From Candidatus Kutchimonas denitrificans (GTDB lineage: Bacteria; Gemmatimonadota; Gemmatimonadetes; Palauibacterales; KS3-K002), in the NCBI GenBank assembly GCA_011774835.1, contig JAACAK010000067.1, positions 24,169-88,168 on the forward strand: 64,000 bases of DNA, given 5' to 3'. Positions 1-64,000 of the stretch are shown one piece after another. Made by a program: the position numbers and the translations under genes. How positions within the stretch are numbered: position 1 is the first letter of the stretch; every line of letters starts with the position of its first letter. A model generated the notes under the pieces. That model worked only from the letters and a program-made list of their open reading frames with translations. It was not told where the DNA came from and did not search any database.

Positions 1-177
1 GTGGTCGAACAAGGAGACGGGTTCGTCCGCTTCGACACCTTCCGCGGCCATCTGGCGATCTCCGCCACGCGGGAGGGTGACTCGACGCGGGTACGCTGCT
101 CCACCCTTCGCTACCATCCTTCCATCGGCAAATTCCTCAGCTCGCTGTCGACCGAAATGCCGGCCCCAGAGGCTTGA
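1..177 (+). CDS. 3' end of an upstream CDS of unknown function (partial, runs off the window start)
   Basis: Frame-1 ORF open from nt 1 to TGA at 175-177; no family recognised from the 58-aa tail. Only its position next to moaDE hints at a molybdopterin-related role. Confidence 0.35.
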   Translation: MVEQGDGFVRFDTFRGHLAISATREGDSTRVRCSTLRYHPSIGKFLSSLSTEMPAPEA

Positions 178-256
178 GAGAAGGCGACATCACTTCCACC
201 GTGCCTCCGGTCGTCTCCGCCCCGGTCATGACTCCCGACCCGACAGGACCCGCACC

Positions 257-499
257 GTGCGCGTGACCGTCCTCTTCTTCGCGCTGTGCCGTGATGCCGC
301 CGGGACCGACACGCTCGATCTCGACCTGCCCGAAGCGGCCGACGTTTCCGCGCTGCTCGATGCGGTGCGGGAGCGATTCGGCCCCGACGCGGCTCCGGAC
401 AACGTTGCCGTGGCGGTGAACCAGGAGTATCAGGACAGGGACACCGTGCTGGAGGAAGGGGACCAGGTCGCGCTCATCCCACCGGTAGCGGGAGGCTGA
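257..499 (+). CDS. moaD: Molybdopterin synthase sulfur-carrier subunit MoaD
   Basis: ~80-aa ubiquitin-like protein ending in the diagnostic C-terminal Gly-Gly (…IPPVAGG). Internal GTG start at 257 chosen because the 77..499 ORF would overlap the upstream gene. 1-nt gap to moaE. Confidence 0.8.
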   Translation: MRVTVLFFALCRDAAGTDTLDLDLPEAADVSALLDAVRERFGPDAAPDNVAVAVNQEYQDRDTVLEEGDQVALIPPVAGG

Positions 500-500
500 G

Positions 501-935
501 ATGTACTGCGCGATCATCACCGAACCGATCGACGCGAGCGAGCTGGCGAGTCGAGTCCGGACCGACGCCGACGGCGCCGTGATCACCTTCACCGGAGTCG
601 TCCGAAATCACCACGAGGGTAGACCGGTGGAGGCGCTCCGCTACGAGACGTACCGCGAGATGGCGGAGGGGAAGCTGCGCCGGATCTGCGAGGAGGCCGC
701 GGCCCGGTTCGAGGTAGGGGATATCGCGGTCGTCCACCGGGTGGGCCAGCTGGCGATAGGTGATATCGCCGTCGCCATAGCGGTGGCCGCGCCTCACCGC
801 GACGCGGCCTACCGGGCGTCCCGCGAAATCATCGAGCGGATCAAGCGCGAGGTCCCGATCTGGAAGCGCGAGCGTTACGCCGACGGCGGCGAGGACTGGC
901 AGGAGGGGACACCCGTCGACTTGCGGTCTGGGTGA
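501..935 (+). CDS. moaE: Molybdopterin synthase catalytic subunit MoaE
   Basis: 144-aa ORF with MoaE-like sequence (…TFTGVVRNHHEGR…ETYREMAE…), immediately after moaD. Confidence 0.9.
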   Translation: MYCAIITEPIDASELASRVRTDADGAVITFTGVVRNHHEGRPVEALRYETYREMAEGKLRRICEEAAARFEVGDIAVVHRVGQLAIGDIAVAIAVAAPHRDAAYRASREIIERIKREVPIWKRERYADGGEDWQEGTPVDLRSG

Positions 936-1014
936 GCGGGGCCGGGTCGGATCCGGATGGAATGGTAAATATCCCTTGAGAAATCACCAACTCGAACGTT
1001 CAATGCTCACATTC

Positions 1015-1050
1015 AATTGTCGATTTTCAGGTTCCTGGCAATCGACAGTT
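1015..1050. promoter_or_regulatory. 11-bp inverted repeat AATTGTCGATT-N14-AATCGACAGTT in the AT-richer leader upstream of mdh (candidate operator)
   Basis: Read directly: arms at 1015-1025 and 1040-1050 are 10/11 complementary. They lie in the 300-bp intergenic region before mdh. Confidence 0.3.
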
Positions 1051-1304
1051 GGATGTGAACGTCGAGCGCTCGCCCTGGTCGTTGAAACTTCACCCTTTGG
1101 CATCCTCGAGTCACCCGAGCGGCGCCTTGCCTGAGCCTATGCTCGGCCGTAGGTTGAGACCTCGAAGTCCTTTCAAAGATTACCTAGCCCCATAACAGTT
1201 AGCCCGCAGAAGTCCGGCGGCAGGCCAAGCGTAGTTCGTTCGCCGGAATGCTCGTGCGCCGAAGTGCCGTGCCGGATTCGATGCGGGGGGATAGGGAATG
1301 CGGT

Positions 1305-2237
1305 ATGGTTGACCGAATTACGGTTGTTGGTGCGGGACATGTCGGCGCCACAGAGGCGCAACGCCTTGCGGAGATGCAGGTCGCCCGCGAAGTGGTTCTC
1401 ATCGACATCTTGGAAGGCATTCCGCAGGGGAAAGCGCTGGACCTCTACGAGTCGGGACCGGTGCTCGGCTACGACACGCGCGTAATCGGGACCAACGATT
1501 ACAAGGACACGAAGGACAGCGACCTCGTCATCATAACGGCGGGCGTGCCTCGCAAGCCGGGGATGAGCCGCGACGACTTGCTCGCCACCAACGCGGATAT
1601 CGTGCGCAACGTTTCCGGCGAGATCAAGAAGAGCAGTCCGGAAGCGACCGTCATCGTCGTTTCGAACCCCCTCGACGTGATGACTTTCGTCACAAAGGAG
1701 ACGACCGGATTTCCCGCCAATCGGGTGTTCGGCATGGCCGGTGTGCTCGACACAGCGCGCTATCGGACCTTCATCGCCGAGCGCCTCCAGGTCAGCGTGA
1801 CGGATATCCAGGCTCTGGTGCTGGGCGGCCACGGCGACACGATGGTTCCGCTGGTTCGCTATACGACGATCAGCGGCATTCCCCTCGATCAGTTCCTGTC
1901 CAAGGATGAGATCGATGGGCTCATCGACCGCACCCGCAAGGGCGGCGCCGAGATCGTCGGCTATTTGAAGGAGGGGAGCGCCTATTACGCGCCCTCGGCC
2001 GCCGTGGCTCAGATGGTGGAAGCGGTCGTCTTCGACAGGAAACGGATCCTCCCCTGCGCCGCCTGGATGAGCGGTGAGTATGGCATCTCCGATACCTATC
2101 TGGGCGTCCCATGCAAGCTGGGGCGCGACGGCGTGGAGGAGATCATCGAGGTCGAGCTGACCGGGGACGAGAAGGCGGCCCTCGAGAAGTCGGCCGAGCA
2201 TGTCAAGAGCACTATAGAGAAACTCGAGAACCTCTAG
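1305..2237 (+). CDS. mdh: Malate dehydrogenase (LDH-like MDH family)
   Basis: Rossmann motif [10 protein letters not shown] and catalytic-loop [16 protein letters not shown] at 1305 is preceded by a GGGGGGATAGGGA RBS. The ORF-track start at 1248 is probably too early. Confidence 0.9.
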
Positions 2238-2242
2238 TCCGA

Positions 2243-2270
2243 AAAAGGGGGGCGAGCCGCCCCCCTTTTT
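2243..2270 (+). terminator. Rho-independent terminator (bidirectional-capable) after mdh
   Basis: AAAAA-GGGGGGCG-AGC-CGCCCCCC-TTTTT: perfect 8-bp GC stem, 3-nt loop, T5 tail with an A5 lead, 6 nt after the mdh stop. Confidence 0.85.
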
Positions 2271-2462
2271 CGCGGCCGCCAGGTCGAGCCCGCTCGCCCC
2301 CGGGCGGATGCGGGCCACGGCTAGCTGGATTCGGGCGGCGTCGACGTTTGGACGGGTCATCGTTTGGATCGTGTATTACTCTGTCACATGTAGTCTTAGG
2401 TTACCTCACCTCCTACGGGATCTCGGGCCCGGCCTTCGGGGTGCCTCGTCGAGGTTCCGGGC

Positions 2463-3077
2463 GTGAGCTATCTCGATTTCCTCCTCCAGTGGTACAACTG
2501 GCCGTATCTGGCCGCCCTGCTGCTGGCCCTCCTGTCGTTCATGAGGCTCGAGCCGGCCATCGCGGTCGGCGATTGGCTGGGACGATGGCTGAGGGTGGAG
2601 GGAGCGGCGGGCAGGGTGCTGGCCCGGGTGTTCGGCGTCGCGGTGGGCGTGGTGGGTCTGACGGTGAACGGCGCGCTGCACGACTACTGGCCCGCTCAAC
2701 AGGAGCGGGGGTTCCTGCCGGGCCTTCTGGTGACGGCCCTGTTGGCCGCGGCGGTGACCCGCGGGGTGGGACGGTTGTTCGAGCGTCATTTTCCGGAGAT
2801 CAAAGCGGTAGGGTGGGGAGCCACGGACCTGGCGGGTCGGGAAGCGCGGGTGGTGAGTCGTAAAGTGAGCCCGGATTATCGGGCCGGTCGGGCCCAGGTG
2901 ATGGAGGAGGACGGAACGCTCCATATGGTGCTGTGCAAGACGCGGGAGGAGGAGCTTCTCTACGGGGCGCTGGTGGTGCTCACCGAATACGACGTGGAGG
3001 ATCGCCGCTATTACGTGCAGCGGGCCGACGCGAAGAGCGGTCGGGCCGAGGGCGTGGAGCTTTATCCTGGAAGCTGA
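2463..3077 (+). CDS. NfeD/YqiJ-like membrane protein (N-terminal TM helices plus C-terminal OB-fold-like domain)
   Basis: GTG start. Hydrophobic N-terminal half (LAALLLALLSF…, VAVGVVGLTV…, LLVTALLAAAV) and a soluble C-terminal segment resembling the NfeD short-form C-terminal β-barrel. Confidence 0.55.
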   Translation: MSYLDFLLQWYNWPYLAALLLALLSFMRLEPAIAVGDWLGRWLRVEGAAGRVLARVFGVAVGVVGLTVNGALHDYWPAQQERGFLPGLLVTALLAAAVTRGVGRLFERHFPEIKAVGWGATDLAGREARVVSRKVSPDYRAGRAQVMEEDGTLHMVLCKTREEELLYGALVVLTEYDVEDRRYYVQRADAKSGRAEGVELYPGS

Positions 3078-3086
3078 GGTCGTGTC

Positions 3087-4742
3087 TTGACAGGAGCGTG
3101 GCTGAGGAGAGCTCTCCTGGCGGCCTGGCTGTTGGGGGCGGTTTTCGGCTGCGGGCCCGGGGGCACGTCGGCCGCCTTCGACGCGCTGTCGTCGGAGGCG
3201 ATCGGTGCCCACGTCTCGTTTCTGGCCAGCGACCTGCTGGAGGGCCGGGCCCCGAGCACGCAGGGCGAAAAGCTGGCGGCCCTGTACATCGCGTCGCAGT
3301 TCGAGCAGGCCGGTCTCATCCCGGCGGTGGGCGATTCGAGCTTCCTGCAGCCGGTCCCGCTGCTGGGGATCGAATCGGAGCTTCGCCTGTCGTTCCGGGC
3401 CCCTGGGGGAGCACTGTTCCAGCCGGAACGGAACGACGAGATCGTCCTCTGGTCGCCGCAGGTGTCCGAGAGCGTCCAGCTGACGGGCCCGCTCGTCTTT
3501 GCCGGTCATGGCATCGTGTCCGCCGAGCACGAGTGGGACGATTTCAAGGGCGTGGACCTCGAGGGTGCGGTCCTGATGGTACTGGCCGGCGATCCCGAGG
3601 TGCGCACCCGATTCCACGGTGACACACTCAGCCGCTTCGGCCTGCCCGACCACAAGTTCGAGGAAGCGGCGCGACGCGGCGCGGCGGGTGTGATCCTGAT
3701 CCACCGGCCCGAGCACCCGGAAAGCTGGCAGACGATCCAGCGCGCCTGGACCGAAAGACGGCTGCGGCTGGCCGAGGACAGCTTGAAACCGGTGCCGGCG
3801 CTGGAAGGTTGGCTGAGCCAGGACGCGGCGCGGCAGCTCGTTGCCATGGCCGGACTGGATTTCGGAACGCTGATCGAATCGGCGCAGGCGCCCACATTCC
3901 GACCGATCGCCACCGGGCTCAACGTATCCGCCAGTGGACGGAATCGGATCCGGCGGACGGTGGGATACAACGTCGTTGGCAAGCTCGCCGGGGTTGACTC
4001 GACCGCGGCCGCCTTGATATACCTCGCCCATTACGACGGCGAAGGGTACGGGCGGGCGATCGACTCCGATTCGATCTATAACGGGTGCTACCGAAACGCC
4101 TCCGGCACTGGCCTGCTGATCGGCCTGGCGCACGCCTTCGCCAGACTCCCGGAGCCGACCCGGCGCTCGATCCTCTTCCTGGCGGTGACCGCTCACCATC
4201 CCGACCGGCTCGGCTCCCGTCACTACGTGCGGCGTCCGGTTGTCTCATTGGCCGCCACAGCGGCGGCCATCAACATCGACGGGGCGAGCCTCTGGGGGCG
4301 CACCACCGACGTGGTCGTGCTGGGAACCGAGAGCTCGGACCTGGACGTGGCCGTGGCGCGAGTCGCAGCAGAAGAAGGTCTGCGCCGAGTGGGCGACCCG
4401 CTTCCCGAGCTCGGTCGCCTGTACCGCTCCGATCATCTCCCATTCATGCGGGCCGGGATCCCGGTGGCCTACGTGCAGCACGGCGTCGATTTCATCGGCC
4501 GCATGCCCGGCTGGGGTCGCCGGATGCTCCGGGATTACGGCCGCCACGTCGTTCGCAGCCCGGACGATGAGTGCACGGCGTCAACCGACTTCGGTGGCGC
4601 GGAAATCCAGGCGCGGCTGGCCTTCCGGCTCGGTCTGGAGGTGGCGAACCGCCGGGTGCGCCCCCGTTGGCACGCGGGCTCGGAATATCGTGCGGTGCAG
4701 GACTCGCTGTGGTCGGGTCAGGGCAGGGAGGCTGGGGAGTAG
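3087..4742 (+). CDS. M28-family zinc aminopeptidase with PA domain, probable lipoprotein
   Basis: Signal sequence with lipobox (LLGAVFGC). PA-domain region. M28 metal-binding region (…LAHYDG…, …NGCYRNASGTG…, …AVTAHHPDRLGSRHY…). Confidence 0.85.
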   Translation: MTGAWLRRALLAAWLLGAVFGCGPGGTSAAFDALSSEAIGAHVSFLASDLLEGRAPSTQGEKLAALYIASQFEQAGLIPAVGDSSFLQPVPLLGIESELRLSFRAPGGALFQPERNDEIVLWSPQVSESVQLTGPLVFAGHGIVSAEHEWDDFKGVDLEGAVLMVLAGDPEVRTRFHGDTLSRFGLPDHKFEEAARRGAAGVILIHRPEHPESWQTIQRAWTERRLRLAEDSLKPVPALEGWLSQDAARQLVAMAGLDFGTLIESAQAPTFRPIATGLNVSASGRNRIRRTVGYNVVGKLAGVDSTAAALIYLAHYDGEGYGRAIDSDSIYNGCYRNASGTGLLIGLAHAFARLPEPTRRSILFLAVTAHHPDRLGSRHYVRRPVVSLAATAAAINIDGASLWGRTTDVVVLGTESSDLDVAVARVAAEEGLRRVGDPLPELGRLYRSDHLPFMRAGIPVAYVQHGVDFIGRMPGWGRRMLRDYGRHVVRSPDDECTASTDFGGAEIQARLAFRLGLEVANRRVRPRWHAGSEYRAVQDSLWSGQGREAGE

Positions 4743-4760
4743 ATCGGGCCGAGTGCGGGA

Positions 4761-4910
4761 GCGGGGGAACATTGAGCACGGAACATCCAGCACGGAACGT
4801 TGAAGGACTGCCGATCGGTTGAACGCTGGACATTGGACGTTGAACCCCGAGCCGTTCGTTCGATGTTCCGTGCTCGATGTTCCGTGCTCAGTGTTCCCCC
4901 TGTTCCCCCG
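4761..4910. repeat. Compound inverted repeat (~42-bp arms with internal tandem GCACGGAAC units and flanking GGGGGAACA / TGTTCCCCC) between convergent genes
   Basis: Left arm 4763-4804 versus reverse complement of right arm 4856-4900: about 38/42 matches. TGTTCCCCC is duplicated at 4892-4909. The 50-nt loop carries GTTGAAC ×2-3. Both strands translate to GGTLSTEH(R/P)ARN… in the ORF track, confirming the symmetry. Confidence 0.7.
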
Positions 4911-4914
4911 GCTC

Positions 4915-5469
4915 TCATATCCTCGGCAGCGTCACCCCTTTCTGCCTCTGGTATTTCCCGTCCTTGTCCGCATAGCTGGTCTGGCACGGCTCGTCGGATT
5001 CGAAGAAGAGAACCTGCGAGATCCCCTCTTCGGCGTAGATCCGGGCTGGAAGCGGCGTGGTGTTCGAGATCTCCAGCGTCACGTGGCCCTCCCACTCGGG
5101 CTCGAAGGGCGTGACGTTGGTGATGATGCCGCAGCGGGCGTAAGTGGACTTTCCGACGCAAATTGTCATCACGTTGCGTGGGATACGGAAGTACTCCACC
5201 GAGGTGGCCAGGGCGAAGGAGTTGGGCGGGATGATGCAGATGTCGCCCTCCTGCTCCACGAACGAACGATCGTCGAAGTTCTTCGGGTCCACGATCGCGC
5301 TGTTCACGTTGGTGAAGACCCGGAAGTGGCGGGCGACCCGCATGTCGTAGCCGTACGAGCTGACGCCGTACGATATGACGCCCTGCCGGACCTGCTTCTC
5401 TTCGAACGGCTCGATCATGCCGTGTTCCAGGGCCATCTCGCGGATCCAGCGGTCGCTCTTGATGCTCAT
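4915..5469 (-). CDS. dcd: dCTP deaminase
   Basis: Dcd family sequence (…[13 protein letters not shown]…, …[15 protein letters not shown]…, …[10 protein letters not shown]…). Internal ATG at 5469 chosen; the 25-aa N-terminal extension in the ORF track is not conserved. Confidence 0.9.
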
Positions 5470-5557
5470 CGACGCTCCGGGACGAAGGGTCAGGAATACT
5501 GCGGGTGGGTGGCACGAATATAGCGGCGAAAAAAGGCGGATCAAGGCCGTTTTTCTA

Positions 5558-5585
5558 TTGACACGCTACTCGACGATGTTATTAT
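5558..5585 (+). promoter_or_regulatory. σ70-like promoter for the nuo operon (TTGACA-16 nt-TGtTATTAT, extended -10)
   Basis: TTGACA at 5558-5563, TATTAT at 5580-5585 with TG at 5577-5578, about 45 nt upstream of the nuoA ATG. Confidence 0.5.
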
Positions 5586-5631
5586 GCGGCGACTTCGTCG
5601 GCTAAACTCTGTTTGTGTGGGGCGATAGACG

Positions 5632-5991
5632 ATGCTGCGGGAGTATGTCCCGGTTCTGATGATCTTCGCTGCCAGCCTCGGCGTGGCTGTCATCATGGTC
5701 GTGGGCTCGCAAATCCTGAGCAATCGTCGACCCACGCCGGTAAAGAGCGAGCCCTACGAGTCGGGGATGCCCCCGATCGGCGATACGCGGGAGCGCTTCG
5801 CCGTGAAGTACTACGTGGTGGCGATGCTTTTCCTGCTGTTCGACGTTGAAGTCGTCATCCTGTTTACGTGGGGCATCGTCTTCAAGTCGCTGGGCTTGTT
5901 CGGCTACGTGACCATTCTGATTTTTCTCTTGCTTCTCGTGGTCGGACTGCTCTACGAGTGGAGAAAAGGCGCTCTCGAGTGGGAACGCTGA
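5632..5991 (+). CDS. nuoA: NADH-quinone oxidoreductase subunit A
   Basis: 119-aa, three-TM protein with the conserved NuoA/ND3 core (…EPYESGMPPIGDTRERFAVKYY…). Confidence 0.9.
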   Translation: MLREYVPVLMIFAASLGVAVIMVVGSQILSNRRPTPVKSEPYESGMPPIGDTRERFAVKYYVVAMLFLLFDVEVVILFTWGIVFKSLGLFGYVTILIFLLLLVVGLLYEWRKGALEWER

Positions 5992-6049
5992 GGGCTAGAA
6001 TTCCACGGAAATGACAGCCAGATCGACAAGATCTGAAGGATAAAATCAT

Positions 6050-6724
6050 ATGGCGAAGGGCGATCAGGACCCGGGTGGTGCGGGCACCACCCGGGTCGAG
6101 ACCGAGATCCCGAGGAACTGGATCATCGCGCGCCTCGACGACCTGGTGAATTGGGCGCGCCGTGGCAGCCTGTGGCCGATGCCGTTCGGCACGGCCTGTT
6201 GCGCCATCGAGATGATGGCGACGGCCGCGTCGAAATACGACATGGCACGTTACGGCATGGAGCGGATGGGGTATACGCCGCGCCAGGCCGACGTGATGCT
6301 GGTCGCCGGGCGCGTCGCGTACAAGATGGCCCCGGTGATGCGCCGCATCTGGGACCAGATGCCGCAGCCGAAGTGGTGTCTCAGCATGGGGGCGTGCGCC
6401 TCGACGGGCGGCGTGTTCGACACCTATACGATGGTCCAGGGAATCGACACGATCGTGCCCGTGGACGTCTACGTGCCCGGGTGCCCTCCGCGACCGGAAC
6501 AGCTCCTCTACGGCCTTCTCATGATTCAGGAGAAGATCAGGGGCGAGTCGTTCAAGGATCCGCGGCCGCGTGCGGAGGGCCCGGAGGACGTCGCCAAGCC
6601 GCAACTGTCACCCGAAGACGTGGAGCTCGTGGCCTCGCCGTTCGGGAACTCGACGTTCCAGAACCGGGTCAGCGGCCTGGAGAGCTCGTCTCCCATCCTA
6701 CGCCCAGGCGACCGCAAAGAGTGA
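6050..6724 (+). CDS. nuoB: NADH-quinone oxidoreductase subunit B (N2 [4Fe-4S])
   Basis: NuoB signature CCAIEMM…GCPP plus the cysteine set for cluster N2. Confidence 0.9.
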   Translation: MAKGDQDPGGAGTTRVETEIPRNWIIARLDDLVNWARRGSLWPMPFGTACCAIEMMATAASKYDMARYGMERMGYTPRQADVMLVAGRVAYKMAPVMRRIWDQMPQPKWCLSMGACASTGGVFDTYTMVQGIDTIVPVDVYVPGCPPRPEQLLYGLLMIQEKIRGESFKDPRPRAEGPEDVAKPQLSPEDVELVASPFGNSTFQNRVSGLESSSPILRPGDRKE

Positions 6725-6830
6725 ACCGCCTGACGGGTGCCCGCCATCCCTCAGGCCCTCGAGCCCGATCGATCGCTCCCCTCGGATCGGCGATCGATCG
6801 GTGCGACCGTGAACGATAGGAAGTGGGAGT

Positions 6831-8657
6831 ATGTCGTCGACCACGACCTCCGACAATATCGATAAAGGTGCAGGCCCGGTCGCGCCGGGAGAGCGTCAGG
6901 ACGTCGCCCAGCTGAAGACGAAGTTCGGCCCGGCGATCCGCTCGATCGAGCTCGATGCGGCGGATGAGCCCGTGGTCTACATCGCGCCCGATCGCAACAC
7001 CGAGATCCTCCAGTACCTCCGTGACGAGCAGGGGTACGACATGCTGCGCGACGTCACGGGGCTCGATTGGGGAGGCGGCCGGCCGATCCAGGTCGTCTAC
7101 GAGCTCTGGGCGTCGGAGCGCCGACTGCCGCTTCGGGTCAAGGCGGAGGTGCCGCCGAGCAATCCGAGGCTGCAGACCGCGTTCGGCATCTGGCATGCCG
7201 CGAATTGGCTCGAGCGGGAAGCCTACGACATGTTCGGGGTGAAGTTCGACGGTCACCCCGACCTCCGGCGCATCCTGATGCCGGAGAACTACGAGGAGGG
7301 CTACCCGCTGCGGAAGGACTTCCCGCTGCGCGGCCGCTTCACCCGCGCCGAGCAGACGCGGCGCGCCCTGGCCCGCGATCTGGAGGACATCTACAGCCTC
7401 GAGGAGCTGGCGGTCGCCAGCCGCGAGACGCGTACGGCGCCGCGGGGGCTGGGGGTCACGGCCGAAATCCCGACCGACGTGCCGGATCTCGAGGCCAAGC
7501 ACATGATCCTGAACATCGGGCCACAGCACCCAGCGACCCACGGGGTGTTGCGACTCGTGGTGGAGCTGGACGGCGAGACGATCGTCAAGTGCACGCCGCA
7601 CATCGGGTACCTGCACACCGGGTTCGAGAAGCTGAGCGAGTACCGTACCTGGAACCAGGTCATCCCGCTCACCGACCGGATGGATTACCTGGCCCCGATG
7701 ATCTACAACATCGGCTACGCCCTCGGCGTGGAGAAGCTGCTCGGCCTGGAGGTCACGCCTCGCTGCAAGGTGATCCGGGTCATCTGCATGGAGCTGAATC
7801 GGATCTTCTCGCACCTGATCTGGATCGGGACCACCGCCATCGACATCGGCGCCTTCACCCCCTTCCTCTACACGTTCGAGGAGCGGGAGCGGATCTACAA
7901 CCTGCACGAGGCCTACACCGGCGCCCGCATGACGACCAGCGTCAGCCGAATCGGCGGCATGATGGCCGATGTGCCGCCCGGCTGGCTCGACGCGGTTCGG
8001 TACTTCATCGAGACGTTCCCCAACACGCTGGACGAAGTGGAACGGCTGCTGAGCCAGAACGCGATCTGGATCGGCCGCACGCAGGGCGTCGGCGTGATGG
8101 GCGCGGCCGAGGCCACCAACGCCGGACTCTGCGGGCCCAACCTGCGGGCCTCCGGCGTGCCCTACGACGTTCGTAAAGACAACCCGTACCTCGAGTACGA
8201 GACGTACGACTTCGATGTGCCGATCGGCGAGTACGGCGACGTCTACGACCGCTACCTGGTCCGCATGGAGGAGATGCGGCAGTCGGTCCGGATCATCGAG
8301 CAGGCGCTCGACAGGGTGCCGGACGGGCCGATCAACGTGAAGGATGACCGGGTCATTCTGCCGCCCAAATCGAGGGTGATGAACTCGATCGACGGCATGA
8401 TCGCTCACTTCAAGCTGGTGATGGAGGGGCTCAAGGTGCCGGCCGGCGAGACCTGGTACTCGGTCGAGAGCTCGAAGGGCGAGCTCGGGTTCTATCTGGT
8501 CTCGGACGGCGGACCGAAGCCGGTCCGCTGCCGTTACCGCGGACCCTCTTTCATGAACATGTCCAACCTGCCGGCTCTGGTGAAAGGCGAGCTGGTCGCC
8601 GACATCATCGCCGTGAACGCGAGCATCGACATCGTGCTCGGGGAGATCGATCGATGA
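6831..8657 (+). CDS. nuoCD: NADH-quinone oxidoreductase fused subunit C/D
   Basis: 608 aa. N-terminal NuoC (30-kDa subunit) domain and C-terminal NuoD (49-kDa, NiFe-hydrogenase large-subunit-like) domain in one reading frame. Confidence 0.9.
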   Translation: MSSTTTSDNIDKGAGPVAPGERQDVAQLKTKFGPAIRSIELDAADEPVVYIAPDRNTEILQYLRDEQGYDMLRDVTGLDWGGGRPIQVVYELWASERRLPLRVKAEVPPSNPRLQTAFGIWHAANWLEREAYDMFGVKFDGHPDLRRILMPENYEEGYPLRKDFPLRGRFTRAEQTRRALARDLEDIYSLEELAVASRETRTAPRGLGVTAEIPTDVPDLEAKHMILNIGPQHPATHGVLRLVVELDGETIVKCTPHIGYLHTGFEKLSEYRTWNQVIPLTDRMDYLAPMIYNIGYALGVEKLLGLEVTPRCKVIRVICMELNRIFSHLIWIGTTAIDIGAFTPFLYTFEERERIYNLHEAYTGARMTTSVSRIGGMMADVPPGWLDAVRYFIETFPNTLDEVERLLSQNAIWIGRTQGVGVMGAAEATNAGLCGPNLRASGVPYDVRKDNPYLEYETYDFDVPIGEYGDVYDRYLVRMEEMRQSVRIIEQALDRVPDGPINVKDDRVILPPKSRVMNSIDGMIAHFKLVMEGLKVPAGETWYSVESSKGELGFYLVSDGGPKPVRCRYRGPSFMNMSNLPALVKGELVADIIAVNASIDIVLGEIDR

Positions 8658-9193
8658 GCGACGGGTTGCATCCAGCCGTCGTCAGCGCGCAGCCGTCGCA
8701 GCGCGATGAGAAGAATCCCGACGCCCCCCTCTTCGAGGGCGAGTATCAGGATCGACTGGAGAAGATCCTGAGCCGTTATCCCTTCAAACGAGCCGCCCTG
8801 CTGCCCGTGCTGAACATGGCGCAGCAGGTGAGGGGCTGGATTTCGCCGGATACGATCAAGCGGGTGGCCGAGATCCTCGAGCTTTCGCCGGCCTACGTGA
8901 GATCGGTGGCGTCGTTCTATACCATGTTCCAGCTGCGGCCGGCTGGCAAATACCTGATCCAGGTGTGCACAGGGATCGGCTGCGACCTCTGCGGCGCCGA
9001 GGACGTCGTCGAGGGCCTGCTGAAAGCGACGGGAACGCGGATCGGCGAGACGTCGGCGGACGGCAAGTACACGGTGGTGGAGGTCGAGTGCCTCGCCGGC
9101 TGCGGCTTCCCGACCATGGTTCAGATCAACGACAGGATGTACGAGAACGTGAAGGCCGAGGACGTTGAGGGCCTGCTGAAGGAACTGGACTGA
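8654..9193 (+). CDS. nuoE: NADH-quinone oxidoreductase subunit E ([2Fe-2S], 24-kDa subunit)
   Basis: Thioredoxin-like [2Fe-2S] motif (CTGIGCDLCGAEDV…CLAGCG). Start overlaps the nuoCD stop. Confidence 0.9.
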   Translation: MSDGLHPAVVSAQPSQRDEKNPDAPLFEGEYQDRLEKILSRYPFKRAALLPVLNMAQQVRGWISPDTIKRVAEILELSPAYVRSVASFYTMFQLRPAGKYLIQVCTGIGCDLCGAEDVVEGLLKATGTRIGETSADGKYTVVEVECLAGCGFPTMVQINDRMYENVKAEDVEGLLKELD

Positions 9194-9196
9194 GCG

Positions 9197-10486
9197 ATGG
9201 CCTACCCTCACGCGCATCCGCGCGAGGTCCGGCTCCTATCGAAGTACTTCGGTGACGAGGACGCGATCGGCATCGAAGGGTGGGCCGAGCGCGGTGGCTA
9301 CGTGGCGCTCGAGAAGGCTCTCGAGATGGGGCCCGACGAGGTCACCGAGGTGGTCAAGGAGTCCGGGCTGCGTGGCCGGGGCGGGGCGGGGTTCCCCGCC
9401 GGCCTGAAGTGGAGCTTCATGCCCAAGGACGGCAAGCGTCCGAACTACCTCGCCTGCAACGCCGACGAGAGCGAGCCCGGCACCTTCAAGGATCGGGAGA
9501 TCATGCGCTGGACGCCGCACCAGATGATCGAAGGGATCATCATCTGCAGCTACGCCATCCGGGCGCAGCACGCCTACATCTATATCCGCGGCGAGATGGT
9601 CGACGTGGTGCGCGTGGTCAACGACGCGGTCGTCGAGGCCTATCGCAAGGGCTATCTGGGCGAGAACATCCTGGGCTCGGGCTACGACCTGGAGCTCACC
9701 GTCCACCTCGGCGCGGGCGCCTATATCGCCGGCGAGGAGACAGGTCTCCTGAGCTCGCTGGAGGGACGTCGCGCCGAGCCCAAAGTCAAGCCGCCGTTCC
9801 CGGCGCAGCGGGGCGCGTTCGGGATGCCGACCACGGTGAACAACGTGGAGACGCTGGCGGCGGTGCCGCACATCGTGGAGAACGGCGCCGATTGGTACCG
9901 CCAGTGGGGCACCGAGAAGAGCCCCGGCACGAAGCTCTTTTCGTGCTGCGGTCACCTGCAGCGTCCCGGCAACTACGAGGTTTCCCTCGACTTCAATCTG
10001 AAGGAGCTGGTCTACGATCTGTGTGGCGGGCCACCGGAAGGGCGGCAGCTGCGGGCGGTCATCCCCGGCGGCTCCTCGGTGCCCCTGATGACGGTCGACG
10101 AGATCGACTGCGACGTGAGCTACGAGGGGATCGAGGCGGCCGGCTCGCTGCAGGGCTCGGGCGGGCTCATCGCGATCGATGACTCCGCCTGCTTGCTGCG
10201 ATCGATCCGCAAGATGGTCGATTTCTACGCCCACGAGTCGTGCGGCCAGTGCACGAACTGTCGCGAGGGGACCGTCTGGCTGGCGAACATCCTGCGGCGC
10301 ATCGAGCGGGGCGATGGCCGGGAGGAGGACCTGCCGCTACTGCTCGACGTCGGCGCCAACATGGCGGGGCGGACCATCTGCCCGCTGTCGGACAGCGCGG
10401 CGGTCCCGGTGGTCAGCGGCATCCAGAAGTTCGAGGAGGAGTTCGTGGCACATATCAAGGACGGAACGTGCACGGCGGTGCGCTGA
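9197..10486 (+). CDS. nuoF: NADH-quinone oxidoreductase subunit F (FMN/NADH-binding, 51-kDa subunit)
   Basis: GLRGRGGAGFP FMN motif and ESCGQCTNCREG [4Fe-4S] N3 motif. Confidence 0.9.
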   Translation: MAYPHAHPREVRLLSKYFGDEDAIGIEGWAERGGYVALEKALEMGPDEVTEVVKESGLRGRGGAGFPAGLKWSFMPKDGKRPNYLACNADESEPGTFKDREIMRWTPHQMIEGIIICSYAIRAQHAYIYIRGEMVDVVRVVNDAVVEAYRKGYLGENILGSGYDLELTVHLGAGAYIAGEETGLLSSLEGRRAEPKVKPPFPAQRGAFGMPTTVNNVETLAAVPHIVENGADWYRQWGTEKSPGTKLFSCCGHLQRPGNYEVSLDFNLKELVYDLCGGPPEGRQLRAVIPGGSSVPLMTVDEIDCDVSYEGIEAAGSLQGSGGLIAIDDSACLLRSIRKMVDFYAHESCGQCTNCREGTVWLANILRRIERGDGREEDLPLLLDVGANMAGRTICPLSDSAAVPVVSGIQKFEEEFVAHIKDGTCTAVR

Positions 10487-10511
10487 GGCGGCCGCCGCAT
10501 GACCGGGAAGA

Positions 10512-12104
10512 TTGTCGCGCATGAACGATGAGAAGAAACTGCTGAACGTCACGATAGACGGGGTCGAGCTCGAGGTCCCGGCGGGGACGACGATCCTCGC
10601 CGCGGCCGAACGGGTCGGTGCCGTGATCCCGCGCTACTGCTATCACCCGGGGCTCAGCGCGCCGGCGGTCTGCCGTATGTGTCTGGTCGAGGTCGAGGGC
10701 GCGCCCAAGCCGCTGGCCTCCTGCGTCCAGCCGGTACAGGACGACATGGTCGTGCACACCAACACGGCGCAGGCGCGCAAGGCGCGACGCGCCGCGGTGG
10801 AGTTCCTGCTGATGAACCACCCGCTCGACTGCCCGATCTGTGACGCGGCCGGCCAGTGCGAGCTGCAGGACTACGCGTTCGAGACGGGGCAGCTGAAGAC
10901 GCGCTACGTCGAGCCGAAGCTGGTGATGGGGCGCGACAAGGTCACGCCGGAGATCGTCTACTTCGCCGATCGCTGCATCCTCTGCACGCGCTGTGTCCGC
11001 TTCATGGACGAGATCGCCAAGGATCCGGTCCTGGTGGTGATCAACCGCGGGCAGCGGGGCTACATCGACACGATGACGGGCGAGCTGTTCGAGAACCCGT
11101 TCTCGATCAATATCGTCGACGTGTGCCCGGTGGGCGCGCTGGTGAACGAGGACTTCCTGTTCAAGGCGCGGGCCTGGGACCTGGACCAGACGGCGAGCAT
11201 CTGCCCGGGCTGCTCGCAGGGGTGCAACGTGTCGCTGGGGACCAAGGAGGAACGGATCGTCCGGGCCAAGCCGCGGTTCAACCCGGAGGTCAACTCGTAC
11301 TGGATGTGCGATCACGGGCGCAAGACGGTGATCAACTGGGGCGCCGGCGCGCGGATCGAGGTGCCCATGGCCCGCGACGGCGACGAGCTGAAGCCGGTCG
11401 ATTGGCCGCAGGCGCTGGACGCGCTGAGCGAGGCGATCGGGAATGAGCCGGGGAGGGCCCGGGCGATCGTGAGCGCCGGGGCTTCGAACGAGAGCCTGTT
11501 CACGCTGCGGCGTCTGATGGAGGAGCTCGGGTCGGACGGCGGTGTCTTCCGAGTCCCCACTGGCCCGGAGGCGGAGCTGCCCGGCTTCCCGAAGCTGAAG
11601 TTGCGCCGCGATCGGGTGCCCAACGCGAAGGGCGCCGAGCTCCTCGGCTTTCAGCGCTCGGACGCGGTCTTCGATTCGGCCCAGGGGCACCGGGGAGCTC
11701 TGTTCGTACTGGAGGACACGCTCGAGGGCGCGCCGGATGGATTCGGCACGAACGCGGAGCTCTTCGTCTACATCGGGACCCGCTTGAACCCGGCTGCCCG
11801 TTCGGCGGACATTGTCTTGCCGTCCACGACCTTCGCGGAGATGGCGGGCACCTTCACCAACTTCGAGGGGCGCGTCCAGCGCTTCGAGCAGGCGCTTCGA
11901 GGGCCGGGTCTGGCCCGACCCTGGTGGCTCACCGGGTCGGCGCTCCTCGAGCGTCTGGGGGCCGGCGGCCGCTACCGGACGGCGGCCGAGGTGTTCGCTG
12001 CTCTGGCGTCGGAGGTGAGCGAGTACGAGGGCCTGAATTACGAGGTGCTGGGTCTGAAGGGCGCCGGCGCGCCGGGATCGAGCGCCGCCGCCACCGCGGG
12101 CTGA
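10512..12104 (+). CDS. nuoG: NADH-quinone oxidoreductase subunit G, short form (N-terminal Fe-S domains only)
   Basis: N-terminal 2Fe-2S ferredoxin-like domain, HPLDCPICDAAGQCELQ and CILCTRCVRF 4Fe-4S motifs. Only 530 aa, so most of the molybdopterin-oxidoreductase-like C-terminal domain is absent. Confidence 0.85.
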   Translation: MSRMNDEKKLLNVTIDGVELEVPAGTTILAAAERVGAVIPRYCYHPGLSAPAVCRMCLVEVEGAPKPLASCVQPVQDDMVVHTNTAQARKARRAAVEFLLMNHPLDCPICDAAGQCELQDYAFETGQLKTRYVEPKLVMGRDKVTPEIVYFADRCILCTRCVRFMDEIAKDPVLVVINRGQRGYIDTMTGELFENPFSINIVDVCPVGALVNEDFLFKARAWDLDQTASICPGCSQGCNVSLGTKEERIVRAKPRFNPEVNSYWMCDHGRKTVINWGAGARIEVPMARDGDELKPVDWPQALDALSEAIGNEPGRARAIVSAGASNESLFTLRRLMEELGSDGGVFRVPTGPEAELPGFPKLKLRRDRVPNAKGAELLGFQRSDAVFDSAQGHRGALFVLEDTLEGAPDGFGTNAELFVYIGTRLNPAARSADIVLPSTTFAEMAGTFTNFEGRVQRFEQALRGPGLARPWWLTGSALLERLGAGGRYRTAAEVFAALASEVSEYEGLNYEVLGLKGAGAPGSSAAATAG

Positions 12105-12120
12105 GAAACGAGGCGATAGA

Positions 12121-13383
12121 ATGGGCCCACTCTCTACCAAAGCGTTCTTGATCATCGGCGCGGCGAAGATGCTGATGATCTTCGTCGGCTGGCTGACCGC
12201 GGTGGCGGGCGTGACGCTGGCCGAGCGGAAGATCGCCGCCTGGATACAGGACCGGAGCGGACCGAACCGGGTCGGCCCGTGGGGCCTGTTCCAGCCGATC
12301 GCCGACGGGCTCAAGAACTTCCTGAAGGAAGAGGTCCGCCCGGCCGGCTCGTCGCGCTGGGTCTTCTACCTGGCGCCGGTCATCTCGATGTTCCCGGCCA
12401 TGGTCGTGTTCGCCGTGATCCCCATCGCCGCGCCGCTGCCGACCCGCTGGGGGACCGTGAACATGATCGTGGCCGATCTGCCCATCGGGATCCTCTACAT
12501 ACTGGCCATCGCGTCGCTGGGCGTTTACGGCCTGGTGCTCGGCGGCTGGTCGTCCAACAGCAAGTACTCGTTCCTGGGCGGCGTGCGGGCTTCGGCCCAG
12601 ATGATCAGCTACGAGGTCGCCCTGGGCCTGAGCCTGGTGCCGATCCTGATGGTCGCGGGCAACGTCACGCTGCCGCAGCTGGTGAGCCAGCAGCAGGACG
12701 CGCTCTGGTACATCCTGCCGCTCATGGTGGGGTACCTGTTCCTGACCGCGTCGTACTTCGCCGAGACGAACCGGCTGCCGTTCGACATGCCGGAGGCGGA
12801 GTCCGAGCTGGTCGCCGGCTTCCACACCGAGTACTCGGCGATGAAGTTCGCCATGTTCATGCTGGCCGAGTACGCCAACATGGTCACCGCTGCGGCGCTC
12901 ATGGCCACGCTGTTCTTCGGCGGCTGGGACATCCCGTTCTGGTCGGGCGACAACATGACCCTGGCGGCCGACGGCTCGGTCGCCGGCGCGGCGCCGGCCT
13001 GGTGGAAGACGACCCTGACCGGCCTCTGCTTCGCCGCGAAGACCGGGTTCTTCATCCTGGTCTTCATCTGGGTGCGCTGGACCGTTCCGCGCTTCCGTTA
13101 CGACCAGGTCATGTCGCTGGGCTGGAAAGTTCTGATCCCGATGGAGGTCGTGTACGTCGCGCTGCTGGGCGGGGCGATGCTGTATCTCGATTACCTGGGG
13201 ATCCCATTCGGCACCCGGTACGCCCTCTATCTGACGGCGCTCAACGTGGTCCTGATGCTGGTCATCGTGTTCGTGGTGGACCGGAATCGTATCATCCTGG
13301 GTGCCGGCTGGAGACAGACGAGACCGCAACGAGTGAAATCGGAGTGGATAGAATATGCCGATAGGCGTCAAGACAGTCGATAG
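12121..13383 (+). CDS. nuoH: NADH-quinone oxidoreductase subunit H
   Basis: Multi-TM ND1 family (…ERKIAAWIQDRSGPNRVGPWGLFQPIADGLK…), with a ~60-aa C-terminal extension. Confidence 0.9.
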   Translation: MGPLSTKAFLIIGAAKMLMIFVGWLTAVAGVTLAERKIAAWIQDRSGPNRVGPWGLFQPIADGLKNFLKEEVRPAGSSRWVFYLAPVISMFPAMVVFAVIPIAAPLPTRWGTVNMIVADLPIGILYILAIASLGVYGLVLGGWSSNSKYSFLGGVRASAQMISYEVALGLSLVPILMVAGNVTLPQLVSQQQDALWYILPLMVGYLFLTASYFAETNRLPFDMPEAESELVAGFHTEYSAMKFAMFMLAEYANMVTAAALMATLFFGGWDIPFWSGDNMTLAADGSVAGAAPAWWKTTLTGLCFAAKTGFFILVFIWVRWTVPRFRYDQVMSLGWKVLIPMEVVYVALLGGAMLYLDYLGIPFGTRYALYLTALNVVLMLVIVFVVDRNRIILGAGWRQTRPQRVKSEWIEYADRRQDSR

Positions 13384-13852
13384 ACCGGAAGTCGAATCTT
13401 CGTACCTGCGGGCCACGCTCAAGGGGATGGCTCTGACCTTCAAACACCTGGTCCGGCCGGTGACCGCCTCCCAGCAGTATCCCGAGGAGAAATACGAGGT
13501 CTCCCCCCGTTGGCGCGGAACCCATCGGATGGCGGTCCACGTGGACGGGCGCGCGAAGTGCGTCGCCTGCGGCCTCTGCCCGACGGTCTGCCCGGCGAAC
13601 TGCATCAAGCTGATCCCGGCCGAGGACGAGAACGGCGAGCGGTACGCGGCGGTCTACGAGATCGACGAGTTCCGCTGCATCTTCTGCGGCTACTGCCAGG
13701 AGGTGTGCCCGGTCGAGGCGATACACGTCGGAGTTCACTACGAGAACGCCGAATACAGCCGCGAGCGGTTCGTCTACGACCTCGAGCGGCTTTGTGCCCA
13801 GAAGCACCCCTTCACCCAACTCTGGGATCCGGAGGACCCGGCTTCCGAATAG
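13355..13852 (+). CDS. nuoI: NADH-quinone oxidoreductase subunit I (2×[4Fe-4S])
   Basis: Two CxxCxxCxxxCP ferredoxin motifs (CVACGLCPTVCP; CIFCGYCQEVCP). Start overlaps the nuoH 3' end. Confidence 0.88.
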   Translation: MPIGVKTVDRPEVESSYLRATLKGMALTFKHLVRPVTASQQYPEEKYEVSPRWRGTHRMAVHVDGRAKCVACGLCPTVCPANCIKLIPAEDENGERYAAVYEIDEFRCIFCGYCQEVCPVEAIHVGVHYENAEYSRERFVYDLERLCAQKHPFTQLWDPEDPASE

Positions 13853-13892
13853 CGAGCGTGAGCCCTAGGGAGACCGCAGAGACAGAGGGGAA

Positions 13893-14405
13893 ATGGACTT
13901 TACTCAGCTGATCTTTTATGTGGCCGCCGGCCTGGCCGTGGTCAGCAGCCTTCTGATGATCACGCGCAAGAATCCGGTCTTCAGCGCCATGTTCCTGATC
14001 GTCGCACTCTTCTCGATCGCCACGATCTTCGTGCTGCTGGGAGCCCACTTCCTGGCCGCGCTGCAGGTGATCGTCTACGCCGGCGCGATCATGGTGCTGT
14101 TCCTGTTCGTCATCATGCTGCTCAACCTGGGTCATGATTTCGAGCCCGACATACGCGGGCGTCTGGGATGGGCGTTCATGGGCGGTCTCGGCCTGGTCCT
14201 GTTCGCCGAGATCCTGACCGCGGTGCAGGGCGCCCCCGGGGATGCGGGGGGTGACGTGTTGACGCCCTGGTTCGAGGCCAAGGGCGTGGTCGCCGGCGTG
14301 GCGGAGCCGCTGTTCCGCGACTACGCGGTGGCGGTCGAGATCACCGGCGTGCTCCTGTTGGTGGCGATGGTCGGTGCCGTGGTCATCGCCAGGAGGGAGG
14401 CCTGA
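13893..14405 (+). CDS. nuoJ: NADH-quinone oxidoreductase subunit J
   Basis: 170-aa hydrophobic ND6-like protein, positioned between nuoI and nuoK. Confidence 0.85.
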
Positions 14406-14409
14406 CGAC

Positions 14410-14696
14410 ATGGTCACCGAAGCCCTGATCCTCAGCGGCCTGTTGTTCACGATCGGTGCGGCCGGCGTGCTGATCCGCCGCAACGCGATCGTCATGTTCA
14501 TGTGCATCGAGCTCATGCTCAACGCCGTGAACCTCTCGTTCATCGCCATCTCCCGACAGGTGGGAGTTTCGGCGCAGCTGTTCGTGATCTTCGTCATGAC
14601 CGTGGCGGCGGCCGAAGCGGCGGTCGGGCTGGCCATCATCATCTCGATCTTCCGTCATTACAGCTCGGTTGACGTCAGGAACTTCAGGTTACTGAG

Positions 14697-14703
<7 letters not shown>
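14410..14703 (+). CDS. nuoK: NADH-quinone oxidoreductase subunit K
   Basis: ~98-aa three-TM ND4L-like protein (…[18 protein letters not shown]…). ATG at 14410 chosen over the 14374 start, which overlaps nuoJ. Confidence 0.88.
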
Positions 14704-16772
<2,069 letters not shown>

Positions 16773-16788
16773 GGACTGGTTCGGGAAG

Positions 16789-18363
16789 ATGTCCTTTCTA
16801 AATGACCTGTACAGCGGGCCCTGGATCGTAACGTTCCTGGTCTTCTTCCCCGGGATCGCCGGCCTCGCCTGCCTGTTCATCCCCCGCGGGTGGCTGAAGC
16901 GGTTCGCTTTTAGCGCGGGGTTGATCGAGTTCCTGGTCTCGCTGCCGATGTTCTGGACGTTCGGGATCGGCCGGATCGAATACCAGAACTACGTCTCGAT
17001 CCCCTGGATTCCCGATTGGGGCATCTCCTACGCCATCGGGGTCGATGGGATCTCCATTCTGCTGTTCCTGCTGACGACGTTCCTGCTGCCGATCTCGGTG
17101 CTGGTCTCGTGGGAACAGATCGACAAGCGCGAGCGGGCCTACTACGCGATGCTGTTGGTTCTGGTCACCGGGATCCTCGGCGTCTTCGTCGCGCTCGACC
17201 TGTTCCTCTTCTACGTGTTCTGGGAGGTCATGCTGGTCCCGATGTACTTCCTGATCGGGGTCTGGGGGCACGAGCGGCGGATCTACGCCGCGGTGAAGTT
17301 CTTCCTGTTCACGGCCTTCGGGTCGCTGCTCATGCTGGTCGCGATCCTGGTCCTGTTCTGGCTGCACCTCGATCAGTTCGGGGTGGCCAGCATGGCCTAC
17401 CCCGCGATGTTGCGGCTCGACATACCGGGCGGCCTCGAGTTCTGGTTGTTCGTGGCCTTCGCGTTGGCGTTCGCGATCAAGGTGCCGATGTTCCCGTTCC
17501 ACACCTGGCTGCCCGACGCGCACGTCGAGGCGCCGACGGCCGGCTCGGTCATCCTGGCGGCGGTCCTGCTGAAGATGGGCGTCTACGGGTTCCTGCGGTT
17601 CGCGATCCCGCTGTTTCCCAACGCGGCGCTCGACCCACGGGTCGTGATGACGATGCTGGTTCTGGGCTTGATCGGAATCACATACGCGGCGTGGGTGGCG
17701 GCCATGCAGCCTAACTTGAAAAAGTTGATCGCGTACACCTCGGTCGCCCACCTCGGTTTCGTGATGGTGGGCACCTTCGCGTTCACCGGGACGTCGGTCG
17801 CCGGCGGCGTGCTCCAGATGGTGAACCACGGCGTCTCGACCGGTGCCCTGTTCATCCTGGCCGGCTTCCTCTACCAGCGGCGGCACACTTACGAGATCGC
17901 GCAGTACGGAGGGCTGGCGAAGGTGATCCCGGTCTTCTGTTTCGCGCTGGTCCTGACGGCGCTGGCGTCCATCGGGTTGCCTGGGCTGAACGGATTCGTC
18001 GGCGAGTTCCTGATCCTGGTTGGCAGCTTCCTCAGATACCCGTGGGTCACCCTGGTGGCGGCGACGGGAGTGATCTTCGCCGCCTATTACATGTTGCCGA
18101 TGATCCGGCGCGTCGTTTGGAACGATCTAACGGTCGAAGAGAACCGCAGTCTGATCGACCTGTCACGGCTCGAGCTGGCGATCATCGTGCCGCTCCTGCT
18201 CATGATGGTGCTGATGGGGGTCTACCCGAAGCCGTTCATCGACCGGGTCGCGGCGTCGGCCAACTGGTTGAGCGAGCGTGTCGAGTTGACGATTCAGGCT
18301 GACACCGCCGATGACGCGCTCGCCGCCGCGGAGGTGCTGGAGAGGTCACCGCGAACCCCATGA
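16789..18363 (+). CDS. nuoM: NADH-quinone oxidoreductase subunit M
   Basis: 524-aa ND4-like antiporter-type subunit. Confidence 0.9.
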   Translation: MSFLNDLYSGPWIVTFLVFFPGIAGLACLFIPRGWLKRFAFSAGLIEFLVSLPMFWTFGIGRIEYQNYVSIPWIPDWGISYAIGVDGISILLFLLTTFLLPISVLVSWEQIDKRERAYYAMLLVLVTGILGVFVALDLFLFYVFWEVMLVPMYFLIGVWGHERRIYAAVKFFLFTAFGSLLMLVAILVLFWLHLDQFGVASMAYPAMLRLDIPGGLEFWLFVAFALAFAIKVPMFPFHTWLPDAHVEAPTAGSVILAAVLLKMGVYGFLRFAIPLFPNAALDPRVVMTMLVLGLIGITYAAWVAAMQPNLKKLIAYTSVAHLGFVMVGTFAFTGTSVAGGVLQMVNHGVSTGALFILAGFLYQRRHTYEIAQYGGLAKVIPVFCFALVLTALASIGLPGLNGFVGEFLILVGSFLRYPWVTLVAATGVIFAAYYMLPMIRRVVWNDLTVEENRSLIDLSRLELAIIVPLLLMMVLMGVYPKPFIDRVAASANWLSERVELTIQADTADDALAAAEVLERSPRTP

Positions 18364-19877
18364 ATACCGCGATGCACTTAGAGTTCACGAGTCAACTCGA
18401 TTACCTGTGGGCGCTGATGCCGGAAGCGGTTCTGGCGACCGGGGCGCTCATCCTGCTGCTGTATGACGGCTTCTTCGGCGGCGATTCGTCGGACAACCGG
18501 GCGGTGGGCTGGGGGAGCATGGTGATCATAGCGCTGGCCGCCGTGGCCAACGTGTGGCTGATGGGTGTGGAGGAAGTCGGCGACACCGGGATGGTCGCGC
18601 TCGATGGGTTCCGGACGTTCACGAACTTCATCTTCCTCGCCGCGGGGGCGCTGATCGTCCTGATCAGCTTCGACTACAACCGGCGCGAGGATATCAAGGA
18701 CGCCGAGTACTACGCTCTGCTGCTCTTCGCCCTGGTCGGCATGATGATCCTGGCAGGAAGCCGTGACCTGATCCTGATCTTCCTCGGGTTCGAGCTGATG
18801 TCGCTGGCCGTGTATGTGCTGGTGGGGTTCAACCGCAAAGATCCGAGGTCGTCGGAGGCATCGCTGAAGTACTTCCTGCTGGGCGCCTTCGCCAGCGCCT
18901 TCCTGCTCTACGGCATGGCGCTGCTGGTGGGCAGCGCCGGCACGACGAACATCGGGCTCATGGGGGTCATGCTGAACGCGGAGTCGGCGGAGTTGCTGAC
19001 GGTGATGGCGTTAGCGCTGCTGGCGATCGGCTTCGGGTTCAAGGTCTCGGCCGTCCCGTTCCACGTCTGGACCCCGGACGCCTACGAGGGCGCACCGACG
19101 CCGGTGACGGCCTTCCTGGGCGCCGCCATCAAGGGCGCCGCGTTCGCCGCGTTCATACGCATCTTCGTCCTCGGACTGGGTGACTTCCATGCCCAGTGGG
19201 AAGCGATCATCTGGTGGTTCGCGGCCTTGACGATGATCGTTCCGAACCTGATCGCGCTGGTCCAGAACAACATCAAGCGCCTGCTCGCCTACAGCTCGAT
19301 CGCCCACGCGGGTTATCTGCTGGTCGCGCTGATCGCCGCCAACACTTCGGGGATGGCGTCGTTCCTGTTCTATCTCATCGCATACACGGCGATGATCGTG
19401 GGCGCCTTCGCGATCGTGCTGGTGTTGGCGGGGAGGGGCGACCGTTATCAGCAGCTGTCCGACTACGACGGGCTCGGCTGGAGCCGGCCATGGGCCGCGG
19501 CGCTGCTGGCTCTGTTCCTCGTTTCGCTTGCCGGGTTGCCGCCGACGGCGGGGTTCGTGGGCAAGTTCTACATCTTGAGAGCGGCCGTCGAGGCCGGCTA
19601 CCTGAATCTGGCGATCCTGCTGGTGCTGACCACACTCGTATCGTACTGGTACTATCTGCGAGTGATCGTCAACATGTACATGAAGCCGTCGGCAGAGGCG
19701 CGTGAAGGCGTGGCCTGGGCGGCCTCGCTCCGGACCGTGCTCGCCGTTTGCGCGATCATCACCGTTCTGATGGGGATTTTCCCGTCCTGGCCACTGCTCA
19801 AGGCACGGCAAAGCGTGGCCGGACTGCGGCAGGCCACCGAGCAGGTCGTCGAGACCGACCCTCTGACGCGACGGTAG
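18360..19877 (+). CDS. nuoN: NADH-quinone oxidoreductase subunit N
   Basis: 505-aa ND2-like subunit. ATGA overlap with nuoM. Confidence 0.9.
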   Translation: MNTAMHLEFTSQLDYLWALMPEAVLATGALILLLYDGFFGGDSSDNRAVGWGSMVIIALAAVANVWLMGVEEVGDTGMVALDGFRTFTNFIFLAAGALIVLISFDYNRREDIKDAEYYALLLFALVGMMILAGSRDLILIFLGFELMSLAVYVLVGFNRKDPRSSEASLKYFLLGAFASAFLLYGMALLVGSAGTTNIGLMGVMLNAESAELLTVMALALLAIGFGFKVSAVPFHVWTPDAYEGAPTPVTAFLGAAIKGAAFAAFIRIFVLGLGDFHAQWEAIIWWFAALTMIVPNLIALVQNNIKRLLAYSSIAHAGYLLVALIAANTSGMASFLFYLIAYTAMIVGAFAIVLVLAGRGDRYQQLSDYDGLGWSRPWAAALLALFLVSLAGLPPTAGFVGKFYILRAAVEAGYLNLAILLVLTTLVSYWYYLRVIVNMYMKPSAEAREGVAWAASLRTVLAVCAIITVLMGIFPSWPLLKARQSVAGLRQATEQVVETDPLTRR

Positions 19878-19930
19878 CGAACTTTCCGAACAGGAGGACG
19901 TGAGCGTCCCGCATGGGCGGAGGGTGAATT

Positions 19931-21301
19931 ATGTCGAGCGTCGGGCACCACATATTTCGCGAGTACGACGTCAGGGGCGTCGTTGACGAGGATCTGACAG
20001 CGGAGCTGGCGGAGCGGCTGGGGCGGGCCTACGGCAGCGAGGTCCGCGATATGCTGGGGACCGGAGCTCCGCACGTTGCCCTCGGCTACGATAACCGACT
20101 CAGTTCGGAGGACCTGGCGGAGGCGTTCGCGTCCGGCCTGAGCGCCAGCGGCGCCCGGGTGTCCGCCGTGGGTTGCGTGCCGACGCCCGCCCTCTACTTC
20201 GCCGTTCACCATCTGGGGTGCGAGGCGGGGATCCAGGTCACCGGCTCGCACAACCCGCCCGAGTATAACGGTTTCAAGATGCTGACCTCCCGCGGGCCGT
20301 TCTACGGACCGGCGATACAGCGGCTCAGGGAGAGGATCGAAGGGGAGAACTTCGCGAGGGGCGAAGGGGGAGTCGAGACCGTCCCGATCCTGAGCCAGTA
20401 CGTTGATGACGTGGCCGGCCGCTTCGAGCTGGCCCGGCCGGTAGACGTGGTGATCGACTGCGGAAACGGCACCGGCAGCTTGGTCGCGACCCAACTGCTG
20501 GAGCGTATCGGGGCGAGGGTCGATGCCCTGTACTGCGACTCGGACGGTACGTTCCCCAACCACCATCCGGACCCCACGGTCGACGAGAACCTGGCGGACC
20601 TGATCGACCGTGTGCAGACATCTGAGGCCGCGCTGGGGATCGCGCTGGACGGGGACGCGGATCGGATCGGCGCCGTGGACGAGAGGGGCGCGATCGTACG
20701 AGGTGACTATCTGCTGTTGGTCTACGCGCTGGACGCGTTGAAGGGCGCGCCGGGCGCACAGGTCATCTTCGATGTGAAGTGCTCGCAAGTGCTCGCGGAC
20801 AGCATAACGGAAGCGGGTGGGCGCCCGATCATGTGGAAGACCGGACACTCGTTGATCAAGGAGAAGATGCGCGAGAGCGGGGCTCGCATCGCCGGTGAGA
20901 TGAGCGGGCACATGTTCTTCGCCGACGACTACTACGGCTACGATGACGCGCTGTACTCGGCCTGTCGACTGGTGGATATCGTCGCCCGCGCGGACGATGG
21001 CCTCTCCAGCCTGCTCAGCGAGATCCCGACCCTCGCTTCCACGCCCGAGATCCGCGTCGAATGCGATGAAGACCAGAAGTTCGAGATCGTTGCCCGAGCC
21101 GTCGAGTACTTCAAGCGCCGGTACGATGTCATCGACGTCGACGGCGCGCGAATCGAGATGGAAGGCGGCTGGGCCCTGATTCGGTCGAGCAACACGCAGC
21201 CGATCATCGTGCTCCGATTCGAGGCCGAGAACGAGGAGCGGCTGGCGGAGATCCGGCAGGAGGTCGCGGACTGGCTGGCCGACCAGGGTGTGGAAATCTG
21301 A
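19931..21301 (+). CDS. Phosphomannomutase/phosphoglucomutase (α-D-phosphohexomutase family)
   Basis: Active-site Ser loop TGSHNP, metal-binding loop DGDADR, and sugar-binding loop …GEMSGH…. Confidence 0.88.
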   Translation: MSSVGHHIFREYDVRGVVDEDLTAELAERLGRAYGSEVRDMLGTGAPHVALGYDNRLSSEDLAEAFASGLSASGARVSAVGCVPTPALYFAVHHLGCEAGIQVTGSHNPPEYNGFKMLTSRGPFYGPAIQRLRERIEGENFARGEGGVETVPILSQYVDDVAGRFELARPVDVVIDCGNGTGSLVATQLLERIGARVDALYCDSDGTFPNHHPDPTVDENLADLIDRVQTSEAALGIALDGDADRIGAVDERGAIVRGDYLLLVYALDALKGAPGAQVIFDVKCSQVLADSITEAGGRPIMWKTGHSLIKEKMRESGARIAGEMSGHMFFADDYYGYDDALYSACRLVDIVARADDGLSSLLSEIPTLASTPEIRVECDEDQKFEIVARAVEYFKRRYDVIDVDGARIEMEGGWALIRSSNTQPIIVLRFEAENEERLAEIRQEVADWLADQGVEI

Positions 21302-21341
21302 CGAGAAGCGCCGTGGCCCCCGGGGTTGCCAGAATACACAC

Positions 21342-21368
21342 AACGGGACAGGGCCGCCTGTCCCGTTC
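21342..21368 (+). terminator. Stem-loop (11-bp perfect stem, weak U tail) downstream of the nuo–phosphohexomutase unit
   Basis: AACGGGACAGG-gccg-CCTGTCCCGTT, 40 nt after the stop. Only 'TT' follows, so it may be factor-dependent or purely structural. Confidence 0.55.
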
Positions 21369-21592
21369 CGGTTGCGACCGCGGCCGCGGTCCGGGTATCA
21401 TAGCCCACGCTCCAGCCGTCATCGCGTTCAGGGAACGGCCCATCGAGGCACGCCTTCTGCATGGGATCAAATGGTCCCTTTGCGATAGGGAGCCGATGAG
21501 GATCAGGGCGCTGGCCAGCTGAACGGCGCGGGAGAGAGCTCGCGTCCGGGCCGTCGCGCCCGATCAACCATAGAGACAAGGGCGAAAGCGAT

Positions 21593-22729
21593 ATGAACAT
21601 CCACGAGTACCAGGCGAAGGAGATCTTCAGGGAGCATGGCATCCCCGTGCCTCCCGGCGAAGTGGCGACGACGCCGGCCGAGGCCGAAGAGATCGCTTCG
21701 CGCTTCGGTGGCGGGGTGGTGGTGAAGGCGCAGGTCCACGCCGGAGGACGGGGCAAAGCCGGCGGTGTGAAACTGGCCTCGAACGCGAAGGACGCGCGAA
21801 AGGCGGCGGAGAAGATCCTCGGCATGGAGATCAAGGGCCTCACCGTTCGCAAGGTGCTGGTGAGTCCGGCGGAGGACATCGCGCACGAGGCCTATCTGGG
21901 CGCCATCGTTGACCGGGCCAACGGTGCCGTCGTTCTGATGGCCTCGCCCGAAGGGGGAATCGACATCGAGGAGGTCGCGGCCAAAACGCCCGAGCGGATT
22001 TTCAAGGAGGAGGTCGATGCCCGTTACGGTCTGCTCGAACACCAGGCATCGCGGCTCGCTTTCAAGCTGTACCCGAACGATGCATCTCGTGCGCGGCAGG
22101 CGGCGGACATCATCGACAAGCTCTACGCCTCGATGATCGACGCCGGCGCTTCGCTGATCGAGATCAATCCACTGATCACCACGGAATCCGGTGAACTGAA
22201 GGCGATCGACGCCAAGCTGAACGTCGATGACAACGAGCTCTTGCGCAAAGAGAAGATCGCCGAGCTGCGCGACGTCGAGAGCGAAGCTTCCGAGGAGGTG
22301 AAGGCGCGCTCTCAGGGTCTGACCTACATCAAGTTGGATGGTGACGTGGGCTGCTGCGTAAACGGAGCGGGGCTGGCGATGGCCACGATGGACCTGGTGA
22401 AGTACTACGGCGGCGAGCCCGCCAACTTCCTGGACATCGGAGGCTCCTCCAGCCCGGAGAAGGTAGTCACGGCGCTGGAGATCATCACCGCCGATCCGTC
22501 GGTCAAGTCGATCCTGTTCAACATCTTCGGAGGGATTACGCGCTGCGACGATGTCGCCAACGGGATCGTCGAGGCCACCGAACAGATCGAGTTGGGTGTT
22601 CCGATCACGATTCGCCTGACCGGCACCAACGAGGAGCAGGCGGTAGAGATTCTCGAGGATGCCGGCTTCAGCGCGATGACCGACATGGACGAGGCGGTGA
22701 AAAAGGCCGTCGAATTGGCGAAGAACTAG
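21593..22729 (+). CDS. sucC: Succinyl-CoA ligase [ADP-forming] β subunit
   Basis: [12 protein letters not shown]… N-terminus and ATP-grasp domain. Confidence 0.92.
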
Positions 22730-22746
22730 AAAGCGGACAGAGTTTC

Positions 22747-23622
22747 ATGGCAATATTCGCGGATAGCAGCACCAGGGTGGTGGTCCAGGGGATCACCGGG
22801 CGCGACGGGTCGTTCCACACCCGCCAGATGATGGAATACGGCACGAAGATCGTCGCCGGCGTCACCCCCGGCAAAGGCGGCCAGAAGTTCGACGACGAGG
22901 TGCCGATCTTCAATACGGTGGAGGAGGCGGTCGAGGAAACGGGCGCCAACGCCAGCGTCATCTACGTGCCGGCGCGCTTCGCGGCGGAGGCGATCTGCGA
23001 GGCGGCGGATTCGGGCGTCGAGCTGGTGGTTTGCATCTCCGAGGGCATCCCGGTGCTCGACATGTTGCGTGCCACCCGTTACGTGCGGGACCACGGGTCT
23101 CGTCTCATCGGACCGAATTGTCCGGGGATGATCTCGCCGGGCGAGACCAAGCTGGGGATCATACCGGGGCAGATCGTGGAAAAGGGGCCGATCGGTGTAA
23201 TCAGCCGCTCGGGAACCCTCACCTACGAGGTCGTCTGGGCCCTCACGCAGGCGGGACTGGGCCAATCGAGTTGCATCGGCATCGGTGGCGACCCCGTCAT
23301 CGGGACCAGCTTCATCGACTGCCTCGAGGCGTTCGAGAACGACTCGAGCACCGGTGCCGTCGTGCTGATCGGAGAGATCGGGGGCACCGACGAGCAGAAC
23401 GCTGCCAGCTACGTCAAGGAGCACATGTCGAAGCCCGTCGTCGGGTTCGTGGCCGGCCAGACCGCACCGCCAGGACGACGTATGGGACATGCAGGCGCGA
23501 TCATCTCCGGTTCCGCCGGGACGGCGGAGGAGAAGATCGATACCTTTAGGGAAAACGGCGTCGAGGTGGCCGAGCGCCCGGCGGAGATGCCCAAGATCCT
23601 CTCGAAGGTGATGAATGGATAA
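22747..23622 (+). CDS. sucD: Succinyl-CoA ligase α subunit
   Basis: CoA-binding and phospho-His loop (…[10 protein letters not shown]…). Confidence 0.92.
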
Positions 23623-24511
23623 CCCGACGACTATCTCGAGGCTGCTGCCCGCTGAGCACCTCGTCATCGGGCTGAAAGCCAGAACGCTCGAAGAAGCCCT
23701 CGGGCAGCTCATCGAGCGGCTCGATGAGGCCGATCAGATCACCGACCGGGCGGCGCTCGATGCGCTCGTCGCGGACGAGATCGAGAGCGGCGAGGCGCCC
23801 AGCCTGGGAGACCGGGCCATACTGATGCACTTCCGAACCGACGCAGTCGACGAATTGGTCGTGGCGGTGGGAACCGCGAACAAGCCGTTCGCCTTCGCAC
23901 CGGACGATTCACCCGAGGCCGATCTGCTGATCCTGATACTGACCCCCAGGACCGCCACCCGCCCTTACCTGAAGACCCTGGCGGCTCTCAGCGAGTTCCT
24001 CGCCGATCCAGCCATCCCGGATGCCCTGGTCTCCGCCGATTCGGTCGACGAGTTCCTCGATGTCGTCGCCAGCCGCGACCTGGTCATCCGGCCCGAGCTG
24101 ACCGTTCGCGACCTCATGAGCCGCGATGTCCACGCGGTCTCCCCCGAGACCCTGCTTTCGGAGGCGCTTCGACTCATGGCCCGCCACCGCCGACGCGGCG
24201 TGCCCGTCGTCAGCGACAACGGCGAGGTGCTGGGGATGGTCACCGAACAGGAGCTGCTGCAGCATTTTCTCCCCCAGATTCTCGGGACGGCGCCTCGTGA
24301 CGGCTCTCCGCCTCCGGTCAAGGACCTCGAGGTGCGCGACGTCATGCAGCGCAGCGTCATGTGCCTCCCGGAGGATCAGTTGATTTCGGATGTGCTCGGC
24401 ACCATGCTCACCGAGCGGGTCTCGCAGTTTCCCGTGGTGAAGGAGGGGAAGCTGGTCGGGTTCCTGTCCCGGACGGACCTTATCCAGAAACTACTTGAGA
24501 AATCGATATAG
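23615..24511 (+). CDS. PTS EIIA-2 (PtsN/EIIA-Ntr-like) domain fused to a CBS-domain pair
   Basis: N-terminal ~150 aa with EIIA-2-like layout and a His in …[10 protein letters not shown]…. Two C-terminal CBS repeats (…[15 protein letters not shown]… ; …[15 protein letters not shown]…). Start overlaps the sucD stop by 8 nt. Confidence 0.7.
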
Positions 24512-24519
24512 AACCCGTT

Positions 24520-24954
24520 ATGGAATATACACTTGCAATCATCAAGCCCGACGCCATCCAGGGGGGCAAGGCGGGCCTGATCCTCAATCGGTTGGAGGAG
24601 GAGGGGTTCCGAATTCGGGCCGCGCGCCTGACCCGACTGACCGAGCCGGAGGCGGGGGAGCTCTACGCGGTACATCGTGGGCGGCCGTTCTACGAGGCGT
24701 TGAAGCGGTTCATGACGTCGGGTCCGATCCTGGCTCTCGCCTTGGAACGCGAGGATGCGGTGGCGTACCTGCGGAAGGTGATCGGGGCGACGGACCCGGC
24801 GCAGGCGGAGCGGGGGACGATCCGAGCGCTGTACGCGGAGAACAAGGAGCGGAACGCGATCCATGCGTCGGATTCGGAAGAGAACGCGCGACGGGAGGTG
24901 AGCTTCTTCTTTTCGGTCCAGGAGCTGTTGTGGACGGTTGAGGAACGGGGCTGA
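24520..24954 (+). CDS. ndk: Nucleoside diphosphate kinase
   Basis: …TLAIIKPDAIQ… and the conserved NDK active-site region (…NAIHASDS…). Confidence 0.92.
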   Translation: MEYTLAIIKPDAIQGGKAGLILNRLEEEGFRIRAARLTRLTEPEAGELYAVHRGRPFYEALKRFMTSGPILALALEREDAVAYLRKVIGATDPAQAERGTIRALYAENKERNAIHASDSEENARREVSFFFSVQELLWTVEERG

Positions 24955-25001
24955 ACCGCCTCACCTGCCGCGTTGACAGGGCCGGCACCCGCCAATAGAC
25001 T

Positions 25002-25526
25002 ATGGGCGCCGTGCTAGTCATAGATATTCGGCGCCTCAGTGAGGCGCCTGTCAGAGTTGAAGGCGTGATTGCCGACGACCATCCCGGTTGGTCCGGGACG
25101 GACGTCGAGTTGGGCGGGAGCCTGAATGTCGAGGCGACGGCGGAAGGATCGCCGACCCGAGGGATCTGGGTTCGAGGCTCGCTGAAGGGTCGCCTGAAGA
25201 CGGCCTGCCGTCGGTGTCTGGAGCCGCTGGAGCTCGATATCTCCGAATCGTTCCACATGCTCTTCGATCCGAAGACGGCGGAAGGCGAGGGGGACCTGGA
25301 TCTGTATGGCTTCGACGCCGGTGCCGACGAGCTCGATCTGCGTCCGCATCTGATCGAGCGTTTCTTGTTGCTGGTTCCGGCGTTTCCGGAGTGTGCGGCG
25401 GGATGCGCGGGTTACTGTGCGCGCTGTGGTGCGGACTTGAGCGAGGAAGAGTGCCGTTGTGCGCCGGCGGAGTCGGATCCGCGCTGGGGTCCGCTGCGGG
25501 CGCTCAAAGCGGAAGGGGAGATCTGA
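25002..25526 (+). CDS. yceD: YceD/DUF177 family protein (large-subunit rRNA maturation, upstream of rpmF)
   Basis: C-terminal Cys-rich motif (CxxC…CxxC) and the conserved position directly upstream of rpmF-plsX. Confidence 0.8.
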   Translation: MGAVLVIDIRRLSEAPVRVEGVIADDHPGWSGTDVELGGSLNVEATAEGSPTRGIWVRGSLKGRLKTACRRCLEPLELDISESFHMLFDPKTAEGEGDLDLYGFDAGADELDLRPHLIERFLLLVPAFPECAAGCAGYCARCGADLSEEECRCAPAESDPRWGPLRALKAEGEI

Positions 25527-25577
25527 GGCTTTCACCGGCGCGGGCCGGGGACACGGGTTAGGCGGATAGAGGTCAAC

Positions 25578-25763
25578 ATGGCCGTACCGAAGAAGCGATC
25601 ATCCAAGGCACGAAAACGGAAGCGCCGCACGCACTACAAGGCCGAGCCGGCGGCTACCCAGTCTTGTCCGCAGTGCGGAGATCCCAAGCTGCCGCACCGG
25701 GTCTGCCCCACGTGCGGCTATTACCGCGACGCTGAAGTCATTCAAGTCGAGACTGAATTCTAG
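25578..25763 (+). CDS. rpmF: 50S ribosomal protein L32
   Basis: MAVPKKRSSKARKRKRR… plus the CPQCG…CPTCG zinc ribbon. Confidence 0.92.
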   Translation: MAVPKKRSSKARKRKRRTHYKAEPAATQSCPQCGDPKLPHRVCPTCGYYRDAEVIQVETEF

Positions 25764-25955
25764 CCACCGCGGAACCGCGGGCCGCTGAGTCGTCTGTGGT
25801 CGTGGGTCGCCGGGGCCTTTCGCCGCCGAGGTCCACGGGCACAGAGGAGCGCGGCGGAGAAGCGTCGAGCCACCGACGTGCGCTGTTGGGCGCGTCACCC
25901 GGACCACGTCGCCGGGCTGGCGTGCTCGTATCGTTATTGCCGTTGCCTGTTGTCT

Positions 25956-26945
25956 ATGCGAATAGCCCTCGATGTGATGGGAGGCGACAACGCTCCCGCC
26001 GCCCCGGTCCTCGGCGGTGTGGAGGCGCTCGATCAGCTGGAAGCGGAGTTCGAGTTGCTGCTGGTCGGCGACACGGAGGCGATCGAGCGGGAGCTCGACG
26101 GCAGGGACGTCGATCGGGATCGCCTCAGGATAATCGCGGCCAGCGAGACGATCGAGATGGACGAGGCGCCGGTGGAGGCGGTTCGCCGCAAGCGGGACAG
26201 CTCGATTTGTCGTGGAATCGAGCTGCAGGCCCGCGGCGAAGCTGACGCCTTCGTATCGGCGGGCTCGACCGGAGCGGTACTGGCGGCGTCGATGCTCTCG
26301 CTCGGAACCTTGCCGGGACTCGACCGGGCGGGGCTGGGAGCGCTGCTTCCGACCGCGGGACCGCATCCCACGCTGCTGATCGACGTGGGAGCGAACGCCG
26401 ACTGCCGGTCGCAGGACCTGGAAAGGTTCGCCCACCTAGGCCACGTGTACGTCCAGGCGGTGGAGGGTCGACCGAACCCGCGTGTCGGGTTGCTGAACAT
26501 GGGTGGGGAAGCGGGGAAGGGCGATCGCCTGAGCCAGGAGACGTATCGCCTGCTGGAACGGGGCCGTCTGAATTTTGCGGGTAACGTGGAGGGCCACGAT
26601 ATTCTGAGCGGGGATTACGATGTGGTGGTGTGCGGCGGTTTCGCCGGCAACATCGTATTGAAGTTCTACGAATCGGTGGCCGATCACCTGGCGCGCCGGG
26701 TCAGCCTGTCGGCCGCCGGGTCGGCGGCGCTGATCGATCTGACCCGGGTGTGCGACGTGCTCGACTATGCGGCGCAAGGGGGCGCACCGCTACTGGGAGT
26801 CGACGGTGTGACGATCGTCTGTCATGGCGATTCGCCACCTCGAGCGATCAGGAACGCGGTACGGGTCGCCGTCACAGCGGTGGAGAATGATATGGTGGAG
26901 CGACTGAAGCGAGAGTTCTCCGGTCTGGCCGAGGCGAAGGCGTAG
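25956..26945 (+). CDS. plsX: Phosphate acyltransferase PlsX
   Basis: MRIALDVMGGDNAP… N-terminus. Internal ATG 25956 chosen over the ORF-track start at 25878. Confidence 0.9.
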   Translation: MRIALDVMGGDNAPAAPVLGGVEALDQLEAEFELLLVGDTEAIERELDGRDVDRDRLRIIAASETIEMDEAPVEAVRRKRDSSICRGIELQARGEADAFVSAGSTGAVLAASMLSLGTLPGLDRAGLGALLPTAGPHPTLLIDVGANADCRSQDLERFAHLGHVYVQAVEGRPNPRVGLLNMGGEAGKGDRLSQETYRLLERGRLNFAGNVEGHDILSGDYDVVVCGGFAGNIVLKFYESVADHLARRVSLSAAGSAALIDLTRVCDVLDYAAQGGAPLLGVDGVTIVCHGDSPPRAIRNAVRVAVTAVENDMVERLKREFSGLAEAKA

Positions 26946-26946
26946 C

Positions 26947-27939
26947 GTGCGCGGCGGCCTGATCGAGCTGGCGTCTACGGGTATGTGGGTGCCCGAGAAG
27001 GTGTTGACCAACGCGGACCTGGAGCGGATGGTCGATACCACGGACGAGTGGATCACCGAACGCACGGGCATCAAGGAACGCCGGATCGCCGGCGATGACA
27101 TGACGGCGGTGGAGATGGGCTACCGCGCGGGCAAGGCGGCTGTCGCAGATGCCGGCCTGGAACCCGCGGACGTTGACGCGATCATCGTCTCGACGGCCAC
27201 GCCGGACCGCCTCCTGCCCGCGACGGCGTGCGATATCCAGGCCCGGCTCGAGGCCCGCGACGCCGTCGCCTTCGATGTCTGGGGCGCCTGCAGCGGCTGG
27301 CTCTACGCCATCAACATCGGGTCCGGCCTCATCCTGAGCGAGCAGGCCGAAACGGTGCTGTGTGTCGCCACCGAGAAGATGAGCGCGATCGTGGACTGGA
27401 CCGATCGCGCGACCTGTGTGCTGTTCGGCGATGCCGCCGGCGCCACGGTGCTGCGGCGCTCGGGTGGAAACGGTCACGGGATCCTCTCCACCTACATGCG
27501 CTCCGACGGGACGCTCGCCGAATTGCTGTACCGTAGCCCCCTGGACTCCGGGTCGGTTCCGGTCGACGTGGCGGAGCTGGCGGTCCGCGACGGGTACCTG
27601 CGGATGGCGGGTCGCGAGGTATTCAAGAATGCGGTCCGCTCGATGTGCGAGGCCGTCGACGCCGTGCTGGAGAAGGCGGGCGTGACGAAGGACGAGATCG
27701 ATCTGCTGGTTCCGCACCAGGCGAACATCCGGATTATCGAGGCGACGGCCAGGTACGCCGGCCTGTCGATGGATCGGGTCTGGGTGAACGTGGACCGCTA
27801 CGGCAATACCTCATCGGCCACCATCCCCGTGGCGCTGCACGAAGCGCGAGAGGCGGGCCGGATCGAGGAGGGGTCGCTCGTTCTCATGGTCACGTTCGGC
27901 GCCGGGCTCACCTGGGCCGGCATGCTGATTCGCTGGTAG
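26947..27939 (+). CDS. fabH: 3-oxoacyl-ACP synthase III
   Basis: KAS III family with active-site Cys in …GACSGW… and the His/Asn region (…PHQANIRI…). Confidence 0.9.
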   Translation: MRGGLIELASTGMWVPEKVLTNADLERMVDTTDEWITERTGIKERRIAGDDMTAVEMGYRAGKAAVADAGLEPADVDAIIVSTATPDRLLPATACDIQARLEARDAVAFDVWGACSGWLYAINIGSGLILSEQAETVLCVATEKMSAIVDWTDRATCVLFGDAAGATVLRRSGGNGHGILSTYMRSDGTLAELLYRSPLDSGSVPVDVAELAVRDGYLRMAGREVFKNAVRSMCEAVDAVLEKAGVTKDEIDLLVPHQANIRIIEATARYAGLSMDRVWVNVDRYGNTSSATIPVALHEAREAGRIEEGSLVLMVTFGAGLTWAGMLIRW

Positions 27940-27952
27940 CAGGCGGACGCAG

Positions 27953-28879
27953 ATGGCGGATCGCGCCGCATTATTCCCCGGTCAGGGAAGCCAGCAGGTC
28001 GGGATGGGGGCAGAGCTGGCCGAGGCCTACCCGCCGGCCCGGGCCATGTTCGAGCGTGCCGATGAGGTCCTCGGCTTCGCCCTCTCGAAGCTCTGTTGGG
28101 AGGGGCCGGAGGATCGGCTGACGCAGACCGAGAACGCTCAGCCGGCCATCCTCGTTCACAGCCTGGCGGCGTGGAGCGTGGTATCCGACCGGCTGGCTGA
28201 CATCGTACGGTTCGCCGCTGGCCACTCGCTGGGAGAGTTCTCGGCTTACGCCGCGGCCGGCTCGCTGGAGTTCGATGATGCGGTGCGCCTCGTGCGCCGC
28301 CGCGGCGAGCTCATGTCCGCGGCGCGAGAAGGGACGATGGCCGCGGTGCTGAAGCTCGAGGATGGAGCTGTCGAGGACGTGTGCCGACGCGTCCGCGATG
28401 AGGGGGGCGTGGTCGTGGCGGCGAACTTCAACGCGCCGGGTCAGGTGGTGATCTCGGGCGAGGTCGAGGCGGTCGAAAAGGCGCGAACGCTCGCCACGGA
28501 GGCCGGCGCGCGGGTGAAGCCGCTTCCGGTCAGCGGGGCCTTCCATTCGCCGCTGATGGCGGAAGCCGAGGCGGGACTGCGGGAAGCGCTGGAGAGCGTC
28601 GAGTTCCGCGACCCCCGTTTCCCCGTGGTGGCGAACGCCACGGCCGAACCGATAAGCGACGCGGATGCGGCCCGGGCGGCGCTGGTGCGCCAGCTGACCG
28701 CGCCGGTCCGCTGGACCGAGAGCGTTCGGCGAATCGCCGCGGAGGGCGTGACGCGCTACATGGAGTTCGGACCGGGCAAGGTGCTGACCGGTCTGCTGAA
28801 GCGCATCGACGGCTCGCTGGAAGGTGTCGGACTGGGCAAGCCGGGGGACATCGAAAGCTTCAACGAAGGCAAGGCGTGA
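27953..28879 (+). CDS. fabD: Malonyl CoA-ACP transacylase
   Basis: …LFPGQGSQ… and the GHSLGE active-site Ser motif. Confidence 0.9.
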   Translation: MADRAALFPGQGSQQVGMGAELAEAYPPARAMFERADEVLGFALSKLCWEGPEDRLTQTENAQPAILVHSLAAWSVVSDRLADIVRFAAGHSLGEFSAYAAAGSLEFDDAVRLVRRRGELMSAAREGTMAAVLKLEDGAVEDVCRRVRDEGGVVVAANFNAPGQVVISGEVEAVEKARTLATEAGARVKPLPVSGAFHSPLMAEAEAGLREALESVEFRDPRFPVVANATAEPISDADAARAALVRQLTAPVRWTESVRRIAAEGVTRYMEFGPGKVLTGLLKRIDGSLEGVGLGKPGDIESFNEGKA

Positions 28880-29610
28880 TGAAAGAGCTCGAGGGAGCCG
28901 TCGCCGTCATCACTGGAGGTTTCCGGGGTATCGGCCTGGCGACCGCGAAGCAGCTGGCGGATGCCGGTGCCGCCGTGGCGGTGCTGGACATGGACGAGTC
29001 CGGGAAAGAGTCGGCCGAGGCCGAGCTTCCCGGTGGCCGGGCGTATATCTGCAACGTCACCGAGCTGGAGGACGTCAACACGGCGGTCGACGCGGTGACG
29101 GAGGAGCTGGGCCCCATCACGGTGCTGGTCAACAACGCCGGCGTGACCCGCGACAACCTCCTGTTGCGCATGAAAGACGACGAGTGGAACCTGGTGCTCG
29201 ATGTGAACCTCCGCGGCACGTTTCTCATGACCCGGGCCGTGAGCAAGGGGATGATCAAGGAGCGGGCGGGGTCGATCGTCAACCTGGCCAGCGTCGTGGG
29301 CGTGATGGGCAACGCCGGTCAGGCAAACTACGCCTCTGCCAAGGCCGGCATCATCGGCTTCACAAAGGCGGTCGCCAAGGAGTTGGCGCCCCGGGGCGTA
29401 CGGGCCAACGCCGTGGCGCCGGGCTTCATCGACACCGCCATGACCCAGAAGCTGCCCAAGAAGGCACGGGAGACGTTGATGGGTCAGATCCCCCTGGGGA
29501 AGTTGGGTGAACCGGAGGATGTGGCCAGGGTGATACGTTTTCTGGCCGGGCCGGCTTCGAGCTATATAACGGGCCAGGTCCTTGTTGTCGACGGGGGGAT
29601 GGTCATGTAA
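28876..29610 (+). CDS. fabG: 3-oxoacyl-ACP reductase
   Basis: SDR family TGGxxGIG NAD(P)-binding motif and YxxxK catalytic motif (…YASAKAG…). Confidence 0.9.
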
Positions 29611-29672
29611 TTTCGGGTGTGTTCAGCGTACAAGGCGGGAACATCAGGGAGAAAAGGCAAAGGAGACCACCT

Positions 29673-29912
29673 ATGGCAGACATCGAATCCCGCGTCCGGG
29701 ATATCATCGTCACCGAGCTCGGCGTCGAACCCTCGAAGGTTACGCCGGAGGCCTCGTTCGTGGAAGATCTCGGGGCCGATTCCCTCGATACGGTCGAGCT
29801 CGTGATGGCGTTCGAGGAGGAGTTCGGGATCGAGATTCCGGACGAGGACGCCGAGAAGATGGAGACCGTCGGGGACGCGATCAAGTACCTCACGGAAAAG
29901 GAAGGGGCCTGA
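29673..29912 (+). CDS. acpP: Acyl carrier protein
   Basis: DLGADSLD phosphopantetheine-attachment motif. ATG at 29673 (MADIESRV…) chosen over the extended ORF-track start. Confidence 0.9.
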
Positions 29913-29920
29913 CCCTCGGG

Positions 29921-31174
29921 ATGTCCACGGAGAAGCGCAGAGTTGTCATTACCGGCGCCGGCTTGATCACGGCGGTCGCTAATGATCTGGCGAGCAATTG
30001 GGATGCGCTGCTGTCGGGGATCAGCGGGACGGACACGATCACGTCCTTCGATCCCTCGCGGCTCGAGGTGCGACTGGCCGCCGAGGTCAAGAACTTCGAT
30101 CCGGCGGACTATCTGGACAAGAAGGAAGTCCGACGTACCGACCGCTTTTGTCAGTTCGCTCTGGTCGCCGCGGCGGAGGCACTGAGGACCGCCGGGTTAG
30201 GCGAGTCGCCGGATGTCGAGTCCGATCGATTCGGCGTGATTACCGGCAGCGGCATCGGGGGGATCGGGACGCTGGAGCAGCAGCACCTGGTCTATCTGGA
30301 GAAGGGCCCGGATCGGGTGTCGCCGTTCTTCGTGCCGATGTTCATCGCCGACATGGCGCCGGGCCTGATCTCGATGAAGTACGGGGCGAAGGGCCCGAAC
30401 TACAGCACTCAGTCGGCATGCGCGTCGAGCGCGCACGCGATCGGCAACGCGTTCAAGCTGATTCAGCGCGGCATCGCCGATGTCATCATCAGCGGCGGAA
30501 CCGAATCATCGGTGACGCCTCTGACGATGGCGGGCTTCGCCTCCATGAAGGCGCTATCGTCACGCAACGATGAGCCCGAAAAGGCCAGCCGTCCGTTCGA
30601 CGCCAACCGGGACGGGTTCGTGCTGGGCGAGGGCGGCGGCCTGGTGGTGCTGGAGGCGCTCGAGCACGCCAGGGCCCGGGGCGCACCGATCATGGCTGAG
30701 GTCGTGGGCTATGGATTGACCGCGGACGCCCATCACATGACGGCACCGGCGCCGGAAGGGGAGGGCGCTCAGCGTGCGATGCGGCAGGCGCTTGAAGATG
30801 GTGGCCTGCAGCCCGAAGACATCGACTACATAAACGCTCACGGCACGTCGACACCGTTCAACGACCTGAGCGAAACGCAGGCGATCAAGAAGGTCTTCGG
30901 CGACCATGCCCACGAACTGGTGGTCAGCTCGACCAAGTCGATGACCGGACACACGCTGGGAGCCGCCGGCGGCGTCGAGGGAGTCATCTGCACGCTGGTC
31001 GTCAAAGAGGGTAAAATCCCGCCAACCATCAACTTCTCGGAACCCGACCCCGATTGCGACCTGAACTATTCGTTCAACGAGGCGACGGAGCGGCCCGTGG
31101 AGCTGGCCCTCTCGAACTCGTTCGGGTTCGGCGGCCACAACGTCACACTGGCCATCAAGCGCTGGGAGGAATAG
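29921..31174 (+). CDS. fabF: 3-oxoacyl-ACP synthase II
   Basis: KAS II family (…[10 protein letters not shown]…, active-site Cys in …[12 protein letters not shown]…, His-His region). ATG 29921 chosen; the upstream ORF-track extension runs through the fabG-acpP region. Confidence 0.9.
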
Positions 31175-31399
31175 CGAAACGCCGGAGTTCCAGGGCATTC
31201 GTCCCGCGCCCGACGCACCCCGGCGGTGGCAGTCGAGCTTGCAGCAGGCCTACCGCGACGTGGCGCGCCCCTATCCACGGCCGCCACGCCTTGTTCCCCG
31301 CTCCTGGACAGGTTAACTACCCTCCGGGCAATCACCCGTCGATCCCGGCGGTCGCCCTCGCGTCGCGCGGCTGAAGGGGAGAGGAGGGCGAACACGCAA

Positions 31400-31909
31400 A
31401 TGCGAGTCGGAATAGGCTTCGACGTTCATCGTTTCGGCGAAGGCCGGCGGCTCATTCTGGGTGGCGTCGAGTTCGACTCGGAGACCGGCCTGTCGGGCCA
31501 CAGCGATGCCGACGTCCTCACCCACGCCGTGATCGATGCGCTGCTCGGCGCCGCCGCACTGGGTGACATCGGCCAGCATTTCCCGGACAGCGACGAACGA
31601 TGGCGGGATGCGTCGTCCCTCGACATGCTGCGGACGGCGGTCCAGCTGCTCGAGGGGGACAACTACCAACCGGTAAACGTCGATGTCGCCGTCGCCGCCG
31701 AGGCCCCGCCCCTGGCGCCGCGAATCGGCGCGATGCGGGAACGGCTGGCGGAGGCTTTGAGGATCGCCCCGGCTCAGGTGTCCATCAAGGCGACGACCGC
31801 GGAGGGACTCGGGGCCATCGGACGCGGCGAAGGAATCGCCGCGTGGGCGGTGGCACTGATCGACCGCGTGCGCGAACCCGAATTTCCACGAGGCGCGGGT
31901 GGCGCCTGA
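31400..31909 (+). CDS. ispF: 2-C-methyl-D-erythritol 2,4-cyclodiphosphate synthase
   Basis: MRVGIGFDVHRF… and …SGHSDADVLTHA… metal/CDP-binding motifs. ATG 31400 with a GGAGAGGAGGG RBS. Confidence 0.9.
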   Translation: MRVGIGFDVHRFGEGRRLILGGVEFDSETGLSGHSDADVLTHAVIDALLGAAALGDIGQHFPDSDERWRDASSLDMLRTAVQLLEGDNYQPVNVDVAVAAEAPPLAPRIGAMRERLAEALRIAPAQVSIKATTAEGLGAIGRGEGIAAWAVALIDRVREPEFPRGAGGA

Positions 31910-32609
31910 GGTCGCGATTCACGTCTGCACGCTCGCCACGTCGGGCGACTGGCTGGTTCAGGTCGACGAGATCGACGCCGTGGTTCGAACGCTGGGATCG
32001 ATCGCGCCTGGCTGGGTCTATCTGGTCGTGGCACTCGGCGTCGCGGTGGAGAACTTCTTTCCACCCATTCCCGCCGATACGTTCGTCGTCCTCGGTGCTT
32101 TTCTCTCTGCCGAGGGCCGCGTGACCGGGAGCGGCGTATTCCTGGCCACCTGGAGCATGAACACGGCCACCGCACTGATATCGTATGGGGTGTCCCGCCG
32201 CTGGGGCCGTTCGGTGCTGGATACCCGGCCGGGACGCTGGATCCTGAGACCGCGGCAACTGGAGCGACTGGCGGCCCTCTACAACGCGCACGGCAGCAAG
32301 ATCATTTTCTTCAGCCGGTTCCTTCCGGCTTTTCGTGCGCTGGTCCCGGTGTTCGCGGGGATAAGCCACCTGGCGTTCTGGCGCACGGCCTTGCCCATAG
32401 CCCTGGCATCGGCCATCTGGTATGGGGTACTCGTGATCGCCGGCGGCGTGCTCGGCAAGAACTGGCGTGTGATCTTGGAGACTCTCGACAACGTCAACAC
32501 GCTGCTGTGGATCGTCGCCTCGATCGTGGCGATCGCGGCGATATTCTGGTGGTGGAGGACGCGCCACCAGCCGCACGAAGCGGACGGGGAGGAGGGGGTC
32601 GAGGTTTGA
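31899..32609 (+). CDS. DedA/SNARE-associated (VTT-domain) membrane protein
   Basis: DedA-family core (…VENFFPPIPADTFVVLGAFL…GSKIIFFSRFLPAFRALVPVFAGI…). Confidence 0.8.
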   Translation: MAPEVAIHVCTLATSGDWLVQVDEIDAVVRTLGSIAPGWVYLVVALGVAVENFFPPIPADTFVVLGAFLSAEGRVTGSGVFLATWSMNTATALISYGVSRRWGRSVLDTRPGRWILRPRQLERLAALYNAHGSKIIFFSRFLPAFRALVPVFAGISHLAFWRTALPIALASAIWYGVLVIAGGVLGKNWRVILETLDNVNTLLWIVASIVAIAAIFWWWRTRHQPHEADGEEGVEV

Positions 32610-33517
32610 CGGAGGAGACCGCTCAGCGCTTCCACACCGAGCGCTTCGAGGACTACCTTCGCTTCGAGCGAGGTCTCACCGCCACGACGACCTCCGCCTA
32701 CGCGGCCGACGTCCTCGAGCTCATCTCGTTTCTCGAATCGGAGGGGTTCGCGTCGCCGCACGGCGTGGGGTTGGCCCAGCTTCGCGAGTTCGTCTACAGC
32801 CTCAGGGAGACGGGGCGCGCGGCATCCAGCATCCGGCGCAAGATCTCGGCCGTTCGGAGCTATTTCGGGTTCCTTCAGGCCGAAGGGATCATCGACGGGG
32901 ACCCGAGCGAGCTGCTCGAGGGCCCGAAGGCCCGTCGCGCTCTTCCCGCCGTTCTGAGCGAAGCGGAGATCGAGTCGCTGCTCGAATCGCTGCAGGGCTC
33001 GGATCCCTTGACGCTTCGCGATCGCTCGATCCTCGAGCTCATGTACGCCACCGGCGTCCGCATCTCCGAGTTGATCGGCCTGAGGATTCGAGATCTCGAT
33101 CTCGACGAGCGTCTGGTCAGAGTCGTCGGCAAGGGCTCGAAGGAACGAATCGTCCCGTTCGGGTCGGTCGCCCTCGACGCGCTGCTCGCCTACCTGAGCG
33201 AAGCTCGGCCGGTCCTGGTCGGCGACAGGGGCGAGGGAGCGGGCACCCTGTACATCAGTCGGCGCGGGCGTCCGCTGAGCCGGAAGGGCGCCTGGGAAAT
33301 CGTGCGTCGCCGGGTGCAGGCGGCGGGAATCGGCAAGGACGTGACCCCACACACGCTGCGGCATAGCTTCGCCACTCACCTGCTGCAGGGCGGCGCCGAC
33401 ATCGCCGCCGTTCAGGAGATGCTGGGCCACGCGGACATCGCCACCACGCAAATCTATACGCACCTCGATCGAGGGTATCTGACCGATGTCCATCGAAGAT
33501 ACCACCCCAGGGCCTAG
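32606..33517 (+). CDS. xerD: Tyrosine site-specific recombinase XerD
   Basis: Catalytic R…HxxR…Y set (…ATGVRISEL…, …HTLRHSFATHLL…, …TQIYTHL…) and the XerD-type C-terminus …HRRYHPRA. A TTG start overlapping the dedA stop is inferred. Confidence 0.85.
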   Translation: MTEETAQRFHTERFEDYLRFERGLTATTTSAYAADVLELISFLESEGFASPHGVGLAQLREFVYSLRETGRAASSIRRKISAVRSYFGFLQAEGIIDGDPSELLEGPKARRALPAVLSEAEIESLLESLQGSDPLTLRDRSILELMYATGVRISELIGLRIRDLDLDERLVRVVGKGSKERIVPFGSVALDALLAYLSEARPVLVGDRGEGAGTLYISRRGRPLSRKGAWEIVRRRVQAAGIGKDVTPHTLRHSFATHLLQGGADIAAVQEMLGHADIATTQIYTHLDRGYLTDVHRRYHPRA

Positions 33518-33529
33518 AACGGGGATCAG

Positions 33530-35113
33530 GTGAACAACCGAACGATATGTAAACGCGGGAGATACGTGGCAGGCTCGGGTCGAGGCGGACCCGGGGACCG
33601 CGACCCCCATCGTCCGGGCTCGGCCGCGGGTCGGCGGCGCTGGCGCCGACTGCTGGTGCCGTGGACCGTGGCCTGGGTTCTGTTCGGCGGCGCCGCGTCG
33701 GGGCAGGTGGTGGAGTTCCGTGCCGGCAGCGGCGGTCTGGCTCGAGCCGATGAGGTGGTGCGGAGCGTGCTGGCCCGGGGCGATTATGTGGTGCTCACGG
33801 CGGACCGCGTGCTGTCCCCCGGGGAGGTGATCGACGGGGATGTGATCGTGCTGGGGGCGACGCTGCGGGTGGAGGGCACGATCCGTGGCGATCTGGTTGG
33901 GGTTCAGAGCGACATATTCGCCCGGCCGGGTGGCGAGGTGGGAGGGACGGTCGTGGTGCTGGGCGGCGGCTTCTACGGCTCGACGCTGGCGCGACTGGCG
34001 CGGCGACCGGTGAGTGCGGCGGTCTACGGCTATACTTACGAGACGACGCGAGGCGGCGGCTACGCGATCGTCGCTCCGGGGGGGAGGGTAAGCCTGCGGC
34101 CCGCGGGGCTGTACGGGCTGCTGCTTCCGGAGTACGACCGTGTGAATGCGTTGACGATTCCGCTGGGGCTGGATTTCGATCGCGGGGGCATGTCCGCGTT
34201 GCCCGACGCGGAGTTGCGATTGAGGATCCGCAGCGCCCGGGAGATGTTGGACGGAGCCCTCAGGCTTCGCTGGCGAACCGGACGGCACGCGGTATCGCTG
34301 GCGGGAGGCCGCACCGTCAGAACGAACGACGGCTGGATCAACGGAGACGTGGACAACTCGCTCTATTCGTTCATCGGAGCGGTGGACACCCGCAACTACT
34401 ACGACGCCGACTTCGTGGCGGCGGGGATCGAACTGGGCTTCGGTTCGAACGCCCTATGGAACGCCGGGCTGACGCTCGGTTGGGAGCGCGCCCGGCCGCT
34501 GGCCAACGAGGACCCGTTCTCCCTGTTCGAGGTTCGGGCCGGCGGTTTCCAGCCCAACGCCCCGGCGCTCGCGGCCGATGCCGCCAGCCTGAAGCTGGCG
34601 GGCGGCGTAGCGACAGAACGCGCCGACGGCCCGGGCTTGACGGTCCAGGCCGAGCTCGAGATCGCCGACGACGCGGTGGCGGGCGACCTGACCTTCGCGT
34701 TGCTGGGCGGTGGCTTCCGTCTTCGCCTCCCCACGGTTGGACGCCAGGCGTTGGTGATCGAGGGGAGGGGACAGGCTTCGCTCGACGACGACGCGCCGCC
34801 CCAGCGCTGGCGGAGCCTGGGTGGCTGGGGGTCGCTCCCGACCCTCGTTCCCACCGGCCAGTCGGGCGACCGCATGTGGTGGACGGCGGCCACCTACCAG
34901 ATCCCACTCAGCGACCGGCTGGGCCGGCTGCCCTCCCCCTTCCTCTGGGTCCAATACGGGGCGGGCAACGCCTGGACCGCCGGTTCGCGACCCTCGACGG
35001 TCCACGATCTGGGCCTCGGCCTCACCTTCGGACCCCTGGCTCTGGCCCTCTACACGGCCCCCAGCGACGAGTTCAAGACGGTCTTCACCGTGGGCTTCGA
35101 CCCGCGCCACTGA
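33530..35113 (+). CDS. Exported hypothetical protein with a short bactofilin-like β-helical segment and a large Gly/Ala-rich C-terminal domain
   Basis: Arg-rich N-terminus followed by a hydrophobic stretch (…LLVPWTVAWVLFGGAASGQ…). A segment …DGDVIVLGATLRVEGTIRGDLVGVQSDIFARPGGEVGGTVVVLGGG… resembles bactofilin/polymer-forming repeats. No other family recognised; start codon uncertain. Confidence 0.5.
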   Translation: MNNRTICKRGRYVAGSGRGGPGDRDPHRPGSAAGRRRWRRLLVPWTVAWVLFGGAASGQVVEFRAGSGGLARADEVVRSVLARGDYVVLTADRVLSPGEVIDGDVIVLGATLRVEGTIRGDLVGVQSDIFARPGGEVGGTVVVLGGGFYGSTLARLARRPVSAAVYGYTYETTRGGGYAIVAPGGRVSLRPAGLYGLLLPEYDRVNALTIPLGLDFDRGGMSALPDAELRLRIRSAREMLDGALRLRWRTGRHAVSLAGGRTVRTNDGWINGDVDNSLYSFIGAVDTRNYYDADFVAAGIELGFGSNALWNAGLTLGWERARPLANEDPFSLFEVRAGGFQPNAPALAADAASLKLAGGVATERADGPGLTVQAELEIADDAVAGDLTFALLGGGFRLRLPTVGRQALVIEGRGQASLDDDAPPQRWRSLGGWGSLPTLVPTGQSGDRMWWTAATYQIPLSDRLGRLPSPFLWVQYGAGNAWTAGSRPSTVHDLGLGLTFGPLALALYTAPSDEFKTVFTVGFDPRH

Positions 35114-35141
35114 GGCCGCCCACGTCGCGTAACAGCCAGTT

Positions 35142-35170
35142 TTGACAAAGATTTAGTGGCTGGTTATGAT
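35142..35170 (+). promoter_or_regulatory. σ70-like promoter (TTGACA-17 nt-TATGAT) upstream of the kdsB-led gene string
   Basis: TTGACA at 35142-35147 and TATGAT at 35165-35170 with exact 17-nt spacing, 68 nt upstream of the kdsB ATG. Flanked by a short CAGCCAG/CTGGCTG-like inverted repeat. Confidence 0.55.
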
Positions 35171-35237
35171 AGTGGCGTGAAAATTGCTACACGGGGCGCC
35201 TCCCTCCGGTTGGGACCTCCAAAACGCGAGGCCTGAT

Positions 35238-37645
<2,408 letters not shown>

Positions 37646-37659
37646 AGGAACGCTGAGGC

Positions 37660-38493
37660 ATGAACGACATCTCGGCACTGTTCAGCCCGGGCGCTGGCTT
37701 CTTTCTGATCGCCGGACCCTGCGTGCTCGAGGACAAGAGCACGAACCTCCGCGTGGCCGAGCGAGTGGCTCGAGTCGGGGAGCGGCTGGCCGTTCCCGTG
37801 ATCTTCAAGGCCTCTTTTGACAAGGCCAACCGCAGCAGCCTGGACGCGCCGCGCGGGCCCGGCCTGGAGGACGGTCTCCGGCTCCTCCAGGAGGTGAAGG
37901 ACGAGACCGGGCTGCCGGTGACGACCGACATACACGAACCCGCCCAGGCGCAGGTCGCCGCCGAGCTGGTCGATCTGCTCCAGATCCCCGCGTTCCTCTG
38001 TCGACAGACCGACCTGATCGTGGCGGCCGCCGCCACGGGTCGACCGGTCAATCTGAAGAAGGGGCAGTGGATGGCACCACAGGACATGGCGAACCAGGTG
38101 GAGAAGGCACGGCGCAGCGGTGCCCGCTCGGTTTCCGTCACGGAACGCGGGTCGGCGTTCGGCTATCACAACCTGGTCGTCGACATGCGGTCGTTCGCCG
38201 TCCTGAAGGAAACGTGCGGGTGCCCGGCGGTGTTCGACGCGACTCACTCGGTGCAGCTGCCGGGCGGTGCGGGGTCTCACAGTGGAGGCGAGCCGCGTCA
38301 CATCGCGGCCCTCGCCATGGCCGCGACGGCGGCGGGAGCCGACGCGCTGTTCGTCGAGGTCCATCCGGAGCCTGCCCGGGCGCCTTCCGACGCCGCGAGC
38401 ATGCTGAGGCTGTCGGAGCTCGAGGGCCTCGTGGAACGCGTGCTGGCGGTGCGTGCCGCGGCGTGGCCGGGCTCGAGGTCGACCGATGGCTGA
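37660..38493 (+). CDS. kdsA: 2-dehydro-3-deoxyphosphooctonate aldolase (Kdo-8-P synthase)
   Basis: …IAGPCVLE… and …IFKASFDKANRSS… DAHP/KDO8P synthase family motifs. Confidence 0.9.
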   Translation: MNDISALFSPGAGFFLIAGPCVLEDKSTNLRVAERVARVGERLAVPVIFKASFDKANRSSLDAPRGPGLEDGLRLLQEVKDETGLPVTTDIHEPAQAQVAAELVDLLQIPAFLCRQTDLIVAAAATGRPVNLKKGQWMAPQDMANQVEKARRSGARSVSVTERGSAFGYHNLVVDMRSFAVLKETCGCPAVFDATHSVQLPGGAGSHSGGEPRHIAALAMAATAAGADALFVEVHPEPARAPSDAASMLRLSELEGLVERVLAVRAAAWPGSRSTDG

Positions 38494-39061
38494 GCGCGAC
38501 GCGATCCCGACCGAGACCGCTGCCGCGGTGAAGCTGGTGGTCCTGGACGTGGACGGGGTGATGACCGATGGCGGCATCTACTACGCCGCGGGGCCCGAGG
38601 GCGGAACGCTGGAGCTGAAGCGGTTCGAGATCACCGATGGGCTCGGCATCAAGCTGCTGCAGCGGGCCGGGATCGAGGTGGCGTTCGTCACGGGCCGCCA
38701 CTCGGAGATAGTGGAGATGCGCGGCCGCGAGCTGGGCGTTCGAGAGATCCACCAGGACCCGGCGGCGAAGAAGCTGCCGATCGTCCGGGCGATCCTGGAC
38801 CGTAAGGCCCTCGATTGGAAAGCCGTGGCCTTCGTCTCCGACGATCTGGCAGACATGCCGGTGCTGAAGCGCTGCGGGCTGCCGGTCGCGGTGGCGAACG
38901 CCGTGCCCGAAGTGAGCGCCGCTGCGATCTGGCAGACGACCCGGCCGGGCGGCTCGGGGGCGGTACGCGAGTTCGCCGAAGCGTTGCTGCGTGCCCGGGG
39001 CGACTGGGATACAGTGGTGGGCAGCTATCTGGCCGAACGTGAGGTCGGTGCCGATGGATAA
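38486..39061 (+). CDS. kdsC: Kdo-8-phosphate phosphatase (HAD superfamily)
   Basis: HAD motif I …VVLDVDGVMTDG…. Size and family match KdsC. Internal ATG 38486 (MAERDA…). Confidence 0.85.
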   Translation: MAERDAIPTETAAAVKLVVLDVDGVMTDGGIYYAAGPEGGTLELKRFEITDGLGIKLLQRAGIEVAFVTGRHSEIVEMRGRELGVREIHQDPAAKKLPIVRAILDRKALDWKAVAFVSDDLADMPVLKRCGLPVAVANAVPEVSAAAIWQTTRPGGSGAVREFAEALLRARGDWDTVVGSYLAEREVGADG

Positions 39062-40022
39062 GAGCCAGCTGATCGAAACCGGCAAGCAGGTGATTCGCCT
39101 GGAAGCCCGGGAGGTGGAGCGGCTGGCCGATCGGATCGGCGAGGAGTTCGCCCGCGCGGTGGAGCTGCTGGTCGGCCTCAAGGGACGGGCGATCGTATCG
39201 GGCGTGGGTAAATCGGGTATCATCGCTCGCAAGCTGGCCGCGACCCTGACGTCCACGGGGACGCCGGCCTTCTTTCTGCACCCGGTGGAGGGGCTCCACG
39301 GCGACGTGGGCATGGTACTTCGGGACGATCTGTTGATACTGATCTCGAAGAGCGGCGAGTCCGAGGAGCTGTTCGATTTGCTGCGTGCGGTCAAGCGATT
39401 GGGCGTGCCGATCATCACCTTCACCGGCAGCCGCGGATCCACGCTGGCGGACTATTCCGACATCCTGCTCGATGTCGCCGTCGAGGAGGAAGCGTGCCCT
39501 CACGACCTGGCACCGACGGCCAGTACGACGGCCGCCCTGGCGATGAGCGACGCACTGGCGGTGTCGGTCCTGACACGAAAGGGGTTCGGCCAGGACGACT
39601 TCGCCAAACTGCACCCCGGTGGCAAGCTGGGACGTCAGCTGTTGAAGGTCTCCGACCTCATGGTGTCGGAGCCGGACAAAGTCCCCTGGCTCGCCAAGAC
39701 GGCGACGCTGCGCGAGGCGATGCTGGAGATCGCCTTCAAGCGGGGAACGGTGCCGATCGTCGATGACGAGCGGCGAATCATCGGCGTGATCACGGCCGGT
39801 GACCTGACCCGCTTCGTCGACAACAAGGAGGAGTTCTTCCACCGCCAGGTGTCCGAAGCCATGAACCCGAATCCGAAGACCGTCCGCTGTGACACGCTGG
39901 CCGTGGAGGCGGTCTATCTGATGGAAAAGCACGGGATCATGGCCCTGCCGGTGGAGGACGCCGACGAGCGGTTGGCCGGCATGGTTCACCTTCACGACCT
40001 GATGCGGGCCCGGGTGGTCTAG
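39054..40022 (+). CDS. kdsD: Arabinose-5-phosphate isomerase (SIS domain plus CBS pair)
   Basis: SIS motif …SGVGKSGIIARK…ISKSGESEE… and a C-terminal CBS pair. ATG 39054. Confidence 0.88.
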   Translation: MDKSQLIETGKQVIRLEAREVERLADRIGEEFARAVELLVGLKGRAIVSGVGKSGIIARKLAATLTSTGTPAFFLHPVEGLHGDVGMVLRDDLLILISKSGESEELFDLLRAVKRLGVPIITFTGSRGSTLADYSDILLDVAVEEEACPHDLAPTASTTAALAMSDALAVSVLTRKGFGQDDFAKLHPGGKLGRQLLKVSDLMVSEPDKVPWLAKTATLREAMLEIAFKRGTVPIVDDERRIIGVITAGDLTRFVDNKEEFFHRQVSEAMNPNPKTVRCDTLAVEAVYLMEKHGIMALPVEDADERLAGMVHLHDLMRARVV

Positions 40023-40023
40023 C

Positions 40024-40584
40024 ATGAGAGCCGCCGCCGCAGCGATCGCGGGATTGCTCCTCGCCCTGGCCGCCTGCAGCGACAGCAACGAGGCGCCGCT
40101 GGTGGCCGAAGAGATCTTGCGGCTGAACGAGCGGGCGAACCGCGTCGCCATCGGACTCGAGCACTACGTGGCGTCCGAAGGCATCCGGCGCGCCAAGGTC
40201 GTTGCCGACACGGCGTTCTTCATCGAAGAAGAGTCGCTGATCGAGCTTCGGGACATGGAAGTGACCTTTTACGATGAGGACGGCAAGGAGACCACGTTTC
40301 TGACGGCACGCGAAGGCACGTACGATTGGGAGACCGGGAACATGACGGCCAGGCATGACGTGGTCGTCGTCAAGCGCGAGGAAGGGCGCCGGATAGAGAC
40401 TTCGGTCATGTACTACGAGCGACCGGAGGACCGGATCTGGAGCGATGTCCGGACCACGATGTACGAAGAGGATGGAACGATCGTCGAGGGGACGTCCTTC
40501 ACGTCCAATTCGGGGATGGACAGGGTCGAGCTGACGGAACCAAGCGTCATCCGACGCGGCAGCCAACCCCGGTCCGAAGAGTGA
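40024..40584 (+). CDS. lptC: LPS export system protein LptC (membrane-anchored/lipoprotein-like)
   Basis: ~185 aa with an N-terminal anchor (…LLLALAACSDS…). LptC/OstA-type β-jellyroll size and character. Conserved position kdsD-kdsC-lptC-lptA-lptB. Confidence 0.7.
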   Translation: MRAAAAAIAGLLLALAACSDSNEAPLVAEEILRLNERANRVAIGLEHYVASEGIRRAKVVADTAFFIEEESLIELRDMEVTFYDEDGKETTFLTAREGTYDWETGNMTARHDVVVVKREEGRRIETSVMYYERPEDRIWSDVRTTMYEEDGTIVEGTSFTSNSGMDRVELTEPSVIRRGSQPRSEE

Positions 40585-40585
40585 G

Positions 40586-42049
40586 ATGCGGACCGCGCTG
40601 CGAGCGGCGCTTCTCGCTGTGGCAACCCTCGAGCTGTTACCCGGGATCGGGCAGCAGCAGGAGCAGGATTGCGATCTGGAGGTACTCAGAACACCGGGAT
40701 CGAGAGGCGAGATGGTAACGCTGCCCGACGGCGAGGTACGGATCGATCAGTGGGGCGGCGTGGAAGCCGTCTGCGGCGATCGACGGCTGCGCGCCGACAG
40801 CGCCAGCTACTACCAGAACCGTGGCGTTCTCTTTCTGGTCGGTGACATGCGGTATGCAGACGACGAGCGGGAACTGGTGGCAGATCGAGGCACCTATTAC
40901 GAGCGCGAGGCGCGGATGCGGGCGGAAGGGAACGTCCGACTCACCGACGCCGATGGACGATCGACTTTGACGACGCAGCTGCTCGACTACTTCCCGGCAA
41001 ACGAGAACCGGCCGCGTGAGCGCATGTTCGCGCCGAGGCGACCGCACCTGACGTACTACCCGGAAACGACCACCGAACCGGACGCCCTGCCGTTCGAGGT
41101 GGACGCCGATCGACTCCACATATACGGGGACTCGGCGGTGGCCGGCGCCGGTCGCGTCGTCGCCATACGTGGCGACCTGGTCGCCCACGCCGATTCGATG
41201 GATCTCGACCTGGCGGGAGACCGCCTCTGGCTGCTCGGCGGCCCGCAGGTGACCTCGGACTCGATGGTCCTCTCGGGAGACACCATCCTCGTACTCATGC
41301 AGGAGCAGCAGATTCGCGAGATCGAGGCCTGGCCCGCGGGCTCGGCCACGAGCCGCGAGATGTCCCTGGAGGCCCCCTTGCTCCGCATGTTCGTCGAGGA
41401 CGACGAAGTGAATCGCCTCGTGGCGGCGCCGGGCGACCCGGCTCGTACCGGCGCGGAGGAAAGCCCGGAGCGGGACCCCTGGGCGGTCAGCGTGTCCACC
41501 GACTACAGGCTGGAGGCGGACTCCATCGATATTCAGCGGCCGGGCGGCGTGCTCGATCGGGTATTCGCCCTGCGGCGCGCCCGGGCCGAGAGCACCGAGG
41601 AGGTGATACCCGGCGGTGGTTTCCTGGCCCGCGACTGGCTGGAGGGAGACACGATCACGGGCTTCTTTACCGTCCGGGATTCCGGCAGCGCCAGCGGGGA
41701 CGCCGAGCTCACGCGACTGCGGGCGTCGGGGAACGCCCGCGCGCTTCATTACGTGCGGCAGGAAGACGCGGGCGACGGCCAACTTCCCGCCCCCAACTAC
41801 GTGAAGGGACGGGAGATCATTCTGGAGCTGGAGGACGGGGAGGTCCGCCAGGTCCGGGTCATCGGCCCGGCCCGGGGAGTCTATCTGGAGCCGATTCCAC
41901 CCTCACCCGACGATACGACGGGGCGCGATACGAGCGGCCTGTCGCTGCCGGACTCGATCCGGGAAGCGACGGAGGACACGACGCCCCCCGTCCCTCCCGA
42001 CACCGTTCCGCGCGATACCGTCCCCTCTGCGGGACCGGGAGGCCGGTAA
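40586..42049 (+). CDS. lptA: LptA/OstA-N-domain periplasmic protein, unusually long (487 aa) with a Pro/Thr-rich C-terminal tail
   Basis: Signal peptide. Repeated OstA-like segments (…[41 protein letters not shown]…). Positioned between lptC and lptB. Tail is …[23 protein letters not shown]. Confidence 0.65.
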
Positions 42050-42051
42050 CC

Positions 42052-43230
42052 GTGGAGAGCCTCGACCTTCGCAGCTTCGTCGTGGAGCTGCCGGCCCATG
42101 AAGCTCCGCTGCTCATCGCGTTGCGCGAGATCCTACTGCGCGCCGACGAGGCCGGCCGCATCGACAAAGGCCAGCTGGTCGAGGGCTTTCGCGAGTCGTA
42201 CCTGCTCCACTACGGCCGCGTGGCACAAGCCGGCTCACCCGAAAGCCGGCGGCTGTTCGAAATTCGACGCATGACGACCGAACAGGTCGACAGCTATTTG
42301 AGCGAGCAGATCCTCGCCCGCCTGGAGGCCGAGGGTCTGCTCGAGCAAAACGGCGATGAGCCCGGAGCCCGACTGGTCCTGTCACCCACGATCCGGAGCG
42401 ATGTGGGTCGGGACCGGACCGACATCCAGCAGCTGCTGGATCGGGAGATCGAAAAGCGGTTGCTCGCCCCCGAGGAGGAGCCGGAGCCCCGCCGGATCGT
42501 TCCCGATGGCAGTCGCATTGCGACCGATGGGCTGGTGAAGGTCTACAAGCGTCGGCGCGTCGTGGATGACGTCGACCTGAGCGTGAGGCAAGGCGAGATC
42601 GTGGGTCTCCTGGGACCCAATGGAGCCGGAAAGACCACGACGTTCTACATGATCGTGGGGCTCGTCGCACCCGACGCCGGCGAGGTCTTTATCGACCAGC
42701 GGCCCTTGTCGCACGTGCCGATGTACCGGCGAGCACGTCTCGGTATCGGTTACCTGTCACAGGAGCCATCGGTCTTCCGAAAGCTGACCGTAGAGGAGAA
42801 TATCGAGGCCATCCTGGAGACACTGTCCATTTCGGAAGAGGAGAAGTCCGAGCGGCTCGAATCGCTGCTCGACGAGCTGTCGATCAAGCACCTGAGAGAG
42901 AACCGAGCGTACTCGCTGTCGGGCGGTGAGCGGCGGCGCCTGGAGATCACACGCGCCCTGGTGACCGATCCCAAGTTCATGCTCCTCGACGAGCCGTTCG
43001 CCGGCGTCGACCCCATCGCGGTGGATGATATCCAGCGCATCGTGGCCGACCTGAAGCATCGCGGCCTGGGCGTGCTGATCACCGATCACAACGTACGTGA
43101 GACACTTTCGATCACGGACCGTGCCTATATCATGTTCGATGGGAAAATCCACATCGAGGGCACGTCCGAGGAACTGGTTAACGATCCGCAGGCGCGTAAG
43201 TTATATTTAGGTGAGGATTTTCGCCTGTAG
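42052..43230 (+). CDS. lptB: LPS export ABC transporter ATPase LptB with a ~150-aa N-terminal extension
   Basis: C-terminal 240 aa align with LptB (…[34 protein letters not shown]…[11 protein letters not shown]…[11 protein letters not shown]…). No in-frame ATG/GTG/TTG is available near the canonical LptB N-terminus, so the upstream 150 codons are read as part of the protein. Confidence 0.8.
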
Positions 43231-43245
43231 GGAGAGGGAGAGGCG

Positions 43246-44685
43246 ATGAAAGTCGGCCTACAACAAAGCGTTAAACTCGGGCAGGAGCTGAGGATCAATC
43301 CACGCCTGTACCAGGCGATGGACCTGCTGTATATGCCGCTTCTCGATCTGCAGCAGCATCTCAAGCAGGAGCTGGTCCAGAACCCATTCCTCGAGATGGT
43401 GGAGCCCAGCGAGGATCCTGCCCTGGAAGAGAACGCCGAGGAGACCAAGGAGGACGAGAACGAGGTCGATTGGGAGGACATATTGCTCGACGGCCTCGAT
43501 GGCGGCGGTCGGCGCGAGGAATACGAGGAGAAGGAGTACTACGAGCCTACCGCGGTGGCGACGCGCGACCTGTACGATCACCTTCACGACCAGATCGCAC
43601 TGCTTCGGCTCGAGCCCCGCCAGGTGATGGTCGCGGAAGAGATCATCGGGAACATCGACGAGACCGGCTTCCTGACCTGTCCGTTGGAGCAGGTCGTCGA
43701 ATCACTCAACAACTTCCTGGACAGCGAAGAGGCGCGAAACGCGGGGTTCGGGGAGGAGCCTGTGTTCACGGTGGAAGAAGTCGAGGAGGTTCTGAAGATC
43801 ATACAGAACCTCGATCCCGCCGGGATCGCCGCGCGAAATCTCAGGGAGTGCCTGCTGCTCCAGTTGCGCGAGGCCGAGCTGGAAGACGGGGTCGTGTTCG
43901 ACATCGTGGACAAGCACTTCGACCAGCTGGTCAATCACCGCTGGGCGGAGATCTCGAAGGAGCTGGGTGTCAGTCCGCAGGAGGTACAGGCGGCGGCCGA
44001 CGAGATCGCGAAGCTGGACCCGAAGCCGGGCCTGCAGTATTCGAGCGGCGAGGGCAACTACATCATACCGGACCTGGTGGTGGAGAAGGTCGGTAGCGAG
44101 TACATCGTGTTCCACAACGACACGGTCTTGCCACGACTTCGCCTGTCGCGTTCGTACCGAGAGGTGGCGAGAGACAAGTCGAAGTTCAAAGGCGAGAACA
44201 AGGAGTTCATCTCCAACAAGCTCAACAACGCCAACTGGATGCTCCAGGCGATCGAGCAGCGGCGTCAGACGATGCTGAAGGTCATGAACTTCATCGTGGA
44301 CCGGCAGCGCGACTTCTTCGAGGAGGGCGTCGAGCACCTGAAGCCCCTGACCCTGCGCGAGGTCGCCGAGGTCATCAACATGCACGAGTCCACGGTCTCG
44401 CGGGTGACGAACCAGAAGTACGTGCAGACGCCGCGCGGCGTTCTTCCGCTCAAGTTCTTCTTCTCCAGCGGTCTTTCCACCGACTCCGGTGAGGACGTCT
44501 CGGCACGCGGCATCAAGGCGCGGATCGAGAAGCTGGTGGATGAGGAGGACACGAAGAAGCCCCTCACGGATCAGGCGATCGTGGACATCCTGAAGCGAGA
44601 GGGAATCAACATCGCGCGCCGCACCGTAGCGAAGTACCGCGACCAGCTGGGTATCCTTTCAGCTCGCATGCGCAAGCGAGTATGA
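43246..44685 (+). CDS. rpoN: RNA polymerase sigma-54 factor
   Basis: Gln/Leu-rich region I, acidic region II, and the C-terminal HTH plus RpoN box (…ARRTVAKYR…). Confidence 0.92.
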   Translation: MKVGLQQSVKLGQELRINPRLYQAMDLLYMPLLDLQQHLKQELVQNPFLEMVEPSEDPALEENAEETKEDENEVDWEDILLDGLDGGGRREEYEEKEYYEPTAVATRDLYDHLHDQIALLRLEPRQVMVAEEIIGNIDETGFLTCPLEQVVESLNNFLDSEEARNAGFGEEPVFTVEEVEEVLKIIQNLDPAGIAARNLRECLLLQLREAELEDGVVFDIVDKHFDQLVNHRWAEISKELGVSPQEVQAAADEIAKLDPKPGLQYSSGEGNYIIPDLVVEKVGSEYIVFHNDTVLPRLRLSRSYREVARDKSKFKGENKEFISNKLNNANWMLQAIEQRRQTMLKVMNFIVDRQRDFFEEGVEHLKPLTLREVAEVINMHESTVSRVTNQKYVQTPRGVLPLKFFFSSGLSTDSGEDVSARGIKARIEKLVDEEDTKKPLTDQAIVDILKREGINIARRTVAKYRDQLGILSARMRKRV

Positions 44686-45668
44686 GTCGCGCCATCGCTA
44701 CCCACGAAGAGGCGCCCGCCAAGGTGGAGGTCGACGCGGAGCTCGCCGACAACTTTTCCGTCGTTATTCCCGCCTTCAACGAAAGCGACAACATCCCCGA
44801 GCTATTCCGGGAGATCGAGGCGACCTTCCGCGAGCACGGGCTGGACGGAGAGGTCATCCTGGTAGACGATGGATCGAGCGACGACTCGAGCGAACTGGCG
44901 CGCCGCGAGGGAGCCCGGTTTCGCCGCTTCAAGCTCGAGCGCCACAAGCGGAATCTGGGCAAGACGGAAGCGTTGCTCACCGGGGCCCGGGCGGCGACGA
45001 CGGACTGGCTGGTCCTGTTCGATGCGGATCTGCAGCACAGCCCGGGCGAGATCCCGCGGCTCCTGGCCGAGGCGGCGAAAGGCTACGATATCGTCTGCGG
45101 CCGCAAGGTGGGCAAGTACGAGAAGCGGTTGGTCTCCGGCATCTACAACTGGATGTCGCGCAAAGCGTTCCGCGTACCCGCGCGCGATCTCAACTCGATC
45201 AAGATCTTCCGCACCCGGGTCCTCGATGACGTACAGCTGCGGCACGATTGGCACCGATTCTTCGTGGTGCTGGCTCACGCTAAGGGCTACAAGGTCGGCG
45301 AGCTCGACGTGACCCTGCATCCTCGGCGAAGAGGGGAAACGAAATACGGCGGTTCGAGCCGCGTTTTCGTCGGCCTGCTCGACCTCGTGTCCGTCTGGTT
45401 CCTGCTGATCTTCAGCCGCAAGCCGATGCTCCTGTTCGGGTTCACCGGTCTGTTGCTGGTGGGGCTCGGGCTGTTGGTGGGGATCACAGCGATCGTTCTG
45501 CGGTTGCTGGGTCACGGCTTCCGGCCGCTGCTCACGCTGGTCGTGCTGTTGGGGATCATGGGTGTGTCGCTGTTCGGCTTCGGCTTCGTCGCCGAGCTGA
45601 TCGCGACGTTGCGGGCCGAGGTGGATGATCTGAGGGAATCGCTGCGGGAGAGCCGGAAGGACAGCTAG
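44682..45668 (+). CDS. GT2-family polyprenyl-phosphate glycosyltransferase (GtrB/ArnC/DPM1-like) with C-terminal TM helices
   Basis: …SVVIPAFNESDNI…VDDGSSDDS…DADLQHSP… GT-A DxD architecture and two C-terminal TM helices. Start forms an ATGA overlap with the rpoN stop. Confidence 0.85.
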   Translation: MSRAIATHEEAPAKVEVDAELADNFSVVIPAFNESDNIPELFREIEATFREHGLDGEVILVDDGSSDDSSELARREGARFRRFKLERHKRNLGKTEALLTGARAATTDWLVLFDADLQHSPGEIPRLLAEAAKGYDIVCGRKVGKYEKRLVSGIYNWMSRKAFRVPARDLNSIKIFRTRVLDDVQLRHDWHRFFVVLAHAKGYKVGELDVTLHPRRRGETKYGGSSRVFVGLLDLVSVWFLLIFSRKPMLLFGFTGLLLVGLGLLVGITAIVLRLLGHGFRPLLTLVVLLGIMGVSLFGFGFVAELIATLRAEVDDLRESLRESRKDS

Positions 45669-45682
45669 CAGGTGGAGGAAGG

Positions 45683-47299
45683 GTGGGGGAATCTGTGGCC
45701 GCGGAAGGTCGAGACAGGCGCAGGCTGACCGGACCTCGGGCGACCTGGGGAATTCTCGCCGTTATCGTGGCGGCCCATGTGAGCGTCGCCGCGTTCGTCT
45801 TCGATCCCAAACCGTTCGTCGGCGGAGACAACGCCGGGTACCTGATCCTGGCGGAATCGATCCAGACGGGGCAGGGCTATCGTGACCTCCACCTGCCCGG
45901 TACTCCGCGTCATGCGACAAGTCCGCCCCTCTATCCCCTCGTTCTGGCCCTGGCGCGCGGGGTGGGGAGCGGGCTGCTGGGCTTCAAGGCGCTCTCCATC
46001 GTGTTTACGGCGCTTTCCGTCATACTGCTCTACTTCCTGGCGCGACGTCGGCTGGGCGCGACGGCAAGCCTGGCCGTCGCCGCCGCCTTCGCCATCAATC
46101 CGGTCCTGCTCTATTACTCGCACTGGACGCTGCCCGAACCCCTTTTCGTGCTCCTGGCCCTGGCCGCCCTCTGGTCGGCGGAGACCTCCCGGCTGCTGGG
46201 CAGGTCGGAGGAGTCGACGGATTCCGGCGTGCGACTGGCCTGGGCCGCAGGTGCCGCCGCCCTCGCCAGCCTGGCGTATCTGACCCGTGGGGGAGCGATT
46301 CCGTTAGTCCTCGCCATCCTGATCGTACTGGGGTGGCGCCGCCGTTGGCGCGCGTTGGCAGCCAGCACAATCGTCGCCGCCCTGGCGGTCGGCGGTTGGC
46401 AGGCCTGGCGGGCGCTGGCGGTGCCGCGAGAAGCCGCGGCATCCGGCGCACACCTGCTGTCGGACCCCGCGAACCCGGACAGGCTGGCGGGCCCGGGCGA
46501 GCTGGTCACACGCTTCATCGACAGCGTCCGTGTCTACCTGGTCGACCTGACCCCCCAATCGATCGCGGGGGTGCCCGTGGGAGGTGGCGTCAACCCGCTG
46601 GCCCTCATGTGCGGCCTACTGGTGATCGCGCTGGCCCTGGTGGCGTGGATCCGCGAAGTGCGGCGCGTGCGCCCGGTGGAGTTCTACGCGGCTCTCTACG
46701 CGCTCTGGTTGTTCCTGTGGCCCTGGAACGAGCGCCGCCTGCTTCTGGCTCTGCTACCCGTTCTGTACCTGCTGGCGGCGCAGGGGCTGCTCTGGTGCCT
46801 CGATTTCGCACGTTTCAAGAGCCACGCGTGGGCGGTACCGGCTTTCGCAGCGCTTCTCGTTATGGTGGGTGTTCCCCATCATGTCCGGGCGCTGAGCTTC
46901 GCCGCCGACTGCCGCCGGCTATATCGAGAAGGGGACCGCCTGGCCTGCTATCCTCCGCCGTGGCGCGGCTTCTTCCAAGCCGCGGCATGGGCGCGGGCGA
47001 ACACACCCGAAGGATCGACGATCGTCAGCCCGGAGCCGCGATTGTTCTATCTCGTTTCCGACCGCCAGGGGGACGAGTATCCCCCCACGGCCGACACGGA
47101 CTCGATGCTCGCCTTTCTCGATTCGGTCTCTGCCGACTACGTTGTGGTCGCCGCGGTAAGCCCCACGACCTTCCGGTACCTCGTACCCGTGTTGCGCGCC
47201 ATGCCCGAGAGGTTCGAACCGGTTCACGCGGAAGGCGAAGGCACCTCGGCCGCCTATCTCGTCGCGTATTTGACCGCCCGGCCGCAGGAGAGTCCCTGA
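45683..47299 (+). CDS. GT-C superfamily membrane glycosyltransferase (ArnT/PMT-like), paralogue 1
   Basis: ~11 predicted TM helices with an acidic first-loop motif (…FDPKPFVGGDNAGY…) and a C-terminal soluble domain. Clear paralogue of 53869..55443. Confidence 0.75.
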   Translation: MGESVAAEGRDRRRLTGPRATWGILAVIVAAHVSVAAFVFDPKPFVGGDNAGYLILAESIQTGQGYRDLHLPGTPRHATSPPLYPLVLALARGVGSGLLGFKALSIVFTALSVILLYFLARRRLGATASLAVAAAFAINPVLLYYSHWTLPEPLFVLLALAALWSAETSRLLGRSEESTDSGVRLAWAAGAAALASLAYLTRGGAIPLVLAILIVLGWRRRWRALAASTIVAALAVGGWQAWRALAVPREAAASGAHLLSDPANPDRLAGPGELVTRFIDSVRVYLVDLTPQSIAGVPVGGGVNPLALMCGLLVIALALVAWIREVRRVRPVEFYAALYALWLFLWPWNERRLLLALLPVLYLLAAQGLLWCLDFARFKSHAWAVPAFAALLVMVGVPHHVRALSFAADCRRLYREGDRLACYPPPWRGFFQAAAWARANTPEGSTIVSPEPRLFYLVSDRQGDEYPPTADTDSMLAFLDSVSADYVVVAAVSPTTFRYLVPVLRAMPERFEPVHAEGEGTSAAYLVAYLTARPQESP

Positions 47300-47300
47300 C

Positions 47301-48455
47301 ATGCCAGACACTCCCGTCGTACTGATTCTGTTCGGCACTCGACCGGAAGCGATCAAGCTGGCACCCGTCTTCAGGGCGCTGGCCGGACGCAGCGAAGCGG
47401 TGGAGCTACGAGTGGTATCGACGGGCCAGCACGACGAGCTGCTGGAGGACGCGCTGGGGAGTTTTGACATGGAGGTTGAAGAGAGCCTGGCTATCATGCG
47501 TCCCGATCAGGACTTGTACGATATTGGCGTAGGCTGTCTCGAGGGTCTGAGGGCGACCCTGCGCCGGGTGAAGCCGGACGTGGTGGTGGTGGAGGGAGAC
47601 ACGGCGACGGTGTTTTTCGGAGCGCTCGCCGGGTTCTACGAGGGCGCCGAGGTGGCCCACGTGGAGGCGGGGCTACGGTCCGGGGATCGCCGGGCCCCCT
47701 TTCCCGAGGAGATTTATCGGAGACTCACCGATGTGCTGACGGACCATTACTTCGCGCCGACGGCGGGGGCGAAGCGGAACCTGTTGAGGGAGGGAGTAGC
47801 GGCAGAGCGGGTGAACGTAACCGGCAACACGGTGATCGATGCGGTCCAGGCGCTGGCGGGCCAGCGGCGGCCGATCGACAACGCCGAGTTGAAGCGATGC
47901 ATCGAGTCGGGACGTCGTCTGGTCTTGATCACGGCGCATCGGCGTGAGTCGTTTGGTGAGCCGATCCGGGAGGCTTTCGGTGCGCTCCGGACGCTGGCGG
48001 AAGAGCATCCCGATGACCTGTTCGTTTATCCGGTGCACCCGAACCCGAACGTGAGGCAGCCGGCGCAGGAGATGCTGGGGGGCGTGTCGAACGTGAGGCT
48101 CCTGGAGCCGCTGTCGTATTCCGACCTGGTGCAGGTGCTGTCGGCGGCATGGATCACGATAACGGATTCGGGCGGCATCCAGGAGGAGGCGCCTTCGTTT
48201 GGCGTACCGGTCCTGGTGATGCGGGAGGTGACCGAGCGTCCTGAAGGGGTCGAACTGGGCGTCGCCGAGCTGGTGGGTACATCCCGGGATCGAATACTCG
48301 AACGGGGAGGCGCGCTGTTGGACGACGACGGGGAGCGGGCGCGCATGGCCACAGCCGGGAATCCGTACGGTGACGGTCAGGCGGGAGCGCGGATCGCCGA
48401 CATCCTGTTGCACCGAATCTTGGGAACGCGGCGGCTCACGGAGGATTGGGCCTGA
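47301..48455 (+). CDS. wecB: UDP-N-acetylglucosamine 2-epimerase (non-hydrolysing)
   Basis: …VVLILFGTRPEAIKLAPV…, …VHVEAGLRS…, …ITDSGGIQEEAPSFGVPVLVMR… epimerase_2 family hallmarks. Confidence 0.88.
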   Translation: MPDTPVVLILFGTRPEAIKLAPVFRALAGRSEAVELRVVSTGQHDELLEDALGSFDMEVEESLAIMRPDQDLYDIGVGCLEGLRATLRRVKPDVVVVEGDTATVFFGALAGFYEGAEVAHVEAGLRSGDRRAPFPEEIYRRLTDVLTDHYFAPTAGAKRNLLREGVAAERVNVTGNTVIDAVQALAGQRRPIDNAELKRCIESGRRLVLITAHRRESFGEPIREAFGALRTLAEEHPDDLFVYPVHPNPNVRQPAQEMLGGVSNVRLLEPLSYSDLVQVLSAAWITITDSGGIQEEAPSFGVPVLVMREVTERPEGVELGVAELVGTSRDRILERGGALLDDDGERARMATAGNPYGDGQAGARIADILLHRILGTRRLTEDWA

Positions 48456-49570
48456 ACATAGTCCTGCAGTGCCTGTACTATCCGCCCGAGGTGGGCGGAC
48501 TGGAAAGTCACGTCGCGGGTCTGGGAGAAGGGCTCGCCCGACGGGGCCACGAGGTCCGCATGCTCACGTCTCGCTCGAGGCCCGATCTGCCCAGGAGGGA
48601 GGCGCTGGCCGGGGTGCAGGTCCGGCGGGTCTGGATGCCGAGTCGGTCGCCGCTGGGCTGGCTCGCACACACGGTGGCGTCGATCTTCGCGCACGCCAAC
48701 TGGGCCCGGAGCGCGGATATCCTGCACGCCCATACCTTCGCCAGCGCCGTGCCGGGCATGATAAGCCGCAAGCGCTACGGCGCCCCTCTCGTCGTCACCC
48801 TCCATACGTCGCATTTTCTGATGCGTGCCCCCAAGCCGGGCTGGCGAGCCGTGTTTCGGCGCATCATCGAGTCGGCGGACTACTTGCTGGCCACGAGCGA
48901 GGAGATCCGGCAGGTGGCGCTGGCCATCTCTCGGCATCCGCGCTCCGAGGTGATGACCAACGCGGTGGATACCGATCGGTTCGCACCCCGCACGGGCCCC
49001 CTGGAGGGCGACAGGCGGCAGATCATCGTTCCGCGTCGCCTGTTCCCGAAGAACGGAGTCGAGTATTTCGTACGCGCTCTGCCGCTCATTGCAGCCGATC
49101 TGGATGTCGAGGCCCGGGTCGTCGGCGATGGTCCGGAGCGCGAACGGTTGACCTCGCTGGCCGCCGAGCTGGGCGTTTCCGATCGGATACGGTTCCTGGG
49201 AGCCCGCTCGAACGAGGAGATGCCCGGCCTTTTGCGCGAGGCCGAGCTCGCGGTCATCCCGTCGCTGATTGAGGCGACGTCTATCGCGGCCCTGGAAGCG
49301 ATGTCGTGCGGCTTACCGGTGGCGGCCTCGGCTGTGGGCGGCTTACCCGAGATCATCGACGAGAGGGTCGGGTCGCTGTTCGAGCCGGCGAACCCGCAGG
49401 CTCTGGCGGACGCGGTGGCGAGCCTGCTCCGTCGCCCGGATCTGCGCGATCTGGGTGCCGAGGGCAGACGGCGCGTGGTGGCCAACTGGAGCCTCGATCG
49501 CATGGTCGAACGTCATCTGGAGATCTACAACGAGCTGATCGATGAAGCGAAAGCGAAAGAACAGGGGTAA
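48446..49570 (+). CDS. GT4-family glycosyltransferase (GT-B fold)
   Basis: N-terminal …YYPPEVGGLESHV… and C-terminal E-X7-E-type motif (…PSLIEATSIAALEAMSCGLPVAAS…). Confidence 0.85.
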   Translation: MGLNIVLQCLYYPPEVGGLESHVAGLGEGLARRGHEVRMLTSRSRPDLPRREALAGVQVRRVWMPSRSPLGWLAHTVASIFAHANWARSADILHAHTFASAVPGMISRKRYGAPLVVTLHTSHFLMRAPKPGWRAVFRRIIESADYLLATSEEIRQVALAISRHPRSEVMTNAVDTDRFAPRTGPLEGDRRQIIVPRRLFPKNGVEYFVRALPLIAADLDVEARVVGDGPERERLTSLAAELGVSDRIRFLGARSNEEMPGLLREAELAVIPSLIEATSIAALEAMSCGLPVAASAVGGLPEIIDERVGSLFEPANPQALADAVASLLRRPDLRDLGAEGRRRVVANWSLDRMVERHLEIYNELIDEAKAKEQG

Positions 49571-51983
49571 CGAGGCGGCGGCGACCCCGACGGCCGCCGG
49601 GGGCTCCATCGGGGAAGAGGGGTGGCTGCCGCGCTGGGCGCCCTGGGTCGCCTTCGGAGTGATCGTTGCGTTTCTCTTCCGGGAGTTCATCGTCTCCCGC
49701 GGCATGCTGTTCGGCACGGACGTGGCCGCGCTCGGCTATTTCGCCCGGCACTTCTACGCCGAGATGATGAGAGCGGGCACTTTCCCGCAGTGGAACCCTC
49801 TCCTGTTCGGCGGCCTTCCGTTCGTCGACGCGATGCACGGCGACATCTTCTATCCGACGACCGTGCTCAAGTTCATCATGCCGGTGCACCGGGCGATGGG
49901 CTGGAAGCTCGTGCTGCACATCTTCCTGGCCGGCGCTTTCACCTACGGCTGGCTGCGCCATCTGCGGATCAGCCGATCGGTCTCGGTCTGGGGCGGCATC
50001 GCGTACATGCTGGCTCCGGTCATGGTCACGCTGGTGTACCCGGGGCACGACGGCAGGCTGTTCGTCTCGGCGCTGACGCCGCTCGCGCTGTGGGCCACGG
50101 ACTGGGCCGTGACCCGGGGCGGCGCCTGGCGGTTCGCCCTGCTGGCGTTCGCGGTCGCCCTGCTGATCTTCACCGCCCACATGCAGCTGGGCTACTACAC
50201 GACCTGGGCGATGTTCGTCCTGGCTGTGTACCGGGTGATCGAGATGCGCCGGGCTGGCACGTCGGCCGGCGTTCTGGCGGGGCGATTCACCGGCTTCGCC
50301 ACCGCCGGAATCGTCGGGGCGCTGTTGATCGGCGCGGTACAGCTGTGGGCCCCGCTTCGCTACCTGACGACGTACTCGCAGCGGGTGGAGAAAACGATCG
50401 AGGCCGAGGAGGAGTCGGCTTACGCACGGGCGACCTCGTGGTCGCTGCATCCCGAGGAGGCGTTTTCGCTCGTCGTTCCGGAGTTCGTCGGCGCCAACGT
50501 CCAGACCGGCGAAGGCGCTGTGAACACGTACTGGGGCAGAAACGCCTTCAAGTTGAACCACGAGTACGGGGGTTTCATCCCGCTGTTGCTGCTACCCCTG
50601 GCGTTCTTCAGCCGGCGCCGACGCGGCGAGGCCTGGTTGTTCACCGGCATCGCCATCGGCTGTCTGATCTACGCCCTCGGATCGACGACACCGCTCTTCT
50701 ACCTCTTCTACTGGCTCGTTCCCGGCGTGAAGCTCTTTCGGGCGCCCAGCAGCATCATGTTCGTCTTCGCCATCGCGGTGATCACGGCGGCGGCGATCGG
50801 GCTCGACGGCATGGAGCGAGCCGAGGAGCGGGCGGAGAAGGCACGGCGGGCGGGCCTCTACCTATGGGGGGCCGCAGGGGTGTTCCTCTTGCTGGCGTTG
50901 CTCGGATCGACGGGTGTGCTCACCGACCTGTGGGTGTCGATCCTCTACAGCGACATCAGCCAGGCCAAGGTTGCCGCGCTGGACGCCAACCTGCCGAACA
51001 TCCAGCGGGGTCTATGGATCACCCTACTGTTGAGCGGGCTGGTCGCCGGGGCCTGGCATCTCTACCGCCGCGGCCAGATCCCGAGGCCCGCCTGGATCCT
51101 CGTCCTCGCGCTGCTGGCGGTTCTCGACCCACTGCGGGTCGATCCGCAGTTCATCCAGGTCGTGGCGCCGGGACGGATCTACCCTCGGGACGACGTCACC
51201 GACTACATGGTCGGGCAACAGAGAGAGGCGGAGCCGTTTCGCGTCTTCGCCGTAGGGGGAACCGGTTACCAGACGAACCACTTCGCCTTCTTCGGACTCG
51301 AGGAGGTGACGGGGCATCACGGCAACGAGATCGGTCGTTACCTGGAGCTGGTGGACTTTCAGCGACACGGCGGACAAGCGATACGTATCGTGCGGCTCCT
51401 GAACGCGCGTTACCTGGTAAGCGGCGCGCCGATCCAGGCGCCGGGACTGATCGAGGCCTATCGAGGTCAGCGGGCCATCGTGTATCAGATGATCGGAGCG
51501 TTCCCCCGGGCTTTTCTCGTACCGAACTATGAAGTCGCCGCGGATACCGCCGCCCTGGAGCGGCTGCTCGATCCGGGGTTCGATCCGGCTCGGAACGTCG
51601 TGCTAGAGCAAACCCCCGAGCTCCAGCCTGCGCCTGACGCCCGTGGCAGCGTCCGCTGGCTGGAGCGGGGGATCAACAGCCAGGCGCTGGAGACCGAGAG
51701 CACCGGTCCGATGATATTGGTGGTCACCGAGAACTACTACCCGGCCTGGCAGGTGGAGATCGACGGGACACCGGCGGACCTGCTGCGCGCCGATCACACG
51801 CTCCGGGCCGTCGCGGTCCCGGCGGGCACGCATCGAATTCGCTTCTTCTACCGATCGCCCCTGTATCGGGCCGCCGCCCTGACAACGCTCGGGGCCACGT
51901 TGCTGGCGCTGGCAGTGGTCGTGGTGACGCTCGTCCGCCAGCGGCGCGCCGCGGGAGGCTCCACGCCAGCGGGGAGCCCGTAA
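49542..51983 (+). CDS. YfhO-family membrane protein (GT-C-type glycosyltransferase acting on envelope polymers)
   Basis: 813 aa, polytopic N-terminal 400 aa plus a large C-terminal periplasmic domain and a final TM helix. Family-level resemblance to the B. subtilis YfhO architecture. Confidence 0.65.
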   Translation: MKRKRKNRGNEAAATPTAAGGSIGEEGWLPRWAPWVAFGVIVAFLFREFIVSRGMLFGTDVAALGYFARHFYAEMMRAGTFPQWNPLLFGGLPFVDAMHGDIFYPTTVLKFIMPVHRAMGWKLVLHIFLAGAFTYGWLRHLRISRSVSVWGGIAYMLAPVMVTLVYPGHDGRLFVSALTPLALWATDWAVTRGGAWRFALLAFAVALLIFTAHMQLGYYTTWAMFVLAVYRVIEMRRAGTSAGVLAGRFTGFATAGIVGALLIGAVQLWAPLRYLTTYSQRVEKTIEAEEESAYARATSWSLHPEEAFSLVVPEFVGANVQTGEGAVNTYWGRNAFKLNHEYGGFIPLLLLPLAFFSRRRRGEAWLFTGIAIGCLIYALGSTTPLFYLFYWLVPGVKLFRAPSSIMFVFAIAVITAAAIGLDGMERAEERAEKARRAGLYLWGAAGVFLLLALLGSTGVLTDLWVSILYSDISQAKVAALDANLPNIQRGLWITLLLSGLVAGAWHLYRRGQIPRPAWILVLALLAVLDPLRVDPQFIQVVAPGRIYPRDDVTDYMVGQQREAEPFRVFAVGGTGYQTNHFAFFGLEEVTGHHGNEIGRYLELVDFQRHGGQAIRIVRLLNARYLVSGAPIQAPGLIEAYRGQRAIVYQMIGAFPRAFLVPNYEVAADTAALERLLDPGFDPARNVVLEQTPELQPAPDARGSVRWLERGINSQALETESTGPMILVVTENYYPAWQVEIDGTPADLLRADHTLRAVAVPAGTHRIRFFYRSPLYRAAALTTLGATLLALAVVVVTLVRQRRAAGGSTPAGSP

Positions 51984-51984
51984 C

Positions 51985-52956
51985 GTGGATGAGCGTGTCC
52001 GGCGCGGGGCAGGGTGGGCCCTCCGCCTCGCCCTCACCCTGCTGGTCACCTATTTCATCTTTCGGTCGCTCCGCGTTTCGTGGGCCGAGCTGGCGGAGAC
52101 GGATCTGGCCCGTTGGCAACCGGCCATCGCGCCGCTCGCCGCCTCCCTGGCTGCGCTCCTCTTCGTCTTCGCCTACCTGGTCGCGCTCTGGGCTCGTATG
52201 GTGACCGGTCTCGGTGGACCGGTGCTGCGTCTGGGTGCGGCGATTCGCATTTTCTTTCTGGCAAACCTGGGCCGCTACATACCAGGCAAGGTCTGGCAGC
52301 TGGCGGGGCTCACGTATCTGGCGGGGAAGAGGGGTGTCAGCATTCCCATCGCCTCGTCATCAGCGGTGCTGAGCCAGGTCTATTCGCTGGGCGCCGCGGC
52401 CGCCGTGGCCGCAATCGGGCTGCTGTTGACTGGAGTGGCACAGCTGCCAGCCGGAACCGTTCCGTTCGCGGTGGCGCTGGCGGCGGCGGTGATCGCGGTG
52501 ACGACCGTACCTCCCGTTCTGCGTCTGCTGCTGCGGTTGGTCTTCCGGTTCAGCCGTCGGGGCGAGCTCGCGCCCGACCTCGACAGGTGGTTCGGCTTTC
52601 GCTGGCTGTTCGCCTACCTGCCGGGGTGGATCGGCTACGGTCTCGCGTTCCTGCTGCTTTGCGAATCGTTTCCGAACCTGCCGCCCGTTGCGCCGCTGGC
52701 GGCGATCGGTAGTTTCGCGGGGGCCTATTTTCTGGGTTACGCTGCCGTATTCGCGCCGGCGGGCGTGGGCGTGCGGGAAGGCGCCCTCGCCTTTCTGCTC
52801 GCGCCGGCCCTGGGCGCGGCCGAGGCGACCGTCCTGGCCGTTTTCGCGCGCGTTTGGATGACGGTCGCGGAACTGGGACCGGCCGCATGGGCGGGGATCC
52901 ATACGGTCCTCGGGGCGGAGGAAGGCGAGAGCGAGACACGAGAGCATGGCAGCTGA
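51985..52956 (+). CDS. UPF0104 'flippase-like' membrane protein (MprF-C-terminal-type lipid flippase domain)
   Basis: 8-TM protein with a …GRYIPGKVWQLAG… motif typical of UPF0104/LPG-synthase TM proteins, which commonly pair with Dpm1-like GT2 enzymes. Confidence 0.7.
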   Translation: MDERVRRGAGWALRLALTLLVTYFIFRSLRVSWAELAETDLARWQPAIAPLAASLAALLFVFAYLVALWARMVTGLGGPVLRLGAAIRIFFLANLGRYIPGKVWQLAGLTYLAGKRGVSIPIASSSAVLSQVYSLGAAAAVAAIGLLLTGVAQLPAGTVPFAVALAAAVIAVTTVPPVLRLLLRLVFRFSRRGELAPDLDRWFGFRWLFAYLPGWIGYGLAFLLLCESFPNLPPVAPLAAIGSFAGAYFLGYAAVFAPAGVGVREGALAFLLAPALGAAEATVLAVFARVWMTVAELGPAAWAGIHTVLGAEEGESETREHGS

Positions 52957-53674
52957 GTACGGTCGCACACTGGTCGTGATGCCCACGTACAACGAGAAGG
53001 AGAACCTTCCGATCGTCGTACCGCGCGTATTGGCGCAGCAGCACGAGATCGAGGTGCTGATCGTCGATGACAATTCGCCAGACGGGACAGGAGAGGTCGC
53101 GGACCAGATGGCGGGGCGCGACGATCGGATCCACGTCATGCATCGACCGGGCAAGCTGGGGCTGGGCACGGCCTACATCGCGGGGTTCAAGTGGGCGCTG
53201 GAGCGCGACTACGAGTACGTGTTCGAGATGGACTCGGATTTCTCTCACAACCCGGATCACATCCCCGAGTTCCTGGAGGCGGCCCAGGAATACGACCTGG
53301 TGCTCGGCTCGCGCTATTTGCGGGGTGTCACCGTGATCAACTGGCCCATGTCGCGTCTTCTGCTCAGCTACTTCGCCAATAAGTACGCGCGCATCGTGAC
53401 CGGATTGCCCTTCAGCGACACGACGGGCGGCTTCAAGTGCTACCGCCGGGAGGTCCTGGAGGAGATCGACCTCGACAAGATCACGTCCGAAGGGTACTCG
53501 TTCCAGATCGAGACGACGTTCCGGGCCTGGCGCAGAGGCTTCAAGGTCGGTGAGATCACCATCGTCTTCAGCGACCGGACCGAGGGCGCCAGCAAGATGA
53601 GCGGCCGCATCATCCGGGAGGCGGTGTGGAAGGTGTGGTGGCTGCGGCTGCTTCGGATCTTCCGCAGGATTTGA
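52946..53674 (+). CDS. Polyprenol-phosphate mannose/hexose synthase (Dpm1/Ppm1-like GT2, soluble)
   Basis: …LVVMPTYNEKENL…VDDNSPDGT…EMDSDFSHNPDHI… GT2 signature closely resembling Dpm1 family members. No C-terminal TM helices. Confidence 0.85.
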   Translation: MAAEYGRTLVVMPTYNEKENLPIVVPRVLAQQHEIEVLIVDDNSPDGTGEVADQMAGRDDRIHVMHRPGKLGLGTAYIAGFKWALERDYEYVFEMDSDFSHNPDHIPEFLEAAQEYDLVLGSRYLRGVTVINWPMSRLLLSYFANKYARIVTGLPFSDTTGGFKCYRREVLEEIDLDKITSEGYSFQIETTFRAWRRGFKVGEITIVFSDRTEGASKMSGRIIREAVWKVWWLRLLRIFRRI

Positions 53675-53776
53675 GTCACCCGCAGTAGCACGATCAGGTT
53701 GATCTCCGCAATCCAGCCCGTAAGGACGTAATCGGACCACGCCCTCCGGGGTAGCAGTGGAAGCGCGAACCGTTAA

Positions 53777-53805
53777 GTTAGGGCTTCAAAAATGCAGCCC
53801 TTAAT
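53777..53805 (+). promoter_or_regulatory. Small stem-loop in the only sizeable intergenic gap of the glycosylation cluster
   Basis: AGGGCT-tcaaaaatgc-AGCCCT, extendable to about 9 bp with one bulge. No U tail. Confidence 0.25.
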
Positions 53806-53868
53806 CCACACTCCGACAACCACCTACGGGCGAGCGGCCGATCGGCGCGACGGCCCGGTGCGGACCTG

Positions 53869-55443
53869 ATGGCTCGACAGCCCTCCGAGCCCGGCAAAAC
53901 ACCGGCCCGGCTGGGACCCCTCCAGCACCCGCTGATCTGGCTCTGTGCCGCGCACGTGCTGCTGGCCGTCCTGCTGTTCGACCCGAAGCCGTTCCTGGGC
54001 GGCGACAACTACTGGTACATGCTCCTCGGCGAGAGCTTGCGGACCGGGGAAGGGTACCGTGACCTGTGGCTTCCCTCCACACCGGCTCACACTCGGTACC
54101 CTCCTCTCTATCCCGCGTTGCTGGCGTTCCTCGGGCTTATCAAGGTCTCACCGGTCCTGTTCAAGCTCTTCTCCCTGGCCTGCACGACCGCGGTCACGGC
54201 GCTGGTCTTTCTGCTGACCGAGCGGCGCACGGGGGACCGTCAGCTTGCCCTGCTCGCCGGTGGTCTGGCAGCCGCCGCGCCGATTCTGGTCGAGTACGCT
54301 CATTGGGTGCTGTCGGAGCCGCTGTTCACGGTCCTCGTGCTGGTCGCCGTCTACGCGTTCAGCCGGGATGATGCGGCCGGGGACGTGAAGATCTTCGCGG
54401 TGGGGACTGGAGCGGCGATTCTGGCCAGCCTGGCGCGCAGCGCCGGCTACCCGCTGCTGCTGGCCATCCTGGTCAGCCTGGCGGCGCGTCGGCGGTGGAA
54501 GCGCTGCGCGATCTTCCTGGGTGCGGTCATCGTGGTGCTGGGCAGCTGGTGGCTGCGTAACCGGCTGGCGGTATCGGGCGACCTACCGTACACCCAGTGG
54601 ATCTTGTTCCGTGATCCGTACCGTCCAGAACTCGGGACTGTGGGCGCCGCCGAGCTGGTCGGGCGCTTCTTCCACAACCTGCAGGCCTACGCGCTGCGCG
54701 TACTGCCTCAATCCATGGCGGGACGCGACGTGAGCGGATTCGCCGCCGGGGTGCTGGGGACCGTCGCCACCGCGCTCCCGACCGCCGCGGCGCTTCGCAA
54801 CCTGAAGCAGCTCAGGGTTACCGAGCTGTTCTTTATCTTCTACATGGGGTTGATCCTGCTGTGGCCTGAGGCCTGGTCGGACCAGCGGCTTCTGCTGCCC
54901 GCTTTGCCCGTCATCTTCGTTCTGCTGGTCGAAGGACTGGCGTGGGTGGCGGGGAAGGTCGATCGGCAGGGCAGGCGCGCGGGAGCCGTCACGTTCGTCG
55001 TGGGGGCCTTATTGGTCGCCGTAGCGGTATTGGGGAATCTGAGACTGGCGGCACGCGAGCTGGATTGCGCCCGGGCTTACTGGCGAGGGAACCGCTTCGC
55101 CTGCTACCCGGCGGCGGTGGTGGATTTCATCCGAACCGCGAACTGGACGGCCCAGAACACGGACCGGCAGGCCATCGTCGTCAACCGTAAGCCGCAGATC
55201 TTCTACTGGTACGGCCGACGCCGGGGGGACAATTATCCTTACACGGAAGACACGGATTCGGTGATGCATTTCCTGGACTCACTGGAAACCGACTACGTGA
55301 TCGTGGACCGGTGGAGCGCGACGACCTTCCGTTATCTGATCCCGGCCATCCAGGCGAACGCCGATCGATTCGGCCTCGCTCATCAGGAAGGCCAACCCGC
55401 CACCTTCTTGCTCACCTACTCCCGGTCCGGAGGTGGCCGATGA
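53869..55443 (+). CDS. GT-C superfamily membrane glycosyltransferase (ArnT/PMT-like), paralogue 2
   Basis: Same architecture and conserved blocks as 45683..47299 (FDPKPFLGGDNYWY…GYRDLWLPSTPAHTRYPPLYP…; C-terminal …DTDSVMHFLDSLETDYVIV…TFRYLIPA…). Confidence 0.75.
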   Translation: MARQPSEPGKTPARLGPLQHPLIWLCAAHVLLAVLLFDPKPFLGGDNYWYMLLGESLRTGEGYRDLWLPSTPAHTRYPPLYPALLAFLGLIKVSPVLFKLFSLACTTAVTALVFLLTERRTGDRQLALLAGGLAAAAPILVEYAHWVLSEPLFTVLVLVAVYAFSRDDAAGDVKIFAVGTGAAILASLARSAGYPLLLAILVSLAARRRWKRCAIFLGAVIVVLGSWWLRNRLAVSGDLPYTQWILFRDPYRPELGTVGAAELVGRFFHNLQAYALRVLPQSMAGRDVSGFAAGVLGTVATALPTAAALRNLKQLRVTELFFIFYMGLILLWPEAWSDQRLLLPALPVIFVLLVEGLAWVAGKVDRQGRRAGAVTFVVGALLVAVAVLGNLRLAARELDCARAYWRGNRFACYPAAVVDFIRTANWTAQNTDRQAIVVNRKPQIFYWYGRRRGDNYPYTEDTDSVMHFLDSLETDYVIVDRWSATTFRYLIPAIQANADRFGLAHQEGQPATFLLTYSRSGGGR

Positions 55444-56171
55444 GGGATGCGGTCAAGCCGCAGGTCGCCAGCGACCCGATCGGTGAGGAGACGCTGCAAA
55501 TCATGCGGCACGCCAGCCGCTACAACCGCTGGATCGCCGAGCTCATACAGCCGTATCTGGGGGACAGGGTTCTCGAGGTCGGGGCGGGAATCGCCAACAT
55601 GACCCCGTTCCTGCTGCCGCGCGAATACGTGGTGGTCACCGACCCGGACCCGGCCTACCTCGCCGTACTGAAACAACGGATGGGCGATGAGCCCACGGTA
55701 GTGGTGCGCTCCCTGAAGCTTCCCTCGATCTCCGAAGACTGGAAAGCCGAGCGGCTCGATACCGCGGTGCTGCTGAATATCCTCGAGCACGTCGAGGAGG
55801 ATGTGGAGTCGCTCGTCAGCCTGACGGACATCCTGATGCCAGGCGGCCGGATCGTCGTTTTCGTTCCGGCGGTCCCGGCGCTCCACGGCTCATTGGACAG
55901 GGCGCTCAGCCATCATCGTCGCTATTCGAAGGAGGAGCTGTGGGTGAAGCTGGAGAGCGCGGGCCTGGAGGTCGAGGAGCTTCGCTACTGCAACTTCGTC
56001 GGGATGTTCGGATGGTGGTTCTATAGCCGTGTGATCCGCCGGCAGGTGCTGCCGGCGTTGCAGGTGCGGCTGTTCGATCTGATGGTTCCGCTGCTTTCGC
56101 GTCTCGAGAGGCTGGTTCACCCTCCCATCGGCCAATCGCTGCTGGCGGTGGCGCGGAAGAGCCCGCGCTAG
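55440..56171 (+). CDS. Class I SAM-dependent methyltransferase
   Basis: Motif I …VLEVGAGIANMT… and post-I acidic residue. ATGA overlap with the preceding GT-C stop. Confidence 0.8.
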   Translation: MRDAVKPQVASDPIGEETLQIMRHASRYNRWIAELIQPYLGDRVLEVGAGIANMTPFLLPREYVVVTDPDPAYLAVLKQRMGDEPTVVVRSLKLPSISEDWKAERLDTAVLLNILEHVEEDVESLVSLTDILMPGGRIVVFVPAVPALHGSLDRALSHHRRYSKEELWVKLESAGLEVEELRYCNFVGMFGWWFYSRVIRRQVLPALQVRLFDLMVPLLSRLERLVHPPIGQSLLAVARKSPR

Positions 56172-56198
56172 TCCGCCCGATGGGGCCGGTCGGCTCCG

Positions 56199-56924
56199 CT
56201 AGGGGACCAACGCGTCCACCCGATCGGTGACATCGGAGCTCTCCAGACGACCCCCCATGACGTAGATGATCCCGTCCAGGGCGGCGGCACGGGCCTCGTA
56301 TCGGGCAACCGGCAAGGAGGGAAGCGTCAACCACTTTTCTTCCAGGGGATCGAAAGCCTCGACCTTATCGCTAACGCCTGTGTCGGCGAGGCCGCCGATG
56401 ATGTGTATCCGATCATCGAGCATGGCGAGCGCGCCCTGGTCCCGGGCGACCGGCATCGATGGAAGGGTGCTCCACGCCTCGCTCACGACATCGTAGGCGA
56501 AGACCTCGCTGGTATAACCGAATCTCGTCCTTCCACCGAAGTAGTAGACCCTGGTTCCGTAGGCGGCAGCGTGGCCCGCACGAGTCGCCGCAGGCATGGG
56601 TTGCACCTGGAACCAGCCGGGAACGTCGATCACCGCGATCGCGCTGAGAACGCCGCTGTGAGCCGTGACCCGCGTGCGGCCAGCGCCCACCCCGGTAACC
56701 CGGCCTTCCGCCGTGATCCGAGCCACGAAGCTCTTCTCCGAGTCCCACCTCACGTCCGTCGCCAGGGTGAGACGACCCGAGGCCCGCCGGGCTTGCGCCG
56801 TCAGATCCGCCTCCGCGCCGCTCGGCAAACGAAGCGTGTCCGGGCTCACCTGGAGGCCGACCACCGGGTCGGGCGTGACGACGATCGTCGCCTCGGCGGC
56901 CAGATCGTCGAGTCGCGCCCTCAC
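56199..56924 (-). pseudogene. Fragment of a Big_2 (bacterial Ig-like) plus Kelch-repeat protein: only ~3 β-propeller blades, no signal peptide
   Basis: Big_2-like N-terminal 90 aa, then three Kelch-type repeats (…VYYFGG…, …IHIIGG…, …IYVMGG…) and an immediate stop. In-frame stop 22 codons upstream of the GTG start. A full propeller would need 6 blades. Confidence 0.45.
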
Positions 56925-57013
56925 AGATGTCCGAACTGACGGGGCTGTGAGCGATGAATGTGTTAGGGTAGGGCGAGGAGACGGAGAGCGTCAAAAGTGG
57001 AGGCTGAAGGTAA

Positions 57014-57029
57014 CATAATATGTATTATG
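57014..57029. promoter_or_regulatory. AT-rich palindrome CATAATA-tg-TATTATG in a 180-bp AT-richer spacer
   Basis: 7-bp perfect inverted arms, each resembling a TATAAT-like -10 hexamer on opposite strands. Lies upstream of the Kelch fragment and downstream of the TPR gene. Confidence 0.3.
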
Positions 57030-57105
57030 CGCCATTAGCGCCTACCGCGCCTTTTCGCGCCCCACAAGGCCGGTTCCGCGCCAGACCCGCGGCCCGGGGT
57101 CCCCG

Positions 57106-57810
57106 TTACTGCCCGGCCGTGCCGCTATCGGAGCCCGAACGCACCGGTGGGACGGCCTCGGCCCGGTATTCTGCCGCCCGCATGAGGTAGAAATCATGGG
57201 CCGCGGCTTCGGGGGGCGTGATCTCCGCCAGCTGTTCGAGTATCCGGGCGGCGCCCTGGGGATCGCCGAAAGCGGCCTTCAAACGGGCGGCAGCCTGCAG
57301 CGCGCGGCTCTTCTGGACCCTAGCCTCGACCTCACGGCCGATATCCTCATATACGGCGATTGCGGCGGCGGTATCGGCGACCTCCTCGTAGGCGGCGGCC
57401 AGGAGGAACGCCGCGCGGATCGAGAGGACGTCGTGCTCCAGCTCCCGGACCGCCTCGCGGGCCGGCGCCACGGCCTCTCCCGGCCGATTCTGGAGGAGGA
57501 GCGCGTAGGCGAGGAGAACGCGGCCCTCGCGTGCGTAGGAGCTGCCGTCGTACTGAGCGATGAGGCCTCGCAGCTGTTCGACAGCCTGTGCGGGGTTGTT
57601 GTTCGCCTGGAAACGGATCGCGCGAAGCTCGCTGGAGGCGGCCTCTTCGACGCGTCGGGTGTAGTCGATGTAGTACTTGACGCTGAAGCCGATGATGGCG
57701 AGGGCAGCGATTCCGAGGACAAGAGCGCGGGTGTTGCGCTGAGCCCAGGCCCCGAACTCATAGACGGTCTGGATGAAGCGATCCTCACCCGTGGGCCGAG
57801 GTTGCGGCAT
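57106..57810 (-). CDS. YfgM-like membrane-anchored TPR-like protein
   Basis: N-terminal cytoplasmic stretch, one TM helix (…ALVLGIAALAIIGFSV…), then a periplasmic α-helical TPR-like domain. Architecture resembles YfgM/UPF0070. Confidence 0.6.
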   Translation of the reverse strand: MPQPRPTGEDRFIQTVYEFGAWAQRNTRALVLGIAALAIIGFSVKYYIDYTRRVEEAASSELRAIRFQANNNPAQAVEQLRGLIAQYDGSSYAREGRVLLAYALLLQNRPGEAVAPAREAVRELEHDVLSIRAAFLLAAAYEEVADTAAAIAVYEDIGREVEARVQKSRALQAAARLKAAFGDPQGAARILEQLAEITPPEAAAHDFYLMRAAEYRAEAVPPVRSGSDSGTAGQ

Positions 57811-57818
57811 AGACTCCT

Positions 57819-58442
57819 CTATTCCCGTTGTTCACGCTTCGCGGCCAGGTAGCCGGCGGCGAAGGCGCGTGAAATGATCTCATCGTCGGCGGCCGGGCCC
57901 AGCTCTGCCGCCAGTTTCTTGATCTGTTCTCCGTGCTTGCCCCTGAACAGATCTCGTGCGGTGTCCGTAACGTCATCCGAGAGAGCGGCGGGCGGCTCGG
58001 AGGGCTCGAGATCGGGTCCGACGGCGTCGGCACCCGAAAGGAAGTCAGGAAGCCCTGCTTCGTCGACCTCGACCTCTGTGGACTCTGCGACTCGCTCGGC
58101 CCCGCTCGCCGACGCGGCTGGCGATGGCGGTGGTGCGAGCTCACCCTCCCGCTCCAGACCGGGCGAATCTTCACGGAAGACTGCGTCGATCAGCACCTCA
58201 CCCTCGGAGCGCGTTGATTCCGCCGGCTCTGGTAACTCGATGGTCGGGACGGGCTCTGCCCCGAGATCCGGTTCGGGCACCGGGGCGGTTTCCTCGACAT
58301 CGGGCGTGGCCGGGGACGGGGCCGCCTTCGGGCCGGTATCGTCCCGGTCCGTCACGAACGGGGGTTCCATGTTTTCCTGGCCGGGCCGTTCGGCCGGTGG
58401 TCCTCCGGAGCCGCCGATGAACGGCGTAGGTACGGTCGGCAC
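57819..58442 (-). CDS. Acidic, Pro/Glu-rich low-complexity protein of unknown function
   Basis: 207 aa, extremely acidic and Pro-rich with an ordered C-terminal ~45 aa (…DLFRGKHGEQIKKLAAELGPAADDEIISRAFAAGYLAAKREQRE). Codon-position GC pattern is consistent with coding. Sits between the yqaA-like and TPR genes. Confidence 0.5.
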   Translation of the reverse strand: MPTVPTPFIGGSGGPPAERPGQENMEPPFVTDRDDTGPKAAPSPATPDVEETAPVPEPDLGAEPVPTIELPEPAESTRSEGEVLIDAVFREDSPGLEREGELAPPPSPAASASGAERVAESTEVEVDEAGLPDFLSGADAVGPDLEPSEPPAALSDDVTDTARDLFRGKHGEQIKKLAAELGPAADDEIISRAFAAGYLAAKREQRE

Positions 58443-58528
58443 GGTTCGCTTTTCCTCCTTCTGCTCGACGGGGATTCGGGCCCGAAATCTATATACAGGC
58501 CGGGCCGGGTCAAACCCCTAAACTGGCC

Positions 58529-59164
58529 TCAGTGAACGAATTTCAGCACCAAAAAGCCAAGGATCAAAGCCACCACGAAGGCGATCGTCAGGATATTGAA
58601 GTAGCGGTCGATGAAGACGCGGATCCTGGGTCCCCAGATGCGGATCAGCGCCGCAACCAGGAAGAAGCGGGCGCCGCGGCTTACGGCTGAGATGGCGACG
58701 AAGGGGAGAAACGGAACCGCGAAGGCGCCGGCCGCGATGGTGAAAACCTTGTACGGAATGGGGGTGAAGCCGGCGGTGCCGAGGGCCAGGACCAGGTTGG
58801 CACGGTACTGTTCGCCCACGTAGAGGAAGGCGTCGCCCGCGCTGTAGAATTCGATGATCGGACGTCCAATGGTCTCGTATAGCTCGACACCGATGACGTA
58901 GCCGAAGACACCGCCCAGCACGGAGCCGGCGGTGCATAGCAGGGCGAAGTACAGGCTGCGCCGGGCCTGTCCGACGCAGAGGGCGATGAGCAGTACGTCG
59001 GGAGGGACGATGAAGAACGAGGCCTCGATAAAGGCCAGGACGAAGAGTGCCAGCGCGCCGTACGGCGTCTCGGCCCAGCTGAGCACCCAATCGTAGAGGC
59101 GTCGGACGTACCCTCTTCGGGCCCCCTCGCCCACCGACGCTTTGTGCGAGAGGCCTGCTACCAT
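58529..59164 (-). CDS. YqaA/DedA-related (VTT-domain) membrane protein
   Basis: …FVLAFIEASFFIVPPDVLLIAL… motif typical of the YqaA family. 4-5 TM helices. Confidence 0.75.
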   Translation of the reverse strand: MVAGLSHKASVGEGARRGYVRRLYDWVLSWAETPYGALALFVLAFIEASFFIVPPDVLLIALCVGQARRSLYFALLCTAGSVLGGVFGYVIGVELYETIGRPIIEFYSAGDAFLYVGEQYRANLVLALGTAGFTPIPYKVFTIAAGAFAVPFLPFVAISAVSRGARFFLVAALIRIWGPRIRVFIDRYFNILTIAFVVALILGFLVLKFVH

Positions 59165-59847
59165 GGGTTCACCTCTTCCCCGCTTTCCTTCGAGCCCCCC
59201 AGTTGCTTGAAATCGACGAATCGTACCTGGGCGATGACCTCGTCCCTTACACTTCCATCCTGGGTTCGTTCGATCCTGTGAAGCGCTTGCGATTCCCCGT
59301 CACCAATCGGGATGAGCAGTCGGCCTCCGACGGCGAGCTGATCGACCAGCGGTTCGGGGACATCTCGAGCGCGCGCGGTGACGAGGATCGCGTCGTAGGG
59401 TGAATACCGCCGCCAGCCGTACCTTCCGTCTCCGGCACGGACCGCCACGTGGGTCAGGCCGAGCGCTTCGATTCGTGCTCGGGCCTTGGCGGCCAGCTGG
59501 GGCACGAGTTCGATGGAGAAGACGTGGGCGCAGAGGCAGGCCAGCAGTGCCGTCTGGAAGCCCGAACCGGTGCCGACCTCCAGGGCCCGTTCTCCGCCCT
59601 GCAGGCGTAGCGCCTGCAGATAGAGGGCGTGAGTGGTGGGACGCGATATCGTCTGGCCGTGACCGAGGGGCAGCGCTTCGTCCGCATAAGCGCGGGCCTG
59701 GAAGCGCTCGGGCACGAAGAGGTGTCGAGGCACCTGGTCGAACGCCTGAAGCACCGCCAGGTCGGTGATGCCACCCTGGCGGAGCCGCTCGATCAGACGG
59801 CGGCGACTCTCCTGATACGCCGTCAGCTCTCGAGGGTCAAATCCCAC
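59158..59847 (-). CDS. pcm: Protein-L-isoaspartate O-methyltransferase
   Basis: …HALYLQALRLQGGERALEVGTGSGFQTALLA… SAM-binding motif. Canonical surE-pcm pairing. GTG 59847 start inferred; the ORF-track start at 59958 would overlap surE extensively. Confidence 0.85.
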   Translation of the reverse strand: MGFDPRELTAYQESRRRLIERLRQGGITDLAVLQAFDQVPRHLFVPERFQARAYADEALPLGHGQTISRPTTHALYLQALRLQGGERALEVGTGSGFQTALLACLCAHVFSIELVPQLAAKARARIEALGLTHVAVRAGDGRYGWRRYSPYDAILVTARARDVPEPLVDQLAVGGRLLIPIGDGESQALHRIERTQDGSVRDEVIAQVRFVDFKQLGGSKESGEEVNPW

Positions 59848-60596
59848 GTCTGGATCTCCTCGATCAGCCGGTAATCGGTAAGGTCCAGGTGAAGCGGTGT
59901 CAGCGAGATATACCCCGCCGCCACGGCCCTGAAATCCGAGTCGTCGCGACCCGACCACTCGCTCTTGCCGCCGCCGATCCAGAAGTACTCGCGCCCGTAC
60001 GGGTCGCGCATGCGGGTCAGCGACTCGAGGTACACGCGGCGCCCCAGGCTGGCCACGCGAACGCCTCGGATCTCGGCCGGCCCGATCGACGGTATGTTGA
60101 TGTTGAGCAACGTGCCGGCCGGAAAGCCGGAGCGCCGGGCTATCCCGGTGAGCAACTTCTCGAGCAACGGTTCGTATTCATCACCGGGCGGCTCGAAGTC
60201 GTCGCTGGCGAATGAAAGGGCGACGGATGGGATCCCCAGCAGCGTGCTTTCCATGGCGGCGGCCACGGTCCCTGAGTAGAGCACGTCCTCCCCCAGGTTG
60301 GGCCCGTGGTTCACGCCGGAGAGCACCAGATCGGGGGCACGATCGCCGATCGCACCGCCCAGGGCGAGGAGGACGCAGTCGGTGGGGGTTCCGTCGACGT
60401 GGTAAAGGCCGTCCTGCGTTTGCCTCACCCGGAGGGGCCGATTCACGGTGAGTGAGTGGCTGGTTGCGCTCTGCTCGCGGTCGGGAGCAACGACCGTGAC
60501 GTCACCGAGACGAGCCGCGACACGGCTCAGCAGTGTCAGGCCGGGCGCCAGGTACCCGTCGTCGTTGGTGCAGAGGATCTGCGTGGCCAGCATCAC
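59823..60596 (-). CDS. surE: 5'/3'-nucleotidase SurE
   Basis: N-terminal …ILCTNDDGY… metal-binding motif and …GVNHGPNLG…. Confidence 0.9.
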   Translation of the reverse strand: MMLATQILCTNDDGYLAPGLTLLSRVAARLGDVTVVAPDREQSATSHSLTVNRPLRVRQTQDGLYHVDGTPTDCVLLALGGAIGDRAPDLVLSGVNHGPNLGEDVLYSGTVAAAMESTLLGIPSVALSFASDDFEPPGDEYEPLLEKLLTGIARRSGFPAGTLLNINIPSIGPAEIRGVRVASLGRRVYLESLTRMRDPYGREYFWIGGGKSEWSGRDDSDFRAVAAGYISLTPLHLDLTDYRLIEEIQTWDLTLES

Positions 60597-60961
60597 TCCT
60601 TGGCGCGAGGCTCTTCGAGGGTATCGAGCAGTTGGTGGACTCCCTCTCGCAAGCGCGCGAGGGCTTGACGATCGAGGGCGGCGCTGGCGACTTTGTCCAG
60701 CTCTCCGCCCTCGCGGAGCTTTTCCAACCTCTGTCGCGCGCCGTCGATCGTATATTTCTCGTCGTAGAGCAGGTGTTTGACCAGCTCGATGATCTTGATC
60801 TCGCGCGCACGATAGACTCGATTTCCGGCCCGATTCTTCGAGGGGCTGAGTTCCTTGAACTGCGTCTCCCAGTAGCGGAGCACGTGTGGCTTGAGCCCCG
60901 CCATCTCGCAGACTTCCCCGATGGAGAAGTACTCGCGACGAGCGATGCGGTCATGTCGCAT
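60593..60961 (-). CDS. MerR-family transcriptional regulator (small, 122 aa)
   Basis: N-terminal HTH …YFSIGEVCEMAGLKPHVLRYWE… and a C-terminal coiled-coil. Confidence 0.8.
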   Translation of the reverse strand: MRHDRIARREYFSIGEVCEMAGLKPHVLRYWETQFKELSPSKNRAGNRVYRAREIKIIELVKHLLYDEKYTIDGARQRLEKLREGGELDKVASAALDRQALARLREGVHQLLDTLEEPRAKE

Positions 60962-61964
60962 CGGCGCCTCCCCACAGCTCGGGTTTCGGCTCCCGCAGCA
61001 TCAGATCAGCGGTGGCCTGACGGGGCGACTTCCCGTTGAAGAGGATGTGGTGTACTTCATCGACGATCGGCATCTCGACCCCGTGTCGCGACGCCAGCTC
61101 GCGCGCCGCTCGGGTCGTGCGCACGCCCTCCGCCACGGACCTCATGCCCGAGAGAATGTCGTCCAGCGACTCACCCTCCCCCAGCCGCACGCCCACGGTC
61201 CGGTTGCGGCTCAGCTCCGCGTTGCAGGTGAGCACCAGGTCGCCCAACCCCGCCAGTCCGGCGAACGTCGTGGCCTTCGCGCCCATGGCGAGGCCCAGGC
61301 GCGTCATCTCGGCCAGGCCGCGGGTGATGAGCGCGGCGCGACTGTTGTGGCGGTAGCCCAACCCCACGGTAATCCCCGACGCCAGCGCGATGATGTTCTT
61401 GAGGGCGGCGGCCAGCTCCACGCCGGGAATGTCGTCGTTGGTATAGACGCGAAAGCGCTCGGTATTGAAGAACTCCTGGACGAAACGCGCCACGTCGGCG
61501 TCCCGGGAGGCAGCGACGATCGCCGTCGGATCCCCCTCCGCCACTTCCACGGCGAAGCTGGGCCCACAGAGCACGGTGGGCTCGTGCTCGGGCAGGAGCT
61601 CGATCAGGATCTCGCTGGGACGCTCCAGCGTATCGATCTCGATCCCCTTGGTGGCCGTCACCAGCCGCGCATCGGCCGGCACGTGTGGCGCCGCCTCGCT
61701 CATGACCTGCCGGTACCATTGCGAGGGAACCACCGCGACGACGAGCTCCGCTTCCTCCAGCGACTCGGCGTGATCCCGATACACCTCGATCGTGTCGGGC
61801 AGCCGGACGCCCGGCAGGTAGTCCAGGTTCTCGTGCCGGTCGGCGATACCCTCCGCCACCGAGGCCTCGTAGCACCAGAGGCGAACGCGGTGACCTTTTT
61901 CGGCCAGGACTTTCGCCAGTGCGGTACCCCAGCTCCCTGCCCCGATGACGGTCGCTCTGCCCAT
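60951..61964 (-). CDS. gpsA: Glycerol-3-phosphate dehydrogenase [NAD(P)+]
   Basis: …VIGAGSWGTALA… Rossmann motif and GpsA-family C-terminal domain. Internal ATG 61964 chosen. Confidence 0.9.
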   Translation of the reverse strand: MGRATVIGAGSWGTALAKVLAEKGHRVRLWCYEASVAEGIADRHENLDYLPGVRLPDTIEVYRDHAESLEEAELVVAVVPSQWYRQVMSEAAPHVPADARLVTATKGIEIDTLERPSEILIELLPEHEPTVLCGPSFAVEVAEGDPTAIVAASRDADVARFVQEFFNTERFRVYTNDDIPGVELAAALKNIIALASGITVGLGYRHNSRAALITRGLAEMTRLGLAMGAKATTFAGLAGLGDLVLTCNAELSRNRTVGVRLGEGESLDDILSGMRSVAEGVRTTRAARELASRHGVEMPIVDEVHHILFNGKSPRQATADLMLREPKPELWGGADAT

Positions 61965-61966
61965 TC

Positions 61967-62629
61967 TCACGCCTCGCTGGCCGCCTTGCCGGTTCCGATT
62001 TCCGATTCCGAGGTCGCCTCCGCCGACATCCCTCGCTCCGCCCGAGCCGTCCGCGGCTCGCGGCCTGCCGCCAGCCGCCGCAGGTTGGACCGATGCGTCC
62101 ACCAGACGAAGCAGGTCAGCGGCAAGCTAGACCAGAAGACGAAGTCGAAGCCGTTCCCCGACACCCAGATGAGGATGGGAAACGCCGAAGCCGCCAACAG
62201 CGACCCCACGGACGCGATTCGGATCGTGAGCATGACGACCAGCCAGATGACCGCGGCCATCGCCACCGCCAGCGGGGCCAGCGCCAGATAGACGCCGGCG
62301 CCCGTGGCCACTCCCTTGCCGCCGCGAAACTTGACCCAGATCGAAAAGACGTGACCGAGAATCGCGGCCACGCCGTAGGCCAGCGCCAGCTGCGGTGCGT
62401 CGACGCCGTCCAATCGAACGAAGTACCACGCCGGAACGAAGCCTTTCCCCACATCGATCAGGGCACACAGAAACGCGAGGGGCAGTCCGACCGCCCGATA
62501 CAGGTTGGTGGCGCCGAGGTTGCCGCTTCCCCACCGCCGCAGGTCGATCCCGCGGAGCCGTGCCAGCAACAGGCTCGTTGGCGTCGAGCCCAGCAGATAA
62601 GCCAGGACCAGCAGGCCGATCAGGATCAT
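61967..62629 (-). CDS. plsY: Glycerol-3-phosphate acyltransferase PlsY
   Basis: …YLLGSTPTSLLLARL…GSGNLGATN… PlsY motifs. ATG 62629 chosen; the ORF-track N-terminal extension includes an unlikely poly-Glu. Confidence 0.88.
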   Translation of the reverse strand: MILIGLLVLAYLLGSTPTSLLLARLRGIDLRRWGSGNLGATNLYRAVGLPLAFLCALIDVGKGFVPAWYFVRLDGVDAPQLALAYGVAAILGHVFSIWVKFRGGKGVATGAGVYLALAPLAVAMAAVIWLVVMLTIRIASVGSLLAASAFPILIWVSGNGFDFVFWSSLPLTCFVWWTHRSNLRRLAAGREPRTARAERGMSAEATSESEIGTGKAASEA

Positions 62630-63966
62630 CGCTTCTTCCTCTTCTTCTTCCGCCGCGACCGCAACCTGATTCGGATCGGAACGCCCTGGAACCCCCACGA
62701 ATCACGAAAACCGTTTCTCAAATAGCGCACGTAACTTTCGGGCACGTCCCGTGGGTGGCTGCACCAGATGGCGAAGGTGGGCGGCTCGGTCCCCACCTGC
62801 GAGGCGTAGAGGAACTTCAGAGGCGTACCCCGCTTCTGCGGTGGCTGTGTCGCCTGTGTCAGCTGCTGGAGTCGCTCGTTCAGCGCCGGCGTCGGGATCC
62901 GCTTCTTCCGCTCCGCCCCAACCTGCCAGGCGAGGTCCAGGGCGCGTTGGACGCGCTGCCCGGTCAGCGCCGAGATGAACACGGTCGGAACGTTCGCCAG
63001 AAACGGGACCCGCTCGTGGAGCGCCTTCTCCATGCGGACCGCCGTATGCGTGTCTTTCTCGACCAGATCCCATTTGTTGACGGCCAAAACGACACCGCAG
63101 CCCCGGTCCCAGGCGTGCCGAACGATCCGGAAGTCCTGGTTGCTCACCCCGTCGTCAGCATCGACGATCACCGTGCAGACGTCCGCCCGATCGATGGCTC
63201 GCATCGTTCGGAGGGTCGCGTAGTATTCGAGTCCCTCGGTCACTCTACTCTTGCGGCGCAGCCCGGCCGTGTCGACGAAGACGAATCGCCGGCCCTCTCT
63301 TTCGAACGGCGTGTCGATCGCGTCCCGGGTCGTCCCGGCCTCCTCCGAGACCACCAGCCGCTCCGAACCCAGGACCCTGTTGATGAAGCTGGATTTCCCC
63401 ACGTTCGGTCTGCCGATGACCGCCAGCCGTAAACCGACCCCCTCACGCTCACCCCTCGCCTCCGCCGGCAGCATCTCGACGATCGCGTCCAACAGATCAC
63501 CGCTGCCGCGACCGCTCGCCGCCGCCAGCGGATGAGGATCCCCCAGGCCGAGGGCATAGAATTCGAGATGCGCGCTCGATTCCGGCAGGTCGTCGATCTT
63601 GTTGACGGCCAGGATCGTCCGCTTCTCGTGCACCCGCAGTAGCTCGGCGATGTGTTCGTCCAGCGGGTGGATCCCTTCGCGCCCATCGACCATGAACACG
63701 ATCACGCTCGCCTCTTCCAGGGCCAGCAACGCCTGCCGCCGTATCGCCTCGTCCAGCTCGCCCGCGGCGTCCTCCAGGATTCCGCCGGTGTCGACCACGT
63801 AAAACCGCCGACCTCCCCACTCGCCTTCGCCGAAATGAACGTCGCGCGTCACACCCGGCTGCCTGTCGACGATCGCCGGGCGACCGCCGACGACCCGGTT
63901 GAAGAACGTCGACTTGCCGACATTGGGTCGCCCGACTATGGCCACCGTCGGCGGACCGGTGGGCAC
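62626..63966 (-). CDS. der: Ribosome-biogenesis GTPase Der (EngA), two GTPase domains plus KH-like domain
   Basis: Two G1 P-loops (GRPNVGKST; GRPNVGKSS), a DTGG/DTAG G3 box in each GTPase domain, and a Lys/Arg-rich C-terminal tail. Confidence 0.9.
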   Translation of the reverse strand: MPTGPPTVAIVGRPNVGKSTFFNRVVGGRPAIVDRQPGVTRDVHFGEGEWGGRRFYVVDTGGILEDAAGELDEAIRRQALLALEEASVIVFMVDGREGIHPLDEHIAELLRVHEKRTILAVNKIDDLPESSAHLEFYALGLGDPHPLAAASGRGSGDLLDAIVEMLPAEARGEREGVGLRLAVIGRPNVGKSSFINRVLGSERLVVSEEAGTTRDAIDTPFEREGRRFVFVDTAGLRRKSRVTEGLEYYATLRTMRAIDRADVCTVIVDADDGVSNQDFRIVRHAWDRGCGVVLAVNKWDLVEKDTHTAVRMEKALHERVPFLANVPTVFISALTGQRVQRALDLAWQVGAERKKRIPTPALNERLQQLTQATQPPQKRGTPLKFLYASQVGTEPPTFAIWCSHPRDVPESYVRYLRNGFRDSWGFQGVPIRIRLRSRRKKKRKKR

Positions 63967-64000
63967 CTGTCGGGTCTCGACCTCCCCGGCTGGCTGGGCC

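Follow-up and report, generated by a model that had tools for sequence, protein, structure and literature searches.

What does a gene for a protein with a phosphotransferase-type EIIA domain and a CBS pair do between the genes for succinyl-CoA synthetase (SCS) and nucleoside-diphosphate kinase (Ndk)? The question is raised by a locus of Candidatus Kutchimonas denitrificans (Gemmatimonadota) within a stretch of 64,000 nucleotides, the whole of which we analysed and call the window. To our minds, the protein, here termed X, is most likely an energy-state regulator rather than a component of a classical PTS phosphorelay and, more specifically, we put at about even the chances that it senses nucleotides and acts in trans on SCS and/or Ndk as their regulatory subunit, within a sucC-sucD-X-ndk unit, conserved in Gemmatimonadota, of which X is the third gene. 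The features of the locus, in positions of the window, are as follows.

21342-21367: 11-bp hairpin 3' of the phosphoglucomutase gene, just before the sucC promoter match
21372..21401, + strand: sigma-70-like promoter match TTGCGA-18-TATCAT, 5' of sucC (consensus match only)
21593..22729, + strand: sucC, SCS beta subunit, 378 aa (ATP-grasp_2 and Ligase_CoA domains)
22747..23622, + strand: sucD, SCS alpha subunit, 291 aa (domain match)
23615..23622, + strand: 8-nt overlap of X start codon and sucD stop, ATGAATGGATAA (sequence; recurs in 23 related loci)
23615..24511, + strand: X, EIIA-2-like and CBS-pair protein, 298 aa (ORF, Pfam, AlphaFold2 model)
23642..24070, + strand: PtsN-like PTS_EIIA_2 domain, aa 10-152 of X (Pfam, phmmer to solved structures)
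23828..23830, + strand: His72 codon, motif H-[YF]-R-[ST]-D (phmmer alignment)
23966..23968, + strand: Tyr118 codon, at the second active-site His position of PtsN (alignments)
24104..24268, + strand: CBS motif 1, aa 164-218 (Pfam, sequence)
24323..24493, + strand: CBS motif 2, about aa 237-293 (Pfam, sequence)
24520..24954, + strand: ndk, nucleoside-diphosphate kinase, 144 aa (domain match)
24973..25001, + strand: sigma-70-like promoter match TTGACA-17-TAGACT, 10/12, between ndk and yceD-rpmF-plsX (consensus match only)

X starts at the first ATG directly 3' of an in-frame TGA, with AAGGTG 4 nt 5' of this start, and the sucD/X junction reads ...GTG ATG AAT GGA TAA / A TGA ATG GAT AAC. The 8-nt overlap of X start and sucD stop that a preliminary description of the locus had pointed out is thus borne out by the sequence, and every one of the 23 related loci with an X of at least 53% identity has the same -8 spacing (-4 in four more distant ones); by this overlap X can indeed be placed in the sucCD transcription unit. 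That description had missed that ndk starts 8 nt past the X stop and that sucC-sucD-X-ndk is a conserved unit. Catalytic histidines are present in both neighbours of X, as phospho-His248 of SucD within RMGHAGA (codon 23488-23490) and as His115 of Ndk within NAIHASD (codon 24862-24864). A consensus scan placed promoter-like sites 5' of sucC and 3' of ndk, with no such site within sucC-sucD-X-ndk. Both are consensus matches only; the former is weak evidence that the unit begins there, and the latter suggests that sucC-sucD-X-ndk is separate from the fatty-acid/ribosomal genes further downstream. An Rfam scan of the window returned no RNA family and therefore no riboswitch or leader at sucC.

This gene order is shared by all of 86 related loci, each from Gemmatimonadota (Gemmatimonadales, Longimicrobiales and others) and retrieved by the CBS motif 2 peptide pattern R[DE][VAI]M[QT]R[ST]V[ML]C, which limits the taxonomic survey. 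Among the carriers of X are the closed Gemmatimonadota chromosomes CP070815.1, CP070812.1, CP070722.1, OY970192.1, OY970303.1 and OY970395.1. Truncated contigs are consistent with the order, and ndk is next after X wherever the locus reaches. Among these loci identity drops as low as 30% for X but remains at 58-88% for SucC, SucD and Ndk (SucC 64-88% across all related loci), and spacing runs from -8 to about +100 nt between sucD and X and from -4 to about +100 nt between X and ndk. The flanks vary: an AA_kinase gene before sucC is present or absent, pgm is often absent, and what follows ndk may be a holin-like gene, DUF4956 or insertions of several kb. Adjacency alone could reflect general gene-order stability, since the wider block nuoN-pgm-sucCD-X-ndk-yceD-rpmF-plsX-fabHDG is also largely syntenic across the phylum. 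The invariance of R241, M244, R246, V248 and C250 in this set of loci is in part an artefact of the retrieval pattern, and we checked it with an unbiased set of 99 representatives at 50% identity.

Pfam finds in X both a PF00359 domain (58.2 bits, E=1.2e-15, profile positions 2-142 of 144; gathering score 27) and two stretches of PF00571 (110.6 bits, E=4.6e-32; threshold 24), so that the proposed fusion of an EIIA-2 domain to a CBS pair holds. A 'generic CBS protein' with an unrelated N-terminal domain is ruled out by the clearly significant PF00359 match and, as the active-site histidine is also found (see below), X is therefore more than such a protein. The database name of X is at present only 'CBS domain-containing protein'. 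As to the proposal that the architecture is uncommon, this is only partly right, for EIIA and CBS domains are combined in about 100 clusters at 50% identity, some of them outside Gemmatimonadota and outside the sucCD-ndk operon. In phmmer comparisons, X matches the PtsN structure 3urr (E=1.6e-7) and also aligns with 2a0j, 1a6j and EIIA-Mtl (1a3a), and in all four the phospho-His of '..A[IV]PHG[RKT]', which is His73 in E. coli PtsN and His65 in EIIA-Mtl, falls on His72 of X (AILMHFR). The histidine that had been placed there tentatively is hence the right one. Of 60 close homologues 59 have it, within strongly conserved H-[YF]-R-[ST]-D / Y-L-[KQ] surroundings, and Arg74, at the position of PtsN R/K75, is invariant among them; His72 clearly matters within the clade of the window, as judged by this conservation.

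The rest of the active site, read from the same alignments, is degenerate. In place of the canonical Arg of PtsN and EIIA-Mtl (Arg57 in E. coli PtsN and Arg49 in EIIA-Mtl) X has Asp54 ('ADE' vs 'ARE'), and in place of the second active-site His (His120 and His111) it has Tyr118 ('PYLKTL' vs 'THLHTL'), a Tyr in 58 of the 60 close homologues. X scores 33.9 bits on the PtsN equivalog TIGR01419, where the cut-off is 138.7, and slightly higher, 39.6, on the fructose-type IIA family TIGR00848 (cut-off 103.5). Across the family as a whole, His72 is retained in 57 of 82 orthologues and replaced by A, L, I or G in the other 25; among the unbiased representatives the ratio is 53 kept to 46 lost. The X proteins without the histidine form one clade on a SucC+SucD+Ndk tree, which accounts for roughly one third to one half of the diversity of the X family, and it is in exactly this clade that Tyr118 has changed to K/R. 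The PF00359 match of the His-less orthologues is below threshold or gone. Still, the gene has been retained in this clade at its usual place, and both of its domains are under purifying selection. With omega values of 0.07-0.3 for the N-terminal domain in close pairs even when His72 is missing, a decaying pseudodomain is ruled out, and by this pattern of loss His72 is dispensable in the X family. Many other Gemmatimonadota orthologues keep a canonical 'LPH[FY]RT' and reach 72 bits on PF00359. The family may thus be laid out as a motif series, from canonical PH in outgroups via 'LPH[FY]RT' and, in the clade of the window, 'AH[YF]R' to a complete lack of the His, and it would offer a clean natural experiment on how an EIIA domain of the PTS turns into a module that interacts independently of phosphorylation. 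It also is a warning that not every PF00359 match should be annotated as a sign of a PTS.

Genes for PtsN typically, albeit not universally, lie downstream of rpoN together with hpf, rapZ and ptsO. The window does contain rpoN (43246-44685), which is preceded by kdsB-pyrG-kdsACD-lptC-lptB and followed by GT2, PMT_2 and epimerase genes; hpf-ptsN-rapZ-ptsO is absent after it, and the place of X, flanked by sucD and ndk, is at a distance of 19 kb. Nor did a phmmer search of all six-frame ORFs with E. coli HPr, NPr and EI and B. subtilis HPr find any HPr, NPr or EI in the window or in about 700 kb of the 86 related loci; the same search with PtsN had X itself as its sole match. Our literature searches on the PTS content of Gemmatimonadetes/Gemmatimonas (PTS, PtsN, HPr) found nothing, and those on EIIA, CBS and SCS together gave no description of the EIIA-CBS fusion seen here. 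A review names Proteobacteria, Chlamydiales, Spirochaetales and Planctomycetales as the groups with PTS-Ntr and leaves Gemmatimonadota unmentioned (PMC13104625).

As for the CBS pair, this is by sequence constraint the most conserved part of X: its mean pairwise identity is 46-54% vs 33% for the EIIA domain, and its dN/dS is 0.04-0.2 vs 0.07-0.3. Motif 1 has a basic cluster RHRRR (aa 190-194) before GVPVV and a ribose-type motif GMVTEQE (aa 207-213); motif 2, the best conserved stretch of X, has QFPVV and GFLSRTD (aa 282-288). Hence the adenosyl-site features h-P-V-V and G-h-h-[ST]-x-x-[DE] are kept in both, and their columns are 80-100% conserved among the 99 representatives. An AlphaFold2 model of X (mean pLDDT 92.8, pTM 0.83) had as its top fold matches the Bateman domains of AcuB crystallised with AMP, ADP, ATP or Ap4A, with target-normalised TM values of 0.76-0.87 for the CBS-pair fold against single Bateman modules. 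The search with the full model returned CBS-pair matches only (query-normalised TM at most 0.40), the EIIA half being masked by the many CBS entries, and gave no solved structure with the two-domain EIIA and CBS architecture. CBS pairs may also have SAM, c-di-AMP or Mg2+ as ligands, or none.

We see three other ways of accounting for X that have to be weighed against a regulatory subunit for SCS and/or Ndk. That X is the terminal phospho-acceptor of a PTS-Ntr-like relay, in which phosphate would pass from EI or EI-Ntr via HPr or NPr, encoded elsewhere, to His72 and, together with the CBS ligand, would link carbon/nitrogen status to the TCA cycle, we regard as unlikely. The alignment of His72 with the phospho-His of four solved proteins, its near-complete conservation next to an invariant Arg74 in close homologues, the many orthologues with canonical 'LPH[FY]RT' and the canonical PH motif of the outgroup EIIA-CBS proteins all speak in its favour, yet it would have to accommodate the absence of HPr, NPr and EI from the window and the related loci, an rpoN without ptsN or ptsO, Asp54 and Tyr118, the low equivalog score, a literature range without Gemmatimonadota and a whole clade that lost the histidine without losing the gene or its constraint. 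On largely the same grounds the preliminary view of X as a possible PtsN-type carbon/nitrogen phosphorelay sensor is not supported. It is similarly improbable, in our estimate, that X is unrelated to SCS and Ndk, co-transcribed with them by historical accident in a stable neighbourhood, and regulates something else, ion transport being the obvious candidate. This would fit with the syntenic block, with the coupling of outgroup EIIA-CBS genes to Na_Ca_ex and their proximity to CNNM/CorC, and with PtsN targets in Proteobacteria, which are mostly K+ transport systems (PMC13104625). However, the sucD-X-ndk core is unbroken in 86 loci whose flanks vary, overlaps of X with both sucD and ndk recur, and no transporter gene adjoins X in any of these Gemmatimonadota loci.

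Far less probable still is a PTS-independent relay, in which His72 of the His-bearing Gemmatimonadota would be charged by phospho-SucD (His248) or phospho-Ndk (His115), or would pass phosphate between them, with the CBS pair gating transfer according to adenylate charge and phosphorylated X reporting flux through substrate-level phosphorylation. If true, this would be a phosphohistidine relay that reads TCA substrate-level phosphorylation directly, and it draws on the catalytic His motifs in both neighbours and on the conservation of His72 in a lineage with no visible PTS partner. The case is purely circumstantial, though, the His-less clade has the same operon, and we know of no EIIA domain that is phosphorylated by anything but HPr-type proteins. 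What may lend it some appeal is that, in mitochondria, a complex of NDPK with SCS and phosphorylation of the catalytic His of SCS by NDPK have been reported (PMC7461546), and that E. coli SixA acts on both NPr and Ndk (PMC12934123), so that the phosphohistidines of the PTS type and of Ndk already have one partner in common; against this, the phospho-His of Ndk lies at the base of the nucleotide cleft and is poorly accessible to proteins (PMC12934123).

Returning to X as a regulatory subunit for SCS and/or Ndk, we envisage the C-terminal CBS pair, a Bateman module, as a sensor for an adenosine-type ligand, with the balance of AMP, ADP and ATP as the likeliest signal, and propose that the N-terminal, PtsN-derived EIIA fold acts through protein-protein contact, as in PtsN, with no role as a phosphoryl donor. 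Both domains together would tune SCS, which makes NTP by substrate-level phosphorylation, and/or Ndk, which redistributes that phosphate among NTPs; nucleotide binding as well as target and direction of this control are what we infer. Phosphorylation of His72 would lie outside the core mechanism and may at most be an accessory input in some lineages, including that of the window. To our knowledge, little is known about post-translational regulation of bacterial SCS and Ndk, and here a whole phylum keeps what may be a dedicated sensor gene between the genes for the two. Should X respond to adenylate charge and adjust how NTP is produced or distributed, a core pair of enzymes would have gained a new regulatory subunit at the one step of the TCA cycle that involves substrate-level phosphorylation, and X would parallel AcuB in acetyl-CoA synthesis and AMPK gamma in eukaryotes.

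How does X compare with known systems? With PtsN (EIIA-Ntr) it shares the fold family of its N-terminal domain, matched over full length, as well as being soluble, having no EIIB/EIIC partner and, probably, acting by binding other proteins. SucC and SdhB were recovered in pull-downs with unphosphorylated E. coli PtsN, the PtsN of P. putida is an inhibitor of pyruvate dehydrogenase, and none of the PtsN targets is known as a phospho-acceptor (reviewed in PMC13104625). X differs from PtsN in that its 298 aa include a C-terminal CBS pair and are twice the size of the single-domain PtsN (about 150-165 aa), in its replaced active-site Arg and second His, in its place outside an rpoN operon, in the loss of the His from a large sister clade and in its score far below the equivalog cut-off, so that X as a PtsN ortholog fails on three counts (TIGR01419 score, single-domain size and rpoN neighbourhood).

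The best structural match of the X model is AcuB (PDB 9s4v-9s52, 9qs7; E about 1e-11, 134 columns, 23-28% identity), which is also in the best class of its sequence matches. AcuB is a trans-acting energy-charge sensor that reads AMP, ADP and ATP and whose gene belongs to the same operon as the metabolic system under its control (PMC13121692). Unlike X, whose partner domain is an N-terminal EIIA, AcuB has a C-terminal ACT domain, and Pfam finds no ACT domain in X; the target of AcuB is a deacetylase controlling acetyl-CoA synthetase, it comes from Firmicutes rather than Gemmatimonadota, and the X operon differs from acuABC. By analogy, X may at most work like AcuB, without being a member of the AcuB family. 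The stand-alone CBS-pair regulators DarB/CbpB, CBSX1/2, AMPK gamma and MJ1225 are also sequence or fold matches to the CBS pair of X, and in them the Bateman module is a ligand-dependent switch (for c-di-AMP or AMP) that binds and regulates another protein, albeit without an EIIA domain. As X scores 32.4 bits on NCBIfam CbpB (cut-off 125), it falls outside that family.

Finally, distant proteins outside Gemmatimonadota (for example P0211, P0180 and P0227), from genomes of 29-54% GC and 29-33% identical to X, have the same two-domain architecture over about 300 aa and share its Tyr at the second active-site His position. Unlike X, they have the canonical GxG[VIF]A[FI]PH[AG]R motif and, because these outgroup proteins carry it (GxGxAxPH[AG]R), the ancestor probably was phosphorylatable. 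Their genes are away from sucD and ndk and, in two of the three cases, are directly followed by a Na_Ca_ex gene, which begins 2 nt further on or is overlapped by 4 nt; CNNM/CorC is also nearby. This coupling to Na_Ca_ex fits a portable module, one that would control whichever protein the adjacent gene encodes.

X, the plus-strand open reading frame at 23615-24511 (298 aa), combines an EIIA-2-like domain with a pair of CBS motifs and lies between the genes for succinyl-CoA synthetase (SCS) and ndk:

21593-22729, plus strand: sucC
22747-23622, plus strand: sucD
23615-24511, plus strand: X
24520-24954, plus strand: ndk
21372-21401: sigma-70-like match upstream of sucC, after the hairpin at 21342-21367; consensus match only
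24973-25001: sigma-70-like match just 3' of ndk; consensus match only

No terminator-like site was found inside the sucC-sucD-X-ndk unit of the window. The ATG of X directly follows an in-frame TGA and, as the preliminary description had it, overlaps the sucD stop (TAA) by 8 nt: the junction ...AAG GTG ATG AAT GGA TAA reads A TGA ATG GAT AAC in the frame of X. Absent from that description is ndk, which lies directly 3' and starts 8 nt past the X stop. The two-domain architecture proposed there is borne out by Pfam, with PTS_EIIA_2 matched at aa 10-152 over nearly its full profile (E=1.2e-15, 58.2 bits vs a gathering score of 27) and two CBS motifs (E=4.6e-32); an identical protein in Gemmatimonadetes MAG GCA_012974725.1 (contig JABAHQ010000175.1) is annotated solely as 'CBS domain-containing protein'. 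Among solved structures, the N-terminal 161 aa match EIIA-2 proteins only, namely PtsN (EIIA-Ntr) of Burkholderia (3urr, E=1.6e-7), Neisseria (2a0j) and E. coli (1a6j) as well as EIIA-Mtl (1a3a), and in every alignment derived from these four the phospho-His of '..A[IV]PHG[RKT]' falls on His72 in 'AILMHFR', the residue that had been put forward tentatively. X therefore has both features, EIIA-2 match and active-site His, on which that proposal hinged.

The alignments to PtsN place Asp54 of X ('ADE') opposite the Arg of the 'RE' motif and Tyr118 ('PYLKTL') opposite the second active-site His ('THLHTL'), Arg57 and His120 of E. coli PtsN in the numbering of the published structures. Conservation of His72 (59/60), Arg74 (60/60), Asp76 (56/60) and Tyr118 (58/60) among 60 close homologues amounts to a family-specific signature, H-[YF]-R-[ST]-D ... 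Y-L-[KQ]. Judging from its sequence, the N-domain is degenerate as an EIIA. X scores 39.6 bits against a fructose-type IIA model (cut-off 103.5) and 33.9 bits against the NCBIfam PtsN equivalog (cut-off 138.7); it has an EIIA-2 domain but is not a PtsN orthologue.

Much of the family does without His72. It is kept in 57 of 82 distinct orthologues drawn from syntenic loci, the other 25 having A, L, I or G in its place, while Tyr118 occurs in exactly the same 57, with K, R or Q in the rest. When SucC, SucD and Ndk were concatenated for a neighbour-joining tree, the His-less genomes, 23 of which could be included, formed one clade with no His-bearing member within, which points to one loss of His and subsequent drift at this position. 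For PTS_EIIA_2, the His-less proteins score under the Pfam threshold (22.8 or 14.3 bits) or lack a match, their CBS scores still being strong; an 'LPHFRT' member (related locus L036) reaches 72 bits. A sample independent of our retrieval pattern was obtained by searching 1.84 billion 50%-identity representatives exhaustively with HMMER: 485 proteins had E<=1e-30, and the best 150 of these include 99 that are about 300 aa long with both domains, 53 with and 46 without His at the His72 column. The N-domain is under purifying selection in His-bearing and His-less groups alike, with dN/dS of 0.07-0.3 for close pairs (e.g. 0.16 for L068/L077, 0.10 for L056/L064). Selection is two- to threefold tighter on the CBS pair (0.04-0.2), and pairwise identity averages 33% in the EIIA part and 46% and 54% in the CBS motifs.

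Both Pfam domains occur together in about 100 clusters, of which all organism-named ones are Gemmatimonadota. From 137 relatives found when one genome of every GTDB species was scanned for a sequence pattern, 80 loci were kept, all from Gemmatimonadota (Gemmatimonadales, Gemmatimonadaceae, Longimicrobiales) plus one 'uncultured bacterium'. With SucC, SucD, X and Ndk of the window as tBLASTn queries, the order sucC-sucD-X-ndk was recovered in 86/86 loci, as far as each contig reaches, at identities down to 30% for X and of 58-88% for SucC, SucD and Ndk. The sucD-X spacing is -8 nt in 23/23 loci of the window's clade (X at least 53% identical), -4 in four loci beyond it and elsewhere up to about +100 to +180 nt; X-ndk spacing ranges from -4 to about +100 nt. 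Flanks outside this core are variable: pgm upstream is often missing, and 3' of ndk some loci have a holin-like gene, DUF4956 or several kb. The gene for a small membrane protein of the Phage_holin_4_2 family lies between ndk and yceD in some Gemmatimonadota (L004 4061-4435, overlapping ndk by 4 nt; L006 1747-2112). In many genomes, though not in the window, an AA_kinase-family gene precedes sucC; in relatives (L001 3027-3974, L003 3023-3973, L005 3025-3993) it encodes about 315-322 aa, follows pgm (or UPF0182) and either stops 4 nt short of sucC or, in L005, shares 4 nt with the sucC start. At this place the window has only a 291-nt spacer (21302-21592) that contains a GC-rich hairpin of 11 bp as well as a promoter-like site; the gene is lost or moved in its lineage.

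Outside the phylum, about 14 of the 99 representatives are just 29-33% identical to the Gemmatimonadota set and have a fully canonical GxG[VIF]A[FI]PH[AG]R motif, with Tyr, as in X, at the second-His position. None of the three looked up is adjacent to sucD or ndk. P0211 (GCA_037441845.1, 50% GC; L090 6001-8110) has DUF502 on one side and, on the other, a Na+/Ca2+-exchanger-family (Na_Ca_ex) gene starting 2 nt past its stop, then M48 peptidase and CNNM/CorC genes; P0180 (54% GC; L091 6001-7292) is overlapped by 4 nt by a gene cut at the contig end, whose Na_Ca_ex match is weak (19.2 bits, below the Pfam threshold); P0227 (29% GC) has amidase_3, Germane and TPR neighbours. P0211 and P0180, with their 'PHAR/PHGR' motif, may represent a second, ion-transport-linked branch, and the location of all three away from sucD/ndk marks the EIIA-CBS architecture as a portable module, whose sucD/ndk linkage is specific to Gemmatimonadota. 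The motif series from canonical PH (outgroup) via 'LPH[FY]RT' (many Gemmatimonadota) and 'AH[YF]R' (window's clade) to no His suggests that the phosphorylation site was progressively lost after capture into the sucCD-ndk unit.

Phmmer searches of all six-frame ORFs of the window and related loci with E. coli HPr, NPr and EI and B. subtilis HPr found none of these PTS partners, and X was the sole match of E. coli PtsN. A complete LPS/sigma-54 cluster is present in the window:

35263-48455: LPS/sigma-54 cluster, in the order kdsB, pyrG, kdsA, kdsC, kdsD (SIS+CBS), lptC, unknown gene, lptB-like, rpoN
40712-42049: 445-aa protein after lptC, no Pfam match
42052-43230: lptB-like ABC ATPase, called at 392 aa, long for LptB
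43246-44685: rpoN

The arrangement hpf-ptsN-rapZ-ptsO is not present at this rpoN. The next gene, which shares 4 nt with rpoN, encodes a GT2 glycosyltransferase; PMT_2, UDP-GlcNAc 2-epimerase and GT4 genes come after it (envelope glycosylation). Long ORFs free of Pfam matches are found in the glycosyltransferase/LPG_synthase cluster (49542-51983, 813 aa; 53869-55443, 524 aa) and after an xerC-like integrase (33530-35113, 515 aa). Other window genes are mdh, M28 peptidase, the nuo operon, pgm, fab genes, ispF, xerC-like, pcm, surE, gpsA, plsY and der; with malate dehydrogenase (1248-2237) and the whole nuo (complex I) operon (about 5500-19877) upstream of pgm-sucCD, several respiratory/TCA functions cluster within 25 kb. 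PTS-Ntr is described from Proteobacteria, Chlamydiales, Spirochaetales and Planctomycetales (2026 review, PMC13104625), and our literature search found no treatment of the PTS in Gemmatimonadota.

Ligand, target and sign of regulation we infer from the observed anatomy, conservation, synteny and selection of X. We give an even chance to X being a trans-acting regulatory subunit or adaptor, whose Bateman module reads a ligand and whose PtsN-derived domain contacts a partner, plausibly SCS or Ndk. The ligand would be of adenosine type, most plausibly adenylate charge, and its state would alter how the PtsN-derived domain contacts a partner, most plausibly a product of X's own unit, in which SCS makes NTP from succinyl-CoA and Ndk equilibrates the NTP pool. 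Such a regulator is suggested by the invariant synteny and tight coupling, by the greater constraint on the CBS pair together with the dispensability of His72, by the AcuB precedent, and by what is known of PtsN, which works via protein-protein contact, has no known phospho-acceptor targets and, in its unphosphorylated E. coli form, pulls out SucC and SdhB (PMC13104625).

A true PTS-Ntr-type phospho-acceptor would account for the conserved His and for the canonical motif in many orthologues, but as core mechanism it seems unlikely to us, given the degenerate active site, a PtsN equivalog score far below cut-off, a His-less clade still under selection, no PTS partners in the window or related loci and an rpoN without hpf-ptsN-rapZ-ptsO. 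Similarly improbable is a scenario where X acts on an unrelated target, e.g. an ion transporter, and its gene rides in a stable neighbourhood; outgroup gene contexts and the K+ targets of PtsN fit with this, yet the sucD-X-ndk core is unbroken although its flanks vary. We see very little chance for a phosphohistidine relay independent of the PTS, in which SucD~P (His248, RMGHAGA) or Ndk~P (His115, NAIHASD) would be the donor. In its favour, NDPK reportedly phosphorylates the catalytic His of SCS and associates with SCS in a mitochondrial complex (PMC7461546), and SixA acts on NPr as well as on Ndk (PMC12934123); against it, the same operon is kept by the His-less clade.

Both domains, the CBS-pair sensor idea and the idea of a PtsN-type regulator are already known. 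The EIIA-CBS fusion, its phylum-wide insertion between sucD and ndk, and phospho-site decay under continued selection appear undescribed in the literature searched and in database names. X is a concrete candidate regulator of SCS/Ndk, and its family a tidy case of EIIA-domain repurposing.

As for the CBS pair, a confident AlphaFold2 model of X built on a 60-sequence alignment (mean pLDDT 92.8, pTM 0.83) has an alpha/beta N-domain followed by two CBS units, and Foldseek against the PDB returned Bateman modules only, none of the entries covering both domains (TM normalised to query <=0.40). AcuB occupies the top 13 places (E about 1e-11, 23-28% identity), in crystal structures of the Geobacillus and Bacillus proteins with AMP, ADP, ATP or Ap4A; next come MJ0922, CBSX2-AMP, the CBS pair of a site-2 protease and MJ0100-SAM. 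An h-P-V-V strand and the pattern G-h-h-[ST]-x-x-[DE] are retained in each CBS motif, as GVPVV/GMVTEQE in the first and [12 protein letters not shown] in the second, features compatible with putative adenosine-phosphate binding. Cys250 (window 24362-24364) belongs to the opening strand of CBS2 (VMCLPED); it hardly varies among close homologues and occurs in 75/99 unbiased representatives, its 100% conservation in the locus set being partly due to the retrieval pattern; unusual in a CBS motif, it hints at a possible redox input. A basic run, RHRRR (window 24182-24196, aa 190-194), precedes the first strand of CBS1 (GVPVV) and is conserved in the close clade, R190 across the family; it stands at the place corresponding to Arg33/His34 of AcuB, which hold the nucleotide phosphates. 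AcuB is an instructive analogue of X: it is small, has a Bateman module, is encoded within the operon whose system it controls, and binds and inhibits AcuC according to AMP/ADP/ATP loading (PMC13121692).

Follow-up and report, generated by a model that had tools for sequence, protein, structure and literature searches.

The lptB reading frame begins far upstream of the canonical LptB start

LptB drives an essential machine that has been studied intensively and is a target of drugs, and the solved LptB structures matched in this work are all of the ~240-residue form. The lptB gene of the present window, i.e., the whole 64,000-nt stretch of DNA that was analyzed, is considerably longer. This raises the question of whether its upstream part belongs to the protein, constitutes a separate product, or arises from an error of assembly or start-site calling, and what an LptB with such an addition would do.

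The first-pass annotation had reported a frame that stays open for ~150 codons upstream of the canonical LptB start, followed by ~240 amino acids of LptB. Both statements held. A 392-residue open reading frame was found (Table 1), and the NCBIfam equivalog model for LptB, TIGR04406, matched residues 157–392 over model positions 3–239 of 239 with a score of 374.6 bits (cutoff 240). It follows from this match that canonical LptB begins at about residue 155, with ~154 residues extra. The codons ATC-GTT-CCC-GAT, which had been quoted as lying just upstream, were located at 42496–42507. Protein comparison also recovered, from the same NCBI genome, a gene called at 392 residues (P0258).

The ATPase core is a full LptB. 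The A-loop tyrosine, Walker A, Q-loop, signature, Walker B and H-loop motifs are all invariant in an alignment of 81 sequences, and the C-terminus is the canonical LptB end (YLGEDFRL). Structural comparison by Foldseek placed the core model on solved LptB proteins from E. coli, Vibrio, Enterobacter, Acinetobacter and related species (E 1e-25 to 1e-29; TMt 0.89–0.94; rmsd 1.6–2.7 Å; 55–59% identity).

The extension has a coding-type composition, with GC contents of 0.76, 0.41 and 0.81 at codon positions 1, 2 and 3, as in the adjacent genes. In DNA of 65.7% GC, a frame that stays open for 150 codons is in itself unremarkable; the extension stands above chance level because it is conserved and because of the dN/dS results described below. 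On this sequence evidence, positions 42052–43230 are confirmed as a single gene with a coding N-terminal extension of ~154–155 residues.

Table 1. Positions of the long lptB gene, its neighbors, and the features discussed in the text.
Feature	Positions	Strand	Remarks
lptC homologue, 186 aa	40024..40584	+	Pfam LptC; lipoprotein-type signal peptide, lipobox L-A-A-C
lptA/OstA-like gene, 487 aa	40586..42049	+	Pfam LptD_N; TAA stop at 42047-42049, ends 2 nt before the lptB start
Shine-Dalgarno (SD)-like GGGAGG	42037..42042	+	9 nt 5' of the GTG, within the 3'-terminal part of the lptA-like gene
Long lptB, 392 aa	42052..43230	+	GTG start, TAG stop; accessory domain, linker and ATPase in one frame
Predicted winged-helix-like core, residues 1-110	42052..42381	+	AlphaFold2 model; alignments A4 and A5
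ATG of Met74	42271..42273	+	NCBI-annotated start (319 aa); middle of the predicted domain
Predicted 27-residue C-terminal helix of the extension, residues 112-138	42385..42465	+	AlphaFold2 model and alignments
In-frame TTG, L137	42460	+	19 codons before the canonical-start equivalent
Ala/Pro/Glu-rich linker, residues 139-154	42466..42513	+	Predicted disordered; composition and pLDDT
Canonical LptB nucleotide-binding domain, residues 155-392	42514..43227	+	TIGR04406; Pfam ABC_tran at residues 172-317
ATT, Ile156	42517..42519	+	Equivalent of the canonical LptB N-terminus; not a conserved start codon
In-frame GTG, V162	42535	+	6 codons after the canonical-start equivalent
A-loop, Tyr165	42544-42546	+	ATPase motif
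Walker A, GPNGAGKT, residues 188-195		+	ATPase motif
Q-loop, Q237		+	ATPase motif
Signature, LSGGE, residues 289-293		+	ATPase motif
Walker B and catalytic Glu, LLDE, residues 311-314		+	ATPase motif
H-loop, His346		+	ATPase motif
rpoN (sigma-54)	43246..44685	+	Pfam Sigma54_AID, Sigma54_CBD and Sigma54_DBD; directly 3' of lptB

The extension is shared across Gemmatimonadota

Alignment of orthologues showed the extension to be common to relatives. Of the 32 related loci that were informative, 30 (29 of 31, plus locus L033), all from Gemmatimonadota, have it in frame with LptB and without an intervening stop. These loci carry 26 distinct extension sequences, and identity in the extension ranges from 47 to 66%. 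At the protein level, the fusion was found in ~200 clusters (90% identity) of 379–413 residues: among the best 120 homologue clusters, 90 measure 386–406 residues at 97–100% query coverage, and more than 110 further clusters, of 379–413 residues, come from a second subfamily. The mode of search mattered, as the extension alone returned one protein in a word-indexed homology search, whereas a full-length query together with a DNA-pattern scan returned hundreds. The DNA pattern for related loci was derived from a nine-sequence alignment, the 32-sequence alignment being too diverse for one, and a contig scan with patterns from two sequences gave no match.

Comparison of close pairs yielded dN/dS ratios of 0.13–0.28 for the extension and 0.02–0.06 for the ATPase core, which indicates that the extension is under purifying selection. 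The first-pass annotation had judged an extra domain on LptB unusual, and an extension that orthologues share in frame, that is under purifying selection and that matches no sequence family bears this out. Two loci (L001 and L031) combine a deletion with a frameshift within the extension and leave the LptB core intact; these disruptions may mean that the domain is dispensable, or may be assembly errors.

The extension is predicted to adopt a winged-helix-like fold

AlphaFold2 modeled the extension alone with a pLDDT of 91.7 and a pTM of 0.84, and the full-length protein with values of 85.0 and 0.78. The predicted elements are a short helix (residues 6–11), α1 (18–30), β1 (36–38), α2 (39–57), an inserted helix (63–73), α3 (76–93), β2 (97–99), and β3 (107–110). 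The model, a prediction rather than a solved structure, thus has the α1-β1-α2-α3-β2-wing-β3 topology, and we assign a winged-helix-like predicted fold with confidence. Four extension residues are invariant in alignments A4 and A5 (L13, G35, Y82 and R90). In the long helix that follows, R122 is near-invariant, and position 115, usually a conserved Trp, is Arg in this genome. The linker (A 19%, P 17%, E 11%) has a pLDDT below 50 at residues 142–147 of the full-length model and varies between 8 and 21 residues across the family.

Earlier the extension had been described as helical, charged and without recognizable family. The first part of that description now gives way to a confidently predicted winged-helix-type fold, and the last part stands for sequence families: neither the extension alone nor a 32-sequence profile had a significant or consistent match in Pfam, NCBIfam, PADLOC, or PDB sequences. 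The best PDB sequence match, to a dGTPase (E 0.046 over 35 residues), was treated as chance, and Pfam matches to JetA (1.5e-4), DUF4194, and MarR_2 were set aside as they arose from single members and were not reproduced across the 32. Structural neighbors in the PDB were weakly similar (best Foldseek E 0.056; TM 0.35–0.43), and the top ones were of the winged-helix class except for a ribosomal protein at rank 18 and a spliceosome chain at rank 39.

The best remote matches came from four proteins. In profile alignments with hhalign, the extension matched residues 156–281 of a McrB-like protein (P0252; MrcB_N + AAA_5) and residues 348–458 of a TIR-domain protein (P0202), with a probability of 96%, E-values of 4e-9 and 6e-9, and 111–125 aligned columns. 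Foldseek matched two BFVD entries, i.e., the DUF262 protein A0A8S5PWA5 and the AAA ATPase A0A8S5PWP8 (probability 1.00; TMq 0.62–0.65; rmsd 3.2–3.4 Å). Three of the four pair the domain with an NTPase or nuclease module; the host proteins are restriction or defense enzymes rather than transporters, and sequence identity to the extension is 13–24%. By these profile and model comparisons, the extension appears to belong with an unnamed accessory domain of McrB-like, TIR, and DUF262 proteins, a domain that no curated family represents. This defines an uncharacterized family of winged-helix-like domains that is also found in defense NTPases.

A winged helix on LptB invites the reading that the protein combines an ATPase with a DNA-binding transcription regulator, for example one autoregulating the kds-lpt-rpoN cluster. 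The predicted topology would suit such a role, as would the DNA binders among the Foldseek neighbors (MarR, ArsR, TubR, and Sso10a), the remote relatives among restriction-type proteins with DNA as their substrate (McrB-like and DUF262), and weak Pfam hints of MarR_2, HTH_27, and SelB-wing at residues 70–107. We consider it improbable all the same. The domain is acidic, with a median pI of 4.9 and a median net charge of -2 for both the putative recognition helix (residues 76–93) and the wing (94–111); the Pfam scores fall far below their gathering thresholds (MarR_2, 16.9 against 27 bits; HTH_27, 13.8 against 22.2), each in one of 32 members; and a membrane-held subunit of LptB2FG would be poorly placed to reach a chromosomal operator.

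Translation of the fusion from the upstream GTG

The SD-like GGGAGG precedes the upstream GTG by 9 nt. All 31 loci have a purine-rich motif before the equivalent start, as judged with a permissive pattern, and in 29 of the 31 the start codon shares bases with an out-of-frame TGA (as ATGA) at the stop position of the upstream lptA-like gene; the gene calls of L033 give the overlapped TGA as the lptA stop. On comparative grounds, the fusion is translated from the GTG at 42052.

We weighed this start against a model of two products, in which the 150 codons upstream form a small gene of their own or a leader that is not translated, and LptB begins internally near residues 156–162, from a rare or non-canonical start (the ATT at 42517 or the GTG at 42535). 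The first-pass annotation had seen no in-frame ATG, GTG, or TTG near the canonical start; this was not literally so, given the GTG at V162 and the TTG at L137, but it holds in the sense that neither is conserved or has an SD motif. No such motif was found 5' of 42517, 42535, or the other start-type codons at the junction. At the canonical-start position, most relatives have a codon that cannot serve as a standard start (CTG in 14, CTC in 5, CTA, ATC, and ATG in 2 each, GTC and ATT in 1 each, with CTT also recorded), at V162, 14 loci have GTG and 13 have GTC, and four loci lack any ATG, GTG, or TTG from 25 codons before to two codons after the canonical position. Hence relatives share no internal start codon at the canonical LptB start, and initiation at V162 would in addition cost most of the first β-strand of the ATPase. 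Some relatives are annotated by NCBI as 237 residues, yet the one checked (P0079, on L020) begins at a CTG within the long frame, an annotation choice that brings no evidence of its own. Separate frames for extension and core do occur in L001 and L031; the 30 loci without a stop between the two parts retain this despite their divergence in the extension. We rejected internal initiation on the codons used at the junction, and regard two products as very unlikely.

Also very unlikely is a true start at Met74, which would leave an 82-residue extension and residues 1–73 untranslated. NCBI uses this start both here and in L023, and Met74 belongs to a nearly invariant EIRRM motif, owing to which an ATG is always present; the NCBI protein of this gene (P0003, 100% identical) maps to the ATG at 42271. 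Against it, residues 2–73 have a dN/dS of ~0.20 and contain the invariant L13 and G35, and in the model they supply α1, β1, and α2 of the same compact domain at a pLDDT of 94–98. In every locus, moreover, the upstream start lies directly at the lptA stop or overlaps it, and starting at Met74 would leave ~220 nt of conserved "non-coding" DNA in an otherwise tightly packed operon. The Met74 start is most likely mis-called. As the same gene is recorded as 237, 316–319, or ~392 residues in public annotation, this amounts to a systematic annotation problem, through which the domain is absent from many public NCBI records.

A false joining of an upstream frame to lptB by a frameshift or indel, for which the source being a metagenome-assembled genome (MAG) and the frame disruptions in two related contigs might speak, is scarcely tenable and was rejected on conservation across loci, since assemblies made independently from many samples show the same in-frame fusion, including CP070823, CP070722, and CP070815 (MAG, 3.0–4.7 Mb) and a 5.4-Mb contig, and linker length varies by whole codons.

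The operon encodes a lipoprotein-type LptC

The gene order kdsC-kdsD-lptC-lptA-like-lptB-rpoN is the same in the window, L001, and L033, and the synteny of the lptA-like gene with lptB is likewise kept in L001 and L033. No Rfam family or tRNA was detected anywhere in the window. Within the operon, the long LptB coincides with two further departures, i.e., an LptC of the lipoprotein type and a length of 470–600 residues for the LptA-like protein. The lipobox cysteine of LptC is kept in all readable homologues of the related loci. Because LptC is a predicted lipoprotein, its transmembrane helix is apparently missing in these genomes. This helix is reported to lower the ATPase activity of LptB2FG in vitro, and few LptC sequences to be predicted lipoproteins (PMC9544173).

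A possible role beside the ATP-binding site

The reading that we favor is a single 392-residue polypeptide in which an accessory domain of ~138 residues, a flexible linker of ~16 residues, and a complete LptB follow one another. This fused architecture probably goes back to the ancestor of much of the phylum Gemmatimonadota and has been maintained there, with the domain probably serving as an interaction or regulatory module. The domain is attached ~10 residues before Tyr165, the A-loop residue stacking on ATP. Because the domain is acidic and attached near this residue, we infer that it is most likely a cytoplasmic module for protein-protein interaction or regulation and not a DNA binder. A domain placed beside the ATP-binding site throughout a phylum would imply a partner or a level of control that model organisms are not known to have.

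Several mechanisms could be envisaged. The domain could pair the two LptB subunits of LptB2FG through its flanking helices, in the manner of MarR-type winged-helix dimers; alternatively, by binding to a partner or to the ATPase itself, it could adjust how ATP is bound or the dimer closes. The domain may also supply the control that the LptC transmembrane helix gives in other bacteria, the link between the domain and a lipoprotein LptC being one of co-occurrence within one phylum, not of correlation across phyla. An improbable but specific version unites these elements: a built-in cytoplasmic regulator that dimerizes beneath LptB2 or docks by the ATP site, lets a cytoplasmic partner or signal control ATP binding or dimer closure, and, in a phylum with a lipoprotein LptC, replaces the ATPase restraint and coupling that the LptC helix provides in Proteobacteria. 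If true, it would represent a new mode of control of LPS export and open a first way into the function of the domain family that McrB, GmrSD, and TIR defense proteins share.

Comparison with known systems

Our literature search found no paper tying LptB to an N-terminal extension or domain, a winged helix, or Gemmatimonadota-specific features. One close known system is canonical LptB, which is part of the LptB2FG(C) complexes 5X5Y, 6MIT, and 6S8G. Compared with canonical LptB (E. coli YhbG/LptB, 241 residues; PDB 4P31, 4QC2, and 6MBN), the long protein has a full LptB in residues 155–392 and shares all ATPase motifs and the lptC-lptA-lptB-rpoN gene order, including the classical position of rpoN immediately downstream. 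The matched structures, of 226–257 residues, align to the ATPase part alone, whereas the long LptB has 154 additional N-terminal residues, i.e., a predicted folded domain and linker.

With winged-helix proteins (MarR family, ArsR/SqrR, TubR, MukE/kleisin, Cdc6/Orc, and the ROQ domain), the modeled extension shares topology and flanking helices; it differs in having an extra helix between α2 and α3 and an acidic rather than basic surface.

ABC ATPases with appended C-terminal domains include MalK, MetN, ModC, CysA, and GlcV, as well as Wzt with its carbohydrate-binding domain; in systems of the MalK and Wzt type, such domains regulate the ATPase or recognize cargo or partners. MalK, CysA, and GlcV were recovered by Foldseek as longer structural neighbors of the LptB core. 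We rejected a C-terminal regulatory architecture of the MalK/MetN type for the present protein, whose C-terminus is that of canonical LptB and whose extra domain is N-terminal. Common to all these proteins is an extra soluble domain fused to the nucleotide-binding subunit; in the known systems this domain is C-terminal and β-rich, whereas that of the long LptB is N-terminal, winged-helix-like by prediction, and unrelated in sequence.

Identity of the C-Terminal Region and Conservation of the Reading Frame

The long lptB gene begins with GTG and comprises 392 codons in the window ORF list. The protein matches the NCBIfam equivalog TIGR04406 (LPS_export_lptB) with a score of 374.6 bits (cutoff, 240), with model positions 3-239 of 239 aligned to residues 157-392; Pfam ABC_tran matches residues 172-317. 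In addition, the core as modeled by AlphaFold2 can be overlaid on LptB structures already solved, with a TMt of 0.89-0.94 and an rmsd of ~2 Å at 55-59% identity. All testable membership features were found, and the C-terminal part is unambiguously LptB, as the first-pass annotation had proposed from the sequence. Since the LptB match fills residues 157-392, approximately 154 residues precede the canonical N-terminus.

Related loci, 33 in all, were drawn from metagenomes and one-genome-per-species bacterial assemblies. The extension is common to these relatives: it shares one frame with the LptB core, with no intervening stop, in 30 of the 32 loci that have both parts, and the in-frame loci carry 26 distinct extension sequences. 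This comparison upholds the earlier report of an open frame running into LptB. Among the 120 best matches to the full-length protein, 90 clusters (built at 90% identity) were of 386-406 aa with 97-100% query coverage; a search from a divergent member gave at least 120 clusters of 379-413 aa, and over 110 of those listed did not appear in the first list. The GC content of the extension at codon positions 1, 2, and 3 (0.76, 0.41, and 0.81) is of coding type and matches the neighboring genes. In closely related pairs, dN/dS (Nei-Gojobori) was 0.13-0.28 for the extension, 0.20 for residues 2-73 alone, and 0.02-0.06 for the ATPase; the extension evolves about five times as fast as the core. These low ratios, including that of residues 2-73, indicate that the extension is translated in-frame from its 5' end and kept by selection. 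We are nearly certain that it is a real, conserved, translated fusion.

Internal initiation of LptB was rejected. The codon equivalent to the canonical start is CTG, CTC, CTA, CTT, ATC, ATT, or GTC across loci and only occasionally ATG, Val162 is encoded by GTG in 14 loci and by GTC in 13, and in four loci no ATG, GTG, or TTG occurs from 25 codons before to two after the canonical-start equivalent; thus, the junction codons of related loci contain no conserved internal initiation site. The codons ATC-GTT-CCC-GAT (42496-42507) and the protein sequence had been read correctly in the first-pass annotation, but its statement that no in-frame start lies nearby did not hold, as TTG 42460 and GTG 42535 are present. 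No Shine-Dalgarno motif was read at either of these or at the canonical-start equivalent, ATT 42517. For its part, GTG 42052 lies 2 nt past the TAA of the lptA-like gene and 9 nt past a GGGAGG motif. The extension begins, in 29 of 31 loci, with a start codon that forms an ATGA overlap with an out-of-frame TGA at the end of the upstream lptA-like gene; the gene calls of one related locus (L033) place the lptA stop at this TGA.

Features of the long LptB and its operon
Feature	Position	Strand	Basis or remark
lptC	40024-40584	+	Pfam and ORF calls
lptA/OstA-like gene	40586-42049	+	Pfam and ORF calls
long lptB	42052-43230	+	ORF list, TIGR04406
rpoN	43246-44685	+	Pfam and ORF calls
GT2 glycosyltransferase	44682-45668	+	overlaps rpoN by 4 nt
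538-aa ORF, apparently multi-pass membrane protein	45683-47299	+	after GT2 gene
Short helix	residues 6-11		AlphaFold2 model
alpha1	residues 18-30		AlphaFold2 model
beta1	residues 36-38		AlphaFold2 model
alpha2	residues 39-57		AlphaFold2 model
Inserted helix	residues 63-73		AlphaFold2 model
alpha3	residues 76-93		AlphaFold2 model
beta2/beta3 hairpin	residues 97-99, 107-110		AlphaFold2 model
Long helix	residues 112-138		AlphaFold2 model
Ala/Pro/Glu-rich linker	residues 139-154		length 8-21 residues; low confidence in full-length model

Predicted Fold of the Extension

Modeled alone by AlphaFold2 on a 32-sequence alignment, the extension reached a pLDDT of 91.7 and a pTM of 0.84; its predicted topology is that of a winged helix with flanking helices. 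Foldseek matches to the PDB were weak (best E 0.056, TM 0.35-0.43), and nearly all of the top 50 were winged-helix proteins, i.e., Cdc6, MukE, ROQ, MarR, TubR, Sso10a, and kleisin. The extension is acidic (median pI 4.9), the "recognition helix" and the wing both being net negative. We consider a DNA-binding winged helix-turn-helix identity unlikely on account of this acidic, rather than basic, surface and of scores below the Pfam MarR/HTH thresholds. L13, G35, Y82, and R90 are invariant, A23, L83, L91, and R122 nearly so, and position 115 is usually Trp. The present protein has Arg115 (window 42394-42396), where the long helix begins, in place of the Trp kept in 88% of family members; P0002, the closest relative, keeps the Trp.

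Searches of Pfam, NCBIfam, PADLOC, and PDB sequences gave no family match, in agreement with the earlier remark that the extension has no recognizable family; it falls in none of the curated families examined. A profile of the extension gave 138 matches among 1.84 billion representative proteins. Of 20 sampled, 15 combined the extension with ABC_tran (LptB), often shortened by contig ends, three were short and without any Pfam domain, and two were built otherwise: an McrB-like protein (P0252; MrcB_N and AAA_5) and a 1339-aa TIR-domain protein (P0202). The hhalign probability was 96% both for P0252 (residues 156-281) and for P0202 (residues 348-458). Foldseek gave better matches among predicted viral proteins (BFVD) than in the PDB: a DUF262 protein (A0A8S5PWA5; TMq 0.65, rmsd 3.4 Å) and an AAA ATPase (A0A8S5PWP8; TMq 0.62, rmsd 3.2 Å) of the same phage-like contig, in line with the McrB-like relationship seen in sequence. 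The domain type appears to be an uncharacterized module of defense-type enzymes (McrB-like GTPase, TIR, DUF262, AAA ATPase).

Distribution and Annotation

The window itself comes from a member of Candidatus Palauibacterales. Among the 19 genome-derived loci, the record title gives Gemmatimonadota or Gemmatimonadales for 18 and only "uncultured bacterium" for the other; three of the 19 are MAG records titled "chromosome" (3.0-4.7 Mb). Members of the divergent subfamily include soil "GEM" bins as well as a Longimicrobiales MAG. Two loci, L001 (~3750-3800) and L031 (~597-617), carry a deletion of ~25-35 codons and a frame change inside the extension with the LptB core intact; either faulty assembly or genuine loss of the domain in particular lineages may account for them.

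NCBI starts in this family are of three kinds, giving 237, 316-319, or ~392 aa. Record P0003 (Gemmatimonadetes/Candidatus Kutchimonas), 100% identical to the long LptB gene, is a 319-aa call beginning at Met74 (ATG 42271); further calls begin at this Met and have 316 aa, or else have 237 aa. The one of 237 aa that was examined (P0079 on L020) begins at a CTG within the long ORF (L020 3445), and the annotated start of L023 is ATG at 3208. JGI and other callers mostly give ~391-394 aa. The N-terminal domain is thus largely absent from NCBI-annotated records because the gene calls are shortened.

Operon Context

The long lptB lies in a tightly packed operon in the order kdsC, kdsD, lptC, lptA/OstA-like gene, long lptB, rpoN, and GT2 glycosyltransferase. 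The GT2 gene is also kept after rpoN in relatives, in place of the hpf and ptsN genes that follow rpoN in E. coli. No tRNA genes or Rfam families at gathering threshold were found across window positions 1-64000. The LptA/OstA-like protein is of 487 aa with a C-terminal tail rich in Pro, Thr, and Asp, and its only Pfam match is a weak one to LptD_N; its relatives are of 472-496 aa, or 601 aa in the L033 gene call, compared to ~185 aa for E. coli LptA.

The signal peptide of LptC is of lipoprotein type (LLLALAAC|SD), and a signal peptide of this type with a conserved lipobox Cys occurs in every readable LptC of the related loci (L001, L004, L009, L011, L014-L017, L021-L023, L025-L027, L032, and L033). 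Given the conserved Cys, LptC would be lipid-anchored and without the ATPase-restraining transmembrane helix of Proteobacteria. That helix is reported to intercalate into LptFG and to reduce ATPase activity when assayed in vitro, and a lipoprotein is predicted for few LptC sequences (PMC9544173). The co-occurrence of lipoprotein-type LptC with the LptB extension is suggestive; as a matter of speculation, the N-terminal domain might supply the control that such an LptC lacks.

Proposed Role and Comparison With Other ABC ATPases

About 10 residues separate the point where the linker meets the ATPase from Tyr165, the A-loop aromatic residue established from LptB structures to stack on ATP through its adenine. 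A domain tethered at this junction would lie near the nucleotide site and the interface of the dimer, on the cytoplasmic side that faces away from LptF/G. The full-length model has a pTM of 0.78, compared to the ~0.6 we would expect for independently placed domains, which hints at a docked arrangement of extension and core in the prediction. LptB works as a dimer, and the flanking helices of MarR proteins form a dimer interface; together with the acidic surface and the MarR-like flanking helices, this favors a protein-protein role over DNA binding. The domain might pair two LptB subunits or, alternatively, engage the ATPase itself or a partner and modulate ATP binding or closure. We tentatively regard the extension as a possible module of the transporter for regulation or interaction, at somewhat less than even odds.

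We found no literature on an LptB N-terminal domain. A known motor protein carries a phylum-wide accessory domain not previously described. Within essential machinery this is a clear structural departure that lends itself to testing, although in a little-studied phylum. In the ABC ATPases MalK, MetN, and Wzt, the regulatory appendages are C-terminal and of other folds, whereas the extension described here is N-terminal and winged-helix-like.

Follow-up and report, generated by a model that had tools for sequence, protein, structure and literature searches.

The DNA analysed here, a 64,000-nucleotide stretch of the Candidatus Kutchimonas denitrificans genome (contig JAACAK010000067.1; hereafter the window), carries a compact glycosyltransferase cluster directly downstream of a kds-lpt-rpoN array, and although machinery of this kind is known, the way it is arranged here is undescribed. 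The families, folds and conservation of its products uphold the combination of lipid-linked-sugar synthase, flippase and GT-C glycosyltransferase that had been recognized in an earlier sequence-only reading. We consider it highly probable that the system operates in this generic manner, with sugars being loaded on a lipid carrier, flipped and attached to an envelope molecule, the acceptor being left open; the sugar donors, the role of the flippase and the acceptor are what we infer beyond this scheme. No paper on any member of the cluster was found in the literature searched.

Gene organization of the locus

The upstream array lies on the plus strand and comprises kdsA (37660-38493; Pfam DAHP_synth_1), a kdsC-like HAD gene (38453-39061; Hydrolase_3), kdsD (38991-40022; SIS+CBS), lptC (40024-40584; LptC), a long lptA-like gene (40586-42049; LptD_N), lptB with an N-terminal extension (42052-43230; ABC_tran) and rpoN, coding for sigma-54 (43246..44685; Sigma54_AID, Sigma54_CBD and Sigma54_DBD). 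Direct reading of the ORFs places the stop codon of rpoN over the start codon of the next gene, in a 4-nt ATGA overlap at 44682-44685. Past rpoN there are nine genes, all on the plus strand: GT2a (44682..45668); GT-C1 (45683..47299), after a 14-nt gap; wecB (47301..48455), after 1 nt; GT4 (48446..49570), overlapping the preceding gene by 10 nt; a putative YfhO-family GT-C of 813 aa (49542..51983), overlapping by 29 nt; a UPF0104 gene (51985..52956), after 1 nt; GT2b (52946..53674), overlapping by 11 nt; GT-C2 (53869..55443), beyond a 194-nt gap (53675..53868); and a class I SAM-dependent methyltransferase (55440..56171), which overlaps GT-C2 by 4 nt and is translationally coupled to it. The ten same-strand genes of the earlier reading are reached only if rpoN is counted; its account of the junctions as overlaps or gaps of at most 14 nt with a single exception stands, save that the exception measures 194 nt and not 195. 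Its gene identities were borne out by Pfam and NCBIfam profile searches. The genes of the cluster are probably co-transcribed.

Predicted cytoplasmic-face enzymes

GT2a is a membrane-anchored GT-A protein with C-terminal TM helices (hydrophobic segments at 226-304), which matches the Pfam Glycos_transf_2 profile (E 1.4e-30) and aligns over its full length with the solved ArnC (residues 24-314, E 4e-29), as well as with the solved GtrB sll0501 (E 1e-16). This ArnC/GtrB/CsbB-type architecture predicts a polyprenyl-phosphate sugar synthase that would load the sugar of a nucleotide sugar onto polyprenyl phosphate at the cytoplasmic face. An assignment as an ArnC orthologue was rejected, as GT2a scores 112.1 bits against the cut-off of 529 for the equivalog NF007986. 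GT2b is a soluble GT-A protein of the Dpm1/DPMS-like type (Glycos_transf_2, E 1.9e-35); a scan of its sequence yielded no hydrophobic segments, its residues 8-231 match the catalytic domain (25-244) of the P. furiosus DPMS 5mlz (E 6.2e-30) and it falls below the cut-off of all curated equivalog models. As a predicted polyprenyl-phosphate hexose synthase, it would likewise load polyprenyl phosphate, probably while docked on the UPF0104 protein encoded by the overlapping neighbour. No other cluster protein is as well conserved (59-88% identity across the phylum). Its constant neighbours are UPF0104 and YfhO, and on the comparative data it is not specifically the partner of GT-C2.

WecB, the non-hydrolysing UDP-GlcNAc 2-epimerase that makes UDP-ManNAc, scores 415.7 bits against the TIGR00236 equivalog cut-off of 210.15 (Epimerase_2, E 3.5e-101). 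The adjacent GT4, a cytoplasmic glycosyltransferase with Glycos_transf_1 and Glyco_transf_4 domains, requires a TTG start to retain the N-terminal GT4 glycine loop and is publicly annotated in a shorter, 336-aa form. Its closest solved relatives are BshA, PimB', MshA and PimA. Among NCBIfam models it partially matches those for GlcNAc-PG synthase and monoglucosyl-DAG synthase, all of its matches being far under the equivalog cut-offs; the GlcNAc-PG synthase model aligns with no more than the last 100 residues, at 61 bits versus 480. GT4 is 60-62% identical in loci L062-L064, and in the Palauibacter loci L027, L043 and L044 the WecB-GT4 pair is inverted and relocated yet stays together, a pattern in which GT4 appears evolutionarily linked to WecB. 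The UDP-ManNAc from WecB would then be used by GT4 on an acceptor at the cytoplasmic face.

GT-C glycosyltransferases and the UPF0104 protein

All three large membrane proteins have the GT-C fold, as had been proposed. GT-C1, with a C-terminal periplasmic alpha/beta domain, scores 32.2 bits with PMT_2, above the cut-off of 26.1, and its paralogue GT-C2 (39% identity over 508 aa, E 8e-100) scores 20.9 bits, below it. The earlier reading had staked its case on these enzymes not modelling as something else, and GT-C1 and the 813-aa protein gave confident models with no matches other than GT-C enzymes that depend on polyprenyl-P/PP-sugars. Foldseek ranks OST/AglB first, and the best reciprocal TM score of the predicted GT-C1 structure is with ArnT (0.61/0.61). 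A GGD(N) motif at 47-50, after TM1, is invariant in close homologues and kept across 90% or more of a broader alignment, and fits the conserved acidic loop motif described in GT-C enzymes (PMC8035078). A multi-pass GT-C fold whose first extracytoplasmic loop carries a conserved acidic motif places these proteins in the GT-C superfamily. At the family level, neither GT-C1 nor GT-C2 matches the curated ArnT models, which leaves them outside ArnT (GT83) by sequence. PMT (GT39) membership was also rejected: GT-C1 has no match to PF02366, GT-C2 reaches 18.7 bits, under the cut-off of 22.7, and a Pfam search of the GT-Cs detected no MIR domain; the NCBI label 'glycosyltransferase family 39' on their homologues is based on PMT_2 only. 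This PMT_2-type family is large, a search at E<=1e-30 giving 4,881 representative clusters; we found no close relative that has been characterised or solved, the nearest PDB sequence match being yeast Pmt1 (E 0.008).

The 813-aa protein, the universal GT-C of the cluster, carries a beta-sandwich domain in its C-terminal part and ends in a TM helix. The window protein itself reaches 20.9 bits versus a cut-off of 28.5 with YfhO (PF09586), over its C-terminal 60 aa only; the profile is matched by 28/28 aligned family members at E<=1e-3 (best 5.4e-16) and NCBI names several orthologues 'YfhO family protein'. We propose that it would transfer sugars to an envelope acceptor in the periplasm, and that the two accessory PMT_2-type GT-Cs may do the same in the window's clade. 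The methyltransferase coupled to GT-C2 (Methyltransf_12, 36.8 bits, cut-off 30) could add a methyl decoration.

The UPF0104/LPG_synthase_TM protein matches PF03706 over residues 11-290 of 323 (41.5 bits, cut-off 33.4) and has at least 6 hydrophobic segments. The family includes the MprF flippase domain, 'PplT', GpgF and the C-terminal domain of AglD, and the substrates of its experimentally backed members are phospholipid/glycolipid head groups, not polyprenyl-P-sugars (PMC5898192, PMC12713373, 10.1101/2022.03.11.483950). Pfam searches found no GtrA-like domain among the cluster proteins, and no gap within the cluster is big enough for such a gene; the UPF0104 protein is thus the candidate for flipping the lipid-linked sugars, and/or a membrane anchor for GT2b. 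A GtrA-type gene may nonetheless lie elsewhere in the genome.

Conservation across Gemmatimonadota

Among the 57 + 3 related loci from Gemmatimonadota, essentially all that have sufficient flanking sequence show the same gene order, which makes the arrangement more than chance. The upstream kds-lpt order is the same in relatives, and the full order kdsA-C-D-lptCAB-rpoN-GT2a-...-YfhO-UPF0104-GT2b is kept in several lineages, including Palauibacter and Longimicrobiales. The cluster thus adjoins lpt/rpoN in relatives, the point on which the earlier reading had made itself vulnerable, and on comparative evidence it appears to be a constant distal section of the kds-lpt-rpoN array throughout the phylum. 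Its conserved core consists of GT2a, WecB, GT4, YfhO, UPF0104 and GT2b, and the PMT_2-type GT-C with the methyltransferase is an accessory module. Most lineages have one PMT_2-type GT-C; only the window's clade has it in duplicate, and Longimicrobiales-type clusters have none. In the ancestral state there is at most one, after GT2a. The view of two duplicated GT2 plus ArnT-like GT-C pairs with YfhO as a third GT-C is hence reversed by the comparative data: YfhO belongs to the core, its orthologues being only 29-47% identical across lineages sharing the core order.

A neighbour-joining tree of the PMT_2-type GT-Cs recovered three clades, with the single GT-C of L049 in the GT-C2 clade; GT-C2 stands nearer than GT-C1, a clade-specific paralogue, to the single post-GT2a GT-C of other lineages. 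A tblastn map showed the GT-C2/methyltransferase pair to be missing at its position in L004, L009, L011 and L049, and the pair is best described as a clade-specific paralogue, apparently lost in L004, L009 and L011. Further genes occur in or beside the cluster in particular loci: a PlsC-type acyltransferase, absent from the window, directly follows GT2b in L062, L063 and L064; Palauibacter-type clusters have, between UPF0104 and GT2b, a lipoprotein that combines cadherin/Ig-like repeats with a LamG domain; and in L017 and the window Big_2/Kelch genes lie next to the cluster or break it up.

Relationship to known systems

The CsbB/GtcA/YfhO-related systems of Firmicutes, which glycosylate LTA, WTA and SCWP (Rismondo et al. 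2021, PMC8035078), similarly combine a membrane-anchored GT-A making C55-P-sugar with a YfhO or PMT_2-type GT-C transferring it outside, and in one described variant the GT-A is soluble and works with a distinct membrane protein (PMC8035078). However, the present host is diderm, has LPS genes and lacks teichoic acids; UPF0104 takes the place of a GtrA/GtcA or Wzx flippase gene; and the array, with two synthases, up to three GT-Cs, WecB/GT4 and a methyltransferase, is physically continuous with kds-lpt-rpoN. GT2a has the architecture of ArnC and GtrB and aligns with both; GT-C1 is ArnT-sized, with a TM core and a C-terminal periplasmic domain, and LPS genes adjoin. The cluster differs from the GtrA/GtrB/Gtr(type) systems of O-antigen glucosylation in lacking GtrA, and from ArnC/ArnT, which modify lipid A with Ara4N, in the failed ArnC equivalog (112 vs 529 bits), the missing ArnT model match and the dispensability of its ArnT-like GT-C in whole lineages. 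Domains of arnA, arnB, arnD, arnE and arnF occur in 0/9 cluster proteins, and the cluster has no unassigned coding space.

In archaea, GT2 + UPF0104 + PMT/STT3-like GT-C is a recognised conserved neighbourhood, with UPF0104 fused to the Dol-P-mannose synthase AglD (PMC5898192). The present cluster shares this triad of DPMS-like GT2, UPF0104 membrane domain and GT-C, and parallels the Haloferax Agl pathway in its AglJ-like first GT, soluble GTs and SAM methyltransferase (PMC3871713); unlike in AglD, the GT2 and UPF0104 are separate overlapping genes in a bacterial diderm setting, and no AglB/STT3 orthologue was identified in the cluster. The gpgSDF operon of Pseudomonas aeruginosa, encoding a GT4, a deacetylase and a UPF0104 protein for GlcN-phosphatidylglycerol (PMC12713373), likewise unites a GT4 with a predicted UPF0104 flippase, whereas the present cluster is without the deacetylase and has YfhO between the two. 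Finally, the mycobacterial PIM/LM/LAM systems (Ppm1, PimA-PimB', PimE and other PPM-dependent GT-Cs) offer cytoplasmic GT4s, a soluble DPMS-like synthase needing a membrane partner and GT-Cs acting outside, a likeness at the family or fold level only and not one of demonstrated orthology, the organism and lipid anchor being different.

Candidate acceptors

On gene context alone, LPS (lipid A, inner core or O-chain) is the single most likely acceptor, a tentative choice that we hold at somewhat less than probable. It is favoured because of the co-directional packing with the Kdo synthesis and Lpt transport genes, and because ArnC is the best full-length solved relative of GT2a and ArnT gives GT-C1 its best reciprocal TM score. 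The distance of GT2a from the ArnC cut-off and the lack of curated ArnT matches for the GT-Cs argue against an LPS/ArnT-type reading. Furthermore, both flanks are syntenic, the TPR_21 gene also recurring, so that the adjacency may reflect general synteny. In E. coli, rpoN is followed by hpf, ptsN, rapZ and npr, none of which is an LPS gene, so that the position after rpoN is weak evidence for an LPS role.

It is possible, though doubtful, that the product is a distinct glycolipid or lipoglycan anchored in the membrane and made along the lines of PIM/LM or glycosylated LTA. Here, WecB and GT4 would put ManNAc on a cytoplasmic-face glycerolipid, UPF0104 would flip it, the YfhO/PMT_2 GT-Cs would extend or decorate it outside with the polyprenyl-P-sugars of GT2a/GT2b, and the methyltransferase, plus an acyltransferase in some lineages, would finish it. 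Mycobacterial Ppm1/Ppm2 pair a soluble DPMS-like GT2 with a membrane partner, which GT2b and its own partner resemble, and the lipid-acting PimA and PimB' are among the nearest solved relatives of GT4. The partial GlcNAc-PG and monoglucosyl-DAG synthase matches of GT4 lean the same way but are far below the equivalog cut-offs. UPF0104 is the predicted flippase of the GT4-made GlcN-PG in gpgSDF (PMC12713373) and the Lys-PG flippase domain of MprF (PMC12713373, PMC5898192). The PlsC-like acyltransferase after GT2b in L062-L064 points to a glycerolipid-based product, but it is missing from the window, whose cluster also has no deacetylase or lipid-synthase gene, and no such Gemmatimonadota glycolipid was found in the literature searched. 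We regard O- (or N-) glycosylation of surface proteins or lipoproteins as unlikely; its analogues would be Ppm1/Pmt of actinobacteria, PgfS/PgfM of streptococci and the Haloferax Agl pathway (AglJ, soluble GTs, AglD, AglS and the AglP methyltransferase). The part list parallels the latter (PMC3871713), Foldseek puts OST/AglB first, PgfS and AglJ models match GT2a and Dol-P-hexose transferase models match GT2b. The Palauibacter-type LamG lipoprotein could be a substrate, and Big_2/Kelch genes flank or interrupt the cluster in L017 and the window, but the candidate substrate genes are lineage-specific and not core, and GT-C1 has neither a MIR domain nor a PF02366 match. Least probable is that the genes form no single system, with independent envelope functions (a housekeeping polyprenyl-P-hexose synthase, a ManNAc-adding polysaccharide GT4 and assorted GT-Cs) sharing the slot between rpoN and a yfgM-like TPR gene. 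The phylum-wide synteny of both flanks, the conservation of GT2b far above that of its neighbours and the variable content (a PMT_2-type GT-C present, duplicated or absent, methyltransferases differing in type and position, and lipoprotein or Kelch insertions) would agree with this; but six core genes in constant order, with overlapping or abutting frames despite the divergence of YfhO, are the usual signature of a functional operon.

Taking the cluster as one lipid-linked-sugar system, a bolder and rather improbable proposal is a phylum-defining, undescribed outer-envelope glycoconjugate: either lipid A/core modified with a methylated group that contains ManNAc, or a lipoglycan independent of LPS. 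Its pathway would employ, in a diderm, a YfhO-type GT-C and an MprF-type (UPF0104) protein that replaces GtrA as flippase or docking partner for polyprenyl-phosphate sugars, and would be co-transcribed with the Kdo, Lpt and sigma-54 genes. If true, it would give YfhO and UPF0104 proteins their first functional assignment in the making of a Gram-negative envelope. Soils and sediments are rich in Gemmatimonadota and, to our knowledge, essentially nothing is known of their envelope chemistry. That the operon has kept its place beside the Kdo, Lpt and rpoN genes in several lineages suggests a core surface structure and not a strain-specific decoration. The cluster is also a test bed for the role of the many YfhO-family GT-Cs in diderm bacteria, and for whether UPF0104/MprF-flippase-domain proteins that stand alone act on polyprenyl-phosphate sugars or on glycolipids.

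Variation around the accessory module

The 194-nt gap before the GT-C2/methyltransferase pair had no match in an Rfam search and contains a 6-bp hairpin at 53780-53801. The GT2b/GT-C2 spacing differs in L008, L012 and L034, as implied by tblastn match starts, which are not exact gaps. Methyltransferase genes of various class I types recur at different positions in the clusters of other lineages; in L059, a distant GT-C homologue that does not lie in an rpoN setting has a methyltransferase-like tblastn match (41% identity) ~1.7 kb upstream.

Organization of the glycosylation cluster

The glycosylation cluster closes a long plus-strand array in a Gemmatimonadota metagenome-assembled genome (MAG; G+C ~65%). 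This array comprises plsX, fabH, fabD, fabG, fabF, ispF, a DedA/VTT protein gene, a Xer-type recombinase gene and pyrG, followed by kdsA, a kdsC-like HAD gene, kdsD, lptC, a long lptA-like gene, lptB, rpoN and then the cluster. Positions 25878-56171 (+) form a ~30 kb block of mostly co-directional envelope and lipid housekeeping genes, running from plsX through the glycosylation cluster, with a complex I operon and a PGM/PMM-family gene (19931-21301) lying farther upstream. Downstream, the strand switches to a Big_2+Kelch gene, a TPR_21 (YfgM-like) gene and housekeeping genes.

Nine same-strand genes follow rpoN (43246-44685) between positions 44682 and 56171. The first, the glycosyltransferase gene GT2a (44682-45668), shares a 4-nt ATGA overlap with rpoN and is followed after 14 nt by GT-C1 (45683-47299) and, after 1 nt, by WecB (47301-48455). 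WecB overlaps GT4 (48446-49570) by 10 nt, which in turn overlaps the gene for an 813-aa YfhO-like protein (49542-51983) by 29 nt. A 1-nt gap precedes UPF0104 (51985-52956), which overlaps GT2b (52946-53674) by 11 nt; a 194-nt gap then leads to GT-C2 (53869-55443), which overlaps the methyltransferase gene (55440-56171) by 4 nt. These junctions, read from the sequence, bear out the co-directional arrangement described in the sequence-only reading, and Pfam and NCBIfam confirmed each of its family names, with qualifications for two proteins. GT-C2 falls under the PMT_2 cut-off, yet is 39% identical to GT-C1 across 508 residues (E 8e-100); the 813-aa protein alone gives a weak YfhO match, and 28/28 of its aligned orthologues match the YfhO model.

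A search for sigma-54 promoters (TGGCAC-N5-TTGC, at most 2 mismatches) returned 33 matches against 48 expected, without enrichment and without a convincing site ahead of the cluster. A sigma-70 and terminator scan of 37.5-57.4 kb performed no better than shuffles and is uninformative on internal promoters, including in the 194-nt gap. This relatively AT-rich gap carries a small hairpin (AGGGCT-N10-AGCCCT, 53780-53801) before GT-C2. The window contains no tRNAs or Rfam families, the hairpin likewise being without an Rfam match. A regulatory RNA in the gap was discarded as a possibility for want of such a match and because the GT2b-to-GT-C2 spacing, judged from match positions, appears different in the related loci L008, L012 and L034.

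Conserved core and accessory module

With a narrowed GT-C alignment as query, we scanned genomes, one for each species, and mapped the window's proteins onto the resulting 57 loci, almost all from Gemmatimonadota MAGs. The PMT_2-type GT-C family as a whole spans 4,881 representative clusters at E<=1e-30. The order kdsA-kdsC-(kdsD)-lptC-lptA-lptB-rpoN-GT2a-GT-C-(WecB)-GT4-YfhO-UPF0104-GT2b was kept in essentially every locus with enough flank, so the linkage to lpt and rpoN on which the sequence-only reading depended is clearly conserved. Among the loci mapped, GT-C2 and the methyltransferase occur only in the window, L008, L012, L017 and L034; they are absent from L004, L009, L011 and L049, where a TPR gene directly follows GT2b.

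A neighbour-joining tree of all GT-C copies resolved three clades: GT-C1-type copies confined to the window's close relatives; GT-C2-type copies, including the single GT-C after GT2a of L049; and a large clade of single GT-Cs after GT2a from other lineages. On this topology, a single PMT_2-type GT-C is the ancestral state, duplicated in the window's clade. Three further loci, recovered via YfhO orthologues (L062 on a 5.4-Mb contig, L063 from Longimicrobiales, and L064), show the order rpoN-GT2a-(methyltransferase)-WecB-GT4-YfhO-methyltransferase-UPF0104-GT2b, followed by a PlsC-type acyltransferase, and no PMT_2-type GT-C was found in them within 10 kb. After GT2b, L063 (14891-16176) and L062 (15150-16435) encode a ~205-aa protein without a family match and then the PlsC/AGPAT-type acyltransferase, the two being fused into one 412-aa protein in L064 (14828-16066).

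Given the distribution of GT-C2 and the methyltransferase, the GT-C tree and the lack of a PMT_2-type GT-C in the last three loci, the conserved core consists of GT2a, WecB, GT4, YfhO, UPF0104 and GT2b. The "ArnT-like" proteins make up an accessory module. The interpretation given in the sequence-only reading is supported in part, comparative genomics having moved its ArnT-like GT-Cs to an accessory position.

Predicted functions of the components

Over its whole length GT2a aligns with both solved ArnC (E 4e-29) and GtrB sll0501 (E 1e-16), and on the ArnC equivalog model it scores 112 bits, far below the cut-off of 529. GT2b matches the catalytic domain of the Pyrococcus dolichol-phosphate mannose synthase (E 6e-30). 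The two are only 28% identical, and hydrophobic helices are C-terminal in GT2a and missing from GT2b. WecB is an equivalog-level match (416 bits), and the closest solved relatives of GT4 are BshA, PimB', MshA and PimA. WecB and GT4 behave as a pair, staying together though inverted and relocated in the Palauibacter loci L027, L043 and L044. The public annotation starts GT4 at ~48560 (336 aa), losing the 'PPEVGG' loop that is conserved at the N-terminus of the GT4 fold; an alternative TTG start at 48446 (374 aa, with the 10-nt wecB overlap) better fits Pfam boundaries and homologues.

Sequence-profile searches of the PDB found Pmt1 alone (E 0.008) for the GT-C family and nothing for the YfhO-like family or UPF0104; fold comparison was therefore needed. 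The GT-C1 model, built with 23 homologues, reached pLDDT 91.3 and pTM 0.91; Foldseek ranked oligosaccharyltransferases (OSTs) top by E-value, and the best reciprocal TM score was with ArnT (0.61/0.61). On this predicted structure we regard a GT-C fold as certain and place GT-C1 no more finely than in that superfamily. The model of the 813-aa protein (pLDDT 78) matches GT-C enzymes exclusively (AftD 19.5, STT3B 18.5, Pmt4 17.9). After TM1, all close GT-C homologues carry GGD(N) at 47-50, a motif still conserved to at least 90% when the alignment is widened; the YfhO-like family shows D60 and HGD (99-101) without variation. These residues agree with the acidic loop motif that characterizes GT-C enzymes (PMC8035078).

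In multi-component transmembrane glycosylation, the C55-P-sugar made by a GT-A enzyme is moved by a flippase, and a GT-C enzyme transfers the sugar outside (Rismondo et al., PMC8035078); in one variant, a soluble GT-A works with a separate membrane protein (PMC8035078). The parts of the cluster fit this scheme, differing in that there are two synthases and that UPF0104, overlapping GT2b, stands in place of a GtrA-type gene, of which the cluster has none and no room for one. UPF0104 is the flippase domain of MprF and, in the archaeal Dol-P-mannose synthase AglD, forms the C-terminal domain; archaea have it together with an AglD-like GT2 and a PMT/STT3-like GT-C (PMC5898192). It has also been predicted to flip GlcN-PG, a glycolipid made by a GT4 enzyme (PMC12713373). 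From these precedents, we propose that UPF0104 would anchor GT2b and/or flip the lipid-linked sugar.

Literature searches returned nothing describing the cluster or Gemmatimonadota LPS chemistry, and nothing relevant on Gemmatimonadota lipid A, glycolipids or YfhO. This kind of system is already known; what is new is its YfhO-centred version in a diderm, UPF0104 at the flippase position (a predicted role), two synthases in one cluster, the optional module of PMT_2-type GT-C and methyltransferase, and a cluster fixed in its place behind rpoN in the phylum's sampled lineages.

Candidate acceptors

On contextual evidence, LPS would be the leading single candidate for the acceptor of the cluster's sugars, because the cluster continues the Kdo and Lpt genes without a break in one co-directional array and the architectures of GT2a and GT-C1 are ArnC- and ArnT-like. 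Against LPS, the cluster's proteins do not pass the curated Arn models, no further arn genes are present, and the E. coli genes downstream of rpoN are not LPS genes. Nearly as plausible as LPS is a distinct glycolipid or lipoglycan, favoured by the kinship of GT4 with lipid-acting enzymes, by the precedents for UPF0104, and by the PlsC-like acyltransferase of L062-L064. Protein glycosylation also stays in consideration: PMT and OST are top fold matches, the part list of the cluster runs parallel to the Haloferax Agl pathway (PMC3871713), and the Palauibacter clusters include a lipoprotein with cadherin/Ig repeats and LamG.

This lipoprotein is encoded between UPF0104 and GT2b, on the same strand, in L027 (17912-19903), L047 (14675-16465), L036 (11714-13498) and L028 (14232-16181). 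Besides a lipobox (...GC GGGD), the protein contains three repeats of cadherin/Ig-like type (Big_9, He_PIG, Cadherin_4) and, at its C-terminus, a Laminin_G_3 domain. It might serve as a substrate or bind glycans as an accessory protein.

Carotenoid glycosylation of the CruG-like type, exemplified by Gemmatimonas oscillol rhamnosides, was rejected on two grounds: scores on the CruG model are 33-44 bits, its cut-off being 600, and GT-C enzymes act outside the cytoplasm.

Methyltransferases and other features

When the methyltransferases of different lineages were tested for orthology, most proved only ~24% identical, over the generic class I core alone. The sole clearly related one is a match in L059, 41% identical to the window's enzyme, which lies ~1.7 kb upstream of a distant GT-C homologue outside the rpoN context; this suggests that GT-C and methyltransferase form a unit able to move between contexts. 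Distant PMT_2-type GT-C homologues away from rpoN in L059 (8278-14835) and L060 (8146-15427) share a recurring neighbourhood of a MurQ-like SIS protein, a class I methyltransferase, the GT-C and a large PD40/Tricorn + Omp85 protein. Within the Palauibacter cluster of L027, a TylF-family (macrocin/sugar O-methyltransferase-like) gene (17295-18302, -) sits beside the inverted WecB-GT4 pair, consistent with methylated sugars in the product.

The Big_2 + Kelch-repeat ORF (56199-56924, -; 241 aa) is convergent to the cluster and lacks an obvious signal peptide; in L017, two Kelch-like genes (~10560-11900) lie on the same strand as the cluster and separate GT2b from GT-C2. LptB (42052-43230, +) has 392 aa, the usual size being ~240 aa, with an N-terminal extension of ~155-170 aa, without a Pfam match, ahead of ABC_tran (residues 172-317). 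This extension looks conserved in the phylum, as the annotated orthologues in L062-L064 likewise have 399-409 aa. The LptA-like protein (40586-42049, +) has 487 aa (orthologues 430-601 aa; E. coli LptA ~185 aa), with just one weak LptD_N/OstA match and a C-terminal tail rich in Pro, Thr and Asp.

Follow-up and report, generated by a model that had tools for sequence, protein, structure and literature searches.

Paralogous GT-C-type membrane proteins in an lptCAB-rpoN gene cluster of Gemmatimonadota as candidates for periplasmic glycosylation of the cell envelope

Two similar open reading frames, designated A and B, lie a few genes apart on the plus strand of the window (the whole 64-kb stretch of DNA that was analysed), downstream of genes for lipopolysaccharide (LPS). 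Both encode polytopic membrane proteins with the appearance of glycosyltransferases, which raises the question of what class of enzyme they represent, where their sugar comes from and onto which acceptor it is transferred. The features of the two proteins are:

45683..47299, plus strand: GT-C paralogue A, 538 aa (ORF, AlphaFold2, Foldseek, Pfam PMT_2)
53869..55443, plus strand: GT-C paralogue B, 524 aa (BLASTP to A, tree)
45821..45832, plus strand: G47-G48-D49-N50 motif of A in the first periplasmic loop (alignment conservation)
53998..54009, plus strand: GGDN motif of B, residues 44-47
46895..47299, plus strand: C-terminal periplasmic alpha/beta domain of A, about residues 405-538
from about 55051, plus strand: C-terminal domain of B

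Two paralogues with a GT-C fold

Both reading frames are real at these coordinates, and all four peptides that an earlier note on this DNA had quoted from them are present in the translations. The end-to-end alignment of A and B described in that note is borne out by BLASTP, in which 198 of 508 positions are identical (39%, E = 8e-100), far beyond chance, over residues 28-529 of A and 25-517 of B. This similarity and the placement of the two proteins in sister clades of the tree, B grouping in clade B, identify them as true paralogues; in the window, tblastn detected no copies other than these two. Identity reaches 49% in TM1 and the first periplasmic loop and 43% in the C-terminal domain, and is 33-35% elsewhere. 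The GTG codon at 45683 is supported as the start of A because its homologues align from residues 1-7. The GenBank protein P0001 (506 aa) begins 32 residues later than A, which would truncate TM1.

The AlphaFold2 model of A (pLDDT 92, pTM 0.92) is matched by Foldseek to AglB, STT3, ALG12, ArnT, PglB, DPY19, AftB and Pmt4 with a probability of 1.0 and E-values from 1e-10 to 1e-4. The GT-C fold claimed earlier for both proteins agrees with these matches, those to AglB, STT3, ArnT and PglB among them, and as modelled A and B are members of the GT-C fold superfamily (GT-C_A class). The resemblance to solved GT-C structures is generic only (TM about 0.56-0.6); the best whole-protein matches are oligosaccharyltransferases (E 2e-10, TMq 0.56-0.61) with 12-14% sequence identity. 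About 11 TM helices are predicted for A, with a cytoplasmic N-terminus and a periplasmic C-terminal domain; hydropathy, helices and positive-inside charges place this domain and D49 in the periplasm.

Solved GT-C enzymes carry their catalytic Asp just after TM1 (PMC11127046). The GGDN motif of A follows TM1 (helix 18-38) and is nearly invariant in both of our family alignments, A1 and A2; among 82 distant relatives (median identity 29%) G is conserved in 94%, D in 96% and N in 89%, and D49 is the sole acidic residue with a family-wide conservation of at least 80%. The position assigned to this Asp in the earlier note, that of the GT-C catalytic residue, is consistent with its location just after TM1 and its 96% conservation, making D49 a candidate catalytic Asp. 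Four basic residues, K102, R202, R277 and R352, are 94-98% conserved in the same 82 relatives, and all five residues are retained in both A and B.

Pfam, NCBIfam and PDB sequence searches gave no match that would make A and B ordinary ArnT, PMT or oligosaccharyltransferase orthologues, in line with what had been proposed for them. Pfam PMT_2 (PF13231) is a marginal pass for A (32.2 bits, GA 26.1) and is under the same threshold for B (20.9 bits). The ArnT model in NCBIfam has no match to either protein, and profile A1 aligned with E. coli ArnT at an hhalign probability of 0.5%, a comparison with a single-sequence template that is too weak to settle the matter. A phmmer search with A found nothing among PDB sequences, and the full-length profile retrieved Pmt1 only (E 0.21) from the PDB, with no ArnT.

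The last hydrophobic helix of A ends near residue 401-404 and is followed by the soluble domain, which contains a conserved Cys410/Cys422 pair. A conserved C-terminal domain of about 150 aa had been described; the domain is present, with a smaller size of about 125-135 aa. Modelled in isolation (AF2 pLDDT 95), the domain is matched best by Foldseek to the C-terminal globular domain of AglB-S2 (3VU0) and to STT3 (7OCI_F), both matches being weak (E about 2e-3, TM 0.47-0.54; AglB core TM 0.47, E 1.7e-3). Pfam made no assignment above threshold, DUF6798 matches being sub-threshold, and a profile of the domain gave chance-level matches only against PDB sequences. The statement that the domain belongs to no characterised family thus stands with respect to Pfam, but the AglB and STT3 matches indicate that it is not a structural orphan. 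On these models it probably represents a divergent form of the alpha/beta domain that GT-C enzymes usually have in the periplasm, and acceptor recognition is a plausible role for this putative module.

The domain is carried by 3,983 representative proteins (about 4,000 50%-identity clusters). The sampled carriers have a PMT/PMT_2-type membrane region, and in a few the domain is followed by additional repeats of TPR or MORN type, typical of protein-binding modules (TPR in the relative P0169). The idea of a mobile module occurring in other architectures was rejected, as among the near-full-length matches listed the domain is located at the C-terminus of proteins of 500-620 aa. A precomputed PF13231 match is present in most homologues, NCBI names some of them 'glycosyltransferase family 39 protein', and the distant members looked up are all uncultured, one being labelled 'GT39'. 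The family is uncharacterised, PMT_2-like and widespread, neither rare nor local, and numbers about 4,000 cluster representatives; in the Pfam, NCBIfam and PDB resources this large GT-C subfamily is labelled only 'GT39-like' or hypothetical.

The gene cluster and its conservation

The genes are arranged in the order CTP synthase, kdsA, kdsD, lptC, lptA, lptB, rpoN, GT2a, A, wecB, GT4, an 813-aa membrane protein, a flippase-like protein, GT2b, B and a methyltransferase. Apart from A and B, the features assigned are:

37660..44685, plus strand: kdsA, kdsD, lptC, lptA-like gene, lptB and rpoN (Pfam and NCBIfam)
44682..45668, plus strand: GT2a, ArnC/GtrB-type polyprenyl-phosphate glycosyltransferase (Pfam Glycos_transf_2)
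47301..48455, plus strand: WecB, non-hydrolysing UDP-GlcNAc 2-epimerase (Pfam Epimerase_2; TIGR00236)
48446..49570, plus strand: GT4, cytoplasmic glycosyltransferase of GT-B fold (Pfam Glycos_transf_1, Glyco_transf_4)
49542..51983, plus strand: 813-aa polytopic membrane protein (multiple hydrophobic segments)
51985..52956, plus strand: LPG_synthase_TM membrane protein, MprF flippase-domain-like (Pfam PF03706)
52946..53674, plus strand: GT2b, candidate soluble DPM1/AglJ-like polyprenyl-phosphate hexose synthase, 242 aa (Pfam Glycos_transf_2)
55311..56171, plus strand: class I SAM methyltransferase (Pfam Methyltransf_12/23/11)

From rpoN to GT2b the genes are closely packed: neighbours either overlap by 4-29 nt or are separated by 1-14 nt. 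GT2a shares 4 nt with rpoN at the rpoN stop, and its end is separated from A by 14 nt. The true start of the methyltransferase probably lies near 55440, abutting the end of B. Evidence for co-transcription is limited to gene spacing; between 38 and 57.5 kb a scan for sigma-70 promoters and terminators returned no more sites than shuffled sequence, and the sigma-54 promoter pattern matched 33 times against 48 expected.

The full length of GT2a can be aligned with E. coli ArnC at 27% identity (E 2e-34). This alignment takes in the C-terminal membrane-spanning region, which hydropathy also reveals. The NCBIfam matches of GT2a to ArnC, PgfS and AglJ are all far below cut-off (112 bits against 529 for ArnC). 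The best NCBIfam match of GT2b is dolichyl-phosphate hexose transferase, below cut-off, and hydropathy reveals no hydrophobic segment in this protein. Judged by these ArnC-like and DPM1-like neighbours, the donor of A and B would be a lipid-linked sugar, for which the LPG_synthase_TM protein (41.5 bits to PF03706, GA 33.4) is a candidate flippase. The 813-aa membrane protein has sub-threshold Pfam matches to YfhO, DUF6637 and PTPS_related and no match among PDB sequences, and is possibly a third GT-C-like enzyme of YfhO type. WecB is assigned by TIGR00236 with 416 bits against a cut-off of 210.

A search with the narrower alignment A2 allowed the cluster to be compared across related loci. Its order is at least partly kept in some 35 of 77, and these 35 are Gemmatimonadota loci that include the distant single-copy clade; GT2a precedes the GT-C gene in about 35, and the kdsA, kdsD, lptC, lptA-like, lptB and rpoN context is syntenic in about 25. 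All of these clusters have the rpoN-GT2-GTC core, and the A-position gene is the universally retained copy; of 11 informative loci, only about 5 contain copy B. The methyltransferase travels with copy B, which it follows in loci L008, L013, L020 and L027. In two other lineages the GT-C gene lies directly after genes for a lipid-A-acyltransferase-like protein, lptC, lptA and lptB.

The 813-aa membrane protein, the flippase-like protein and GT2b form a conserved trio even where copy B is missing. The notion that each paralogue has its own GT2 was rejected as stated; since GT2b persists in the absence of B it is not a dedicated partner of B, and the donor for B is therefore uncertain. The duplication may mean two different sugars or two acceptor sites, as the earlier note had suggested.

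Proposed function and the choice of acceptor

On balance, we consider it probable that A and B are periplasm-facing GT-C glycosyltransferases for which LPS (lipid A, Kdo or core) is the most likely acceptor before Lpt export. The gene neighbourhood points to LPS as the probable acceptor because the co-location with kdsA-kdsD-lptCAB-rpoN is conserved; lptB-rpoN is a widely conserved housekeeping cluster, and the adjacency may reflect general co-regulation of envelope genes. By analogy, the modules are best read as ArnC/ArnT- or Gtr-like systems for periplasmic glycosylation. At the cytoplasmic face, a GT2 enzyme, GT2a (ArnC/GtrB-like) or GT2b (DPM1-like), would use a nucleotide sugar to charge polyprenyl phosphate with a monosaccharide. 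[quoted passage not shown] The flippase assignment and the residue functions that follow are putative: in the GDN motif, D49 may act as catalytic base or metal ligand, K102, R202, R277 and R352 would bind the donor phosphate, and the C-terminal alpha/beta domain would cap the active site. B would be a lineage-restricted duplicate responsible for a second decoration, together with its methyltransferase neighbour.

ArnT is a GT83 enzyme with known structures (PDB 5EZM and 5F15) and with FlmK and LgmB as relatives. ArnC/ArnE-F/ArnT, FlmK and RgtA/B represent systems in which GT-C enzymes act on lipid A or Kdo (PMC4402001). The cluster resembles the Arn system in that an ArnC-like GT2 directly precedes a GT-C enzyme of about 540 aa with a C-terminal periplasmic domain, that it adjoins LPS genes, and that the model of A matches ArnT (Foldseek TM 0.58/0.58, E 1e-7). 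In contrast to the Arn system, A and B have no ArnT match at the sequence level and feature GDN where ArnT has its DExRYAE-type loop motif, no arnA-, arnB- or arnD-type sugar-modifying genes were found by Pfam among the cluster neighbours, and the flippase candidate is MprF-like instead of the SMR-type ArnE/F. The Rgt enzymes of Rhizobium add GalA to Kdo, core and lipid A. In that system (RgtA/RgtB/RgtC/RgtD and RgtE), several GT-C paralogues use a polyprenyl-P-sugar from an ArnC-like GT2 at different LPS sites (PMC4402001), and it offers the best functional analogy for the A/B pair. The GT66 enzymes AglB, STT3 and PglB provide the top Foldseek matches for the whole protein and for the isolated C-terminal domain. 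Unlike them, A and B lack the WWDYG motif and have a much smaller C-terminal domain of about 130 aa, and, judging from the GT2 genes beside them, their donor would be a monosaccharide on polyprenyl monophosphate instead of a diphosphate-linked oligosaccharide.

A rather unlikely reading, though the strongest of the alternatives, is that A and B decorate another periplasmic glycan, adding side branches to polymerised O-antigen, capsule, EPS or a peptidoglycan-linked polymer in the style of Gtr (GtrA/GtrB/GtrC), GT136 or YfhO-CsbB. Gtr-type, GT136 and CsbB/GtcA/YfhO systems, each consisting of a GT2 polyprenyl-P-sugar synthase, a flippase and a GT-C transferase, are common (PMC11127046), and the cluster is similarly equipped with two GT2s, one flippase-like protein and two or three GT-C-like proteins. 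It differs from them in its flippase family (LPG_synthase_TM, with no GtrA, SMR or MATE protein found in the cluster), in the separate GT-C family of A and B, and in its location, which is a housekeeping lptCAB-rpoN operon and not a prophage or O-antigen locus. WecB (UDP-ManNAc supply), GT4 and the large YfhO-like membrane protein are typical of surface-polysaccharide loci, and the wecB-GT4 segment varies among relatives as in serotype-type loci; the invariant neighbours, however, are lptCAB-rpoN and not polysaccharide-export genes, and a Pfam search of the cluster turned up neither Wzx/Wzy nor Wzm/Wzt, nor an initiating phosphoglycosyltransferase or O-antigen ligase. More distant members of the family (30-35% identity) adjoin the peptidoglycan-recycling genes murQ, anmK, nagZ and an amidase gene; these neighbours and the TPR/MORN repeats of distant members indicate that the family as a whole is not tied to LPS.

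It is unlikely that A and B are PMT/TMTC-like protein O-glycosyltransferases that transfer mannose from polyprenyl-P-mannose to periplasmic or outer-membrane proteins. PMT_2 and PMT, lying over TM2-TM7, are their sole Pfam matches and the 'family 39' names of homologues are in keeping with PMT (GT39), but only A passes PMT_2, and PMT itself (PF02366) has no match in A and scores 18.7 bits in B, under the cut-off of 22.7. Although oligosaccharyltransferases top the Foldseek list and the C-terminal domain is similar to the peptide-binding core of AglB/STT3, the TM-scores of the A model to Pmt1/2/4 are low (0.29-0.47), Pfam found no MIR domain in A or B, and the DE motif, like WWDYG, is absent from both translations. 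The TPR repeats after the domain in P0169 recall TMTC enzymes, yet A and B have none; the DPM1-like GT2b and a PGM/PMM gene in the 64-kb window would also fit this role. Finally, it is very improbable that one or both proteins have no transferase activity and serve an accessory or scaffold role in the membrane, like flippase-associated proteins of the Agl23 type, with A a degenerating duplicate: the faint NCBIfam match to Agl23 (23.5 bits) is far under the cut-off of 126, and although A departs from the consensus of the 82 relatives at RK450-451, D490, Y253, Y263, N281 and G321, both copies keep D49 and the four conserved basic residues, 114 positions are conserved and identical across both clades, and the A-position gene is universally retained.

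Implications for the Gemmatimonadota envelope

The Gemmatimonadota are a widespread, rarely cultured phylum of soil and water, and to our knowledge nothing is known experimentally of their LPS structure and envelope glycosylation. Only a handful of isolates are available (PMC11651109). A mechanism that includes a lipid-linked donor, a flippase and a GT-C transferase is already well established; the advance would lie in assigning a new family and its substrate, with no new principle. We tentatively suggest that the family, with its GDN loop motif, its private C-terminal alpha/beta domain and its roughly 4,000 clusters at 50% identity, could be a new GT-C family at CAZy level, with lipid A, Kdo or core glycosylation in Gemmatimonadota and neighbouring FCB-type phyla as its putative founding function. 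Co-transcribed with lptCAB-rpoN, it would decorate LPS just before export, the A/B pair and the methyltransferase of B acting at two positions, such as with sugars that replace the lipid A 1- and 4'-phosphates. A and B define a large unannotated GT-C subfamily, and the GT2/GT-C module downstream of lptCAB-rpoN offers a concrete candidate system by which Gemmatimonadota may decorate lipid A or core.

The two GT-C genes and their surroundings

The earlier note had described A and B, two genes for GT-C proteins, as paralogues that align end to end. This is borne out by BLASTP, in which residues 28-529 of A align with residues 25-517 of B at 39% identity (198/508, E = 8e-100), and the peptides quoted in that note are present in both translations. 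Identity is uneven along the alignment: TM1 with the first periplasmic loop reaches 49% and the C-terminal domain 43%, while the remainder is at 33-35%; tblastn found no third copy within the 64-kb window. The deposited annotation of A (GenBank protein P0001, 506 aa, 100% identical to A) starts 32 codons 3' of the GTG used here. It is recorded under 'Gemmatimonadetes bacterium GWN32_10065', which sets the window in a metagenome-assembled genome of Gemmatimonadota. We prefer the longer form, because homologues of A align from residues 1-7 and the shorter start would truncate TM1, with loss of most of it. The genes of the cluster are as follows.

Genes of the cluster around A and B (positions in the window)
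35987-37645, +, CTP synthase
37660-38493, +, kdsA
38991-40022, +, kdsD
40024-40584, +, lptC
40586-42049, +, lptA-like
42052-43230, +, lptB
43246-44685, +, rpoN
44682-45668, +, GT2a, ArnC-like GT2 gene
45683-47299, +, A, between GT2a and wecB (538 aa, GTG start)
47301-48455, +, wecB
48446-49570, +, GT4
49542-51983, +, 813-aa membrane protein
51985-52956, +, LPG_synthase_TM protein
52946-53674, +, GT2b, DPM1-like GT2 gene
53869-55443, +, B, between GT2b and the methyltransferase (524 aa)
to 56171, +, SAM methyltransferase

From rpoN through GT2b, each gene either overlaps the next, by 4-29 nt, or leaves 1-14 nt before it; the gap between GT2b and B is 194 nt. GT2a aligns over its full length with E. 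coli ArnC (27% identity, E 2e-34) and its best NCBIfam matches are ArnC, PgfS and AglJ, all far under the equivalog cut-offs; we therefore take it as a polyprenyl-phosphate glycosyltransferase. By hydropathy its C-terminus is a hydrophobic, membrane-spanning region; GT2b is soluble and resembles DPM1 and dolichyl-phosphate hexose synthase. The 813-aa protein is polytopic, has only sub-threshold matches to YfhO, DUF6637 and PTPS_related and no match to the PDB by sequence; possibly it is a further transferase of GT-C type, the third here, with its own three-component system.

Two of the lpt products are unusual in length. The LptB ORF encodes 392 aa, with the canonical ATPase at residues 157-392 (TIGR04406, 375 bits) preceded by a ~155-aa N-terminal extension, which is conserved from residue 5 at 64-76% identity in about 17 related Gemmatimonadota loci, is missing in more distant Gemmatimonadota and other phyla, and has only faint winged-helix-like matches in Pfam. 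The LptA-like protein has 487 aa, a length kept in relatives and far above the ~185 aa of E. coli LptA, and only a weak LptD_N/OstA match (residues 69-241). Housekeeping genes occupy 16789..35113, 5' of the cluster, including nuoM/nuoN-type antiporter subunits, succinyl-CoA synthetase beta, a PGM/PMM phosphohexomutase (19931..21301), a plsX-fabH-fabD-...-fabF fatty-acid cluster and a XerC/D-type tyrosine recombinase (32507..33517); a 527-aa ORF in this region (33530..35113) has no Pfam match.

Fold, candidate active-site motif and C-terminal domain

Sequence profiles place the pair loosely. Pfam PMT_2 matches A at 32.2 bits (cut-off 26.1), whereas B has sub-threshold scores for both PMT_2 (20.9 bits) and PMT (18.7 bits); in NCBIfam, A has a faint Agl23 match (23.5 bits, cut-off 126) and B none, and neither sequence nor profile searches of the PDB gave a significant match. 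An alignment of 43 homologues gave an AlphaFold2 model of A with high confidence (mean pLDDT 92, pTM 0.92), and its Foldseek matches in the PDB at probability 1.0 are GT-C-fold enzymes only: AglB first (E 2.4e-10, TMq 0.56), then STT3 and ALG12, with PglB, DPY19, AftB, Pmt4, Emb and PimE among further targets. Identity to these is 11-18% throughout and none is singled out as a close relative; this places A and B among the GT-C_A-type glycosyltransferases, in a subfamily without a solved or characterised member. The likeness to ArnT (5EZM/5F15, E about 1e-7, TM 0.58/0.58) is of a generic GT-C kind and not at the level of orthology, and hhalign against E. coli ArnT found nothing. No search tied A or B with high confidence to a family already characterised, bona fide ArnT included, and A and B lack the WWDYG motif, MIR domains and the PMT-type DE motif.

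About 11 TM helices are predicted from the model helices, hydropathy and clustered positive charges (RDRRR at the N-terminus, RRRWR at 218-222, REVRRVR at 324-330), with a cytoplasmic N-terminus and a periplasmic C-terminal domain. TM1 (residues 18-38) is followed by the first periplasmic loop, F40-D41-P-K-P-F-x-G47-G48-D49-N50. When A and B are aligned with 82 full-length representatives, whose median identity to A is 29%, the positions with at least 80% conservation include G48 (94%), D49 (96%), N50 (89%) and Y53 in this loop, the basic residues K102 (94%), R202 (95%), R277 (98%) and R352 (98%), and W346-P347-W348 and P359. The catalytic Asp of solved GT-C enzymes likewise lies after the first TM helix (PMC11127046). 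The earlier proposal that the GGDN motif occupies this position is supported by the location of D49 after TM1 and by its being the sole acidic residue listed among loop and membrane positions at this level; D49 may thus be the catalytic residue. In the C-terminal domain the set includes W436, R-K-P at 450-452, F455, Y466, Y486, D490, Y499-L-x-P502 and F511. A departs from residues conserved at 83-96% (RK450-451 to PE, D490 to A, Y253 and Y263 to A, N281 to S, G321 to A), and B retains RK and D at 450-451 and 490.

In the model, the C-terminal domain (residues about 405 to 538) opens with a helix that prolongs the last TM, after which comes an alpha/beta unit (helices 425-440, 452-459, 472-481 and 494-506; strands 446-448, 486-489, 511-517 and 524-529). 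Cys410 and Cys422, at least 90% conserved among Gemmatimonadota homologues, fit a periplasmic disulfide. The earlier note had called this domain not assignable to a characterised family, which holds by sequence: the matches in Pfam are confined to DUF6798, partial and sub-threshold in 14/25 members (best E 6e-5), and to a single faint one that is AglB_core-like. Modelled alone (pLDDT 95), the domain weakly resembles the C-terminal globular domain of A. fulgidus AglB-S2 (3VU0, E 1.7e-3, TM 0.47) and yeast STT3 (7OCI_F, E 2.7e-3, TMq 0.54), with generic Rossmann-like methyltransferases below them; rather than a new fold, it probably represents a diverged version of the alpha/beta domain that GT-C_A enzymes usually carry in the periplasm. 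At E <= 1e-3, a profile search of 1.84 billion representatives found the domain in 3,983 proteins; at E <= 1e-10 the count is 1,353. Since it is C-terminal in proteins of roughly 500-620 aa among the near-full-length matches listed, and seven of ten sampled proteins have weak PMT or PMT_2 matches over the N-terminal membrane region (three have no Pfam match), we read it, from sequence, as the defining feature of a single GT-C subfamily that is large and uncharacterised. One sampled protein also carries TPR repeats and another a MORN repeat.

Distribution and history of the copies

A scan with one genome per species, in which cluster conservation was judged as far as each contig extends, yielded 77 related loci, mostly from Gemmatimonadota including Longimicrobiales, with a few from WOR-3, Latescibacterota, Edwardsbacteria, Stahlbacteria and Glassbacteria and one from a Myxococcota MAG. 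The order CTP synthase-kdsA-kdsD-lptC-lptA-lptB-rpoN-GT2a-GT-C gene-...-813 aa-LPG_synthase_TM-GT2b is at least partly kept in some 35 of them. B and the methyltransferase occur in about 5 of the 11 loci reaching far enough (the window, L008, L013, L020, L027), whereas the trio of 813-aa protein, LPG_synthase_TM protein and GT2b is present in every one; this marks B as a duplicate restricted to some lineages, and GT2b was rejected as its dedicated partner. A distant clade (L024, L025, L028, L034, L040, L046) has one GT-C gene, immediately 3' of GT2a; neighbour-joining groups clades A and B as sisters and places this single-copy clade outside both. Fifteen positions are differently fixed between clades A and B (e.g. 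Y144/E, W242/R, R351/Q, A429/D, R453/Q) beside 114 conserved and identical in both, a pattern that fits a specificity shift rather than decay. The order of duplication and loss is made less simple by a groundwater Gemmatimonadetes MAG (L051, 8911..10482), whose gene at the A position, 3' of GT2a, is B-like (55% identity to B, 39% to A), with no second GT-C copy seen downstream. In some Longimicrobiales genomes, homologous GT-C genes stand two to four in tandem (L076, 7000..14443; L060, 8729..12385).

Homologues are also found in other settings. In an unclassified bacterium (L032, 2617..7077) and a Ca. Stahlbacteria MAG (L058, 3499..8145), a homologue 25-30% identical lies immediately 3' of lptB in the order CTP synthase, lipid-A-acyltransferase-like gene, lptC, lptA, lptB, GT-C homologue, with neither rpoN nor GT2 between the last two and a sigma-54 activator upstream. 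Other Gemmatimonadota homologues, 30-35% identical, adjoin murQ, anmK, nagZ and either an Amidase_3 or an Omp85-type gene. Among Longimicrobiales and Gemmatimonadales, such genes lie amid peptidoglycan-recycling and envelope genes in L075 (9070..14708; murQ, GT-C gene, downstream PD40/Omp85 protein) and L052 (5841..15455; murQ, anmK, nagZ, GT-C gene, downstream Amidase_3 protein).

Proposed role of the pair

The best-supported model is a pathway of the ArnC/ArnT or Gtr type, for which we infer donor sugar, flippase and acceptor. GT2a and/or GT2b would load a sugar onto polyprenyl phosphate, the MprF-like LPG_synthase_TM protein is the candidate flippase for the lipid-linked sugar, and the GT-C enzyme would pass the sugar to a periplasmic acceptor via D49. 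That A and B are GT-C transferases using a polyprenyl-P-sugar is very probable. The repeated kds/lpt linkage across several phyla points to LPS (lipid A, Kdo or core) as the most likely acceptor, an assignment that we make tentatively; ArnT, FlmK and RgtA/B would offer a parallel (PMC4402001). Decoration of another surface glycan is a rival reading, suggested by the neighbouring wecB, GT4 and YfhO-like protein and by the distant homologues beside peptidoglycan-recycling genes. The resemblance to PMT and OST and the relatives bearing TPR repeats are consistent with a further rival, protein O-glycosylation. A non-catalytic role is unlikely, since the conserved residues are kept.

A lipid-linked donor synthase, a flippase and a GT-C transferase make up a type of system already known, and the mechanism is not new. 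A and B are members of a GT-C subfamily, large and unannotated, that is set apart by its GDN motif and its C-terminal domain, and the operon around them is conserved and LPS-associated.
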